From positions 1 to 54,596 of IMG/VR virus record IMGVR_UViG_3300017719_000011: a DNA stretch of 54,596 bases. One strand, 5' to 3'. The notes below the pieces were generated by a model. That model saw nothing but the letters and a program-made list of their open reading frames with translations. It was not told the origin of the DNA and did not search any database. The stretch is from a virus. Taxonomy: Duplodnaviria > Caudoviricetes. Position 1 is the first letter of the stretch. Each line of letters begins with the position of its first letter. Both the position numbers and the translations under genes were made by a program. This document shows positions 1 through 54,596 of the stretch, piece by piece.

Positions 1-375
1 ACATTCTCGTTCTCAGAAGAATTAATTAAACCATATCCTTATGTTGATGCACAAGGTCCCGATGATTTCAAACCCGCTTTAACATCCACTAAGTTTACTA
101 TTGGTGATCAAGTTGTTCAGTTACAGGATGACGGAAAGGGTACAGTTCAAGCAATCATAGCAAATGATTCGCAACGTGCTATATTTAAGAACTCGATTGG
201 CACAATTAACTACTTGACAGGAGAAGTTGTATTACGTGATCTTATCATTCGTTCCTTTGAAGGTAATGCAATTCAGGTCAGCGTGAAGACAAAAAATCGT
301 GACTTCACAGCACCGAAAGATCGAATCTTTAAAATACGTACATCAGATACAGTAATTAACACAAGGCCCGTATAA
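1..375 (+). CDS. gp6: Baseplate wedge subunit gp6, C-terminal fragment (5' truncated by window)
   Basis: Frame 1 is open from base 1 to TAA 373-375 (TFSFSEELIKPYP...LQDDGKGTVQ...IGTINYLTGEVVL...NTRPV*). The DDGxG...GTINYxTG motifs resemble gp6 C-termini of marine T4-like phages. It lies directly upstream of gp7 with a TAATG overlap. Not in the supplied ORF track. Confidence 0.75.
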   Translation, partial: TFSFSEELIKPYPYVDAQGPDDFKPALTSTKFTIGDQVVQLQDDGKGTVQAIIANDSQRAIFKNSIGTINYLTGEVVLRDLIIRSFEGNAIQVSVKTKNRDFTAPKDRIFKIRTSDTVINTRPV

Positions 376-3113
376 TGCAATATCGACCCAAGTCAATATC
401 AACTAGTATAGCATCGCAATTTCCTGCGTTCTATCGTGATGATGCTCCGGAGTTTATCGAGTTCGTAAAAGCATATTACGAATTTCTTGACGGGTCGAAT
501 GAAAGAAACTTCTCGCAACAACGTGATATTGATTCAACATTCTCACAATTCTATACTTACTATAAAGAAAAGTTCTTAAAGGGTTTGCCTAGACCTGCAG
601 ATGAAGATATCCCATTCCTTATTAAAAACATTGGTGATCTATATTTAAGTAAAGGTACGTCTGAATCACTTGAGTTAATGTTCAAAATGTTTTATAAAGT
701 AGAAGTTGAAACGTATTATCCGGCGTCCTCTATTTTAACATTATCTGATTCTGATTGGTCGTTCAATACCTTCCTTGAATTGAAACCTGTTTCAGACATT
801 ACAGATTATCCTTTACGTAAAGGTGATGTGATTGAAGGGGATACGTCAAAGGCAACTGCGTTTATTGATGAAGTATTATTTTACAATGTGAATGGTCAAC
901 AGATTCCTATAGCATTTATATCAAATGTGTATGGATCGTTTACATCTGATGACGGGTTAAAGGTTACTCGTGATGGGCAACTATTATTCCCGGGTAAGTT
1001 GATTTATGGTTCGATTTCACAAATCGATGTCACAGATGACTCAAGCACCGCAAACAACAATGTCGGTGATCCATTACTACTCAAATCATATGGCAGTGGT
1101 GTTGTAGGTGAAGCGATTGTAACAGGAGTCGATGATGCTCCTACAGGTATTGTTCAATGGGATTTGAAAGATGGTGGTTGGGGATATGATACAGCATCTC
1201 CTACTGTATTCACATCATTGGCTAATGACCCAGCAGAAGCAAACCTTGTTTATATTTCAACACAAGTATTAATTGTTCAAGGCAATGAATTAGATCTTGA
1301 ACCTTACGATGTTATTACTACACAAGTTAACGGAAACCCAATTTTAGGATTTGCGAACAATGGTGCCGATGTATACAATGTTACAACAACTGTACCTGAC
1401 ATAAAAATGTATGGTAAGGGTATGGTGATCAAATATGAACACCCTAACATATTCTTACAATCATTACCTGAAAATGACAACACATTGCACTTAGGAGCAT
1501 TTGTTTGTGTTGATACAATAGATGATAATAATCATGTTAAGACAACTATTCCTAATCCTGTAGACGTTTTCCAACCGCCCAGATCGCTTGATGTGCGTGA
1601 TTTATATTCGACAGCGACCGTTACACGTACTAGTGATGATGGCGGGACATCAACATTTAATATTGAAATAGGAAACCTAAGTCGATATAATGATACCGCA
1701 ACCTTTAAACTTGATTCGTTTACGAACACAGAAGAAGTACGAATCATATCGTCAATTATCGCTGACTTCGTAAATGTTAGACCTTACACAGACGGAGTAA
1801 CAGGTGGGTTGGCTGCTGAGATAAATCCGTTCACAAATGAACCTTGGTATCAAACAAGGATCATTGATGGGTTAGGTATCAAGAATAAAAACTTAGGAAC
1901 GATAAAAGATCTGTTAGTAACTAACTCTGGATCTGATTATAAGAATAGTGTACGAACAATTATTAGGCATTCAGATATTGCAAAATACGGAAAGGGTTTG
2001 ATAGGTTTACAATTCAATAAATCAAACATTCGTATTTCTCCTGGACAAATTTTCGAACAAACGATTAAGGTTCTTGATTTATCTGATGAGTCGATCAACA
2101 AACAACAACTTGATGTGATAGAGTATACTGCTAGAGGGCAATTTGTACGAAGATCAGGAAACACATTCTTTTTCCAACCTTTATCTTTCTATAGTTTTAG
2201 AGTTTACGATGAATCAGATCCTACGTCTGCTCAAGATATACAATATGGTGGTGATGCACTAAGAGTATTGAATATCAATCCTACAAATGATTCACCTGCA
2301 GGTTTAAATGCAGTTGTTGAAGGTAAGGCGAGAAGTGTGACAGGACGTATCACTGATGTTCAAGTTACCAAGTCAGGGTTCAGATATGATAACGGAGAAA
2401 CTGTAGATTTAATAAACAACAAAGTTCCTACCGAGTTGATTCCTAATGACAAATACGAACAAGTTGTTGGTCGTGCAAGAATTGAAGTTGACGGTGCAGG
2501 ACGAACACAAGGTTCATGGAAGACAACAACATCACACATTTCTGATAGCAATAGATTTGTTCGTGACAACAATTATTATCAAGAGTATTCATATGAAGTA
2601 TCGTCTATACTTGATCCTTCTGTGTATGAAGAAACGCTTAAAGAAACTGTTCATGTTGCAGGAACAAAGTTTTTTGGTGCGCCATTGATTGCAACTATCG
2701 ATAATGTGCAACCACAAGTTGATGCTGAAGTTACTGCAGGTACAAATACTATTCTTGTTAAGACAACAGAATCAGGAAACCCATTAGTGATAGAATCAGA
2801 TTCGCCTCCAGGGGCAAGTGGATACGCTAGTATTAGTCATATGATAGTAGCACCTGGCGATTATAAATTTGGAACAAACACGATATATCAGATTATTGAT
2901 TTGGGTGACAAAGCAGGTGACAGTGTTGAATGGAGAAGTGTTGCAGGAGACGCTAATAGCGGGGTAACATATTCACAAGGATCTATATTTACTGCTCATA
3001 ATGACGGTGCCGAGTTAACTGGCGCTTTAGTTATACCTGCTCAATTTGCTGCATTGATTGAAACAGATGTAATAACTAAAGTTCCTTTCAATGAACAATC
3101 TGCATCTGCATAA
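375..3113 (+). CDS. gp7: Baseplate wedge initiator gp7-like protein
   Basis: 912 aa. N-terminal SQFPAFYRDD..FIEFVKAYYEFL and LYLSKGTSESLELMFKMFY, and C-terminal DNNYYQEYSYEV...LKETVHVAGTKFFG, are typical of marine T4-like gp7. Lies between gp6 and gp8. Confidence 0.8.
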   Translation: MQYRPKSISTSIASQFPAFYRDDAPEFIEFVKAYYEFLDGSNERNFSQQRDIDSTFSQFYTYYKEKFLKGLPRPADEDIPFLIKNIGDLYLSKGTSESLELMFKMFYKVEVETYYPASSILTLSDSDWSFNTFLELKPVSDITDYPLRKGDVIEGDTSKATAFIDEVLFYNVNGQQIPIAFISNVYGSFTSDDGLKVTRDGQLLFPGKLIYGSISQIDVTDDSSTANNNVGDPLLLKSYGSGVVGEAIVTGVDDAPTGIVQWDLKDGGWGYDTASPTVFTSLANDPAEANLVYISTQVLIVQGNELDLEPYDVITTQVNGNPILGFANNGADVYNVTTTVPDIKMYGKGMVIKYEHPNIFLQSLPENDNTLHLGAFVCVDTIDDNNHVKTTIPNPVDVFQPPRSLDVRDLYSTATVTRTSDDGGTSTFNIEIGNLSRYNDTATFKLDSFTNTEEVRIISSIIADFVNVRPYTDGVTGGLAAEINPFTNEPWYQTRIIDGLGIKNKNLGTIKDLLVTNSGSDYKNSVRTIIRHSDIAKYGKGLIGLQFNKSNIRISPGQIFEQTIKVLDLSDESINKQQLDVIEYTARGQFVRRSGNTFFFQPLSFYSFRVYDESDPTSAQDIQYGGDALRVLNINPTNDSPAGLNAVVEGKARSVTGRITDVQVTKSGFRYDNGETVDLINNKVPTELIPNDKYEQVVGRARIEVDGAGRTQGSWKTTTSHISDSNRFVRDNNYYQEYSYEVSSILDPSVYEETLKETVHVAGTKFFGAPLIATIDNVQPQVDAEVTAGTNTILVKTTESGNPLVIESDSPPGASGYASISHMIVAPGDYKFGTNTIYQIIDLGDKAGDSVEWRSVAGDANSGVTYSQGSIFTAHNDGAELTGALVIPAQFAALIETDVITKVPFNEQSASA

Positions 3114-3116
3114 ATA
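3110..3116 (+). promoter_or_regulatory. Probable T4-type late promoter (cATAAATA variant)
   Basis: ATAAATA overlaps the gp7 stop codon, 27 nt before the gp8 ATG, which has an AGGA RBS. Confidence 0.5.
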
Positions 3117-3143
3117 CAAAACAAATACTAGGAAATATTTTAA

Positions 3144-4991
3144 ATGGCAAAGATTGTAACTGAAAATTTTAGAATCGAAGCGACAAACGATTTTATCGAT
3201 TCGTTTAGCACCAGTGAAGGTAATCATTACTACATGATGGCCTCTACTACTGCGCAGGAAAATGAAATACAGAATACGCAATTATCAAAAAGAGAATTTC
3301 AAAGAAAGGTTATTTTTGGCAATAAAATAACTGGCGATAATGTCAGACATATGTTTCCTATTAACTCATGGCAGGAAGATGTTGTATACGATGCATATGA
3401 TGATACGAAAGATATGTCTAATTCTAATTTCTATGTTACAGTTTTGACGGGTCAAATCAATCAAGCAAATTATAATGTTTTTAAATGCATAAGAAACAAT
3501 AATAACGCTGTGTCAAAATCTAAACCAGTTCCTCCTTCAAGTGACGATAATCAATTTGAAATAACAATGGATGATGGATATGTATGGAAATATATGTTCG
3601 ATGTGACTCCTTCGGATTATATCTTATACGGAACGAGTAGGTTTCTTCCTTGGACAAGAAATGTAACAGTAGAGCAGCAATCAACAGATGGGTTGTCAGA
3701 TATTATAGTTGAATCAGGCGGGGTAGGATTGTTTTCTGATTATTTGTTTGGCGATTCAGCGGCACCTACTAGGGCAACCCTTTCTACTGTAACACAAGGT
3801 CAGGCATTGGTTGATGGGATCACTGAACAAGCGTATACACTTGATGTTATAGCATCTAGAGCAGTCAAAACTACCATTGATTCGTATGTTAATATGTACT
3901 TGCTTATTGACGGTGCATTATATGATATAACTTCTAGTAATCAAACACCTAATTCAAATGTAAGTCAAATGACAGTTGTTACTGATACAAATTTGAAAGA
4001 TTATGAAGGTCAAGATTGCTATGTGGTCCCTAAAATAATTATAAGTGAACCTAATAATGCTGTTGGTGTTCAAGCACAGGCATACGGGATTGTAAATGAT
4101 CAAGGTGATTTGGTGTCTGTTGCATTCAAAACAAAAGGCTCAGGTTATCATTCAGTAGAGACTTCTATTGCAAAACCAAAGGCATTAGAAGAAGACCCTA
4201 CTGCATTATCAACAGTTGTTCGAGGAATACCATCACCTCAAGGCGGACACGCATCAAACTCTCCCATGGAGTTGTTTATGAGTAGATGTGTCGCTGTCAC
4301 TAGTTTTTATTCTGATGTGAACAATAATGTTCCTGCTGTGAATGATTATACAAAGGTTGGATTGATAAAGAATCCGAAATTTGAAAACATAAACACGGGT
4401 AACGGTACTGTAGCATCACTTACAGTTGACGAGCAATATAGAATTATTGATTCGGGTGCTTCAAATAGTTTATCAGATTGGCAATCGGTTGCAGGTAGTT
4501 CATATACCTCATTTGAGCCGGGCACAATATTCACTGCTATTACCACAGGGTTGGGTTTGAGTAATGCAATATTAGAACCTTTACCTGTCACATTTGATAA
4601 TCGTGTTAAAATTACATTGAATGTCAGAAACACGTCCGTCAACATAGGTGATATATTGACACAGCTTGTTGATGATCAAACTGTTACAGGTGTTGTTCAT
4701 GAAGTCAAATATCCTACTGCTACAAAAACAGAATATTATGTTATAAATTCAGATGGGAATTATAATAAACAATTCCAGTCACCTACAGCACAAAATCCTG
4801 TTGCAAATATAGTTGCTAAGGCAAGTATTGATTCAGCATTTTCATCAACTATCACTTCAACAACTATAAATAATATTGAACAAAAGAAATATAGCACTTA
4901 TTCAGGTGATCTTTTACACTTCGTAGATTTCGAACCCATCACGAGACAAGAAGACACCAAAGAAAAAGTAAAACTTATTTTCGACTTTTAA
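3144..4991 (+). CDS. gp8: Baseplate wedge subunit gp8
   Basis: 615 aa. Motifs W..DVVYDAYDD, NFYV, YNVFKCIRNN, DGYVWKYMF, PQGGH, VGLIKNP and C-terminal YSGDLLHF...R..DTKEKVKLIFDF are characteristic of T4-like gp8. Confidence 0.9.
   Translation: MAKIVTENFRIEATNDFIDSFSTSEGNHYYMMASTTAQENEIQNTQLSKREFQRKVIFGNKITGDNVRHMFPINSWQEDVVYDAYDDTKDMSNSNFYVTVLTGQINQANYNVFKCIRNNNNAVSKSKPVPPSSDDNQFEITMDDGYVWKYMFDVTPSDYILYGTSRFLPWTRNVTVEQQSTDGLSDIIVESGGVGLFSDYLFGDSAAPTRATLSTVTQGQALVDGITEQAYTLDVIASRAVKTTIDSYVNMYLLIDGALYDITSSNQTPNSNVSQMTVVTDTNLKDYEGQDCYVVPKIIISEPNNAVGVQAQAYGIVNDQGDLVSVAFKTKGSGYHSVETSIAKPKALEEDPTALSTVVRGIPSPQGGHASNSPMELFMSRCVAVTSFYSDVNNNVPAVNDYTKVGLIKNPKFENINTGNGTVASLTVDEQYRIIDSGASNSLSDWQSVAGSSYTSFEPGTIFTAITTGLGLSNAILEPLPVTFDNRVKITLNVRNTSVNIGDILTQLVDDQTVTGVVHEVKYPTATKTEYYVINSDGNYNKQFQSPTAQNPVANIVAKASIDSAFSSTITSTTINNIEQKKYSTYSGDLLHFVDFEPITRQEDTKEKVKLIFDF
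4865..4872 (+). promoter_or_regulatory. Possible T4-type late promoter inside the gp8 3' end
   Basis: Exact TATAAATA 136 nt upstream of the 5009 ATG. Could be chance in AT-rich DNA. Confidence 0.4.
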
Positions 4992-5008
4992 GGGAAAGAG
5001 TAAATTAA

Positions 5009-8000
5009 ATGGGCATCAACACTAATCTAAATACTGCTCCGTATCATGACGATTTTGATTCGACCAAACAGTTCATCCGAGTTCTGTTTAAACCTGGTCG
5101 GGCGGTACAAGCACGTGAATTGACAACACTTCAATCCATCCTTCAAAATCAAATCGAAAGATTTGGTAATAATATCTACCAAGAAGGTACGATCATTGAG
5201 GGTATCAACCCTACTGTTGACAAGGAAATTAACTTTGTTAAGATTCAAGATCAGTCAGGAACTGAAATTGATGATATGACTGCTTACGCATCCACTGATG
5301 ACGTTTCGTATTTCTTGACAGGAACGGTAACAGGTTTGAAGGCAAAAATTATTGCTGGTGCAAACGGGTTCGAAACTGAAGCACCCAACCTTAAAACATT
5401 CTTCATCAAATACTTGTCGTCACAAGAGCAAGCAACTAATCCTACTCTTGACCAAAAAGAATTTAAAAACGGTGAACCCTTAACTATCTCAAGATTATCA
5501 TTACTAGATGATCCTGATGAAGTCACAGGTGAACCAATAGAACAAGATCAATTTACAGTAACAACTGCGAAAACGACAAGTGATTTGAATCCTGATCACG
5601 TAGGTAAATCGTTAGCGGTTCAAGTATCTGATGGCGTAATTTATCAACATGGTGCATTCAACTATGTTGTGCCACAATTGATAATTGCCTCTAAATACAA
5701 TGATTCTCCTGACAATATTTCTGTCGGGTTTGACATTGTTGAATCAGTTATTGACTCTGCTTTAGATCAATCATTACTTGATAATGCACAAGGTTTCAAT
5801 AACCAAAATGCACCCGGTGCAGATAGATTAAAACTAGAACCGAAACTTGCTGTGTATGATACTGATTTACGACCAGAAGATTTCTTTGCATTATTAAGAA
5901 TCGAAAGAGGTGAAACAGTTTTTGTTCGTGGTGATACACAATTTAATTCTATTAAAAAAGAACTTGCAAAAAGAACACAAGACGAGTCGGGTAGTTATGT
6001 CGTTGATGGATTAGAAGTCACTACAGAAAAAGATTATCTTACAGGCGATCTATTTGTTACAGTTGGTGCAGGTAAGGCATATGTGTTTGGGTACGAGATC
6101 AATAATGTCGGCAAGACGAGAGTAAAAATTGATCCTGCAACAACAACAAATACAAAGTCACAGCAGTCGACTGGCGTATATGTCGGATCGTATATTAGAG
6201 TAAATAACCCCACATACACGGGCAATGCATTCCCTAACGCTAGCTTGCAATTTGATTTTGAGATAGGTGAAGAATACAACTTGTATTATCTTGATGCTGT
6301 CCCGATAGGTACTTGTCGTGTAAGAGATGTACGGGTTGATCCGCTTGACTCAACAAAACTTAGAATATATGTTTATGCTATTAAGAAAACATCTTCGGGA
6401 AAAAACTCCCCCATTAAAGGAATAGGCCCAACTTTTGCGGCAATGCTACTAGTTGATTCCGGCGAAAACATTGTGGAATCCAACAATAGCGCAATGATAT
6501 TTAATACTGGACGAGCAGGAATGAAATCAGTTTCTGATGTTAAATTTGTCAGAAGAAATCGATTTACTCGTAATGATTCATCGCAAACGTCAACTGTGAC
6601 ACTAACATCAACAATATCAAACAGTTTTTCTGCTGTTCCGTTGAATCGTCCAGGAATGTTTGCTGTTACAACTACAGGGCAATACTTACCAGTAGATTCT
6701 GCAACAGACGTCAGTGTTAATGGCGATAATCTTGACTTGACATTTGATGCTCAGTATAATATTGAACACGTATATTATGATGAAGAGATTTCTGGTGTTC
6801 AACCCGATACTTTGAGTGTTGCTAAAAACAAGTGGGTCATATCAACTTATGATCCTAATACGAACAATGCTTGGATAGGCGTACCAAACGTACTTAAGTT
6901 ACACAAGGTGTTGATAGGCGAAACAGAAGACGGCGAAGACACTATAGATGTAACTAATAAATTTGTTCTACAAAAAAATATACAAGATGCATATTATGGC
7001 ATTTCATACTTGAATTTGAAACCTGGTGAGTCATTACCTGAAGGTAAGTTCAATGTTGTTGTTCAATTTGACTATCTTGCAAGAAGTGGTGTAGGTGGAT
7101 ACTTATCGCCAAACAGTTACTCGGGCATAAACAAGCCATCAGAATTCTTAGATAATTATACTGCAAAGAATGGGCAAAATTACAATCCATTAAATTCGTT
7201 TGACTTCCGACCATACGCAGATGGCGGAACTATACCTTCCGATGATTTCTCAGGTGCTAGCGCAACTAATGATCAAGACGCCGTTGATGCCCATAAAATT
7301 TATAGTTCTGCAATCAATCTAATTACCGACAGCAGAATATTATCACAACATGAATATTATTTAGGTCGCATTGATAAACTCGCCATTGATAAATCACAAT
7401 CATTCGTAATGGTTAAAGGTCATCCTGCTGAAAAGCCGGTGAAGGTAGTGAATGATTCATTGTTTGGGTTAGCAGACATCACAATTCCTGGGTTCGATAC
7501 GTCCACTATTGGTGCAAATGCTATTAAAGTTGAAAGAAACACTACTCGAAATTATACGATGCGAGAAATAGAACGAATTGAAAAGCGAGTCAATAAGGCA
7601 TATGAATTAATTTCATTAAATATGCTAGAACAAAAAACAAAAGATTTGTTCATTCCTGACGGCAGCGGCAACAACAGATTCAAAAATGGTATTGTTGTTG
7701 ATCAATTCCAGGACACAAGTGTTTGTGATCTGCTTGATTCTAATTATAAAGCATCTATCGATAAGGGTCAAAAAATATTAGCGCCTGCAGTTTCACAGTT
7801 CCCTGTTGATCTTGTAATCGATGATACAACATCATTAAACATATCTTCATATGATGATGTTACTACTCTTGATTCTAGTTCTCAAAAAGAACAATTATTA
7901 GCACAAGAATATGCGACAACATTCAGAAACCTTGCATCTAACTTTTACAAATATAAAGGTAATGTTGCAATGTTCCCAACATTTGATGCGGAATATGATG

Positions 8001-10579
8001 TTACTGCGAATCCTGATGTTACACTCAACATTGATATTGAAACACCTCTAGCAGATCTTGTTGACAATATTCAAGAATTTGTTCCGTTGACAACAACTGC
8101 ACAAACTGGCACTGAAAGCGACACGACAATGGAAGGCAACTTCCGTGTGACATCTATAACTGATACATTCGAAACACAGTCGTTAGAAATGAACTCGGTT
8201 AGTCAAACTCAAGATCTAGGAACATATATCAGTGATTTCTCTATGAAGCCATTTATGGCATCTAAAAGAATTCAAATTGCTGTAGCGGGTTTACGTCCAA
8301 ATACAAGACATCATTTCTTCTTTGATGATGTTCCTGTTTCAGTGTTTGTTGCACCGGGAACAGTTTATAGTGATGACATTGAAGCAGCGCAAAGAAGTGT
8401 CAAAGCAACAGACGTTTTTGCAACAGGTGACATAGGTGATCCTGTTAAGACAGATGAATTTGGTAGATTGTATGCTATATTTGAATTGCCACCAGAAAGA
8501 TTCTTGGTGGGCGATGCCGATTTAATTATTTCAGATTCTGATCAATATGAAAGCATTGAATCTGCAGGCACATCTATTGCAAAATCAACATACCATGCTT
8601 ACAACTTTGCATTGTCAACTACAAGCATAGGGTCAGATGTCAGATCTATTGATTTTGATGTTGGGTCAACGACATTCTCGACTGATCGTGAGATTCGAGA
8701 GTTTGTTCCGCCGCCTCCGCCGCCACCTGCACCTGCTCCAGTCAGACCATGGGTTCCTACTGTACGTTGGACTGGGTGGACAAGAAGATGGTGGTTCAAT
8801 AGCGATCCTTTGGCGCAAACATTTACCATTCAACCCGCACAGGCAGAATACGCTTCAGTTATTTTTGTTGATGAGTTAGATGTATTCTTCAAGCGTAAAT
8901 CTCCAGCAACAAGAAAGAACGGTGTTGTTGCTCACATACGTGAAGTTGAGAACGGATATCCTACTGCAAAAGTTGTACCATTCGGCGAAAAACATATTGA
9001 TTGGAGTTTCATCAATACTTCTGATGACGGAAATACTGCAACTAAAGTTGTATTTGACAACCCTGTTAAATTAGAAGTGGGTAAGGAATACGCAATTGTC
9101 CTTGAACCTGATGCAACAGATCCTGATTTCTTTGTATGGACAGCAAGAGTTGGCGAAAATCAAATCGATAATGATAGCGTTCAAGTATCATCTGACTGGG
9201 GTTCAGGTATGCTGTTTACTTCTACGAACAACAAGGCGTGGCAATCTTATCAAAATGAAGACCTTAAGTTCAAATTGTACAAAACTGTTTTCTCTACTGA
9301 TTCTGGGCACATTGATTTTGTTCCTAACGACATGGAATTCTTTGAAGTTGACAGAGCGTTAGCTGGGCCTGCATACATAACTAATCAAGGTGAAGGTGAA
9401 AGCGAAAATGTGACAATAAATGAAGGTCAATTCTTTAAGAATGATGAATATGCTTACGTCACTACAGGGTTAACTAATACAGCGTATCTTGATACACAGA
9501 CTGGAAAATTAACGTGCAATGATCGAACCTTGGTGTTTGCTGAAGGCGAGATGGTAGAAATTAGTACAACGTCTGGGTCATCAGGCTATAAACACGTTTC
9601 TGTTGTTACAAACATTGCATCCTCGGGCGGCTCTGAAGTAATTACATTGAGAGAAGCGCCCGTACAAATTTCAACAAGTCAAGGAGCTGAGGTACCTGTC
9701 ACTATAGGATCTGCTATTGGTGGCAAGGTTGTATTCTTTAATTCAAAAGACAGAACAAAGCTATTTATCAAAGAAAGTACAAGCACGCAGGATAAGCAAT
9801 ATACAATTAGTGATATACAACCACAAGTTATTACTGGTGCATCAACAGGCGCAACTGCATTGATTACTGGAATTGTTAATCAACCAGTTTCATATATACA
9901 ACCGTTTATAATGGATCAAAATTCTTTGAGAACATCGACAGATTTGTCTTTGATGAAAGGCGCTGTGCCTGAATCCTCATTAGGTGACAACGAACTCGGT
10001 GAAGGTATGGGGTCTTTAGCAACAACATATTTAAGTTCTGATCAAAGAACAATTCCGTCTAAGCAAAATATTTTAAACGAGGCTGTGCCTAATGATGTTG
10101 ACAGATTTAGATTACGATTAAATCTTGACAACTCAGAGTATAGGTTCACATCACCTGTGGTTGATAATACTCTTTCGATGTTGCAAGCGTATAATTACAG
10201 AATTTCAAATGAAGAATCGACAACATCTCAATATGTTTCTAAAAAGTTTGTTCTTGATCCTGGTGTGCCTGCCGCAGGTCTCAAAGTTCTTCTTACTGCG
10301 TTTAGGCCGACAGGAACTATTATTGACGTACAGGCACGATTCTTAAAACCAAGAAATCCTGATGAATATTCAACTTGGGAATCGTTGACTAATAACAATC
10401 CTGATGTGTTCTCGTCTTCAGGTAATATTAAAGATTATCGTGAATTTGTTTATGATCTTGCCCTTGAAGCAGATTACGATGCATTCCAATTGAAAATAGT
10501 ATTGAAACATGAAGATGCAAGTTCAGGATCAAACTTATTCCCTCACGTTTCTAATTACAGAGCGCTAGCGGTAACTTAA
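5009..10579 (+). CDS. VrlC-like / DUF4815 large virion (baseplate/tail) structural protein
   Basis: 1856 aa. N-terminal NLNTAPYHDDFD...VLFKPGRAVQARELTTLQSILQNQIERFG, plus APGADRLK, LAKRTQDESGSY, NYTMREI, RFKNGIVVDQF and DPLAQTF. This is the family that follows gp8 in marine T4-like phages. Confidence 0.85.
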   Translation: MGINTNLNTAPYHDDFDSTKQFIRVLFKPGRAVQARELTTLQSILQNQIERFGNNIYQEGTIIEGINPTVDKEINFVKIQDQSGTEIDDMTAYASTDDVSYFLTGTVTGLKAKIIAGANGFETEAPNLKTFFIKYLSSQEQATNPTLDQKEFKNGEPLTISRLSLLDDPDEVTGEPIEQDQFTVTTAKTTSDLNPDHVGKSLAVQVSDGVIYQHGAFNYVVPQLIIASKYNDSPDNISVGFDIVESVIDSALDQSLLDNAQGFNNQNAPGADRLKLEPKLAVYDTDLRPEDFFALLRIERGETVFVRGDTQFNSIKKELAKRTQDESGSYVVDGLEVTTEKDYLTGDLFVTVGAGKAYVFGYEINNVGKTRVKIDPATTTNTKSQQSTGVYVGSYIRVNNPTYTGNAFPNASLQFDFEIGEEYNLYYLDAVPIGTCRVRDVRVDPLDSTKLRIYVYAIKKTSSGKNSPIKGIGPTFAAMLLVDSGENIVESNNSAMIFNTGRAGMKSVSDVKFVRRNRFTRNDSSQTSTVTLTSTISNSFSAVPLNRPGMFAVTTTGQYLPVDSATDVSVNGDNLDLTFDAQYNIEHVYYDEEISGVQPDTLSVAKNKWVISTYDPNTNNAWIGVPNVLKLHKVLIGETEDGEDTIDVTNKFVLQKNIQDAYYGISYLNLKPGESLPEGKFNVVVQFDYLARSGVGGYLSPNSYSGINKPSEFLDNYTAKNGQNYNPLNSFDFRPYADGGTIPSDDFSGASATNDQDAVDAHKIYSSAINLITDSRILSQHEYYLGRIDKLAIDKSQSFVMVKGHPAEKPVKVVNDSLFGLADITIPGFDTSTIGANAIKVERNTTRNYTMREIERIEKRVNKAYELISLNMLEQKTKDLFIPDGSGNNRFKNGIVVDQFQDTSVCDLLDSNYKASIDKGQKILAPAVSQFPVDLVIDDTTSLNISSYDDVTTLDSSSQKEQLLAQEYATTFRNLASNFYKYKGNVAMFPTFDAEYDVTANPDVTLNIDIETPLADLVDNIQEFVPLTTTAQTGTESDTTMEGNFRVTSITDTFETQSLEMNSVSQTQDLGTYISDFSMKPFMASKRIQIAVAGLRPNTRHHFFFDDVPVSVFVAPGTVYSDDIEAAQRSVKATDVFATGDIGDPVKTDEFGRLYAIFELPPERFLVGDADLIISDSDQYESIESAGTSIAKSTYHAYNFALSTTSIGSDVRSIDFDVGSTTFSTDREIREFVPPPPPPPAPAPVRPWVPTVRWTGWTRRWWFNSDPLAQTFTIQPAQAEYASVIFVDELDVFFKRKSPATRKNGVVAHIREVENGYPTAKVVPFGEKHIDWSFINTSDDGNTATKVVFDNPVKLEVGKEYAIVLEPDATDPDFFVWTARVGENQIDNDSVQVSSDWGSGMLFTSTNNKAWQSYQNEDLKFKLYKTVFSTDSGHIDFVPNDMEFFEVDRALAGPAYITNQGEGESENVTINEGQFFKNDEYAYVTTGLTNTAYLDTQTGKLTCNDRTLVFAEGEMVEISTTSGSSGYKHVSVVTNIASSGGSEVITLREAPVQISTSQGAEVPVTIGSAIGGKVVFFNSKDRTKLFIKESTSTQDKQYTISDIQPQVITGASTGATALITGIVNQPVSYIQPFIMDQNSLRTSTDLSLMKGAVPESSLGDNELGEGMGSLATTYLSSDQRTIPSKQNILNEAVPNDVDRFRLRLNLDNSEYRFTSPVVDNTLSMLQAYNYRISNEESTTSQYVSKKFVLDPGVPAAGLKVLLTAFRPTGTIIDVQARFLKPRNPDEYSTWESLTNNNPDVFSSSGNIKDYREFVYDLALEADYDAFQLKIVLKHEDASSGSNLFPHVSNYRALAVT

Positions 10580-10771
10580 ATGGATAATGCATTCAAACGA
10601 TCCACGAACAATATGCTAGTTAATTCTGATGTATCAGGATACGCTGCTGCAAAAATTCGTAAAAACAAAGAACAGGAGTATGCGAACTTGCTCCTTAAAG
10701 TAGAAAAACTTGAAACATGTGTTGACAACCTAAAACGTAGAATAGAAGAGATAGAAAACAATGGCAATTAA
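10580..10771 (+). CDS. Small coiled-coil hypothetical protein (VrlC-downstream type)
   Basis: 63 aa. Abuts the upstream stop and overlaps the next start. The pattern R....LVN.D..GY followed by a heptad C-terminus matches the small genes found after VrlC-like genes. Confidence 0.7.
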   Translation: MDNAFKRSTNNMLVNSDVSGYAAAKIRKNKEQEYANLLLKVEKLETCVDNLKRRIEEIENNGN

Positions 10772-12293
10772 CGATATAGATCAATTGACGGTTCAGGCAA
10801 CCTTTGGTACGTGGGTTGATTTGACAAATGAAATCATTACTGAATTAGGTAATGTTGTTACAATGGGTCCTGATGCTGACGAAGGAAATGATAATAGTGA
10901 TGGCATTACTCTTGCGGGACCAATTACAACAAAGAATGTTGTTCAAGGTGTCACCACAAATAGGTTGGCACCATTTAGCGGTAACACTATTGAAATTGCG
11001 GCAAATATTGAATTACAAGATTTCGCTAAAGTGTATCTTTCACATACAGGTATTAATGCCGAGGCGATAGAGTTTAACTATATTGATCCTGATCCTGAAA
11101 ATGATACAGAATATGAAACTTGGAGAATGGGTCCACACACATCACAAGACGGCGATAATAATTCATTTTGGCATGATGAGTTTAAGATCATAGGCAGAAA
11201 TGCTGTAGGCGGCGCTAACGAATCACAACTTATTATCGAACAGGCTTCTGGAGCGACTAAAGCAAAAATAACAGGAACAAACATTGTATTAGATTCAGAT
11301 TTAATTGCTGCTGATTATGTTGCTGCTAGCGCAGCAAAATGGAATAATGCAACAAAGGTTAAGTTTGTCAACACTGTAGCCAAACCAGGTGATGTAACTG
11401 GCTCATTTAGCATTGATGGAAACGAAGCATCAGATCTAGAGTGCCAATTAACAATTGTTGGTGAGGTCGGCGATATAACTGATATTAAACTAGGCACAGG
11501 ATTGATAGGCATAGATGCAGACGGTAATACTATTACTGCTGACGGTAATGGCATAACGACAATTGCTAACACACAACAAATTCAACACTATACACCTGAT
11601 GCTGTAACTACCGCCGCAACTGGTGGTACATTCGTATCTAGAGTTGATAAGGATACTTTCGGCCATGTAACTCAAGTAAGAACAGCAAATGCTGATAATA
11701 GATACATCTTACAAAATCCGAGCAGCAACGCCGCCAGAACAGCAATCAGTGGTTCAGGATTAAGTATTAAAAAAGATGTTAAAGTGTCTTTTGGTGATAA
11801 AGCTACTCCTGGTAGTCAAGCGTCACTGATGTACAATGAGATTAGTGGTTCAACTGATCGTTTTGAAATTGTTTCTCCTGTACACATGACACTAGCTGCA
11901 GATGATAAAATTTATTTTGCGAAAGACGATGCGCTCGCAACTAATAAATTTGAATTCGATGTGGGTACAGGCAACTTTATTGCTACAGGTGATGTTACAG
12001 CGTTTGGTACAGCATCTGATAAATCATTAAAAGAAAATTTTGAACCTATTGAAAATGCCCTTGAAAAAGTTGATGCGATTAATGGTTACACATTTAACTA
12101 TATAGATTCGCCAGAAAAAGGACGAGTTCCTGGTGTGATTGCTCAAGAGTTGGAACAAGTGTTACCAGAAGCAGTATATGAAACTACTGATGGAAAAAAA
12201 GCGGTTAGGTATGATAATACAGTTGCATTACTTGTTGAAGCAATCAAAGAGTTAAAACAACAGGTTGAAGAGTTAAAATCTCAAATAAAATAA
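10761..12293 (+). CDS. Tail fibre protein with C-terminal peptidase S74 intramolecular chaperone
   Basis: 510 aa. N-terminal TFGTWVDLTNEII, fibre segments (GDVTGSFSIDG; DTFGHVT), and C-terminal ATGDVTAF...SDKSLKENF..IENALEKVDAINGYTF...GVIAQELEQVLPEAV...LLVEAIKELK, the S74 chaperone signature. Confidence 0.85.
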   Translation: MAINDIDQLTVQATFGTWVDLTNEIITELGNVVTMGPDADEGNDNSDGITLAGPITTKNVVQGVTTNRLAPFSGNTIEIAANIELQDFAKVYLSHTGINAEAIEFNYIDPDPENDTEYETWRMGPHTSQDGDNNSFWHDEFKIIGRNAVGGANESQLIIEQASGATKAKITGTNIVLDSDLIAADYVAASAAKWNNATKVKFVNTVAKPGDVTGSFSIDGNEASDLECQLTIVGEVGDITDIKLGTGLIGIDADGNTITADGNGITTIANTQQIQHYTPDAVTTAATGGTFVSRVDKDTFGHVTQVRTANADNRYILQNPSSNAARTAISGSGLSIKKDVKVSFGDKATPGSQASLMYNEISGSTDRFEIVSPVHMTLAADDKIYFAKDDALATNKFEFDVGTGNFIATGDVTAFGTASDKSLKENFEPIENALEKVDAINGYTFNYIDSPEKGRVPGVIAQELEQVLPEAVYETTDGKKAVRYDNTVALLVEAIKELKQQVEELKSQIK

Positions 12294-12302
12294 GGTAACG
12301 TA

Positions 12303-14360
12303 GTGACTATTAAGAATTTCACAGATACTACTCCCGCAGATGGTGTGCCAGACTCACCAGAAAGCAAACTGTCCTTAAAAGGCACTTCAAACGCTAACGG
12401 GATAGCAAGAGAGTATGGCGACAGCAATCCTGTCTCCATGTCTGAGTTTTATTTGCAAAGTCCGAGGGGACTTGTTAAACCAGATCCATATTTTGCTAGT
12501 TTTGATGGCGAGTTTCGAAGAAATAATTATGCTAAATTAACTGGCACTAGTAATGTTTACGATATCTATATTGATAATGTACTCTTGCATGAAGATGTCG
12601 ATGTAGGTTCTGATAAAAAAGCAATAATTGACATGGTTTATTTGAGCTCAGTACAACCTGTAGAAATTACTATTGGGTCAGCGGTTGGTGACAAATATAA
12701 AATTCGAAGGCGAGCTGCAAGACAATTACAAATACCAGCCTATAATAGTGATTCTTCTGTAGAAATTTCTGTAAGCGATTTTTTCAATACGAAAAAGGTC
12801 ACAAATACTGAGCAAATTCATCCTGACACTAAAACAGTTATAATTTATGTATATAATAATCATGAAAATTATAACTTAATAGATGACTTATCTAGGTATT
12901 CTTCATATACCACAAATACAGAATTAGTTAATAAAGTTTTAGTGACTTTTAATAATGTAAATATATACTCTAATGATCCATCAATTCCTGCTGTTAATTT
13001 GTCAGGATTACCTGGTAATGTTCAGGTCGAAGCAAGAGTGGTAAATGACAGTGTTATAAGGGGCGCTGGAGGCAAAGGCGGCAATGCTTTTGTGGGTGAA
13101 CTTGATGGGCAAGCTGGAGGAACAGCAATTGAATTTTTTAATGACCATCCGGATTCCAGTTTAAGACTTGAGGCTAGCAGAGTTTATGGCGGCGGCGGTG
13201 GCGGTGGCGCAGGATTGGCTAATCTTTTTCCCAATGAACAGACAGTCAATAGGTACTATTTTGGCGCAGGCGGCGGCGGTGGCGCAGGTGCAGGAGACGG
13301 CGGTGATGCTCAAGCAAACGGCTTTAGGTTCAACGCTTATAATGCTGAAATGGACGCAGATTTAATAGCCCAAGGTCGTCACGGCAGGTTTGTCACTGCA
13401 CCGGGAGGTGTTTTAGATTACGACACTATATGGACTCCAAGAGCAGCTCATTTGGGCGGCGCCGGTGGCTCTTGCATCACAGATCAATTTGCAAAAGGAT
13501 CCTGCCAAAAGACCGATACGAATAAGTATTCGTATCAGCAAACAGGGTGTTTTGCTGACAAGGATTCAGTCAATCGAAATTTAGTGCGCTGTCTTATGTC
13601 ATATGAAGGACGTACACTACAGAACGTAACCAAGGACCCAAATGTATTCAGAAAATGGGAGTGGTTTTCAAACAAAACAAGCACCGCTGCTAGAACTGCG
13701 AGTGAAATATCACAAGGTATCGACTTCATAGAGTTTAGGCCTGGGAGCGGACAAAGTACCGTTGCACCTGCCTTAGATCGTAGGGCAGTTAGCAGATACA
13801 AGTGTAAAGATGATGGAAGGATTGAGTATGAGTACGGGGTGAATAATGCGTTTGATGTTTGGGTTACCTGTGGCGCTACCGGTGGGTGGACTGTTAATGA
13901 AAGCACCAAAGATGAAGTTAATCAACGAGGGGCTTCAGCGTCCAGGGCACCCAGTCAATGGAATGACCGCATCACGTACAATGGCACTCCAAAATTCAGA
14001 GAAAGTATTAGACCGGGTGGATTTGGCGGTGCGTACGGCGATGCGGTAAGTGATTTCGGAGTGGAAAAATCAGGTGACCGTTACCGCTCGGTGGCCTCCA
14101 TGAAAAGTGGCGGCAATGCAGGCTATGGGCTTTTTGGTTCATCTGCAGATAACAGGGGTATACCTATAGAAATTATTGAGGATGCTTTGGGTGCAGGCGG
14201 CGGCGGCGGAGCTTGGGGTACTTCAGGCGGCGAGGGCAGAGGTACGGGGGGTAACTTTGGTGCTGGCGGCAGAGGCGGATATTCGATCGAATATACATCA
14301 AACATTAGTCGGAGCTTTTTTAACAGTAATACTTTCGGTCGTAGCTTCGTGCATGATTAA
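12303..14360 (+). CDS. Glycine-rich receptor-binding adhesin (gp38-like polyglycine type)
   Basis: 685 aa, GTG start. N-terminal IAREYG..NPVSMSEFY / EISVSDFF attachment motifs. Many Gly-rich motifs (IRGAGGKGG, YGGGGGGGAG, GAGGGGGAG, GAGGGGGAWG, GAGGRGGYSI). Sits directly after an S74 tail fibre. Confidence 0.7.
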   Translation: MTIKNFTDTTPADGVPDSPESKLSLKGTSNANGIAREYGDSNPVSMSEFYLQSPRGLVKPDPYFASFDGEFRRNNYAKLTGTSNVYDIYIDNVLLHEDVDVGSDKKAIIDMVYLSSVQPVEITIGSAVGDKYKIRRRAARQLQIPAYNSDSSVEISVSDFFNTKKVTNTEQIHPDTKTVIIYVYNNHENYNLIDDLSRYSSYTTNTELVNKVLVTFNNVNIYSNDPSIPAVNLSGLPGNVQVEARVVNDSVIRGAGGKGGNAFVGELDGQAGGTAIEFFNDHPDSSLRLEASRVYGGGGGGGAGLANLFPNEQTVNRYYFGAGGGGGAGAGDGGDAQANGFRFNAYNAEMDADLIAQGRHGRFVTAPGGVLDYDTIWTPRAAHLGGAGGSCITDQFAKGSCQKTDTNKYSYQQTGCFADKDSVNRNLVRCLMSYEGRTLQNVTKDPNVFRKWEWFSNKTSTAARTASEISQGIDFIEFRPGSGQSTVAPALDRRAVSRYKCKDDGRIEYEYGVNNAFDVWVTCGATGGWTVNESTKDEVNQRGASASRAPSQWNDRITYNGTPKFRESIRPGGFGGAYGDAVSDFGVEKSGDRYRSVASMKSGGNAGYGLFGSSADNRGIPIEIIEDALGAGGGGGAWGTSGGEGRGTGGNFGAGGRGGYSIEYTSNISRSFFNSNTFGRSFVHD

Positions 14361-14368
14361 TATAAATA
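14361..14368 (+). promoter_or_regulatory. T4-type late promoter
   Basis: Exact TATAAATA in the intergenic gap, 41 nt before ATG 14410 (AAGG RBS). Confidence 0.75.
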
Positions 14369-14409
14369 AACATTATACTTTTAACAATAAAGAATAAAGG
14401 CAAAACCTA

Positions 14410-17400
14410 ATGGCAATAAAATTTAGTGACTTACAGTTTATTCAATCGGGCAGTTTAGCATCCGATGATGTGTTTGCGGTGACTGACACATCAGAAAACT
14501 TATCATTCAAGATAAAATTTGAAGAGCTTGAACAGGCACTCATAACTGCAAGTACGTTTACTGATCATGATGCTGATATGGTTACAGCATTGAATGCGTA
14601 TGCCAGCAAACCCGCAGCAAGCACAACGCCATTAAATGCTGGTTCTTTGGGTGGTTCAACACTTCAAGGTATCACAAATGCATATCAACAATATGTAAAA
14701 GATAATGCCGCTTCGAGTTTGTCGCAACTCGCAAACACCAGTCAAAACTACGGAGTCGTGAGTCTTGATACAACACTGCAGACACATTCACTTGCAGTAA
14801 GATACACTCAACCTGCTGCGGTTATTGGCGACCCTCCTGTTCTTCAGGGTTATCAAGCGATCACAACTAAAAACATACCTGAAGATACTTCACTGAACGC
14901 AACAAATTTATATTATAGTGAAGAAAAGGTAACAGATTATTTTGATTTATATTTCGGTTCATATTATAATAGATATGGCACAACATTTGATGAAGGTGAT
15001 TTGACAGATAGTTTCTTTGATACTGTCGCCTATGCAGAAAACAAAACTGGTGAAGACGATCCTTTTGGGTTTTCAGCTGTTCCCGGCACAACTGAACGTA
15101 CTGGTCGATGGCTTACAGTTCATAAGGAAGGTGTAATCCCAGGAACCACACCTGAAATTATAAGAGAACAAGCAAACAGATTCCAATCACTACAAAAAAA
15201 TAAAAGCATAAGAATTTATGGCGCAGAAAACGAATCCACAAATTCTCCGCCAACTGATTCGTTAGTTACAACAATTGATAAGTTTGGATTCACGACTGCA
15301 GTTGGACCTGCAGTTATTGATAGGATTTTTAATGCTGAACAATCAAACCTTATTGCCAACGAAGATAAAATAACTACAGTTGATACTAATGGGAATCCTA
15401 TACCTCACGGATTCGTTGCCGGGGAAGAGATTATATATTCAACAAACGGAACAGCGAACACGCCGTCATCCGCTCTTGTAAACGGTGCAGCATATTTCGT
15501 TATTCCATTAGAAGGTGAACCCAATTCGTTTAAAATAGCATCAAGCAAAACAAATGCAACACCTGTCGGCGAAAATGATCCTATACACATAGTTTTACAA
15601 GAAACAGGTGCTGTGGGATCTGATCACATATTTACTCCGCTTGTTGTGCCTGATGGATCCATTCCATTCCAAAGATTGACATACACATGTGCTGAATTTG
15701 ATTTAACGACAGGAAGAGTTTATCCTGCTGATACGGCGGTGGCATTGAACATAGGTCCTCCTGCAACATTCCAGGATACGACTCAAGATGGCGTTGACGA
15801 CATTGCAAATTACTTGGTCAACGATCAAGACAAAATACTAAAAGATTTTGGTGTTGAGAACTTTATCAAGTTAGATTTCAATCATATTAGCCCAAATGGA
15901 ATAGCAACATCTGGTCCTAGTCCTAATAGAGGCATACTAGTATATCGTAGTGTTGGTCAACCAAACAGTGAAGATCCTGAACTTCAAAGCAATGCAACTT
16001 TGTGTGCTGTCCTCGGGCCAAAAGATTTGGAAACAAATTCATGGATTGATTATTTCAATGATGATATTTTAGATTTTTCTAAGAAGCAACAAGCGGATAA
16101 CACCTATCTTCCTGAATACACTGTTCACTTCAAACCACAAGAAGCGCCGATACAATGGCAATTAGGATGGGTAGATAGAACTATTATACAAGTTGTTGAA
16201 ACTGATAACTTTATTAGAATTAAGTTGAGTTCTGCTATCTATGCAAGAACTGGACAAAAAACTGGCATGTGGATTTCGCATAATGACACTAATTCAATTC
16301 GAAATGCAGTATCAGATAATTCCTTGGGTGGAAGAAAGGCGATTCAATTAAATGCTAAAAATTATATAACTGACACAATTGAAGTTCCTGATAACTTTGC
16401 AATTGCAGGATTTGCTTATAATACTAAATTGACAAGATTGCCTTGGTCGGGGTATGCAGGCAATGAGTCAAAAGCAAATATATTTAATAGAAGAGGCAAC
16501 TCAGGTGCAATGTCAAACGTCAGTCTTGTAGGTTTTGATATTGACGGTAACGCAATTAACTCCATAGCATTTGCTGACTCATCGTTACACGGAGGAACTA
16601 ACTATGCTATTAATTGTGGGACCACATCTGACCAAGTATTGATCGATAAAGTTAGAATCTCGCATCCTATTGGCGGCGGCGTGTATGCCTCGTCAGGATC
16701 AAATTTCCGATTGACAGGATCTGAAATTGTAAACTCTGGCGTAACTGATAGACACGTATTTTCACCCTTGGTTGCAGATGGCGGACAAAGCAGTTTCATT
16801 TCCTCTAACAGATTCCAAAACTTCACCGATGCTGTTGATGCATCTATTACTGATAAGGGTGTTGTTGAAGGTAATATTATTGCGGGGTGTGGATCAGGTT
16901 TAGTCGTGTTCGGGTCAAGGTTCATGGTAACATCACCCAATGTTCTTACAGGGTCAGGTGATGAGTTCTTACCTAACCCAGACGCATATAATTCAGAATT
17001 TGATTCGATCAATATTGACTTAACTGCATCAAGCCTTGATGGCGGCATGTTCTTGTCAGGTCCGATGAAGTATCAAGAAAATGGTGATGTGTATGATTTA
17101 TCAAATGCTGAATTAACTTATAGAGTGTTTGCTATTGAAAAAGGAGATGATGGAGAAGAGACGATTTGGGCTGACAACATTATCGCTCCTACTGTAGGCG
17201 GATTGGATGCAGAACCTCAAGATACGATAACGATACCATTCGATCCTACTCCAAGCGGCGCTACAATAAGTGTCGCACCGATCAATGCAATCACATTTAC
17301 ATCAGATCATGGCCTTACAACTGGCGATCCTGTTAAGTATGTCTCTACGGAAGCGCCTGCTGATCAATATTCTAGCCTCGACCCACTCAAGACATATTAT

Positions 17401-18474
17401 GTGAATGCATTAACGTCAAACGGAATTGCATTATATGAATCGCAAGCAGATGCACTAAATAATGTTACCGGCAATAGGGTAACATTGGCAGCGGATGCAG
17501 GAGCAGGTGCAAACCACTCAATAGTAAGGTCTGTATATTTGAGACTTAAGTCAGGTCTAAACTCTGACAACTTAAAATCTGAAGGAGGATTCTCGTTCGA
17601 CATTTCACCAGAAAGTGTTTCACGAATCAAAAGTTCAGATGGCATATATTCATACAGCTATATGTCAGGTAAAAAACGTGCAGGCGGAATTCAAACTATC
17701 ACTGATGCAACAACCTTTACGCCGATGGGTGCATCAGCATTCGGTAGCGATGGCGCAGTCGATGTAGAAGTTGAAACTAAAGGTTTGGGATCATCTGCTA
17801 AGATAACATTATCATATACAGGTTCTACGGGTGCAGTTGTTGCAACAGTTTCTGACTTCAAAGGAATTGATTATGCGTCTGGCGATACAATATCTATTCC
17901 TCGTCAAACAATAGCAACTGCTTTAGGTGTATCTCTTAGTGATGTTGTCACGACTAACATATTTAACGACTTTGTCGCTAAGGTAAATACGATACAAAGA
18001 AATGTGATTCATCATTTAGATAAAGATGGCAACCCTACTGCAAGTTTAGACAATGTTAATCATGTTGGATTAGGGTGGTCAGCATCTATCAGACAATACT
18101 TATCACCTGCTGGCATCATTACAAGCACAGCGAGTGATATTGATAGGTGGAGCAATCAACAAAGTGATGCTGAAGGATTACATGCAATTTATACCGTTAA
18201 AGTAAAAGACTATAAATACTTAACAACAGGAAGGAAAGTAAAATTCACACAAAGCGGATTAACTCCTCACATACAATTCTCGCCAGGGATAGGTGCCGAG
18301 CAATACGGTGTTATTCAAAATATTACACCAGTAGGCGCTGAAGCTGAACTTGAAATTAGATGGGGTAATGCAAACGCCAATGATGACAGCGGCAACCCAT
18401 CAGCAACTGACGGATTTGGCGGAACATTGGAGATAGAAGACGTTTTTGTAATCGCAACCGGAAGGATTAAATAA
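14410..18474 (+). CDS. Large tail/appendage protein with right-handed beta-helix (pectate-lyase-like) region
   Basis: 1354 aa. N-terminal IKFSDL...DDVFAVTD...KI fibre-type start. Beta-helix-like segment NVSLVGFDIDGN...VLIDKVRISHPIGGGVYAS...ISSNRFQNF...VVEGNIIAGCGSGL (~16300-16960). Two HGxxxG-YYV modules. Confidence 0.6.
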   Translation: MAIKFSDLQFIQSGSLASDDVFAVTDTSENLSFKIKFEELEQALITASTFTDHDADMVTALNAYASKPAASTTPLNAGSLGGSTLQGITNAYQQYVKDNAASSLSQLANTSQNYGVVSLDTTLQTHSLAVRYTQPAAVIGDPPVLQGYQAITTKNIPEDTSLNATNLYYSEEKVTDYFDLYFGSYYNRYGTTFDEGDLTDSFFDTVAYAENKTGEDDPFGFSAVPGTTERTGRWLTVHKEGVIPGTTPEIIREQANRFQSLQKNKSIRIYGAENESTNSPPTDSLVTTIDKFGFTTAVGPAVIDRIFNAEQSNLIANEDKITTVDTNGNPIPHGFVAGEEIIYSTNGTANTPSSALVNGAAYFVIPLEGEPNSFKIASSKTNATPVGENDPIHIVLQETGAVGSDHIFTPLVVPDGSIPFQRLTYTCAEFDLTTGRVYPADTAVALNIGPPATFQDTTQDGVDDIANYLVNDQDKILKDFGVENFIKLDFNHISPNGIATSGPSPNRGILVYRSVGQPNSEDPELQSNATLCAVLGPKDLETNSWIDYFNDDILDFSKKQQADNTYLPEYTVHFKPQEAPIQWQLGWVDRTIIQVVETDNFIRIKLSSAIYARTGQKTGMWISHNDTNSIRNAVSDNSLGGRKAIQLNAKNYITDTIEVPDNFAIAGFAYNTKLTRLPWSGYAGNESKANIFNRRGNSGAMSNVSLVGFDIDGNAINSIAFADSSLHGGTNYAINCGTTSDQVLIDKVRISHPIGGGVYASSGSNFRLTGSEIVNSGVTDRHVFSPLVADGGQSSFISSNRFQNFTDAVDASITDKGVVEGNIIAGCGSGLVVFGSRFMVTSPNVLTGSGDEFLPNPDAYNSEFDSINIDLTASSLDGGMFLSGPMKYQENGDVYDLSNAELTYRVFAIEKGDDGEETIWADNIIAPTVGGLDAEPQDTITIPFDPTPSGATISVAPINAITFTSDHGLTTGDPVKYVSTEAPADQYSSLDPLKTYYVNALTSNGIALYESQADALNNVTGNRVTLAADAGAGANHSIVRSVYLRLKSGLNSDNLKSEGGFSFDISPESVSRIKSSDGIYSYSYMSGKKRAGGIQTITDATTFTPMGASAFGSDGAVDVEVETKGLGSSAKITLSYTGSTGAVVATVSDFKGIDYASGDTISIPRQTIATALGVSLSDVVTTNIFNDFVAKVNTIQRNVIHHLDKDGNPTASLDNVNHVGLGWSASIRQYLSPAGIITSTASDIDRWSNQQSDAEGLHAIYTVKVKDYKYLTTGRKVKFTQSGLTPHIQFSPGIGAEQYGVIQNITPVGAEAELEIRWGNANANDDSGNPSATDGFGGTLEIEDVFVIATGRIK

Positions 18475-18480
18475 AAAAAT

Positions 18481-21400
18481 ATGTCTAGTTTAACGAATAT
18501 CAATAATAATACACGGGTAGTTAATGTAGGTAGAACGACCCCAGTTGCACCAGGACAACAGCCATCATCGAAATCGATACCGGTTGTTCTTGCTAGTGAC
18601 CAAACTGCTATTCCTGTAGAAGAACAGAACAAGGTTCAATCAGAAGTTTCTTTGTCGCTTTTGGGTATTCCACGAGCAGAAGTCGCTCTTGGTATTTTCG
18701 CAGACGTAAATACATATGACGTAAACCCATCAGAGTGGTCGTCAAGTCCTCAATATTATAACACAGGTCATGGTATCAAACATTTGCCTAATGAGGCAGG
18801 TGCATTGGTTGAAGCGCCTCGTGATCAGTTCGCAGTATTGACATCTAAGCGTTTCTTCAGATACCAACCAGGTCGTGTATCTGCTGCTACATTTGGTATT
18901 AAAAGTTCTGTGTCGACTGCTGATTTCGCATTGAATCCTGTAATCAGAAAGTACGGCATTTTTGATAATTTTGACGGTTATTATTGGGAAACAAAACAAT
19001 CAGGACAAGGTGATAACTTTACATGTGTTCGTAGAACGCAATCAATGCTTAAGTTCCCAACATCACCTTTCGGATTGCCATCAGAATTAATGCGCAAACC
19101 TTCAGGTGTGCAACAGGATACACCTGTTCCTTATGAGCAAACTGATGACTATCGTGCTGTCGGTAAAGAGGGCATTGAATTAAAAGGTAAATATTTTGTT
19201 CGTGAAAGACAAATATTGGCAGATTACGGCGCAACTGTTGGCGAAAATGCTTGGGATGCTGCTATTGCTAATAATGGTGCGCTTGATACATATTATCAAA
19301 CACTGTCTGGCGATGCTGCGTATGACTTCAAGGACAAGTGTCATCGTGATGTAACATTCATGTTCAAAATGATCATGATGGATCTTGAGTGGGGCAGTAA
19401 TGCTCACACAAGACTAAACACTAAAAATTATTATACAGGTTTGTTCCCCGCTTATCCTGGCGGCAATGATCCTGCTGAACTTGAAATCGAATTGCACCTT
19501 GAAGCATTAAATATTCTTACTTCTGTTGCAGGATTACCTGCAGGTTCAGGTACCGCAGTCGAAAAAATTGGTACATTGTATGATGTATTCTTAAAGAATA
19601 ATGCTGATTTAGATGCTGCCGTAGGAAGCGATGATGGATTCTTTGTAAGGATTGCAAAAGAGCAACCAGCAACTGGCGGAACAGAATCAAGAACAGGCGC
19701 TACTAGAGTTTTCCAAAACGAAGGGTATAAACTATTTACTGGTAGCGGTACCGGTATGTCCTTTGGTGACAAAAAGGTAATTGACACATTATTTGATGCA
19801 AGGAAGCATTATTGGTCATATTTTGTTTCATCATTTAAACCAACATTTGCTAACATTAACAGTATTTCTGCAGAAGCAAGTATCTACTCCACAGGAATAA
19901 AACAAACATACACGTTCCGTGGTGCAGCTAATTATTTGCCGACTAATACAGACGGTTCACCTGCATATAACGAACAATTGATTGGTCAAGAATTGTCAGG
20001 AGCTGATTATCCGTTTGCACCTGGTGATAATGTTGGCGCCGTATCATTAACCGAAATTGATGCTGTTGCTCTTAATGAGTTTTACAGAAATATCAAATAT
20101 AAGTGTGCAAGGGATCTTGAATATATTATCACTGGTTATAAGAATGATATTGCTGGTGGCGGTAATGCTGAAACAATTTACAATGCTTCAATGTATTATA
20201 AGGCATCTGGATTATCAATCTTTACGCAAACAGACGCAGGAACACCTAGCGATACAACCATTCCTAGGGAAATCGAAAAGCACAAACATTTGCGTAAAAT
20301 GATACATGATGATTTAAGTGAAGCAACCGCTGCTATAGATTTCGGTAATCAATCCGCAGCACGAGAAAGATTAGAAGAATTATCAACTATTATTGTTGAC
20401 AACTTTACGACAGAGACGACAGAAGGTGCTAATTTAGGCAACAGAGGATTTGCGGGCAACATTATTGCATTCCGTGATGGTTTGTTGATGGTTCACGCTG
20501 CTGTGAATGATCCTAATCTGATGAAAGAAAGGAAAAAGATATTAGCAACATATAAGGTTGCACGAACTGATAGTCAACCTACAGTATTTAAACTCGCAGA
20601 GGGTGGCGTAACATTTGGACAGAAGGTTAGGGTTACAACACCTACTGCTGAAACCGAAATTTCAACTAGCACTTCGGCATATAAAAGTTCTGATGGCACA
20701 ATAATAAATCAAAATGAGGCAACAGTACCTTCTGATGCAAAATTAAAAGCACATCCATATGATGCAATATATACTGTTTCACGAGTATATGGCCCAACAG
20801 GTTCAGAATTTAGTTTGCAAGATCAAGACGGAGTTGATGTATACGCACATAGAGACAATACAGATGGAACAGATGGAAGCGGTTCAACTGATCCAGTAAA
20901 CACTTTGAATACAGAAGAAGTTAGAATTGAAACTGTTGTTCCGTTTATAGGTGATAACATCTATAGTTCAGCAGTTTATCGAGATGCAACTACTCGTCCT
21001 GAAGGCACTGTTCAAAACATATCTGGTCAAAGTGTTCAAACACCTTTCACTGAAGGTTCTGACACGTTCCCGATTGGTATGCAATGGCCGTTAAAATATT
21101 CATCGACAGGTGATATTAATGATGGTGTTGCAAACTTCATTGGGCATATCGACACTTCATTAAGTCCTAAGGATTCAAATCAAATTGAAACAATTAGGAA
21201 ACAATATGACACGATAATCTTTAATCCTGAATATATTAACTGGATTAAGAATAATGTTAAGCCAGAGTTCTGGGGTGTTTACGAATATCGTGTTCCACGT
21301 TCACGTTTCAGTCATGATAAACTAGATGGAAAAGTGAGTCGAAGAGTTTACAGTGATTTGGCAACAGGTCCTTCCGGAATTGTACGTCCGGGTATGGATG

Positions 21401-22845
21401 TTGTTGATGAAGCAGGTTTAACTCAGGAAGCTATTTCAGAATATGAATTTGACTTCACTAAAGTAACGATGCTTAAAATTGAATTCTCGTGGTATGGTGC
21501 GGTAGGTGCATTGTTCCTTGCATATGTTCCAATCGGTAACGGTGAAGCACGATGGGTACGAGTACATCACCTAAGAGCATCGAATCAGTTGAAGATTGCA
21601 TCTCTTGGTAACGCAACATTGCCGATCACATACAATGTATTCGGTGGCGGCAGTCCTTTACAATTAGGTGATGGTGAAAATGCACAGCAAAACTATTCAT
21701 CAACAAGTCATAACATTGTTAAGTACGGTGCTTCGTATTACATCGATGGTGGTGACCGTGGTACTGTTCGTCTATACAGTCATAACAATAATGATGTTAT
21801 TCCTGGATATGGTAAACAGTGGGAAGTGTTAGACATTACCGGCAGTCAAGCTACAGGAACTACTACCCCAAGAGGATATGAAATTTCTTTGACAGGCATA
21901 AATACTATTCACGGTGGCGCAATAAACATACCTAATGATAAAGTATATTTCATGGGCGCTGAAGTGAAGACGTCTAACCCATCAGATACAGGCATTAAGG
22001 TTGTGTGGGTTGAAGGTGATGTGATTACTTTAAGTAAGCAACCTACTGGTAACGGATTGATCTTGATTCCTGATCGTGCAAACCTTGTTTACGGTCTTGA
22101 AACTAAAGACGTAATTTACAGCACAGTCCAACAAAACCCTGTAAGAAATAGAGTACAGGTTTATCCTACTAAGTTGTCAACAGCAAACTTACAGGATAAT
22201 CCTGTGCGATTGCGAATGAAAAGGACACCATTGTTCCAAACTAATGTTGTGCCTTCAGGCGGCCCATTGACACTTAATGGTGATTATATAGTTTCTCCTA
22301 CAAATGATCCAATATCAATTGACGCTGGAGATGCCGGGTACTTAGCAAATGGCGAATCTCTTTATGGGTGGTTCAAAGGATTGATAGGTGAAGTTGAACC
22401 TGCTCCGATATTCGGAAGATTGTATAAAGCGTCTGGTCAATACTACTTTGAAATACTAGAAACATATAATGAATCTGTGACATTAATAGATAACTGTAAC
22501 TTCTTGCCTGATGCAAGATTCTTTTATCAATCAGATAGCAATGTTTCGACTACGTCAAATGAAACAGCGCAGTTGCAACCATTAGCGGATACGCTAACAT
22601 CTATTAATGTTGTTGCGAATACGGTTGTTCCGATACCTAACACAGGAACAAATATTGCAACCTTGTATATGACAGGCGGAACAGAGCAAGTAGATCTTAA
22701 TACATACTTTGATTACAACAAAGAATATTTGTCTTACCCATTAACAGATGAAGCAGAAACACTATATTTTGCAATCGACTCGGATCAAAAGATTCAAGAA
22801 GATGAAAATGAAATAGCAATAGGATTGACATGGGAAGAACAATAG
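18481..22845 (+). CDS. Large virion structural protein (FRYQPGR family, paralog 1) with two KCxRD helical domains
   Basis: 1454 aa. Motifs SKRFFRYQPGRVS, KIEFSWYGAVGA, GNGEARWVRVH, KYGASYYIDGGD are shared with the next gene. KCHRD at 19336 and KCARD at 20101. A structural role is inferred from context. Confidence 0.6.
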   Translation: MSSLTNINNNTRVVNVGRTTPVAPGQQPSSKSIPVVLASDQTAIPVEEQNKVQSEVSLSLLGIPRAEVALGIFADVNTYDVNPSEWSSSPQYYNTGHGIKHLPNEAGALVEAPRDQFAVLTSKRFFRYQPGRVSAATFGIKSSVSTADFALNPVIRKYGIFDNFDGYYWETKQSGQGDNFTCVRRTQSMLKFPTSPFGLPSELMRKPSGVQQDTPVPYEQTDDYRAVGKEGIELKGKYFVRERQILADYGATVGENAWDAAIANNGALDTYYQTLSGDAAYDFKDKCHRDVTFMFKMIMMDLEWGSNAHTRLNTKNYYTGLFPAYPGGNDPAELEIELHLEALNILTSVAGLPAGSGTAVEKIGTLYDVFLKNNADLDAAVGSDDGFFVRIAKEQPATGGTESRTGATRVFQNEGYKLFTGSGTGMSFGDKKVIDTLFDARKHYWSYFVSSFKPTFANINSISAEASIYSTGIKQTYTFRGAANYLPTNTDGSPAYNEQLIGQELSGADYPFAPGDNVGAVSLTEIDAVALNEFYRNIKYKCARDLEYIITGYKNDIAGGGNAETIYNASMYYKASGLSIFTQTDAGTPSDTTIPREIEKHKHLRKMIHDDLSEATAAIDFGNQSAARERLEELSTIIVDNFTTETTEGANLGNRGFAGNIIAFRDGLLMVHAAVNDPNLMKERKKILATYKVARTDSQPTVFKLAEGGVTFGQKVRVTTPTAETEISTSTSAYKSSDGTIINQNEATVPSDAKLKAHPYDAIYTVSRVYGPTGSEFSLQDQDGVDVYAHRDNTDGTDGSGSTDPVNTLNTEEVRIETVVPFIGDNIYSSAVYRDATTRPEGTVQNISGQSVQTPFTEGSDTFPIGMQWPLKYSSTGDINDGVANFIGHIDTSLSPKDSNQIETIRKQYDTIIFNPEYINWIKNNVKPEFWGVYEYRVPRSRFSHDKLDGKVSRRVYSDLATGPSGIVRPGMDVVDEAGLTQEAISEYEFDFTKVTMLKIEFSWYGAVGALFLAYVPIGNGEARWVRVHHLRASNQLKIASLGNATLPITYNVFGGGSPLQLGDGENAQQNYSSTSHNIVKYGASYYIDGGDRGTVRLYSHNNNDVIPGYGKQWEVLDITGSQATGTTTPRGYEISLTGINTIHGGAINIPNDKVYFMGAEVKTSNPSDTGIKVVWVEGDVITLSKQPTGNGLILIPDRANLVYGLETKDVIYSTVQQNPVRNRVQVYPTKLSTANLQDNPVRLRMKRTPLFQTNVVPSGGPLTLNGDYIVSPTNDPISIDAGDAGYLANGESLYGWFKGLIGEVEPAPIFGRLYKASGQYYFEILETYNESVTLIDNCNFLPDARFFYQSDSNVSTTSNETAQLQPLADTLTSINVVANTVVPIPNTGTNIATLYMTGGTEQVDLNTYFDYNKEYLSYPLTDEAETLYFAIDSDQKIQEDENEIAIGLTWEEQ

Positions 22846-25800
22846 ATGCCAAGACAGGTAAAAATAGGATTTGATAAGACTCCGTCACCGTTAGTCAAAC
22901 AATTTCCGCAATTAGTAGATATTAGAGGCACCCCTCTTTTTGACACAGCAGGTAATCCGCTTGTGACAGAAGATGGGGCGTCTTTAGCGAGTTTTAATAA
23001 TTCAGAAAATTCATTATCAAGTTTTGTTGCGAACAAAGGTCGTAACGAATTTGTTGCAGTTGAAGAACAATTTCCTAACGAATCCGAAGTAAGTTCTACG
23101 TTACTGGGTGTACCTCGTGCTGAAGAACAATTAAGTTTGTTTTCTGATGTTTCGACATATGGATTAGACAGATCAAACTGGAATTATTACACAGTAAGTT
23201 CAGCCGGTACGCCTTCAACTTGGTATAATAGAAAGCATCCGACTTTCGGAAATCGTGGGCCTGCACGATTCTATGAGTCAACTGACGAGCAGGCACTGTA
23301 TTTAAAATCCTTCCCAACGCAATATACGTATCCTGGTCACCCTAGATCATCATTATTGAATGCACCCGACTATACATCAGGTGGCCCTGCTGGTTATTTC
23401 GGCAAATATCTAAAATTTCTTGCTCTCGGCAGATGGCTGTTTGAAGTATGGAAAGATATTGATTTAAGATTTGCAGAACGAAATTTTATCTCTGATTGTA
23501 TAACATTTATTGATAGTAATCGTGATCCTATACCATTCTACGGACCTGATGGCGGTCCTAATGATGAACCTAATGTATGGAATGCGAATACGGGCACTTT
23601 CAAAACTCAAAGTCAATGGCGTACAGTTATCTACACTTCTGATGAAAACCCTATTCAGGCGAGTCGTAAACATGAAGAAATTGCAATGGCGCAAATTGAA
23701 AATTGGTCATTATTCTATTTAAGAATTAGAAATGATACCGATTCGTATCCGATTTATAAGTACAAAGGATACATGTACGAGTTTAAAACTGAAACCGATC
23801 TAATAGATCCTATTCCTGGAGTGGGACCGTACAGTTTGATGCCAGCATTTTGTGATCAAGATAATAGTAGACCTGGGGGATCAACAAACAACGGAACTAC
23901 AGGTATACTCGAAAGCAGAAAATCTTTTAGATATCAACCTGGTCGAGTTTCAGGTTTCACATTTGGATTGCGATTAAAAAATAATCTTTCATCTAATGCT
24001 GATAAGATTGAATGGGGTGCCGCAAACCAAACTGACCAATACATGTTCCAGGTATCAGGTACAAAGTTTAATATCGTTAGAAGGTCAACATTGGAAATTC
24101 CTGTTGAAGTTCTTGAAGATCCTGCAGGTATGGATTTAACTGAGCAAGATCAAACAGGACCTGAAATTCCTCCTAGTTTGGATGCATCCCAACCAATGTA
24201 CACATTGACAATTCCTCGTGATAAATGGAATGGCGATCCTTTAGATGGTTCAGGTCCTTCAGGTCATATTATAAAACCTGAAAACGTAACCATGTATAAA
24301 ATTGAATATTCTTGGTATGGTGCGATTGGTGCTAAGTTTTATGCATATATTCCTTTAGGCAACGGTGAATGCAGATGGGTAAGAATGCACACTCTTATTC
24401 TTGAAAATAAACTTGCTGCTCCCGTGTTGGCAAATGCTGATTTCAAATTTAGATATGTACTAAACAATGCAGTTACATCAAACCTGACTGAACCAACATA
24501 CATTTACAAATACGGATCATCGTATTATATTGACGGAGGAGATGAAGGTACTGTTACCATTAATAGTGCAACATCGCCAACAAAATTATTTTCTAGTGCT
24601 GCAATTAAAGGTGCAGTATTAGGTATTCATCCCAAAAAGAAACTTTTTAATTCGTTCGGAATAAGCAATAGTGATTCAGCAGGAGCAGATGCATCATATG
24701 ATGGGATTGACAATAATAAGAAATTATATCCCGTAACACTTAACGTACATTCAGACAATGACATTAAGGTTAATATACAAGAGATCACTGTATCGCCTGA
24801 TGGTCATCATGGTTCGAGGTCAGTTGATTTATCGTGCGGCAGTTTATATTCTAATGACTCATTTGCGAAAGATATTACTTTTAATATTATCGAAGGTAAG
24901 TCAAAAATTAGTATAACTGATGATTCGACTAATACACTAAGTTATTTGGATGTCGGCGCAAAGGTTATAGGAGATGGATTGTTTAATGTTTATACAAAGA
25001 CAATTAATTCGGGAACTCAAGAAAGCGAAATCGGAAGAAAAACACGGTATGAATTTTCAGATCAAGAGTTGAATGATTATATCAAAAAAGATGGTACACT
25101 TATTGATTTTTCTAATGAGGCTACGGCATCACAAGTAGTATTTTCTACTAAACTAGATTCGTTCAGAAATATTGTCGCATCTGATGTTCCTATATCAGCA
25201 AACACGTTTAAAGTGCACTTCCTAAACCCAAATTCTTATAGCGGCGGATATTTTAGAGATTTCTGTATAGGTGTGACCCCGGATGTGCCGTCTGAGATGT
25301 CTGATGAAAACGGATCGTTCTTAAATTTTGGTCCTGCAGGTGCAGACGGGCTTAGAGTTTATCCTACAGATGAACCATCAGATCCTACTGGCGTATTCCA
25401 AATAAGAAATACTCTTCACGAAGAGTGGACAAATCATAGCCATATTTTAGATTTAGCAGACGGTGCTGATGTAGCTGAATCTTTTGTGCGTGGGCCTGAT
25501 AGATTTGAACAAGATGAGAGAGTAAGAGGCGCTGATTTGCCCTTTGCATACCAAATTTCACCTGGGCGGTATGCAACTAAAGGCGTTTTAAGCAGTGTTC
25601 TGTTCAAAGTTCGAACTACAGGTTACAGTATAGAATCAATTGATCAACTGAACATTCCTGCTGATTTTGCTGCTGATTCATATAGAGTAGTATTTACAAA
25701 CGGGTCGCAAAACTTTCCTCCGATTGAAGATAAGACAATTCGTGTCGCAGAGGTTGGGGTTGGTGACGTATCTACAGGATATGTATATGCATCTAAACCC

Positions 25801-26529
25801 ACACAAATTTTACTTGACCCGGCCGATACAGAAAGTTCAAGACATGTTGTTTATATTGAACCGCCTGAAGGTTTAACCGATTCACAGTTACAAGCACGAA
25901 CAACTCAGTTGTTGTCAATACAATCAGGTGGAGAGATACAAGGTAAAGTTGTATCAATGGAATCCGATAATGTATTGTATAACCCGGACAATCCGGACAA
26001 TGGTAGACAAAGTGTCTCAAGATTTTTGCGACAAGACGTATTCCAATTTAATGTACAACCATTATATCTGTTCTTTGGCATGATGCATGGAAGTCGAATA
26101 AATAATATTATTGTTGAAGAAATCACTGAGAAAGGCAGATCGACACATGTGCCAAATTTCTTAGGGCATAATTTATCGCCAGGATTTGCTGATAAATCTA
26201 ATGTGACTTTAGTGTCTGATTTAAATGTTTCATCGTCAAATGCTCCTAGCAACTTTCAGAGCGAAGACAGATTATCTAGTGCAAATTATGATACTTCAAC
26301 AACGAATCCTGTCAGTACATTAGGTGAAACACTATTTTCATTTTATGTTGGCGAAAATGAATCTGTTAAGTTTGATTTAGATAATATTTTTGGCGCAGAC
26401 AGAAAATTCTTGACTCCAGGATTGTACAACAATAAAGCGATTTACTTTACAGTTGAACCTCTAGAGGGATTAGATGGCAACAACGAAAATGCTAATGTGC
26501 AAATGACTGTTACAACTAAGGAACAATAA
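22846..26529 (+). CDS. Large virion structural protein (FRYQPGR family, paralog 2)
   Basis: 1227 aa. ATG immediately follows the upstream TAG. Motifs SRKSFRYQPGRVS, KIEYSWYGAIGA, GNGECRWVRMH, KYGSSYYIDGGD. Confidence 0.6.
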   Translation: MPRQVKIGFDKTPSPLVKQFPQLVDIRGTPLFDTAGNPLVTEDGASLASFNNSENSLSSFVANKGRNEFVAVEEQFPNESEVSSTLLGVPRAEEQLSLFSDVSTYGLDRSNWNYYTVSSAGTPSTWYNRKHPTFGNRGPARFYESTDEQALYLKSFPTQYTYPGHPRSSLLNAPDYTSGGPAGYFGKYLKFLALGRWLFEVWKDIDLRFAERNFISDCITFIDSNRDPIPFYGPDGGPNDEPNVWNANTGTFKTQSQWRTVIYTSDENPIQASRKHEEIAMAQIENWSLFYLRIRNDTDSYPIYKYKGYMYEFKTETDLIDPIPGVGPYSLMPAFCDQDNSRPGGSTNNGTTGILESRKSFRYQPGRVSGFTFGLRLKNNLSSNADKIEWGAANQTDQYMFQVSGTKFNIVRRSTLEIPVEVLEDPAGMDLTEQDQTGPEIPPSLDASQPMYTLTIPRDKWNGDPLDGSGPSGHIIKPENVTMYKIEYSWYGAIGAKFYAYIPLGNGECRWVRMHTLILENKLAAPVLANADFKFRYVLNNAVTSNLTEPTYIYKYGSSYYIDGGDEGTVTINSATSPTKLFSSAAIKGAVLGIHPKKKLFNSFGISNSDSAGADASYDGIDNNKKLYPVTLNVHSDNDIKVNIQEITVSPDGHHGSRSVDLSCGSLYSNDSFAKDITFNIIEGKSKISITDDSTNTLSYLDVGAKVIGDGLFNVYTKTINSGTQESEIGRKTRYEFSDQELNDYIKKDGTLIDFSNEATASQVVFSTKLDSFRNIVASDVPISANTFKVHFLNPNSYSGGYFRDFCIGVTPDVPSEMSDENGSFLNFGPAGADGLRVYPTDEPSDPTGVFQIRNTLHEEWTNHSHILDLADGADVAESFVRGPDRFEQDERVRGADLPFAYQISPGRYATKGVLSSVLFKVRTTGYSIESIDQLNIPADFAADSYRVVFTNGSQNFPPIEDKTIRVAEVGVGDVSTGYVYASKPTQILLDPADTESSRHVVYIEPPEGLTDSQLQARTTQLLSIQSGGEIQGKVVSMESDNVLYNPDNPDNGRQSVSRFLRQDVFQFNVQPLYLFFGMMHGSRINNIIVEEITEKGRSTHVPNFLGHNLSPGFADKSNVTLVSDLNVSSSNAPSNFQSEDRLSSANYDTSTTNPVSTLGETLFSFYVGENESVKFDLDNIFGADRKFLTPGLYNNKAIYFTVEPLEGLDGNNENANVQMTVTTKEQ

Positions 26530-29500
26530 TGGCAATCTTTACAGGTCTTAATTTAGGATTTTATTTAGGTGATGTTAATAACCTAAAGGATTCGCTGTCC
26601 AACCTCGGTTTAGAGTATGATGACTTAGACAGAATTCGTGGGTTAAGTAACCTTATCACTAGAAGACAGCTTCATCTACTTTCAAATCTGGATCGTGATT
26701 ATGAAAAGGCTCACTACAGCAATAGAGTTTGTGCTGAATTTATAAATGGGTATTTGACAGAAATACCCGATGCATCAGAAGGATTATTATCAAACTTGCG
26801 ACTTGATCATCAACTTCGTGCAAGTATGATCAAATATAATTATCTAACGTATAATGCAACAGCAAACGAAGATCAAATAAAAAGCGCCGACATTTCTACG
26901 AGTCGTATTTCATCATGGTCACAAGTTGTAAATCCTGGTCCTGTATTTTATGGCGCTGACGTAAAGATTAACCCATCAAATGCTGCTGGGACATCATATG
27001 GCGATAGTGCCAAGAGTGTTGTTAAAGCGGATACAATAACTTTATTGGGCGGAGTTACTCCCAGAAGATTTGATGCTGAGGTTGCGACTCACGAAGTTGA
27101 AGTCAAAGTCAATGGAGTAACTAGAAAATTATTTGCTATGCGTAACATACCATTGTCGTTTGATGGCAATTTCGCATCTGCATCTTTTAAATACAAAATA
27201 AATCCAAAGAATCCTGTGATTCGACCCGCTGTAGTGTTTGTTGATACTGATCAACGAGATCCTACGGACGAGGGCATAGCTTATTTCGGGTCAGGAACAA
27301 CTAGCTCATTGCAAACAGCATCACACAGCAGTAAAGCAAGTAGTAAGCGAACCGATCTTTATTATCCACCAAATGACATATTCGAATTACAAATAGCACC
27401 TACAGGACTTTCAAAATTTCCAAGTGCTGTTTTGAATAAGTTAAGGGCAGTCACATTTACAAGTAATATTGTTCCCGAGATGCCAGATTTTTTTGCTATG
27501 AATGGGGGCAATGAGGGTAACACATTAAGTTTAAAAACAGTTGATGCATCAGGCAATCAGTTTAAATCAACTTCTTCTAGACCTAAACCCAATGCAAAAA
27601 GACAAGTTCTAAGATTGCCTTATACTATAGAAACATTAAATATAAACGCATGTTTCCAAGATAGCTCACAAATGGATTTGAGCAAACTTAAAGATTCTGT
27701 TGTCGTTAGGTTTAACACTCCTTATGTGTCAGGCGGTAATTTAATAACTAATCAAGATAGTTCGGGGAACGCAACTCCTCACGGATTCGTTGATAATGAA
27801 TTAGTATTATATGAAGGTTCATCATTTTCGGGTTTAACTGACGGACAAAAATATTACGTTCGACTCAATGATGCAAACAGTTTCCGCATTTCAGAATCTT
27901 CAGGTGGTGGCGCAATATCACTTAGTTCATCGAACAATGAGTTCAATTTTATAACAAAACTTCGTGATTCAAATCTAAAAGTATTCAATCAGAGTGTTTA
28001 CCAAGGAAATTTGGGCAATAGGATGACTGCAAATGGGGCAAGTCCTATAGTTAATCCGGAAAAGATTGAAACATATAACATCTATGATCAAAATTATACC
28101 TCATTGCATTCGAGCGTTCAAACATCTAAAACTATACAGAATGTGACTATAAACTCTAGCAATGTGGGAGGAACAATAACACTTCCTAATGAAGATGCCA
28201 ATGGTGTTGTGGGTAATCATCCTATTAAAAAATGGAATGCAAGCGCTAGCCCATCAAAGATAGTTAATATGTCAGGAAAGAAATTCTTGAAAGAGTATTA
28301 TCATACTGATAGTGGAAGCGCTAATCCAAGTGGCGGAATTGAAGGGTATTTTTCAGGATGCTTGTCATTAGAATCATTACACCTCGAATCAACTAATGTT
28401 ACAGGAAGGATTAATGTTGTTATTGCAGGACTACCTTCTCTCAAATCAGCTAGATTGAAATCAACTAGGTTCTCTGGGCGCATGTCAGAAAGCACGTTTG
28501 CAGGAACCACTGCGCTTACAGTGTTTGAGTATAGTGGCGGCGATGCTAATTTTACTGATAGCGGCGGCACAACACTTCAATTAGACTCTGAAAATAACTT
28601 CTTTGACAACAATTTTGAAATTGAAGAAAACGAAATTGATGAGTCCACTCTAAACATAGGCGATGCATTTTACGGTGGGTTTTATGCAGGAAAAATGATT
28701 GATACGCAGGTCGTTCCTAACAAAGAATATTTCTTAATTGTTGCAGATAAAAGTCAAGAGCAGTTGATGGCACGATATTCTGTTATGAATGATCATGATG
28801 GGTCAAGAACAGTAAATACTATGACAGGAAACGGCTGGGTTAATACAGAAAGTGAAATAGTCGGAGGTTCTAGTTATTCTGCCGCAAACTTTACTGACAG
28901 TTTAAATACTGGCGGGTTTAATGATTGGTATTTGCCGGCAAGAGACGAACTTGAGCAGATGTATCGTCTTTTAAAGCCTTCAAGCGAGAATAATGATACC
29001 GGACACCCTGTTCCAAATATTAATTCATCACCCACATTCAATGCTTCATATTCATCAACTAATCCTAGTAGAACATCTGCGGCTGCTTTCACATCTGGAA
29101 ATGCTCAGGCATTTGATGATTCATCATCGACACAACATTTAGGTGGCGGAACATGGACACCCATAGATGTTCCTGCCAGCAATGTTACCGATACTGGTGC
29201 AACGGTGTCTGTTACACAAGATTCTGATGGCGCCGCTGGGGTATCAAAAACTGTAACCTTGCAACCCGGCGTTTACGATTTTTCTGTCGCTGTATCCACT
29301 AATCAATTAGTCGTGCCATCAGGAAGTTTTGCAGTAGGACAAGATTACAAAATTACCAATGTAGGCACATCGCCATCTACATTGTCTAATGTAGCATATT
29401 CTGCAGTTAACTTTACAGGTAACTACATCACTAAAGGCAGTCATGGTTATTTGACGGGTCAAGCAGTAGATTTTTCATACGACTCAGGCGGCAATACACT

Positions 29501-31088
29501 AATAAACAATTTAGTTGATGGTGACACTTACTACATTATCAGAGAAACAGCAGGAAGAATCAAATTAGCATCTAGTTACGCTGATGCAGTTGCGCTTAAT
29601 GCTCTTGATTTAGAACCTGAATCATTAGCAACAACTTATGTTGTCAGCGGTGCGGCTTCAGGATCTGGTTACACATTCACAGGCGAATCAGGAAATAATC
29701 CTACACTTTCTGTAGTTGATGGTGAAGTTGTAACAATTGATAATACGGCACATGATGCCAGTCATCCGATACAAGTTCAAGACTCTTCAGGAAATATTGT
29801 TGGTCAAGGTGCTTCGTTCTCATTTACAGCATCATCTGCTAATGCACCTTACACGTATGTTTGTCAAATTCATAGTTCTATGAACGGGTCAATTAGTGTT
29901 GCTGCTAGAAGCGTAACCTTTGATATTACATATAACAGAAATGCTACATGGAATGAAGTTGGTGTTGTCGGTACCGCAACGTCAGGCACAGTATTTACCG
30001 CAGCGACTGACGGATCTATTATACCTTCAGGCGGTGCAACATTATCGTTATCTGAAAACCAAGAAGAAGTTTTAGTTAAAGTAAATGATGGTGATGCAGA
30101 CGCAATCTCGCAAACAGTGACCACAGAAAATGATACTGTAACAGGAACAATGTACTTACACACTGCAGGTGATGTTGTAGTGTCAGCGCAATCAGCAAAT
30201 CTTAATTTTTCTCTTTCTAGTATTTCGCTTGTAAATCGTTCTGCATATTATTGGTCATCAACAAGTGATAATGTTGTTAATGGTTATGCGCAAAACTTTA
30301 AAACTGGTGAACAAAACATAGATTTATTAAATCACCCATATTTAGTTAGACCTGTGAGAAGGTTATATAGGACAATAGCGGGTGCGGCGACAGAGATTCA
30401 AGGTACATCTGCAACATTGAATGGCCTACGATCATTAACCAGTTTCTTCCTAAAGGGTAAAGGTAATAGTGTAGGTAAAACAAATAATATTAGAGGAAAG
30501 ATGCCTAATATTTCAGGATTGACATCACTAACAACTGTTGAGATACAAAATACAGAATTAGGTGGTTTAATTCCGACATTCCCAGCATCTGGTAACTTAT
30601 CGTCAATGAATTTAGCGAAAAACAGATTTACAGGTGATCTTGCAATCAGAGGTCCTTCATTATCAACAGTTGATGTATCTAACAATCAATTGACATCGTT
30701 TAGTTCTTGTAGCGCACCAAATTTGAAAAAATTAACTGCTTCAAATAACTTATTTGGTGGGACCCTGCCTGATTTTAGTGGTTGTACTAAGTTACAAAGT
30801 GTTTATATAAATGATTGTACATTCACTGAATATTTGTCAGGATTATCAACCGCAACATCATTGGTTATATTACAATTAAAGAACAACAATTTGAGTGCAG
30901 GTGCCGCTGAAAGATTGCTTAGAGATATGTTAGCAAACTATGAAGCTGCGAATCGAGGCGGTGTACAAATTAACTTAAAAGGTAACGCTAAAATATCTCA
31001 AGCAGATTTATTAAGTAACCCAGCGTTAAGAGATATAATTAATACGTTAAGAAAAAATGCAAAATGGAAAATAGAATTAAACCCATAG
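26529..31088 (+). CDS. Leucine-rich-repeat virion protein with nested DUF1566 (Lcl C-terminal), beta-sandwich and cupredoxin-like domains
   Basis: 1519 aa. LRRs such as SLESLHLESTNVTG, SLTTVEIQNTELGGLIP, NLSSMNLAKNRFTG, SLSTVDVSNNQLTSF, NLKKLTASNNLFGGTLP. DUF1566-like IGDAFYGGFYAG...GFNDWYLPARDEL...YYWSST...VRPVRR. Cupredoxin-like HP...YVCQIHSSMNG. Confidence 0.7.
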   Translation: MAIFTGLNLGFYLGDVNNLKDSLSNLGLEYDDLDRIRGLSNLITRRQLHLLSNLDRDYEKAHYSNRVCAEFINGYLTEIPDASEGLLSNLRLDHQLRASMIKYNYLTYNATANEDQIKSADISTSRISSWSQVVNPGPVFYGADVKINPSNAAGTSYGDSAKSVVKADTITLLGGVTPRRFDAEVATHEVEVKVNGVTRKLFAMRNIPLSFDGNFASASFKYKINPKNPVIRPAVVFVDTDQRDPTDEGIAYFGSGTTSSLQTASHSSKASSKRTDLYYPPNDIFELQIAPTGLSKFPSAVLNKLRAVTFTSNIVPEMPDFFAMNGGNEGNTLSLKTVDASGNQFKSTSSRPKPNAKRQVLRLPYTIETLNINACFQDSSQMDLSKLKDSVVVRFNTPYVSGGNLITNQDSSGNATPHGFVDNELVLYEGSSFSGLTDGQKYYVRLNDANSFRISESSGGGAISLSSSNNEFNFITKLRDSNLKVFNQSVYQGNLGNRMTANGASPIVNPEKIETYNIYDQNYTSLHSSVQTSKTIQNVTINSSNVGGTITLPNEDANGVVGNHPIKKWNASASPSKIVNMSGKKFLKEYYHTDSGSANPSGGIEGYFSGCLSLESLHLESTNVTGRINVVIAGLPSLKSARLKSTRFSGRMSESTFAGTTALTVFEYSGGDANFTDSGGTTLQLDSENNFFDNNFEIEENEIDESTLNIGDAFYGGFYAGKMIDTQVVPNKEYFLIVADKSQEQLMARYSVMNDHDGSRTVNTMTGNGWVNTESEIVGGSSYSAANFTDSLNTGGFNDWYLPARDELEQMYRLLKPSSENNDTGHPVPNINSSPTFNASYSSTNPSRTSAAAFTSGNAQAFDDSSSTQHLGGGTWTPIDVPASNVTDTGATVSVTQDSDGAAGVSKTVTLQPGVYDFSVAVSTNQLVVPSGSFAVGQDYKITNVGTSPSTLSNVAYSAVNFTGNYITKGSHGYLTGQAVDFSYDSGGNTLINNLVDGDTYYIIRETAGRIKLASSYADAVALNALDLEPESLATTYVVSGAASGSGYTFTGESGNNPTLSVVDGEVVTIDNTAHDASHPIQVQDSSGNIVGQGASFSFTASSANAPYTYVCQIHSSMNGSISVAARSVTFDITYNRNATWNEVGVVGTATSGTVFTAATDGSIIPSGGATLSLSENQEEVLVKVNDGDADAISQTVTTENDTVTGTMYLHTAGDVVVSAQSANLNFSLSSISLVNRSAYYWSSTSDNVVNGYAQNFKTGEQNIDLLNHPYLVRPVRRLYRTIAGAATEIQGTSATLNGLRSLTSFFLKGKGNSVGKTNNIRGKMPNISGLTSLTTVEIQNTELGGLIPTFPASGNLSSMNLAKNRFTGDLAIRGPSLSTVDVSNNQLTSFSSCSAPNLKKLTASNNLFGGTLPDFSGCTKLQSVYINDCTFTEYLSGLSTATSLVILQLKNNNLSAGAAERLLRDMLANYEAANRGGVQINLKGNAKISQADLLSNPALRDIINTLRKNAKWKIELNP

Positions 31089-31098
31089 GAACAGATTA

Positions 31099-32523
31099 AT
31101 GGCAACAGGATTCGCAAGACCCGCAAATTTAGTAGAGTCGGAAGGTGTCGCATCAGGTCGAGGTATTTTAAATAACCTTGGCGGTGAAGGCATTGCGAGT
31201 GATGTTCAACTCTTTTTAAACAATCTGCTACGCACCGAAACTGTAAGTTGGAATCTTGCAAATATTCAAGGAAGCACGTTACCCGTAAAGGTTCCAGGTG
31301 AGGTGACATGGGATAAAAAGGACTCATCGATTGCAGGTTACACCTACGGAGAATTGTTTAATTATCAAGGACATTCTGATGCTGCATATTATGCAAGTCC
31401 TCAGTTAGGATATGTTTGGAACTTTGATTTTCCTGACGGAGACCCATTAAATTCAACACCATCAGAAAGGGAAACTATAGCAGACGCTATCATTGATGAT
31501 GCAAGATTAGAAGCACAAGATTACACATATTTTGTTGTTCCTACAAATCAACTTGAATATGCTCCACTCATGAATAATACCATTTTGTATATTCTTGACA
31601 GGTTCAATAATAAACATTATTATAAAGTTGGCGATAGTAATCTTGCTGACAGGTTTAGATTGTATCCGAGGTTGCCTAATCAATCATATTCTCAAACACC
31701 CATTAATTATGATCAATTAAAATTTAGAAGTTGGGGCATCAAACTTGATGGCAGAAGAGGATATGATGTTGCATTTGATGCATTTGTTTTTCCTCAACCT
31801 GTGTCTCAACAAAATTTATTCAACTTGTCTCGTGACAGAATTGTTCTTGATGATCTTACTTCTGATTACGATACGCTGAATGATATTAATTTAGATCAAC
31901 CTGACAAACAAATTACTTTTTTGAAAAGTGTGGCAATTAATCAGTATGATTCTGAAATTGATCTTACTGTTAGTTTGGCAAGGACAAGAGCAACAAAGAG
32001 TCTTACTTCGTATAGGGAAAACTATTTGAATGCTCCGTTAGAAATAATGGGACAAACCTTAATATCAAATGATCAAGATGTTTCTGCTGCCACATATCCC
32101 GAAACTGTTCCGGGATTGTACATCAAAGCACCCGGCGAAGAACCCGCTAGGGCATTTTCTAAGTTAGATAATCCGTGGATTGAATCCCCCGCAGGAGGAT
32201 TCTCTTCAGCATCAAACGAAACAGACAATAACGGTGTTGTAGGATATAACAATTTAAACTGTTTGTCAACCACAATTAATTTAGGTGCAGGACAAACACC
32301 TCAAGATCAACCAAGTAATTGGTATGGCGGTCAAGACGCAGGTGTATATAATCTGATATTCGAAGGACCCAATCCGTCTTTTGTTGTTAAAAGCACATCT
32401 GTAAAACAAAAGAACGGTGGCTTAAATGTCGAAGAAAATTGGACACATAAAGTCGCTGTAGAAGTTGACGGCGAGTTCTATTATCTTTTATTAACCGATG
32501 ACGCCACCAAGTTGCCAGATTAA
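31099..32523 (+). CDS. Hypothetical virion/tail protein
   Basis: 474 aa, AGGA RBS. N-terminal GF...NL.E......ILNNLGG resembles the starts of the 1519-aa and 976-aa neighbours. Confidence 0.6.
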   Translation: MATGFARPANLVESEGVASGRGILNNLGGEGIASDVQLFLNNLLRTETVSWNLANIQGSTLPVKVPGEVTWDKKDSSIAGYTYGELFNYQGHSDAAYYASPQLGYVWNFDFPDGDPLNSTPSERETIADAIIDDARLEAQDYTYFVVPTNQLEYAPLMNNTILYILDRFNNKHYYKVGDSNLADRFRLYPRLPNQSYSQTPINYDQLKFRSWGIKLDGRRGYDVAFDAFVFPQPVSQQNLFNLSRDRIVLDDLTSDYDTLNDINLDQPDKQITFLKSVAINQYDSEIDLTVSLARTRATKSLTSYRENYLNAPLEIMGQTLISNDQDVSAATYPETVPGLYIKAPGEEPARAFSKLDNPWIESPAGGFSSASNETDNNGVVGYNNLNCLSTTINLGAGQTPQDQPSNWYGGQDAGVYNLIFEGPNPSFVVKSTSVKQKNGGLNVEENWTHKVAVEVDGEFYYLLLTDDATKLPD

Positions 32524-35454
32524 CTACTTCATTAATGCCCAATAATCTTTTATTGTTGCCGTTCCATTAAGACTAAATGTTTTATTCTTTAACAGTAATC
32601 CGTGAGTTGCTGTGTTCGATGTGCCATCAGGTATTGCATCAGCTGTCATCACATCATTATTATTTGTTGGCGCATTAAACTTCAATGCTGTAATATCTAA
32701 GTTGCCTCCGACAACCAAATGTGGTCGTGTCGAAGTCGTTGCCAATCCCAAATCTGTACCTTCAAACGGAGGTGCTGTGTTTAATGGAATCACACAAGGC
32801 TCTTTATTGTCATTGACAGTAGTACTAGGCGGAGCAAAAATGATCGTTGATGCAGCGTTAAGTGATTTTCCTGACCTGACAACCTTTTCGCCTGCAGGTG
32901 GTCTTAGAGTTATCGATGTTGCATTAGGTATAGCATGAACTGTTGTGCCGATTGAGATGACTGCATCCGCTTCATTAAGCATCCAACCAAATTGAACATA
33001 GTCACCTATATTAATACCTTCACTGCTTAACACATCAATGTCTACGTCTACGCCTGCGCCGGGGGTATCGTCTTGTGTTGTTGTAACTTCTGTTGCATAT
33101 ACGCCAATACATTGATTGTACAAAGATTTATCTACTAATCCTCTATGAGCGTAAACAAGAACTATCGTATCAACCGAAGTTGTTGTGGCAGGTGTTGCTC
33201 CGGTGAATCTTGTCGTTTCTAATTGAAGTTCTCCTGTAACGCCGTTGTGATCAACAGATATTTCTTTAACCTTTCTAAATCTCGCAGAATGCCCAGGTGA
33301 TGCACTAGTGCTTTGTTCTAATTCAATTATTAAGTCACCTTTAACAATGTCCGTTTGTTTGAAATTATATGCATCTGCATCTGCTAGAGGTGATAAATCA
33401 TAAGTTAAAACCTGATCACCGTTTTCTGTGTTTGCTGATGTGCTATGAAACGCACCTACAAGGCCGTCAGGTTTTATGATGTATGCATTCTGCGAGGTTC
33501 CTGGTATCGTATAACCTGCATCATTTAGTGTCGATTTAATAAATGCATCAGAAGCAGATTCAGTTCCTTTAACCGTTCTTGCGTATTGCGGATCAATCGC
33601 TACCCTATTACTATATCCTGGTATATATTCATAGATCTGAAACATTCTTTGTGTGCCTGAATATTCCGTGTAGTCAGCAGGCCATATAATATAATCACCT
33701 ACTGCTGTTGATGACGGCACACCGTAGAATTGAATTCCTCCGCCCCATCCTATAGAAATTGTTTTAGGTCTTGGGGTTGAAGATGTGTTTGATCTTGAAA
33801 TATTATTTGTGCTTAATGTCGGTTCATATCTGACATATACAGGAAAATCTGCTTGAATTAAATTTTCTGATTGATTGTTTGCATGGAAAATTCTATTGTT
33901 TCTAAAAAACTCGAATGTTGATTCTGAATCTCCTTCTTGCGATCCTGCTAACTGCTGATCTTCATACCAATAATAATAGTTTGTCATCCTGTTCCTGCTG
34001 CCATCATCAACATCAAATCTAAGCGATGCCGTCCCGTAATCAAGGACATCTTTTGGTTGCAAGAATGATGTGGGTTCAGGATACCACCAAATAATTCTAG
34101 ATTCAGTGTTTTCACCTTGCAGTGTCGGAGACGTCTTAATATCTCTGATAGTTAAAGTAGTTCCTATATTCCATTCGATATTAAGGGAACCGCTACTTAT
34201 ATTCGGTTCACCCGAATACGATATCCATCCTGTGCTGTCAGGGAAATCATAATCAGAAGTAGATTGAATATTAAATTTATTGCCATCATTGTCAATAAAT
34301 GACTGCCCTCGAGCCACACGTTTTTTATTATATGCATCTAAGTATATTCTATTTGTTGCCGTATCATGTGAAGTATATTCGATAGTATATTTTTCTGCAC
34401 TAATTTGTATTAACGGCACAAATTCTCCTGTTTCCTTATCTCTTTGCTCAAAGATAAAGAAACCGTTAACCGTCACATGATGATCTGCTCTCCGAGGGTT
34501 TGTCAGAAACCCTTGCCATTTTATTGCACCGAAATTATCTTGAAATGTTGGAAACAATCCTGTAGAAAAATGAAAGTCACCCGTATGCCAATATTCATCA
34601 GTTATCTGAGTTTCAGGATTTTCTATATCGAAAATTAATGGCAGTCCAGAATCACCCAAGTTCATGTCAATTGGTATTTCAGAACACGTTCTAAACAATC
34701 TCCAATCTATTACTGAAGTCAAATTTGTGTGCAAAATTGCGGCATCATCCAAAGTTACAGTTGTGCCATCTATTAACTCTAAGTTTACTCGGAATGTATC
34801 TCCTGTGACCGGTGCAACAGATGTTACTCTATATAGCACAACATCATCATCTGTTGCACCTGCAGGTCTAGTTAGCGTTAAAGCAACATCAACACCTGAA
34901 ACCGCTAAAATATCACCCTTAAGCGCATTTGTATATCCGCTATTATTGGTTCCAGCGTCATCACCAAATTGAATGGCTACTTGATCACCTGCCGTTAATA
35001 CTACATATTGATCGGGCGTTATTTGTTGTCTTGAAGCATGTGGGATTTTATTGTCGTTTCTTAATGCATCTGAGGGTGCAACTACTGCCCTGGGCCCGCT
35101 TCCGCCGATTGCGTAAGGAGGTTCGCCAAGAAGAACTCTTTGTCCCTCTATTCCGTCAGTTATTGTTTGCAATGGTCGAATTATTTGAGGAATATCAGAT
35201 GCTACTTTAACACCATCTTCATTAACTATAGTTGGCGTATAGTATCTTTCAGCATTTCCTATTTGCGAAAAATCGTTTGCATCTATTCCAGTGTTTCTGA
35301 TGCCGTCAATGACTTTTATGTCTTCAGGAGTAAATTTATCGGCGTCTGTGTCGAAGTCGTTTAATATATTTCCTAATGCGGCATTTGAATCCGGCAAATC
35401 GCTTAAGTTCTTATCTGCACGTAATCCAAACCTTGTGTATTTTGAAATTGCCAT
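32524..35454 (-). CDS. Hypothetical virion/tail protein, possible PA14-like domain; only large minus-strand gene
   Basis: 976 aa. N-terminal FGLRADKNLSDLPDSNAALGNIL (NLSDL fibre-type motif). Segment YWHTGDFHFS...FGAIKWQGFL...VTVNGFFIFEQ is reminiscent of PA14. GAGG RBS and its own late promoter upstream. Confidence 0.65.
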   Translation of the reverse strand: MAISKYTRFGLRADKNLSDLPDSNAALGNILNDFDTDADKFTPEDIKVIDGIRNTGIDANDFSQIGNAERYYTPTIVNEDGVKVASDIPQIIRPLQTITDGIEGQRVLLGEPPYAIGGSGPRAVVAPSDALRNDNKIPHASRQQITPDQYVVLTAGDQVAIQFGDDAGTNNSGYTNALKGDILAVSGVDVALTLTRPAGATDDDVVLYRVTSVAPVTGDTFRVNLELIDGTTVTLDDAAILHTNLTSVIDWRLFRTCSEIPIDMNLGDSGLPLIFDIENPETQITDEYWHTGDFHFSTGLFPTFQDNFGAIKWQGFLTNPRRADHHVTVNGFFIFEQRDKETGEFVPLIQISAEKYTIEYTSHDTATNRIYLDAYNKKRVARGQSFIDNDGNKFNIQSTSDYDFPDSTGWISYSGEPNISSGSLNIEWNIGTTLTIRDIKTSPTLQGENTESRIIWWYPEPTSFLQPKDVLDYGTASLRFDVDDGSRNRMTNYYYWYEDQQLAGSQEGDSESTFEFFRNNRIFHANNQSENLIQADFPVYVRYEPTLSTNNISRSNTSSTPRPKTISIGWGGGIQFYGVPSSTAVGDYIIWPADYTEYSGTQRMFQIYEYIPGYSNRVAIDPQYARTVKGTESASDAFIKSTLNDAGYTIPGTSQNAYIIKPDGLVGAFHSTSANTENGDQVLTYDLSPLADADAYNFKQTDIVKGDLIIELEQSTSASPGHSARFRKVKEISVDHNGVTGELQLETTRFTGATPATTTSVDTIVLVYAHRGLVDKSLYNQCIGVYATEVTTTQDDTPGAGVDVDIDVLSSEGINIGDYVQFGWMLNEADAVISIGTTVHAIPNATSITLRPPAGEKVVRSGKSLNAASTIIFAPPSTTVNDNKEPCVIPLNTAPPFEGTDLGLATTSTRPHLVVGGNLDITALKFNAPTNNNDVMTADAIPDGTSNTATHGLLLKNKTFSLNGTATIKDYWALMK

Positions 35455-35487
35455 TTTTTCCTCGAGTTAATAAGGTAGTGTTTATGT

Positions 35488-35499
35488 TATTTATAAATA
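35488..35499. promoter_or_regulatory. Overlapping divergent T4-type late promoters (palindrome TATTTATAAATA)
   Basis: TATAAATA on + at 35492-35499 and on - at 35488-35495, lying between divergently transcribed genes that start at 35454(-) and 35526(+). Confidence 0.8.
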
Positions 35500-35525
35500 C
35501 TAATTAACATTAATTGGAGAAAATG

Positions 35526-35924
35526 ATGGCTGTTAAAGCAAATATAACAATAGATCAAGGTACAGATTTTGATGCAACAATCGATCTAGCGAACAGCGCA
35601 GGCGAACCCATAAACCTTACAGGATACACTATTAAGTCGCAAATGCGAAAAAATTATGCATCTGAATCTGCTACTGCAACATTTCAAACTTCTCACAACA
35701 GTGAGGGGGGACAAATAACATTAGTATTACCGAAAACCTCTTATGACGAGACGACAGGTTCGCCTCCCAATGAGGTTGTAACTACACATCCAGGAACAAC
35801 ACTACTTGAACCAGGAAGATATTTATATGATGTCGAGATTACACAACCTGTATCAGATGGAGGTAAAACGACTCGAGTTGTTCAAGGCACCGCAACGGTG
35901 TCACCTGGAATAACAAGGATTTAA
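35526..35924 (+). CDS. Small virion structural protein (Ig/BppU-N-like adaptor)
   Basis: Probable start is ATG 35526 (GGAGA at 35516-35520) rather than the TTG at 35514. Motif ANITIDQGTDF...NLTGYTIKSQMRK...GRYLYDVE...TRVVQG...VSPGIT is common in marine T4-like tail regions. Confidence 0.7.
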   Translation: MAVKANITIDQGTDFDATIDLANSAGEPINLTGYTIKSQMRKNYASESATATFQTSHNSEGGQITLVLPKTSYDETTGSPPNEVVTTHPGTTLLEPGRYLYDVEITQPVSDGGKTTRVVQGTATVSPGITRI

Positions 35925-35925
35925 A

Positions 35926-36150
35926 ATGTCTAACATAAAAGCAACTTTAACGCCACAAAACAGATTACTAGTAACAAACTATGCTGTAGGTGAAACTGCA
36001 GGTAGTATTCGTGTTCAGGATTTATTCGATGTAGACGCATCTGGTCTTGCTCATGGTGCTGTGCTTGTTTACAATGTAAATCAAACACGATGGGAAGCGA
36101 CTGTTGAGTTAGACAACGAAGCAACTGTGCTTGAAGGAGGCACATTCTAA
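35926..36150 (+). CDS. Small fibre-associated protein
   Basis: 74 aa. QDLFDVD....GAVLVYN....W motif and C-terminal LEGGTF. TAATG-coupled to the next gene. Confidence 0.65.
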   Translation: MSNIKATLTPQNRLLVTNYAVGETAGSIRVQDLFDVDASGLAHGAVLVYNVNQTRWEATVELDNEATVLEGGTF

Positions 36151-38021
36151 TGAGTACAATTAAATTAAGAAGATCTGAGAATACAGGACAACCGCCCAAT
36201 GGTGCACTAAAAAAGGGTGAAGTTGCATATTCTTATTATAATCAAGCAGGCGGTAGTAAATTATATATAGGTTCAGGCGATTTACAAACTGATCCTGCAG
36301 TTGCAATCGGCGGTCAATTTTATACAGCAATGCTTGATCACACTCCTGGCGCATTAACCGGCAGTAGTGCAATTATAACTGATGCTAATAGCAAATTAAA
36401 TCAAATCATTCTTGGTGGCGCTTCAGCGAGTGATCCTGCTGTTGATCTTGTATTAACGAATCGAACCCTTGCAGTTCCTGCAAATATTCCTGGCGTAAAC
36501 GATAATCCAGATACCCCAGGATTTACTATTAGCGGCGGCGACATTTCATTAACAAATCAAAGAATTACAGGTCTTGCTGCTCCGACAAATAATAGTGATG
36601 CTGTAACTAAAGCATATGTTGATACTGCTGCATCAGGTTTAAATGTTAGAGATGCTGTTGACGGATTAGTGGGAAACATTGCAAGTGGCGAAAATTTAAC
36701 AGTTTTAGGTTCTGATGGCGTAACAACAACATTTGCTGACGGCAATAATACGCTTACAATCGGATTATCTCAAAGTATTGAAACTGATTCAGAAATCGAA
36801 TTCAAGTCAGTAACTATTGGCGAAAATGAAAACAAAATCAAGATATCAGATGATACGATAGAGCAAGTCACACCTCAAATTTATGTGCAAACGGGTGCGC
36901 CTGATTATGCAACGGGTGTATTCACTATCACAGATAATGGGTTTGCTAATCTTGATGCAGTTACATATGTTGCATCTGATCCTTCAACAAAATTAGCAGA
37001 ACTGACTGACGGCGAAACATATTATATCGTAAGTGTTGATGTTGCAACACACACATTTAAACTTGCAACAAACAGTGACGGTTCTGGTGCTATTGTATCA
37101 TATACAGGGTCAAGTGGTAACGGTGACGATATACTAAAAACCGCTTCAAACCCAGTTGCTTTATTAGCAACTTCTGATTCAGTTACGATTGGTTCGGCTA
37201 CAAATAGTACAGTTGCGATACAAAACAATTTAACTGTCGGCGGAAGCACGATTATTGCTGGCAACCTAACCGTAAACGGAACAAGCACAACAGTTAATTC
37301 GACAATAGTTCAAGTAGATGATCCTGTCATGGAGTTGGGCGAAGGCACTAATGATTCATTTGATCGTGGTATCAAATTCCATTATTATGATAATACTGCT
37401 GAAGCCGCAACATTAGGTTTCATGGGTTTTGATAAATCTGAATCTAAATTCACCTTACTTTCAGCGGCAACAGAAGATTCAACAGGAAGTCAAACATTTA
37501 CTGGAACAAAAGGTCTTCTTGTAGCGGATATCGAAGGTGATGCTACAGGAAATGCAGGAACAGCAAGTGCATTTGATGGCAACAGAACAATTACAATTGA
37601 AGGTGATGTTGTTAGTGTTGTGAACACCGCCAGTGAAGGTGAAAGCCCAGTATATGCAGAAAGTGGCGTAACCTGGGACGGATCAGGCGCTTTAACAATT
37701 CGCACAGAACTTAAAGATACAGTAAGCGCTTTATTAGGTGATTACACTCTTAGGGTTCAAGCAGATCCTCTCACACCAATAACAGTAGCAAATGTTCAAA
37801 CTGATAGTGACGGCGATAGCCTTCCTGATACTGAAGCAGCAATCTTTCAGGTAGGCGTAGGAGTAGCAGGTACAAGAGCAACCAATTACGCTGATACACC
37901 TGTTACTGCGCAAGACCCATCAAACTTAGGTGTTGCTTCGTTTAGCTCAACAGCGTTTACTGTCACTAATGGGTGGGTAGATTTAAACATCGTAGATGGC
38001 GGAAGTTACGGCACCCCATAA
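36150..38021 (+). CDS. Tail fibre protein
   Basis: 623 aa. N-terminal MSTIKLRRS...LKKGEVAY...KLYIG anchor. RITGLAAPT..SDAVTKAYVD (YadA-stalk-like), GNLTVNGTSTTVNST, DRGIKFHY, C-terminal VDGGSY. Confidence 0.75.
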   Translation: MSTIKLRRSENTGQPPNGALKKGEVAYSYYNQAGGSKLYIGSGDLQTDPAVAIGGQFYTAMLDHTPGALTGSSAIITDANSKLNQIILGGASASDPAVDLVLTNRTLAVPANIPGVNDNPDTPGFTISGGDISLTNQRITGLAAPTNNSDAVTKAYVDTAASGLNVRDAVDGLVGNIASGENLTVLGSDGVTTTFADGNNTLTIGLSQSIETDSEIEFKSVTIGENENKIKISDDTIEQVTPQIYVQTGAPDYATGVFTITDNGFANLDAVTYVASDPSTKLAELTDGETYYIVSVDVATHTFKLATNSDGSGAIVSYTGSSGNGDDILKTASNPVALLATSDSVTIGSATNSTVAIQNNLTVGGSTIIAGNLTVNGTSTTVNSTIVQVDDPVMELGEGTNDSFDRGIKFHYYDNTAEAATLGFMGFDKSESKFTLLSAATEDSTGSQTFTGTKGLLVADIEGDATGNAGTASAFDGNRTITIEGDVVSVVNTASEGESPVYAESGVTWDGSGALTIRTELKDTVSALLGDYTLRVQADPLTPITVANVQTDSDGDSLPDTEAAIFQVGVGVAGTRATNYADTPVTAQDPSNLGVASFSSTAFTVTNGWVDLNIVDGGSYGTP

Positions 38022-38024
38022 ATA
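38018..38024 (+). promoter_or_regulatory. Probable late promoter (cATAAATA variant)
   Basis: ATAAATA overlaps the stop of the 623-aa gene, 29 nt before ATG 38054. Same arrangement as at 3110. Confidence 0.5.
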
Positions 38025-38053
38025 TAATTGTATTATATACAAGGCGATCATAG

Positions 38054-41000
38054 ATGTCAACTATTAAGTTAAAAAGAAGTTCTATTCAAGGAAAACGGCC
38101 TATAGTTAGTAATGATATTACTAATGAATTAGATCTGGGCGAAATCGCAATTAATACGCATGACGGCAAAATGTTCATGCGTAGAGATGAAGGCGGAAAT
38201 GTTTCTTTGCATGAAGTGGGAAATCCTGGTGAAACACGAAATGTGTTATATGTTTCTTTGTCAGGCAAACTAGGAAATAGTGGTAAATCATTGGCTGATG
38301 CTGTTGATACGATTGATAAAGCGCTTGAATTAGCAACCCCAGTAACAGTTTCTATAGTTTTCGCAAACATTGACGTCTCAACTTCATCGTTTTTAAGCGT
38401 TGGTCATCCTTTCGTCACAGGTGATGCATTAACATATTCTAGAGGTGTTGGTGGATCTTGGGCATCATTAGTTGATGAGCAAACATATTATGTAAGAAAA
38501 TTATTCGATCATCCGACATCTGATCACATGTTTCAATTATATGAAACAGAAGCAGCGGCATTCGAAGGTAATCCAGCAAACGCCAAATCGCTTGACCCTG
38601 CAACCCCATCAGGGACTAATCACACATTAACAAGAAAAACAGAACAAACAACTATTTTTGTTAAAAGCGGAACATATGAGTTGGATAATACACCTCGTTC
38701 TGGCGCACCAATGGGCGGTTTACTTGTTCCTAAGAATGTATCTATTGTGGGAGATAACTTAAGAACAACGAAAGTAAAGGGTAAAATAGCGGGCAATGAT
38801 TTATTCTATGTTCAGAATGCATCATACCTTACAAATATGACTTTCATCGGCATGCAAGCAAGCTTGGGTGTTAATCCTCGGCCCCCTGCTGCCGCATCGT
38901 TTCCCCCTATTGCACTACAGGAAGGTCAAGTTCCTCAAGTAATATCAACAAGTCCTTATGTTGAAAACTGTACAGCGTTTAATACAACAGCAACAGGTAT
39001 GTTAATTGACGGAAGTTTGACCCGTGGATTAAGGTCGATGGTATCAGATTCGTTTACGCAAATTAATGCAGGCGGAACAGGCGTTCACATTCTTAATCGT
39101 GGATATGCTCAACTTGTTTCTATTTTCACAGTTTCATGTGAACATGCTGTTTTATGCGAATCGGGCGGACAATGTTCGTTGACAAACTCAAATGCATCGT
39201 TCGGAACATTTGGGTTGAAAGCGACAGGAGCATCAGAAAACCTTTATTCTGGCATAACAACAGATAATGCCGAACCGTTTGGTGAGTATTTTGAAGTGTC
39301 ATCACCATCATCACCAAAATACGGTGATGCATTTTATGTTGAAGGCGTAAGTCGTAAATTAGTCACTAAATGTAGTCGTGATGTTGGTATTATTGTTAAT
39401 GCTGTTGCTAACGACTTAGTTTTAAATACAAACTATAATTCATCGTATGCGGGAATCGCCTATCAACGAGCAGATGCTTTGCCGTCAGGTCAAGTTTCAC
39501 CGACTGCCGCTGCTTTATCTGAAACAAAAAGATTAGTTGGCGAGTTATCGAATGTTCAAGCACATGGTGCTTCTAAAGCAACACTAGATGCAAATTTCGA
39601 TTCGATAATTAATATAATTAATAACGGCACAGTCAGCACAAGTGAACCTGGTGATAGTGTTGTTCCTGCATTAACACTTAATAACACTTTAGGTCGTGCC
39701 ACGAAATATGTTGACGGGGCAGGACTTTTAGTTGATAACAGAAGTGCATTAGCGACACATTTGCAATCAAATATCGCTGCAACCAATCCAGGATTAACAT
39801 ACGATCAAACCAAATGTGAAAGAGATGTCAAATACATAATAGATGCATTGTCCTACGACTTAATTTATGGCGGAAATTCTGCAACACGAACTGCTGCAAA
39901 AAGTTATTTCGTAGGTGCTGTGAGTGAATTGCCTACGCAAGCACAGAAAGATGCGACAGCAACCGCTTACACAGCATTAGCAAATTTTGTTGAAGATGTT
40001 GTCACAGGAAATGCACCCAATCCTGATTATGGATTAACGGCATCATTTGTGTTTAATTATACAGGCCATTCAGATGTTGCACTTGAAGCAAAAAACCTTG
40101 TATTAATTATTCAATCAGTAATAGAAGACGATGATCTTGGAGGATTGCCGACTGAAATATTACCTGATTTTTCTGCAGCGTCAGATACAACAAAGAAAGA
40201 CATTAGAACACAAATTATTTCTGCTGAAAGAGATCTTAGATTAGGGACAACAGATTTTGTTGTTGCAAATACTGATATAGGCACAAACGCTCATTATTCT
40301 ATAGAATCATTTAAATCGTCTATAAACTTCACAGAAAAAGATTATAACGGATACGATTTATTACAAATAACTGATATTCCTAATAATGTGTCGGTTGCGA
40401 ATAGTACGATTTCTGGTTTGCAACGCACTTTAACTGATGATGCAGGGAATGTCGATTCGTCATTGAATATAGGGCATGGATTGGTTCAAGGACAACCTGT
40501 GAGATATAATGTCAGTGTCGGCGGAACACCGATACCGGGATTGACAGCGGGACAAGTTTACTATGTTGTATATGTCGATGATGAAACAATTAAACTTGCA
40601 ACAAATCCTGAAGCAACAGCAATTGAAACATTGAGTAGCGCATCAGGAACAGGAACACATACGTTTACGCCGAAATTCTTTTATAATGCAACTAAGTGTC
40701 AACGAGATGTGGGATTAATAGTTGATGCTGTTGCAGACGATGTTCTTTTGAATACTAATTTTAATTCTATTTACACAGGTGTGTCATATCAAAGAGCAAG
40801 TGCGTACGCTACTGTAACAAATACTGATCAAAAGAATCCTACATTATCATCAATGCTTGATGTTAAGCGTCAGTTGACACAAATTGATGATGTGAATGAG
40901 GCATCTGTTAATGCTATCAAATCATCAATTGATAGAGTTGTGGGAATATTCCTAAATGGGACAGGCACAGGTGAAAGCGTTTTAGATAAACTTCTTTTCC

Positions 41001-42247
41001 CAAATAGTTTAAATCGTCCATCAAACTATGTCGATGCTGTTAATATATTAAGAGAGAAAAGATCATATATTGAAGAAAGTGTTATTAGTGATATAAATTC
41101 AGCGATACAAACGGATAGCAATAATCCTTCAGGTACATGGTATCAGTTTACGTATGATGAAAACAAATGTCGTAGAGATTTGGGTTATTTGATTGATGCA
41201 TTGTGCTATGACCTTATGTATAATAACAATGCAGGATTGATTAGAGCAGCAAATAGTTATCGTGTTGATGGCACACTTCAATTAGGAAACACAACAAATC
41301 AAACAATTGAAGCATATGATGTATTTTTAAGAAATGCTGTTCTTTTTCAACTTAACACGCTATCAAATGTAAATTCAATTATTAATTTTGATCACACAGA
41401 CATTGCAGATCAAGAAACTGTAACTTCAAATAGTCATGGGTTCAACACAGGTGATAGTGTCGTGTACACTGAAGTATCAGGCGGCACGATGCCCGGTTTA
41501 CAAAACGGTGACACATTGTTTGTAATTAGGGTTGATGATGATACCTTTAAACTAGCAAGTTCTTTAAAGAATGCGTTAGCATCACAGGAACTTCAATTAG
41601 TTCCTACTACTATGGGTGATTTCCGTGTAACTGGTGGCATTAATACAACAGTGTCTGAATCTATTACCGAGATTGTTGCATTTATTACTGCGGGATCACA
41701 TGCCCTTCCAGAATTAGCACCGTTAAAGACGACTAATGATTCTGGAGCAACACATTCTACTCTTGTTCCTGGATTTGTTGTTGCAAGTTCCTTGATAGCT
41801 GACAACAAAGCAGAAGTGCAAAATACTGCAGGTCAAGGTATAGACATATATAGAATTAATCCACTTGAAACAATAACAACAAATTATGTCACAAATGCAA
41901 ACATTGATTTTAAAAAGCGTAGTTTGATTGCTGCTAGTTCGATGACGTTTGAATACGTAGGGACAGGTACAGAAATTCAAGGATTAACTGACGGTGGTGC
42001 AGGCACAGATGATTTATACAATACACCACGAAATGATGACTTCCCAAAAACAGAAAATGAAGTCATACAAGATTCAACAACAAACTTAGGCGCTGTTTAT
42101 TTCACATCGACAGATCACAAAGGTGATTTCAGAATCGGAACTGAAATGAACATAAATAGAACTGCAGGTAGAATTGAAGGAGATGCGTTTAATAGATCGC
42201 TATTCTCTGTCATGACACCATACATATTAGCAATCGAAGGCAACTAA
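38054..42247 (+). CDS. Tail fibre/spike protein with beta-helix and four KCxRD (phycobiliprotein-like) helical domains
   Basis: 1397 aa. MSTIKLKRS...LGEIAINTHDGKMF anchor. Beta-helix segment LYVSLSG...TIFVKSGTY...VSIVGDNLRTT...SPYVENCT...SMVSDSFTQIN...GYAQLVSIFT. KCxRD at 39368, 39812, 40694 and 41165. C-terminal TFEYVGTG...FTSTDHKGDFRIG. Confidence 0.75.
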   Translation: MSTIKLKRSSIQGKRPIVSNDITNELDLGEIAINTHDGKMFMRRDEGGNVSLHEVGNPGETRNVLYVSLSGKLGNSGKSLADAVDTIDKALELATPVTVSIVFANIDVSTSSFLSVGHPFVTGDALTYSRGVGGSWASLVDEQTYYVRKLFDHPTSDHMFQLYETEAAAFEGNPANAKSLDPATPSGTNHTLTRKTEQTTIFVKSGTYELDNTPRSGAPMGGLLVPKNVSIVGDNLRTTKVKGKIAGNDLFYVQNASYLTNMTFIGMQASLGVNPRPPAAASFPPIALQEGQVPQVISTSPYVENCTAFNTTATGMLIDGSLTRGLRSMVSDSFTQINAGGTGVHILNRGYAQLVSIFTVSCEHAVLCESGGQCSLTNSNASFGTFGLKATGASENLYSGITTDNAEPFGEYFEVSSPSSPKYGDAFYVEGVSRKLVTKCSRDVGIIVNAVANDLVLNTNYNSSYAGIAYQRADALPSGQVSPTAAALSETKRLVGELSNVQAHGASKATLDANFDSIINIINNGTVSTSEPGDSVVPALTLNNTLGRATKYVDGAGLLVDNRSALATHLQSNIAATNPGLTYDQTKCERDVKYIIDALSYDLIYGGNSATRTAAKSYFVGAVSELPTQAQKDATATAYTALANFVEDVVTGNAPNPDYGLTASFVFNYTGHSDVALEAKNLVLIIQSVIEDDDLGGLPTEILPDFSAASDTTKKDIRTQIISAERDLRLGTTDFVVANTDIGTNAHYSIESFKSSINFTEKDYNGYDLLQITDIPNNVSVANSTISGLQRTLTDDAGNVDSSLNIGHGLVQGQPVRYNVSVGGTPIPGLTAGQVYYVVYVDDETIKLATNPEATAIETLSSASGTGTHTFTPKFFYNATKCQRDVGLIVDAVADDVLLNTNFNSIYTGVSYQRASAYATVTNTDQKNPTLSSMLDVKRQLTQIDDVNEASVNAIKSSIDRVVGIFLNGTGTGESVLDKLLFPNSLNRPSNYVDAVNILREKRSYIEESVISDINSAIQTDSNNPSGTWYQFTYDENKCRRDLGYLIDALCYDLMYNNNAGLIRAANSYRVDGTLQLGNTTNQTIEAYDVFLRNAVLFQLNTLSNVNSIINFDHTDIADQETVTSNSHGFNTGDSVVYTEVSGGTMPGLQNGDTLFVIRVDDDTFKLASSLKNALASQELQLVPTTMGDFRVTGGINTTVSESITEIVAFITAGSHALPELAPLKTTNDSGATHSTLVPGFVVASSLIADNKAEVQNTAGQGIDIYRINPLETITTNYVTNANIDFKKRSLIAASSMTFEYVGTGTEIQGLTDGGAGTDDLYNTPRNDDFPKTENEVIQDSTTNLGAVYFTSTDHKGDFRIGTEMNINRTAGRIEGDAFNRSLFSVMTPYILAIEGN
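39260..41700 (+). repeat. Internal protein-level duplication A-B / A'-B' of KCxRD domains
   Basis: KCSRDVGIIVNAVANDLVLNTNYNS..G.AYQRA vs KCQRDVGLIVDAVADDVLLNTNFNS..G.SYQRA. YDQTKCERDVKYIIDALSYDLIY vs YDENKCRRDLGYLIDALCYDLMY. Boundaries approximate. Confidence 0.85.
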
Positions 42248-42249
42248 AA

Positions 42250-42579
42250 ATGGCACAATTAAATACATTTAAATCGTTACAATACGAATTTAAAGCTCAA
42301 GAAGAACTTATTTATACCGCACCTGTTGGTTATACTGCTATCATACTAAATGCTCAGTGTGCAAATAAGCATACTACTGATGTTTCTGTCACACTCAAAC
42401 TTAGAAAAGGTGCAAATGATTCCGTGTTGGTTGATGATTTAACAATACCCGTCAATGATGCAGCAAACCTTGCAACAGGTAAATTAGTTTTACAGCAAGG
42501 TGACTCAATAGTCGGAATTGCAAGTGATACACAGAAACTCGATTTAACTCTCAGTTTTTTGGAAACTTTAGATGCGTAA
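42250..42579 (+). CDS. Small virion protein
   Basis: 109 aa. LNTFKS...IYTAPVGYTAII...GKLVLQQGDSI...LSFLE, a small beta protein commonly found after such fibre genes. Confidence 0.65.
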   Translation: MAQLNTFKSLQYEFKAQEELIYTAPVGYTAIILNAQCANKHTTDVSVTLKLRKGANDSVLVDDLTIPVNDAANLATGKLVLQQGDSIVGIASDTQKLDLTLSFLETLDA

Positions 42580-45538
42580 ATTTGCTGGCAATTATTTGTC
42601 TGGTCGTGTAAAAACGACTCCTCCCGCCGATGTAACTGACGATAGATACCTTTATCTCGGGTTAGATCAAGCGGAACCAAATCTCGGCAAACCCACAGGC
42701 GAATTAGAAGCTTTGGGTGACGAGTGTTTTGTGATGTCAAATACTGATGGGACACGACTTCTTGTTTCTCTTGGTGATGATTTAGATCTTGTTGATATTC
42801 TTGATGACCAACAGCAACCGTCAGGATTTAAACGAATCGATTTAAGCGGCACAGCAGAACAAACCTTTACGACAAACACAATTAGCGCTGTTAATTTGCA
42901 ACAAGTATTAGATACTGGAGCAAAGGCACAAACTGCAATGTTAATTGCAAACATAGATCGTGTCGACCACACTACCATTCTTGTTGCATCCCAAGGATTT
43001 GGTAACGGCACGCCTGTTGCAGGTAAGATATATAGAATAGTTTCTGCAGGTTCTGGCGTAAACTGGGAGTCATTAGATGATGCTGCTGATGTTGTAAAAA
43101 ATAATAAAAGTTATAGCACGGGAGCGCTAATAAAGTTAAAGAGTGGCGTTCAACCTCTAGGTACTAGCGGTTCAATGCGGCTGCAACCATCAATTGAAAC
43201 ATTTGGCGGTGCACAGATAGGGAAAGATTTAGTTTTAAGCGGTATTACGAGTCCTGCCCAGTTAACTGGTGACACCAATGGAATATATTTCCGAGATGGT
43301 TCTGGTACACAAAAAGTAAACAGGATTCGAGCTTATCATGCTCAAGCTTCAGGTCAAACTTACATGGAGTTGGGCCCAACAGGTGTAAGTACATCATTTA
43401 AAATATATGAAAATAGTGCTACTATGTCGGCGCCTAATTACACCACAATAGATTATACCACTAGTAAAATTTCATTGAGTGATGATACTGATTCAGATGC
43501 GAAATCAATTATACAAGGTGCTGCAACTATTGAGATAGATCCTTATCCTCATGCTAATATTGGTGGGAAAGTTGTAATCAATGGTGATCTCGATGTTCAA
43601 GGCACACAAACAACTATTAATTCGCAAACTTTAGATGTTGTTGATAATGTCATTACGGTCGCATCAAATGTAGATTCTAGCGCAAACACATCAGGTGCAG
43701 GATTGCAATTTGGTGGCACATGGACAACAGGCACAAATCCTACAATCACATGGTTCGATAATAGCACTGTTGCTCGTGTAAAAGTAAATAAAGATTTTGA
43801 AACTTCGGGTATTTACATAACAGGAAGGACTGCTGTAACAGAAGATCCTGCAACAACAATAGGATATCTGCGAAGCGATGGCACAATTGATACAAACAGT
43901 TATGTAGATCTTGATGATAATGAAAACACCACATATGGTTTAGATACTGATACAAAATCTACAAGTGATAATGACGGAAAGATTATATTAACAGGTTCAG
44001 ATAATACAGTAAATAATATCATAATTCAAGGTGACAATGGTATTACTGTATCAACACAAGCGTTTCGACCTGCGGGCACCGATCTGGGTCAATCATCTGA
44101 TTTAGATGCAATTATCACAATTGACGGTGCAAGCGTAACGCCAAGAACATACACAATGGCAACTGAAGATGTTGTTGATGAGACACGAGTTAATATTCGT
44201 CTCGACTCTAGTTCAGACACTGATGCTGATGACTCATTAGTCGGATTAGACGCATCGGGTAACATCTCTATTACAAGAGATGGAACTTCAGGCGTAATCA
44301 CATTCGGTGATGATTTGACGCCAACATATTCAGGTGCTGATGCAGTATTAACAATAAACAATACAACTCAAAATGATTTTGATGTTGCATATCAAACTGC
44401 TGATTCAGGACAATTTACAGACGGCATCGCACTAGATGTAAACAGTAACACGCCAGGCATCGTTGCTAGATTTTCTCGAGATAATACAAGCGCATATAGT
44501 GGCGGTGGAGTGGTTCAAATTGAAGCGCCTGCAACAAGTAATTCTACACAGCATCGAGCAGACCCTTGGTTGACTTTTAGAAATTCAACTGATTCGATTT
44601 TAGATCCTGCTGATACACCTTCTACTGGTGCAACCAATACAATGGATAACACCGATAGAACAATAATGGGTGAAATAACAAATAGGGTATGGCACAGTTC
44701 TACTGATTATCCAAATTACTCCGGCATTCTTGGTGGTGATACAGGACGCAAAAGCGGTATTCGTATTTGGGGTCACAGTCAAATTGACTTTGCTGTTGCG
44801 ACTACCAGAAACCACGCCGGCGGTGATAATAGCAATGGCGGCAGATCAGCAAACGACAATGCAGTAAGTATTGTACCCGAAGGATTAGTTATCTGGGATG
44901 GATACGCTGAAACAGGAAATCAGATCACAGCGGCCAGGCGAATTGGCGGGTCAACTGACGATATATACACTTTAACTTTAAAGTTTACTAATCCAGGGAG
45001 CCCGAACAATACTATCTTATTGCCGGATGTAGACGGCACTTTAGCGACTCTTGATGATGTTGCATCTGCGGGTATAAATGTCACGGACGAAGAATCATCA
45101 ACCTTTGAACACAATATATTGTTTACAAACGGAACAGGCAATGATAAAACAGCATTAGGTTCTAGTGAACTTAGGTTCAATCCTAACACAGGAACATTAA
45201 GTGCGACAGCAAAATCTTTTGTGATTGATCATCCCACAAAACAGAGCATGAAATTACAATATGCTTGTCTCGAAGGACCTGAAAACGGTGTATATGTGCG
45301 TGGAAGATTGCATGATGATGATACTATTGAACTTCCTGATTACTGGACGGAATTAGTTGATGAATCAACAATCACAGTTAATCTTACGCCTATGGGTTGC
45401 TCTCAACAATTATATGTTCAAGAAATTATTGACAATAAAGTTATTGTTGGTTCTGATTCGCAAATAAATTGTTTCTATACAGTATTCGCTGAACGTAAAG
45501 ATATCGAAAAACTGGTAGTAGAATATGAGGATAAATAA
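42572..45538 (+). CDS. Long tail fibre protein with C-terminal KSFxIDHP...LEGPE domain
   Basis: 988 aa. N-terminal YLSGRVK...YLGLDQAEPNLG, internal GDLDVQGTQTTINS, C-terminal AKSFVIDHPT...LQYACLEGPENGVYVRGR...IELPDYW..LVD..TITVNLTP...FAERKD. Confidence 0.75.
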   Translation: MRKFAGNYLSGRVKTTPPADVTDDRYLYLGLDQAEPNLGKPTGELEALGDECFVMSNTDGTRLLVSLGDDLDLVDILDDQQQPSGFKRIDLSGTAEQTFTTNTISAVNLQQVLDTGAKAQTAMLIANIDRVDHTTILVASQGFGNGTPVAGKIYRIVSAGSGVNWESLDDAADVVKNNKSYSTGALIKLKSGVQPLGTSGSMRLQPSIETFGGAQIGKDLVLSGITSPAQLTGDTNGIYFRDGSGTQKVNRIRAYHAQASGQTYMELGPTGVSTSFKIYENSATMSAPNYTTIDYTTSKISLSDDTDSDAKSIIQGAATIEIDPYPHANIGGKVVINGDLDVQGTQTTINSQTLDVVDNVITVASNVDSSANTSGAGLQFGGTWTTGTNPTITWFDNSTVARVKVNKDFETSGIYITGRTAVTEDPATTIGYLRSDGTIDTNSYVDLDDNENTTYGLDTDTKSTSDNDGKIILTGSDNTVNNIIIQGDNGITVSTQAFRPAGTDLGQSSDLDAIITIDGASVTPRTYTMATEDVVDETRVNIRLDSSSDTDADDSLVGLDASGNISITRDGTSGVITFGDDLTPTYSGADAVLTINNTTQNDFDVAYQTADSGQFTDGIALDVNSNTPGIVARFSRDNTSAYSGGGVVQIEAPATSNSTQHRADPWLTFRNSTDSILDPADTPSTGATNTMDNTDRTIMGEITNRVWHSSTDYPNYSGILGGDTGRKSGIRIWGHSQIDFAVATTRNHAGGDNSNGGRSANDNAVSIVPEGLVIWDGYAETGNQITAARRIGGSTDDIYTLTLKFTNPGSPNNTILLPDVDGTLATLDDVASAGINVTDEESSTFEHNILFTNGTGNDKTALGSSELRFNPNTGTLSATAKSFVIDHPTKQSMKLQYACLEGPENGVYVRGRLHDDDTIELPDYWTELVDESTITVNLTPMGCSQQLYVQEIIDNKVIVGSDSQINCFYTVFAERKDIEKLVVEYEDK

Positions 45539-48500
45539 TGGCTGCAGTTATATATGGGACTCCGCCTCCGCCAAGAATTGATGATTTGACGATTTGGGTC
45601 GATCCTGCGAATAAAAAGTGCACTAATATTAATTATGAGACGCTATATCCTCGAGGTGAAGAACCTGCTTCGATAGCAAATACAATAACTTGCTTGAAAT
45701 CCGGATTAACTAATCTAAACAACGACAGCACTAAAGGGTTTGAAGCAAGATTAGGTGTTGTAAATGCTTTTCATAGTAAGTGGCATTACTCTTTCGGGAC
45801 AGGATATAATCCACCTCAGTCAGCGTCTAATGAATCAACCGCCGACTTTCAATATAATCCTAGCACTAAGCATCAATATCCTACACAACCAAAATCCTGG
45901 GCTTCTTATTCAAGTGGAACTTACAATTTTTACGGATTCACCTCACCGGGACATTTTCAAGTCCCGTATCCTTTAGTGTTACCAGAAACGAGCACTTCAG
46001 GTTCATCAATGAACGAAAAAGGCATCAATGCAGTTGATGACTTGTATTTTAATAATGTAAACCCGAATAGCAGTAGTGACAGAAAAGGATTTTTTTCTAG
46101 ACCATCAAAAACTTCAGAGGCCCATGGCGTATCTCCTGAGATAGATGGTAATTCTAATAATGAACCAGGGCAATTGTTTCCAACGTCCTTAAACTCTTCT
46201 CATGGTCCCGCCGCAGGCACACAGGGATCATTTAAGAGATTGATGACTGAAACTGTTGACAGGAAATTTACATCTCATTCAATTCCATCGTTCAATTCAG
46301 GATTTCATTTAAAAGTTGCTAGAAATATGCCCCAGTTGTATGCAACATCGCCTATACTATTCCAAAGAGGTGGTCATTACCACACTAAGGTTTGGGACGA
46401 CAATGCGCCATTCTCTCGTCCTCATGAAAACCATATCGATCTTGAGGGGCAGATCATAAACTTATCAACTTTTAATGAATTAGACTACGTTGACTTTATT
46501 GCTGACTCAGATAGAGAGAATATAGGAGAATTATTCGAAGTTGGTCCAATTATTGATTCAGATTCTGAGTATTTTTATCACGGCGTACGCCCAGCGAATA
46601 TGCAAACAGGGGTTACAGCAACTCGTACAGACACACCAATTCCGACCTGGGCGTTTGATGCCTATAGAAATCCTGTATTGCCGCTAGAGTTAGATGATGC
46701 CCTTAAAGAAAACCCATTTAACAAAGATCCTGCACCCGCAAGAATGTTCACATTAACATATGCTGGGGTTATCACCAGTGATCATGAAGAATGGGACGGA
46801 AACACATCTGGGGGTGAGTATGATTATCATAATGAAATAGCAGATGTAGGAACATTTAATTTTTGGCACGGCGATGCTGCAGTGAGTAGTCGGGACGGAA
46901 ATATAAACACATTGTTTATGCACAGTGAGGGTGACTCTCCGAGCGACCAAGCACATGGGATATACAACGACATGTTCAATAAGTGGGCAACTGATAGGAT
47001 ACTTCTTAACAAAGAAGATTGCGATTTTAATAATCCTACAGTGAATGATAATATTGTTCCTCCGAGAACATTGTACATATATAAAAAGTCGACTGGTGAG
47101 CTGATGACTATAATAAGAAGGTCTCATGATTCTAGTCGGTTGTGGGGATATGATGACAAAGAGTATAATACCTTTCCTCGAGCAGCAGACGGGTTTGCCA
47201 CACCTAATAGAGATGTTCAAGGTTGCGAATTGACAGGATTTGAAGCAGGTGAAAATAATATACCTGGTGGCGATTTTAGATTACTTAAAATGTTTAGAAG
47301 TTCTTCTGGGTATAATATAGGAGAAGAATATGTTTTTGTTGAAATGATTGATGGGTACGGAAGATCAGGGCACAGCAGGAAAAGAAATTTTATGATTTCT
47401 CCTATAAAACATCATCAACCAGATTTTTATCCAGGGGCATTCAGATTCTTCGGTTCAAGCATTTCTAATTCTCAAAACCATAACGGCAAGGGCATTGAAT
47501 TTGATTACAACATTCTTGAGCCGCAACAGCACGACCTTCGAATTTTCACAATATCTCAATGGATAAGAACGAATTGGCAAAAAGGTCAACAAGTTACTCC
47601 TGCAACCACACATCCTGTAACTGGTGAAGATGTTATAAACTTTAAACGTGTAGACGGCAATACCTCGAGCAGTCGATTGATGCCATATAACGAATGGGAT
47701 CATATGCCTACAACATTTTCTATAGGCGAGGAGTTGATGTGTTTTCCTGCACCATATGGAATCAATGGATTTCCTAGTAACGGCGGGAATGATAGGGTCA
47801 CATACTATGGTGGCTCGAGTGGCTCGAATAACAATTATCCGTATGCCTTAAGCCCATATTTAACACTGAGTCAACAGCGTCAGCTTGCTGCAAAACTAAT
47901 TGTATTAAAAGCAGTAGAGAACCCCGGTGATGGTCCGGACGGGGTCATATTTGATAAAATGTATGTAAGCAAGCACCCAACATTTGACGAAAGGATTTGC
48001 TGGGGACAGGGTAACTCTGGTAAAGACTTCGCTATCATTAATGATACAGATTCAGCATCTGAAATTGATACTGTGATTACTAGTTTAACTTTAGCAAAAT
48101 TAACATTTCCAGGAATGTTTAATGAATATATTACTGATGACGGTCAACCAAGGATAGATATATCTGTCATGCAAGACACAGAGATAAAGATAGTTTACGA
48201 ACGACTAACTAGTGATTATCCAGTCGAAACCTACAACGGCCAACCAAGGAAATACACCCATATTGATGTTTGTCATCGCAGTAAAAAGTTCACACCGTCT
48301 GGAGATCGAATCCCAGGATATTCATACCCTATAACAAGTGATAATACCTTAGATGGGTATGACCACGGGACGATTACTGAAGGAAACGGCGATACCCCAG
48401 GTATTCGCCTTGATAGATCAGACAAACTTTATATAGGTAGATCAAGTGGCGGATATCCTTACAACGGAACATTGACTGAAGATCAGATTTTCGCCACACT

Positions 48501-49137
48501 CACTTATAATTTATTGGGAGGCGAAGATGACACCGTTTCTAAATCAGGATGCTTTTGTATTCAGTTAGCATCTGCTGATGGAGCGGGTACAGGACCTAGT
48601 AATTATCCTGTTGTTGATAAGTACACATTCACAAATACACCTGAAAACACAGCACCAAATCCGCAATGGCGACATTTTAGTAATACAAGGATTGCTGACA
48701 ATAATTGGCATCATGTTGTTGTAACTTATGCAAAAGCTAATCATGGCGTGAATCTCGTGCCTAATGGCAGCTGTAAAATTTACATTGATGGTAAATTAGA
48801 TGCTGAATACGGATCTTCTTCTTATCCTAATGTTGGGTGGAATGGTAATGTCAACTCCAGCAATGGCGCAATTAATAGAAATTTACGCATAGGTGGAGTT
48901 CCGGCAAGCTATAAAAAGGATCTTGATACACCGATATGGTATGCAGGGGCCAATGAGTCAGCTAATCATCAGTGGTATGTAATAGCGTCTGGAGTTCCAG
49001 CAAGTAGAGCCAATGCCGTCCAGGGGTTTAGAGGTGAAATAGGACCTACTCACTTTTATGAGGATGCTTATCTGGATGAATCTGAAGTTGCTCAATTGTA
49101 TCAATCTTTAAAGTCGAGGTATATTTTTAATGATTAA
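45538..49137 (+). CDS. Concanavalin A/LamG-like lectin-fold protein with very large insertions (putative receptor-binding)
   Basis: 1199 aa. LamG elements DDLTIWVDPANKKC (N-term), FTISQWIRT, NNWHHVVVTY...KIYIDGKL...LRIG...FRGEIG...EVAQLYQSLKSRY (C-term). Confidence 0.65.
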   Translation: MAAVIYGTPPPPRIDDLTIWVDPANKKCTNINYETLYPRGEEPASIANTITCLKSGLTNLNNDSTKGFEARLGVVNAFHSKWHYSFGTGYNPPQSASNESTADFQYNPSTKHQYPTQPKSWASYSSGTYNFYGFTSPGHFQVPYPLVLPETSTSGSSMNEKGINAVDDLYFNNVNPNSSSDRKGFFSRPSKTSEAHGVSPEIDGNSNNEPGQLFPTSLNSSHGPAAGTQGSFKRLMTETVDRKFTSHSIPSFNSGFHLKVARNMPQLYATSPILFQRGGHYHTKVWDDNAPFSRPHENHIDLEGQIINLSTFNELDYVDFIADSDRENIGELFEVGPIIDSDSEYFYHGVRPANMQTGVTATRTDTPIPTWAFDAYRNPVLPLELDDALKENPFNKDPAPARMFTLTYAGVITSDHEEWDGNTSGGEYDYHNEIADVGTFNFWHGDAAVSSRDGNINTLFMHSEGDSPSDQAHGIYNDMFNKWATDRILLNKEDCDFNNPTVNDNIVPPRTLYIYKKSTGELMTIIRRSHDSSRLWGYDDKEYNTFPRAADGFATPNRDVQGCELTGFEAGENNIPGGDFRLLKMFRSSSGYNIGEEYVFVEMIDGYGRSGHSRKRNFMISPIKHHQPDFYPGAFRFFGSSISNSQNHNGKGIEFDYNILEPQQHDLRIFTISQWIRTNWQKGQQVTPATTHPVTGEDVINFKRVDGNTSSSRLMPYNEWDHMPTTFSIGEELMCFPAPYGINGFPSNGGNDRVTYYGGSSGSNNNYPYALSPYLTLSQQRQLAAKLIVLKAVENPGDGPDGVIFDKMYVSKHPTFDERICWGQGNSGKDFAIINDTDSASEIDTVITSLTLAKLTFPGMFNEYITDDGQPRIDISVMQDTEIKIVYERLTSDYPVETYNGQPRKYTHIDVCHRSKKFTPSGDRIPGYSYPITSDNTLDGYDHGTITEGNGDTPGIRLDRSDKLYIGRSSGGYPYNGTLTEDQIFATLTYNLLGGEDDTVSKSGCFCIQLASADGAGTGPSNYPVVDKYTFTNTPENTAPNPQWRHFSNTRIADNNWHHVVVTYAKANHGVNLVPNGSCKIYIDGKLDAEYGSSSYPNVGWNGNVNSSNGAINRNLRIGGVPASYKKDLDTPIWYAGANESANHQWYVIASGVPASRANAVQGFRGEIGPTHFYEDAYLDESEVAQLYQSLKSRYIFND

Positions 49138-52030
49138 GAATAAAATACCGAGAAGATTACCTTGCAGTGACAGGTTGACTGCACTAGTTGACCCCAGAAA
49201 TTCTAAATGTGTTGGAGGATCATCTCCCGGAACTTATGTATATGATGCTATTTCAGGAATGACAGGAAGCGTATCGCATATTGATGTAAAAAGATTCGCC
49301 GAGGCAGGTTATTTCGATTTTGGGTCTGCAGCACCTTCTGATACAAACCTAAAAGGTCGTGAGTACACATTACAATCTAATTTTGAAGGAAATGCGTGGA
49401 TGAGTTTCCCACATGAATTTGGCGGTGATGCATTCAGTAATCCTGATAAGGGATACGAAGGCACATTTATGATGTGGTTTTGGGTGCCACCTAATAACGG
49501 CACAGATGATTATATAGAAGCCAGTGCAGAGAATCATACTGGAGAATATCTTACATGGCTTGCAGGCAGCCAAGTTAGTCGAACAGGTGATACTGATGTG
49601 TTTGCGCCGATTTTAACTCTTAATCCGATGTCTTCGACAAGAGCAGGTGATTTAATTGAGAGTCAAACAAAAACTCTATACGGTTTTGACTTCAAGCAAG
49701 ATAACATAGTTAACCGCATTTATGATTCAACTCCTACTAAAACCAACGGGTTTTATAATAATGCAAGAACCAGGTTTCCGGCCATCAATGGTAATAACCC
49801 TGAACTTGTTAAAGGAAGGTGGCAGTGCATCGTATTTAAAGCTAAGACTTTTACAGGAGAACACAATGACGATGCGCCGAGTTATTCATATAACTTTGAT
49901 CAGGCACCTCCTTTCTTAACAGAGAACATGAGAGGTGTAATGTATTCCTGCTATCACAATGGTAAGCCGCACCAGTCATCAGATATCAATAGAGTTATAT
50001 GGGGTGATGAAACTGACCGATTCAATGAATTGCGAAATGATGATGAAAAAATTAAATTTAATGCATTTGGTTCTGGCCCAATAAGGTTTACCACAGGTAC
50101 ATATTCTGATAATAATATAACAGACACAGACGATGTTTTTAACAGAATACCTCGAGCATTTAGAGGGCGCATAGGGTTAATAGCGATATGGGATAAGGGA
50201 CTATCGGATAAAGAAATTGAACAGGCATACACCGCATATAAAGATTATTATATAGATACGCCTAGGTTTGAATACGATGGACCTTTGTTTATTGGTATTG
50301 ACGAAACAACTTCAGCAAACGATGCGCTTTTAACAATAAAAGAAACTTTGCCGGCGCTGGATGAATATTCTCTGCCACAGGTAGGTACCGTTATTCCTAA
50401 AATTCAACAATTAAATGCAGAAGTACAATTAGAAATAGAAAACACAGATGATTACGATAAGTTTACATTAACAAGAACATCGGGATCAGATATTGTTTCA
50501 GTTGATATATTAGAAGATTATGATTCAGCAACAAAATCGATATATAAGGTTAATCTTTCAGCTAAGGTTAATGATATTCCTGATTTAAACACTGACGATT
50601 ATCTAGAAGCAATAAATTATCAACACTCTCTAGGAGGGACTAGAGATATTGCGGATTATGTAAGATCTGTTACTTCGATTCCTCTTACATTCTATTCAGT
50701 GGCATTCTTAGATGATGCAGGCAATGTATTAACACAAGATGAAACAATTGATAACTTAACGCAAGCGCAATTAGTGCAGAAAACTAAAGCTAATAATGAT
50801 CCTTTCTATACCGCAAAAACAAACCTTACTAATCAGGTAGATGGTGTACAAATTTACTATTATATAGGAAATGATCAGCAATCGAGCACTTATTTTGACA
50901 TAGATCAAGACGGAAATGTATATTGGGATGCGAATAATTTTATTGGGGTAACAACATGGCTTGTTGATATTAGAGCGATTATACTAGGTGCTGCAGGGCA
51001 AACATTCCAACATAAAGTATTTGTTGATCCTATACCAACCTCTGATATATTTCTTCCAAGCCGAGGGAATACATATGATTCCTCATATGAATACAATGAA
51101 CTTATAGCCAGAGATTTCAGCGGGTGTACTGCATCAACCCTCCCTAATAAGTCATTCAACTATTTGACTGACAAATTTTATGATATTGATGGCATTAACA
51201 CTAACTTTTTTGAATTAGTGCCGAGTACTCATGGTGTTCATAATCAATATTTTGAAATTAACAAAGCGACAGGTGCATTATTTATTGATCATCAACCTAA
51301 CCCCGGGCTGTTAAGCGCTTATGATGTTACAATACGGGCAACAGAATTTGAACAGCGCAAGATTACCTCATCAGGCAGTGTTCAACCAGATTCTGGTGAA
51401 TATTATGAAATTGTACACCTCGGAGAAGATGTTCCCAATAACCCAAGAACTGTACAGGATGTTTGGAATGATATTGTAGGAACCACCGGCATTACTTATA
51501 GTGTAGGGTCTACATTCTATTTGACAAATGGTCTTAATGCAACAAATATAGCATATTTCGCTGCCCAGCATGCGAATCCTCCAGTATTGAATCTGTTAAG
51601 CTCCCAAATCTCGAGAATTGAAACGGCACAGTCAACAACAATAGATATTAGGTTTATAGTACAATGTGTAAGGCAATCCATAATAACACCCGCAAATGAC
51701 TTGCAAGATGTTACAGGTCTCGGCGGCACGGTTGGCACATTTACATTCACGCCTGAAATAATAAATTCTCCGAACGGTCAGTTCACAGTGAAATGGGAAT
51801 ATAAAATACCTTCAACTTCTGGTCTTGGGGCAACAACATCGCAACCTACTGATACCTGGATAGGATTCTCGACTGTTGTCTACAGTGCCACCAACAATGA
51901 CACTGCCACTTTTCCGATATATTTGAATATCGCTTATGACAGAATTCAATTTAGGGCACGGGTAATTGCACCAGAAAATTTAGTCGGCGATACAAGCAGT
52001 AGAGAGGCAACGCTTTATGTGCCATTCTAA
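49130..52030 (+). CDS. LamG-like lectin domain plus cadherin/Ig-like repeats (putative adhesin)
   Basis: 966 aa. DRLTALVDPRNSKC...TFMMWFW...GRWQCIVF...FRGRIGLIAIWDKGLSDKEIEQAY, followed by cadherin-like segments (IDETTS..., YFDIDQDGNVY, YFEINKATGALF...YDVTIRATE). Confidence 0.6.
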   Translation: MIKNKIPRRLPCSDRLTALVDPRNSKCVGGSSPGTYVYDAISGMTGSVSHIDVKRFAEAGYFDFGSAAPSDTNLKGREYTLQSNFEGNAWMSFPHEFGGDAFSNPDKGYEGTFMMWFWVPPNNGTDDYIEASAENHTGEYLTWLAGSQVSRTGDTDVFAPILTLNPMSSTRAGDLIESQTKTLYGFDFKQDNIVNRIYDSTPTKTNGFYNNARTRFPAINGNNPELVKGRWQCIVFKAKTFTGEHNDDAPSYSYNFDQAPPFLTENMRGVMYSCYHNGKPHQSSDINRVIWGDETDRFNELRNDDEKIKFNAFGSGPIRFTTGTYSDNNITDTDDVFNRIPRAFRGRIGLIAIWDKGLSDKEIEQAYTAYKDYYIDTPRFEYDGPLFIGIDETTSANDALLTIKETLPALDEYSLPQVGTVIPKIQQLNAEVQLEIENTDDYDKFTLTRTSGSDIVSVDILEDYDSATKSIYKVNLSAKVNDIPDLNTDDYLEAINYQHSLGGTRDIADYVRSVTSIPLTFYSVAFLDDAGNVLTQDETIDNLTQAQLVQKTKANNDPFYTAKTNLTNQVDGVQIYYYIGNDQQSSTYFDIDQDGNVYWDANNFIGVTTWLVDIRAIILGAAGQTFQHKVFVDPIPTSDIFLPSRGNTYDSSYEYNELIARDFSGCTASTLPNKSFNYLTDKFYDIDGINTNFFELVPSTHGVHNQYFEINKATGALFIDHQPNPGLLSAYDVTIRATEFEQRKITSSGSVQPDSGEYYEIVHLGEDVPNNPRTVQDVWNDIVGTTGITYSVGSTFYLTNGLNATNIAYFAAQHANPPVLNLLSSQISRIETAQSTTIDIRFIVQCVRQSIITPANDLQDVTGLGGTVGTFTFTPEIINSPNGQFTVKWEYKIPSTSGLGATTSQPTDTWIGFSTVVYSATNNDTATFPIYLNIAYDRIQFRARVIAPENLVGDTSSREATLYVPF

Positions 52031-52052
52031 CTCTATTGCACATTAGCTAGAA

Positions 52053-52060
52053 TATAAATA
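52053..52060 (+). promoter_or_regulatory. T4-type late promoter
   Basis: Exact intergenic TATAAATA, 29 nt before ATG 52090. Confidence 0.75.
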
Positions 52061-52089
52061 CTTAAGTAAACTAATTTTAAGAGAATAAT

Positions 52090-52617
52090 ATGGCAGATTC
52101 TGATAAAAACATTTTGATAACACCAAGAACTGACAGTTCTGAAACTCCTAGTATTGATTTCACAGGTGATAATGATTCGCCTATGAAAATGCAAATATTC
52201 GACTCGGGTGATTTAGTATTCACAGGATCTTCTGGCACTTTATTTACGATCTCTAACGATGTTTCTGATGCATTATTTCAAGTCAATGATGTTTCAGGAA
52301 TATCCTTAGTAGATGTAAATGACTCTGGAGCAATTAGAATGGCGCCAAATTTATCAGGCGGGCATCTCTTAATAGGGTATGGCCAGCTGAGCACTCTTCA
52401 TTCAATTGCAAATCAGAGTGATAGATTTCAGGTTAATGGATCGATATATGTTGATGGTGATATTAAAACTGCAACTGGTGTCACAATCAAACCATTAGGT
52501 TCAGCGCTTGCTAATAATGCGACAGGTAATCCGGGCGACATAAAGGTTGATGCAGATTACATATATGTTTGTACCGCCACAGATACTTGGAAACGAGCTG
52601 CTCTGCAAGCTTGGTAA
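52090..52617 (+). CDS. Small fibre/collar-associated structural protein
   Basis: 175 aa. MADSDKNILITP start, LFQVNDVSGI motif, C-terminal G.PGDIKVDADYIYVCTATDTWKRAAL..W motif common in phage fibre proteins. Confidence 0.6.
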   Translation: MADSDKNILITPRTDSSETPSIDFTGDNDSPMKMQIFDSGDLVFTGSSGTLFTISNDVSDALFQVNDVSGISLVDVNDSGAIRMAPNLSGGHLLIGYGQLSTLHSIANQSDRFQVNGSIYVDGDIKTATGVTIKPLGSALANNATGNPGDIKVDADYIYVCTATDTWKRAALQAW

Positions 52618-52633
52618 TTAATCGGAGACAATA

Positions 52634-53587
52634 ATGGCACAGCCAACAACTAAAAAAGAATTCAAAGAATGGTGCCTCAGGAAACTAGGTAAACCAGTCA
52701 TTGAGATTAATGTTGACCAGGATCAAGTTGATGATCGTGTTGAAGAGGCATTGTCTTATTATTGGGATTATCATTTCGATGGTGCTGAAAGAATTTATTA
52801 CAAACACGAATTGAAAGGATCTTACCTTACTGTTGCAGATGCGACAGGTTTTGCTGTTGACGATACTGTAACAGGCGCAACAAGTGGCGCTGAAGCAAAA
52901 ATCATTTCAATTGAAGGTAACAATATTTACTACAAAGATTTGATTGATAGTGATGTGCCATTTCAATCAGGTGAAGATGTAACAAGCACAAGTCAAAGCA
53001 CGCAAACTGCAATCAGTTCAATATACAAAGGATTGCATGAAGCAGGTTATATCACAATGCCTGAAAACATCATTGGAGCAGTTAAGGTTTTCGAGTTAGG
53101 ATCTAACATCACTGCAGGTTCAGGTATGTTTAATGTTCAATACCAATTTGTTCTAAATAACTTACATGATATTGTCAACTATAATTTAACACACTTTTAC
53201 ATGTCAATGCAAAACCTGCAATTTATGGAAGAGCTTCTAGTTGGCATGACACCTATAAGATACAACAGACATGTGAACAAGTTGTATTTAGACACAAAGC
53301 ATGATCGGTTAGCGATAGGAAAATTTGTCGCAGTCGAGGCTTACAAAATCGTTGATCCTGAAGTTTATCAAGATGTTTACAAAGATCGATGGTTACAGAA
53401 TTATGCATCAGCGAAGATCAAGTATCAATGGGGTTCAAACCTCACTAAATTTAATGGCATGACATTACCCGGTAATGTGCAGTTTAACGGCGAACAAATT
53501 TTAAACGATGCTAGAGAGGAAATACAACGGTTGGAAGAGGATATGATTACTTCATACTCTTTGCCCGTTATGGACATGATAGGATAG
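52634..53587 (+). CDS. gp13: Neck protein gp13 (head-tail adaptor)
   Basis: 317 aa. KEWCLRKLGKPVIEINVDQDQVDDRVEEAL...YHFDG and DRWLQNYASAKIKYQWGSNLTKFNGMTLPGNVQFNGEQI are gp13 signatures. GGAG RBS. Confidence 0.95.
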   Translation: MAQPTTKKEFKEWCLRKLGKPVIEINVDQDQVDDRVEEALSYYWDYHFDGAERIYYKHELKGSYLTVADATGFAVDDTVTGATSGAEAKIISIEGNNIYYKDLIDSDVPFQSGEDVTSTSQSTQTAISSIYKGLHEAGYITMPENIIGAVKVFELGSNITAGSGMFNVQYQFVLNNLHDIVNYNLTHFYMSMQNLQFMEELLVGMTPIRYNRHVNKLYLDTKHDRLAIGKFVAVEAYKIVDPEVYQDVYKDRWLQNYASAKIKYQWGSNLTKFNGMTLPGNVQFNGEQILNDAREEIQRLEEDMITSYSLPVMDMIG

Positions 53588-53591
53588 CGTC

Positions 53592-54587
53592 ATGGCTAAA
53601 AATTATTATTTCGAAAATTTTGAAAACTCGATGGAGCAGTCTCTTGTTGAAGACCTTGTTATCGAGTCGATTAAAATTTTCGGGGTTGATTGTTATTACA
53701 TACCCAGAGTAACACAAACAAAAGTTCCTGCGCCAAGAGAAACAGCGAATGCTGTTATCGCTCCTGATAACATTACAGGTGGGGAGATCACAGGCGTCAC
53801 ATTTTTGAACAGAGGGTTCGGATATCTTTCTGTGCCAACAATAACAATCGGCGATCCTGCATCTGGAACAACAGCAACTGCAGAGGTTAATCTTACAAAC
53901 GGTGTAGTTTCTGGCGTGACTATTACAGATGGCGGCTCGGGTTATGATGTTAATAATCTGCCGTCTGCTGACATTCAAGAGGTTACAGAAACTAATGTAG
54001 GGCAACTCGCTTATATTGATAGTGGATACGATGATCTTTTAAATGAGGATTCGCTTCCGTCATATAATTCATCATATGAAGTTGAGATGTATGTTAAAAA
54101 TGTTGATGGGTTTGAGGGTGAAGGTGATTTCTTATCAAAATTTGGTTTACAGATACGTGATTCAATGACTTTGACAGTTGCGATGAGAACCTGGGAAGAA
54201 GAAGTGGCGTTCAATGTTGAAGATGAACGTGTGAGACCTTTAGAGGGTGATCTAATATTCTTCCCGCTAAATAAAAAGATATTTAAGATTATGCATGTTG
54301 AACACGAAGCAATATTCTATCAAATGGGATCATTACAATCATATGATCTTAAATGTGAACTATTTGAATACAGCAACGAAAGATTTGACACAGGTATTAG
54401 TGAAATTGATGACTTGTATGACAGATACAAAACAGTCGTTTCAAACACTGACAATAAACTAGAAGATGCTGTTGACATTGTGACACAAGATGTAGGTGAA
54501 AACGCTGATAACTTTGTTATAGAAAATACAGGTGATAACATCCTTGACTTTAGTGAAGGCAATCCATTTGGGGAGAAATTCTGGTAA
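53592..54587 (+). CDS. gp14: Neck/head-closure protein gp14
   Basis: 331 aa. EQSLVEDLVIESIKIFGVDCYYIPR, EMYVKNVDGFEGEGDFLSKFGLQIRD, RPLEGDLIFFP, VEHEAIFYQMG...CELFEYSNE, DFSEGNPFG. Confidence 0.95.
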   Translation: MAKNYYFENFENSMEQSLVEDLVIESIKIFGVDCYYIPRVTQTKVPAPRETANAVIAPDNITGGEITGVTFLNRGFGYLSVPTITIGDPASGTTATAEVNLTNGVVSGVTITDGGSGYDVNNLPSADIQEVTETNVGQLAYIDSGYDDLLNEDSLPSYNSSYEVEMYVKNVDGFEGEGDFLSKFGLQIRDSMTLTVAMRTWEEEVAFNVEDERVRPLEGDLIFFPLNKKIFKIMHVEHEAIFYQMGSLQSYDLKCELFEYSNERFDTGISEIDDLYDRYKTVVSNTDNKLEDAVDIVTQDVGENADNFVIENTGDNILDFSEGNPFGEKFW

Positions 54588-54596
54588 TGTTCGGGA
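54587..54596 (+). CDS. gp15: Probable start of tail terminator/sheath stabiliser gp15 (truncated)
   Basis: TAATG overlap with the gp14 stop, then ATG TTC GGG (M-F-G), a usual gp15 start. Only three codons are visible, so the call rests on synteny. Confidence 0.5.

Follow-up and report, generated by a model that had tools for sequence, protein, structure and literature searches.

A Two-Domain Cassette in a gp120-Type Virion Protein

The DNA analysed here, referred to as the window, is a stretch of 54,596 nucleotides from a virus of marine cyanobacteria, a member of the Caudoviricetes (IMG/VR record IMGVR_UViG_3300017719_000011), in which the gene under study, P0001, occupies 18481..22845 on the + strand. 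It encodes a 1454-aa virion structural protein of a baseplate/tail-fibre module, orthologous to S-TIM5 gp120 (phrog_1645): in BLASTP comparisons with that protein, aa 14-235 align with 50% identity (E 1e-62) and aa 921-1454 with 34% identity (E 1e-71), the match to phrog_1645 has an E-value of 3.3e-26, and neighbouring ORFs of the window match baseplate wedge and tail fibre PHROGs. No match to the gene was found among cultured phages by megablast, and the C-terminal part of the scaffold retrieved from the ESM Atlas only viral clusters without names or structure.

Relative to S-TIM5 gp120 and to the adjacent paralogue P0003, P0001 contains an insertion of 426 aa (aa 236-661; 19186..20463, + strand), a cassette made of two domains and a linker. 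Copy 1, a phycobiliprotein-type globin domain, covers aa 236-390 (19186..19650, + strand) and carries the motif KCHRD at 19336-19350; copy 2, a divergent copy of the same domain, covers aa 487-661 (19939..20463, + strand), and in it the helix bearing KCARD (20101-20115) is followed by three further helices. These are the two KCxRD segments that a first-pass annotation, made from the sequence alone, had placed at 19336 and 20101 in the ORF 18481..22845; both positions are correct, and the motifs read K286-C-H-R-D290 and K541-C-A-R-D545 in the protein. K-C-x-R-D is invariant for both copies in 27/27 aligned orthologues, while the residues that typically follow the motif in the family (G+5, D+9 and A+10) are missing from the P0001 copies. 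The linker between them (aa 391-486; 19651..19938, + strand) is modelled by AlphaFold with low confidence in part: pLDDT is below 50 at model residues 162-188, a helix spans residues 198-216 and short strands lie at 241-271. Judging from the model, the linker helix at aa 433-451 of P0001 may be part of copy 2.

The paralogue P0003 (22846..26529, + strand; 1227 aa) aligns to P0001 aa 118-217 and 933-1100, and contains neither a C.RD motif nor a match to the domain HMM, that is, no copy of the domain. The first-pass annotation had contrasted a stretch of ~750 aa in P0001 with only ~40 aa in this paralogue, between VRRS and LTIPRDKWNGDPLDG. The contrast itself stands; the KCxRD cassette, however, is only aa 236-661, and ~270 aa of that stretch belong to the variable middle of the scaffold, since the S-TIM5 orthologue aligns at aa 14-235 and resumes at 662-681. 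S-TIM5 and S-TIM54, whose genomes are complete, carry the domain neither in the gp120 orthologue nor anywhere else. Among 46 gp120-type scaffold proteins, which the insert served to retrieve and which are therefore a biased set, 40 have two copies, three have four, and single proteins have none, one and six. The absence of the cassette from the S-TIM5 and S-TIM54 orthologues, together with this variation in copy number, bears out the earlier proposal of a mobile cargo domain. It is almost certain that P0001 is a gp120-type structural protein with a cassette of two domains inserted in its variable region.

The Same Domain Is Carried by a Second Scaffold

Four more copies of the domain are found in P0002, a tail-fibre-like protein of 1397 aa encoded at 38054..42247 on the + strand. 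Their motifs are KCSRD (39368-39382), KCERD (39812-39826), KCQRD (40694-40708) and KCRRD (41165-41179), all on the + strand, with the cysteines at aa 440, 588, 882 and 1039. The window has 19 ORFs of at least 150 aa (17,578 aa in total), in which C.RD occurs exactly six times, twice in P0001 and four times in P0002, and always as KC.RD; residue frequencies predict 0.19 C.RD and 0.0076 KC.RD for these ORFs by chance.

BLASTP between P0001 and P0002 gave two alignments, both anchored on the motif (E 3e-6 over 71 aa and 5e-6 over 84 aa), copy 2 matching P0002 aa 874-951 at E 5e-6. HMM-HMM comparison with the profile of the tail-fibre repeats returned E 1.8e-11 over 60 columns for copy 1 and a probability of 98% with E about 1e-14 over 94-95 columns for copy 2, and the two P0001 copies matched each other at E 5.5e-12 over 92 columns. 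The similarity thus extends 60-95 residues past the motif and is not confined to the pentapeptide. Identity among the six copies is 16-22% overall, with K, C, R, D, D(+14), N(+20) and Y(+30) invariant, in agreement with the first reading that C, R and D are held constant against low similarity elsewhere. The HMM-HMM matches tie the P0001 copies to the P0002 repeats as the same domain on two scaffolds, and structural models of the two proteins have their best solved chains in common (8or7_A, 8imk_G, 4xxi_A, 5aqd_M and 1b8d_A).

Sequence and Fold Relate the Domain to Phycobiliproteins

A profile was built from 49 copies, six of them in the window and 43 in other proteins, and run against 177,635 PDB sequences. 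It returned 49 matches at E<=10, of which the first 38 are all phycobiliproteins and 23 have E<=0.001; the best match is phycocyanin alpha (6jpr_A, E 2e-5), aligned over residues 32-104 with the motif cysteine on the bilin-attachment residue Cys84. When the six window copies were the sole query, 26/26 PDB matches were C-phycocyanin alpha, the best with E 0.027. A homologous fibre protein, P0036, passes the Pfam phycobiliprotein family PF00502 with 27 bits (cut-off 22.2), and a precomputed PF00502 match is present, among the matches listed, in 21 of 120 homologues of the P0002 repeats. P0001, P0002 and P0003 themselves had no PF00502 match at E<=0.1 (gathering cut-off 22.2 bits), the sole Pfam result for the three being a sub-threshold E1_FCCH match in P0002, and a six-frame PF00502 search of the window returned nothing even at E<=10. 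Each P0001 copy used alone in phmmer against the PDB found spurious matches only (antibody 'YYCAR' frameworks and designed Pizza repeats).

The AlphaFold model of the P0001 insert (pLDDT 77.8, pTM 0.82) gives a phycobiliprotein-type globin fold for copy 1. Model residues 1-154 align with allophycocyanin 8or7_A at Z 12.8 and rmsd 2.4 Å over 125 residues, and ranks 1-7 of the VIA-align search are allophycocyanin, ApcE and phycoerythrin chains (Z 12.8-10.5, rmsd 2.4-3.0 Å, 117-132 residues), with photocobilins and globin sensors ranking after them; the structure-search tool notes that helical models can reach Z 11-14 through arrangement alone, and this evidence covers copy 1. A model of P0002 aa 385-720 behaves alike, phycobiliproteins coming first and globin sensors next: residues 164-307, which are aa 548-691 of the protein, align with 8imk_G at Z 12.8 and rmsd 2.0 Å over 116 residues, and with ApcE 4xxi_A at Z 12.5. 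In a Foldseek search of the PDB, 35 of the 44 matches listed are phycobiliprotein or phycobilisome chains, with probabilities of 0.7-0.98 for most; no match reached E<=0.001, all E-values being above 0.3. The low-rmsd structural alignments start at chain residue 33-34 and the profile alignments at residue 32; two alignments of the P0002 model extend to chain residues 2-5, at rmsd 6.3-7.5 Å. The original description of the domain as globin-like is thereby sharpened, globin-fold proteins heading the results for both models with phycobiliproteins first. That description had named neither a ligand nor a protein family. We conclude with high confidence that the KCxRD domains are distant homologues of phycobiliproteins.

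The C-x-R-D Site Is Nearly Universal in the Family

C-x-R-D is the chromophore-binding motif of phycobiliproteins, in which, as described by Rockwell et al. (2023, PMC10151467), the cysteine bonds the bilin covalently and the arginine and aspartate form hydrogen bonds to it. An HMM census of the phage family found 1476 domains in 182 proteins, 1389-1391 of which span the motif; the cysteine is retained in 1366, the arginine in 1356, the aspartate in 1385 and all three in 1338 (about 96%), counts that the HMM, built from motif-selected segments, tilts in favour of motif-bearing copies. Cysteine is missing from 23 of 1389 copies and some lineages have C-x-D-D copies, and because such copies exist, the fold survives without the full triad. 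In 12 of the 46 gp120-type proteins there are only two cysteines in ~1400 aa, as in P0012-P0014, where both lie in KCxRD. The conserved C-x-R-D, as seen in these sequences, fits ligand binding. Heme was set aside as a candidate ligand, the family logo showing no conserved His.

The Domain Is Found in Cyanophages

When the repeats were run by tblastn on a set of 50,697 records of cultured phages, 79 matched, all of them phages of Synechococcus or Prochlorococcus. A degenerate DNA pattern recovered 16 loci from genome contigs; these contigs are all marine or aquatic and have been assigned to MAGs from many different phyla, and every one of the 16 loci was confirmed as the domain by HMM; a single copy used as query against the genome contigs found no relative. 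A clear psbA is present only on a 194-kb 'Synechococcus' contig among these, and a psbA-type gene occurs in an Acidimicrobiaceae MAG. In view of these MAG contigs, which may or may not be mis-binned cyanophage DNA, restriction of the domain to cyanophages is claimed for cultured phages only. Tandem arrays reach 26 matched stretches in one fibre protein of 6382 aa, and the giant short tail fibre proteins of S-PM2 and Syn1 have four and five HMM domains (three and four with CxRD, respectively); Syn9, P-SSM4 and Syn19 are further cultured carriers, and S-SM2 and S-SSM7 lack the domain. A literature search at the level of article texts turned up no account of phycobiliprotein-like domains in structural proteins of phages.

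Bilin Genes, cpeT and Light-Requiring Adsorption

The largest related contig (G001; 114 kb, 67% complete) carries six domain copies and an adjoining pair of genes for a heme oxygenase and a PcyA-like bilin reductase; the pair lies at 34.9-36.1 kb and the domain genes at 73-74 and 92-95 kb, ~37 kb apart. S-TIM5 and S-TIM54, both complete genomes, lack the domain and have no genes for heme oxygenase or a PcyA-like reductase either, and no cpeT, heme oxygenase or bilin reductase gene was found in the window, a record 30% complete. CpeT (PF06206) was not found in S-TIM5, in S-TIM54, in the window or in five related IMG/VR contigs, the window and these contigs being fragments. P-SSM2 has a heme oxygenase and a bilin reductase, and the domain is absent from it.

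Among 22 complete genomes of cultured cyanophages, counted regardless of shared ancestry and with five chosen as known carriers of the domain, 14 have both domain and CpeT, two (S-ShM2 and P-SSM7) have the domain only, none has CpeT only and six have neither. In each of the five genomes where CpeT is matched over its full length, its gene is found at most 3.3 kb upstream of the domain-bearing giant fibre gene, on the same strand. S-PM2, P-HM1 and P-HM2, phages whose adsorption requires light, carry the domain, and P-SSM2 and P-SSP7 are without it. The co-occurrence with cpeT and the presence of the domain in light-requiring phages are suggestive. The link between domain and cpeT is not straightforward, because T-type lyases are known, by the account in PMC10452541, for Cys153/155 and not for Cys84. 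The benefit of bilin genes to Prochlorococcus phages has been called 'unclear' (PMC2984593).

Do the Domains Bind a Bilin?

This analysis establishes that the domains are homologous to phycobiliproteins and share their fold, that the cassette is an insertion, that the module is mobile and that C-x-R-D is retained almost universally. Beyond this, we lean slightly towards the view that the KCxRD domains bind a bilin on the virion. The joint statement, namely that (i) these are cyanophage-specific globin domains homologous to phycobiliproteins, (ii) two of them form the cassette inserted in P0001, and (iii) they bind bilin, is the one that we favour on balance. By this mechanism a bilin, phycocyanobilin or phycoerythrobilin made by host or phage enzymes, would be taken up on the domain cysteine in the infected cell and attached either by self-catalysis, as in ApcE and the BBAGs, or by a lyase; the periphery of the virion would then bear pigmented modules. 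To our knowledge there is no report of coloured cyanophage particles. More speculatively, absorbed light could alter the conformation of the fibre or baseplate and in this way gate adsorption. Light-gated adsorption through the domains is a doubtful proposition in our judgement, and we regard as rather unlikely the wider scenario in which virions have bilin photoreceptors of their own, cpeT and the bilin genes partly serve them and the pigment makes adsorption light-dependent. Prochlorococcus is without phycobilisomes, and the photoreceptor reading, if true, would explain both the pigment genes in its phages and the inability of S-PM2, P-HM1 and P-HM2 to adsorb in darkness, an effect that does not depend on photosynthesis in the host.

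A possible, if not probable, alternative is that the domains descend from phycobiliproteins and no longer carry pigment, and serve as rigid helical beads by which fibres and the periphery of the baseplate are lengthened or decorated; the retention of C, R and D would then be a matter of folding or packing, with an Arg-Asp salt bridge and a buried Cys as an example. Arrays such as the 26 stretches of the 6382-aa protein are typical of structural repeats, and the Cys-less and C-x-D-D copies point the same way, as do the divergence of the P0001 copies around the site and a window without cpeT or bilin gene; packing alone, however, hardly accounts for ~96% of copies keeping exactly the three bilin-binding residues against ~20% identity elsewhere, in extracellular proteins from which cysteine is otherwise nearly excluded. 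The confinement of the family to cyanophages among cultured phages, and its co-occurrence with cpeT, which it often adjoins, also speak against spacers without pigment.

It is improbable that the globin pocket has been re-used for another ligand, for example heme, a metal or a molecule on the surface of the host, with a role in host recognition. The domains do lie in tail-fibre, short-tail-fibre and baseplate-module proteins, their number differs between close relatives as that of host-range modules does, and globin sensor domains are the next-best structural matches; yet it is the bilin-site residues that are conserved and not a heme-ligating His, and receptor-binding tips usually vary most at the binding site, which here is the most conserved part. 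The idea that unrelated amphipathic helices share a pentapeptide by chance or convergence, and resemble phycobiliproteins only as helical bundles in general do, is close to refuted: single P0001 copies find no phycobiliprotein in PDB sequence searches, Foldseek E-values are weak and helical models reach Z about 13 by arrangement alone, but six KC.RD motifs stand against the 0.0076 expected, HMM-HMM E-values are 1e-11 to 1e-14 over 60-95 columns, the top 38 profile-to-PDB matches are phycobiliproteins with the cysteine in register, and P0036 lies above the curated PF00502 cut-off.

If bilin binding is correct, the first module known to bind pigment on a phage particle would be a large branch of the phycobiliproteins that is confined to viruses and sits in their fibres with its chromophore site kept. 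The window adds a case in which the module moves between virion scaffolds that have no relation to each other, one a fibre and the other a gp120-type protein, and the cultured carriers S-PM2, P-HM2 and Syn9 make both the mechanism of light-dependent adsorption and the benefit of phage bilin genes testable.

Comparison with Known Systems

Phycobiliproteins are antenna subunits of cyanobacteria and red algae, and their non-antenna relatives (BBAGs, photoglobins) have only recently been recognised. The phage domains share with phycobiliproteins (PF00502) the globin-type helical core, the K-C-x-R-D-x-G-Y helix with its cysteine in the Cys84 register, and a G-G turn 18-19 residues further on, and have in them their best sequence and structure matches. 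Phycobiliproteins, however, are free-standing subunits of 160-180 aa, whereas the phage domains are embedded in virion proteins of 1397 and 1454 aa, and in fibre proteins of up to 6382 aa, and have no phycobilisome context. The N-terminal X-Y hairpin, which serves alpha-beta pairing in phycobiliproteins, falls outside the low-rmsd and profile alignments, which start at about residue 32-34, and an invariant Asp at Cys+14 and Tyr at Cys+30 are found in the phage family only.

ApcE likewise holds a phycobiliprotein-type domain inside a large multidomain protein, and attaches its bilin without a lyase. The chain 4xxi_A was matched at Z 11.4 and 12.5, and 7eyd_19, 7sc7_BD and 9wg7_N2 are further ApcE matches. 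ApcE has one N-terminal domain followed by linker repeats and is part of the phycobilisome core, whereas the phage proteins have 2 to more than 20 tandem copies and belong to the virion.

BBAGs and the photoglobins/photocobilins resemble the phage domains in being non-antenna relatives of phycobiliproteins. According to PMC10151467, CXRD is retained in BBAG-1 and BBAG-3, which need no lyase to bind bilins; the comparison with BBAGs is by description, and the photocobilins 8j2y_B and 8j2w_B were structural matches at Z 9.9-10.5. BBAGs are small cellular proteins whose genes adjoin those of heme oxygenase and bilin reductase, whereas in G001 that distance is ~37 kb, and the phage proteins have no B12-binding partner domain.

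S-TIM5 gp120 (phrog_1645) is homologous to P0001 over the N-terminal 220 aa and the C-terminal 530 aa, and both genes lie among large structural genes; the difference is the cassette, present in P0001 and missing in S-TIM5 and S-TIM54. The giant 'short tail fiber protein' of S-PM2 and Syn1 (T4-like gene cluster 734), whose records carry annotation with no mention of a globin or phycobiliprotein domain, has the same domain family on another scaffold, a protein of 3779-4017 aa that adjoins gp12 and is encoded two genes downstream of cpeT.

Six KC.RD Domains on Two Structural Proteins

The window is an entire IMG/VR record of 54.6 kb with an estimated completeness of 30%, and it is filled by large structural genes; its initial ORFs match PHROGs of the baseplate wedge, its final ORFs head-tail connector families, and ORF 10761..12293 tail fibre families. 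P0001, the 1454-aa product of ORF 18481..22845 (+), has as its nearest cultured relatives the gp120-type "virion structural proteins" of S-TIM5, S-TIM61, S-TIM66 and S-TIM54 (genus Aurunvirus), with weaker matches in Synechococcus phage S-CBS4 and in Cylindrospermopsis phages; its gene gave no match in a DNA-level search. This gene and that of the 1227-aa paralogue P0003 are in tandem, with no base between the stop, which ends at 22845, and the following ATG at 22846, and the domain cassette is present in the first gene only. The plus-strand run of structural genes is broken by a sole large minus-strand ORF (32524-35454, 976 aa), for which no PHROG match was found.

In P0001, the KCHRD motif of copy 1 (aa 236-390) starts at 19336 and the KCARD motif of copy 2 (aa 487-661) at 20101, both on the plus strand, where the first-pass annotation had placed them. 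Within the 19 window ORFs of at least 150 aa, C.RD is found six times only, twice in P0001 and four times in the tail-fibre-like protein P0002 (ORF 38054..42247 (+)), in all six cases as KC.RD; the chance expectation from residue frequencies over 17,578 residues is 0.19 for C.RD and 0.0076 for KC.RD. In P0002 the globin domains are combined with an N-terminal part (window 38054-39300) that matches tail-fibre PHROGs at aa 250-420. Further on (window 41400-41560) this protein contains small repeats, G..V.Y....GG....GL..G..YYV, one of which (aa 1123-1167) is a sub-threshold match to Pfam E1_FCCH, and similar repeats are found in ORF 14410..18474.

The six copies are 16-22% identical overall and have in common K, C, R and D, Asp at +14 from the Cys, Asn at +20 and Tyr at +30. 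BLASTP likeness continues past the pentapeptide (E 3e-6 over 71 residues; E 5e-6 over 84 residues). For hhalign, the two P0001 regions came from a 27-orthologue alignment and the target was a profile built on 250 tail-fibre repeats. Copy 1 matched it over 60 columns (Prob 97.3%, E 1.8e-11) and copy 2 over 94-95 columns (Prob 98.1-98.3%, E about 1e-14); copy 1 matched copy 2 over 92 columns (E 5.5e-12). Since BLASTP, shared residues and hhalign all reach beyond the pentapeptide, the P0001 segments do resemble the P0002 repeats, and not in the pentapeptide alone. The analysis confirms what the first-pass annotation had observed and supports its interpretation, a mobile cargo domain carried on at least two scaffolds; a ligand-binding function would fit.

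The Domains Are Inserted in a gp120-Type Scaffold

S-TIM5 gp120 (1058 aa) aligns with P0001 in three places: aa 14-235 at 50% identity, a short anchor ('RDGLLMVHAAVNDPNL', aa 662-681, E 0.001), and aa 921-1454. Because this alignment leaves off at 235 and resumes at 662, the cassette is delimited to aa 236-661 (window 19186-20463). Of the stretch of about 750 aa previously taken as inserted, this part is a real insertion and the remaining ~270 aa are the scaffold's own variable middle part. P0003 joins the same two anchors by ~40 aa, as had been stated, and has no domain copy.

A cassette search of 5.8 billion proteins gave 35 at E<=0.001 among 8000 candidates scored, mostly orthologues of 1270-1590 aa, and both K-C-x-R-D motifs are invariant in the 27-row orthologue alignment. 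The 46 gp120-type proteins collected form a biased set, having been retrieved by way of the insert; in this set the number of copies is two in 40 proteins, four in three, and zero, one and six in one protein each. The homologue P0035 has its four copies at an insertion site matching that of P0001, and no copy was found across the complete genomes of S-TIM5 and S-TIM54. This variation in copy number, together with the copy-less phages, supports the earlier view of a mobile cargo domain.

The Domain Is Homologous to Phycobiliproteins

A Pfam search of the window's own P0001, P0002 and P0003 gave no phycobiliprotein family match, and each P0001 copy alone gave only spurious matches to PDB sequences. 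The first lead was a distant match, P0036, which is fibre-like, contains eight C.RD motifs and has a precomputed Pfam label "Phycobilisome protein". When checked, it scored 27 bits on PF00502 (cut-off 22.2 bits), over profile positions 20-138 of 155. Of the 21 PDB sequences that it matched at E<=10, 18 were phycoerythrin beta or C-phycocyanin alpha, and its motif Cys aligned on Cys84 in 'KDKCARDIGYY'. A profile of the six window copies, as the first-pass annotation had proposed, matched C-phycocyanin alpha in 26 of 26 cases (best E 0.027). Adding 43 other proteins, with a single stretch each, made a 49-row profile that gave 49 matches at E<=10. Phycobiliproteins fill the first 38 places, with 23 of these matches at E<=0.001 and a best E of 2e-5, and the alignment covers phycocyanin residues 32-104 with the Cys on Cys84; the earliest unrelated match was a pilin (E 0.25).

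Predicted structures point the same way. For the cassette, AlphaFold gave a model with pLDDT 77.8 and pTM 0.82 from the 27-row alignment. When it was compared with 48,161 chains by VIA-align, allophycocyanin, ApcE and phycoerythrin chains took ranks 1-7 (rmsd 2.4-3.0 Å, 117-132 residues; Z 12.8-10.5, where by the search's own caution helical models can reach 11-14 without kinship), all aligned to model residues 1-154, that is, copy 1; photocobilins and globin-coupled sensors came after them. Foldseek gave no row at E<=0.001 for this model, and phycobiliprotein or phycobilisome entries made up 35 of the 44 among the matches listed. A model of P0002 aa 385-720 (pLDDT 72.9) had the same top structural families, its residues 164-307 fitting 8imk_G at 2.0 Å rmsd (Z 12.8, under the same caution). 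As both models share their top matches, the P0001 (copy 1) and P0002 domains superimpose on the same solved chains, and the predicted folds bear out the description "globin-like".

The C-x-R-D site is the most conserved feature across the phage family. An HMM census found 1476 domains in 182 proteins; the motif is covered in 1389-1391 of them, of which 1366 keep C, 1356 keep R, 1385 keep D and 1338 keep the whole C-R-D, figures that are somewhat flattering because the HMM was built from motif-selected segments, although it nonetheless picked up 23 copies without the Cys. Only two cysteines in ~1400 aa are present in 12 of the 46 gp120-type proteins, and the homologues P0012-P0014 are among the rows with both in KCxRD. 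The family logo, F.YD..KC.RDVGYIIDAV..DL.YGGN..S..AG..YY, shares with C-phycocyanin alpha the GY after RD and the GG turn; Asp+14 (99%) and Tyr+30 (93%) set the phage family apart. C-x-D-D variants (e.g. 'NCIDDVVDLLEAVADNLAYGGN') occur beside canonical copies in the same proteins of four marine MAG-binned contigs (L017, L018, L019, L024). A 335-kb contig binned as Neomarinimicrobiota (L016), possibly from a giant phage or from a chromosome that carries a prophage, has a fibre-like ORF of >2500 aa with two canonical CxRD copies and two degenerate ones without C, R and D.

Among Cultured Phages the Domain Is Restricted to Cyanophages

Among 1.84 billion representative proteins, the cassette matched 147 at E<=0.001; a 6382-aa protein had the most matched stretches, 26. 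With two P0002 copies as queries, tblastn matched 79 of 50,697 cultured phage records. All 79 are Synechococcus, Prochlorococcus or "Cyanophage" records, in which the matched products are labelled tail fibre, short tail fibre or structural protein; a profile search extended this to 13 of 15 further T4-like cyanophage genomes. Among cultured phages, the domain is restricted to cyanophages. A degenerate pattern run over species-representative prokaryote genomes gave 16 loci, each HMM-confirmed. The contigs that hold them are all marine or aquatic and from MAGs assigned to many nominal phyla, and they may be mis-binned phage contigs.

Links to Bilin Genes, cpeT and Light Are Suggestive Only

As the window is ~30% complete, bilin-gene links were sought in relatives and cultured cyanophages. 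The largest related contig (G001, 114 kb, 67% complete) has six domain copies. It also encodes a heme oxygenase, matched at 54 bits, and a PcyA-like bilin reductase, matched at 66 bits (89 bits on the NCBIfam PcyA model, far under the equivalog cut-off of 206). These two genes overlap stop to start and follow a cell-wall hydrolase gene, the three together lying at L010 246-2067. Neither a heme oxygenase nor a bilin reductase was found in the genomes of S-TIM5 and S-TIM54, which have no domain.

In 22 complete cultured cyanophage genomes, the domain and CpeT (PF06206) occur together in 14 and are both absent from six (P-SSM2, P-SSP7, S-TIM5, S-TIM54, S-SM2, S-SSM7); two have the domain only (S-ShM2, P-SSM7) and none CpeT only (one-sided Fisher, by hand and ignoring shared ancestry, about 4e-4). 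Without five genomes already known to hold the domain, the counts are 9/2/0/6 (about 2e-3, shared ancestry again ignored). Five genomes have a full-length CpeT match (S-PM2, Syn1, S-RSM4, S-CAM1, S-WAM2), and in each of them cpeT shares its strand with the domain-bearing giant fibre gene and lies <=3.3 kb upstream of it; S-PM2 (NC_006820 162500-178500) and Syn1 (NC_015288 18500-34000) share the order cpeT, 2OG-Fe(II) oxygenase, giant "short tail fiber protein", gp12. The S-PM2 RefSeq record places 16 tRNA features at 168556-173383, inside the giant fibre CDS 165928-177267, which looks like an annotation coordinate clash. Two points count against the cpeT idea: PMC10452541 gives Cys153 and not Cys84 as the site of T-type lyases, and P-SSM2 has a heme oxygenase and a bilin reductase and lacks the domain.

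Liu et al. (2019, PMC6628666) report no adsorption in the dark by P-HM2 and P-HM1, dark adsorption lower than in light by P-SSM2, and adsorption indifferent to light by P-SSP7. The domain profile matched five places in P-HM2, five in P-HM1 and nine in S-PM2, which likewise needs light to adsorb, and none in P-SSM2 or P-SSP7, a comparison of five phages from at most three independent lineages; the partial light effect of P-SSM2 needs another cause.

Comparison with Known Systems

Relative to the first-pass annotation, the domain identity, its likely ligand, the exact cassette boundaries, the cyanophage restriction among cultured phages and the correlations with cpeT and light-dependent adsorption are new; a literature search over the main text of papers found no paper describing phycobiliprotein-like domains in phage structural proteins. 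A bilin is the likely ligand. Rockwell et al. (2023, PMC10151467) describe the CXRD motif as used by phycobiliproteins, and the globins BBAG-1 and BBAG-3, which have CXRD, as binding bilins without lyases. The phage domains are phycobiliprotein homologues and not members in a functional sense: unlike phycobiliproteins, they are embedded in larger proteins, as parts of the virion, and appear to have no X-Y hairpin, and the window's own proteins fall under the Pfam cut-off of PF00502. Their nearest architectural analogue is the phycobiliprotein-like domain of ApcE, while BBAGs and photocobilins may be the nearest functional ones.
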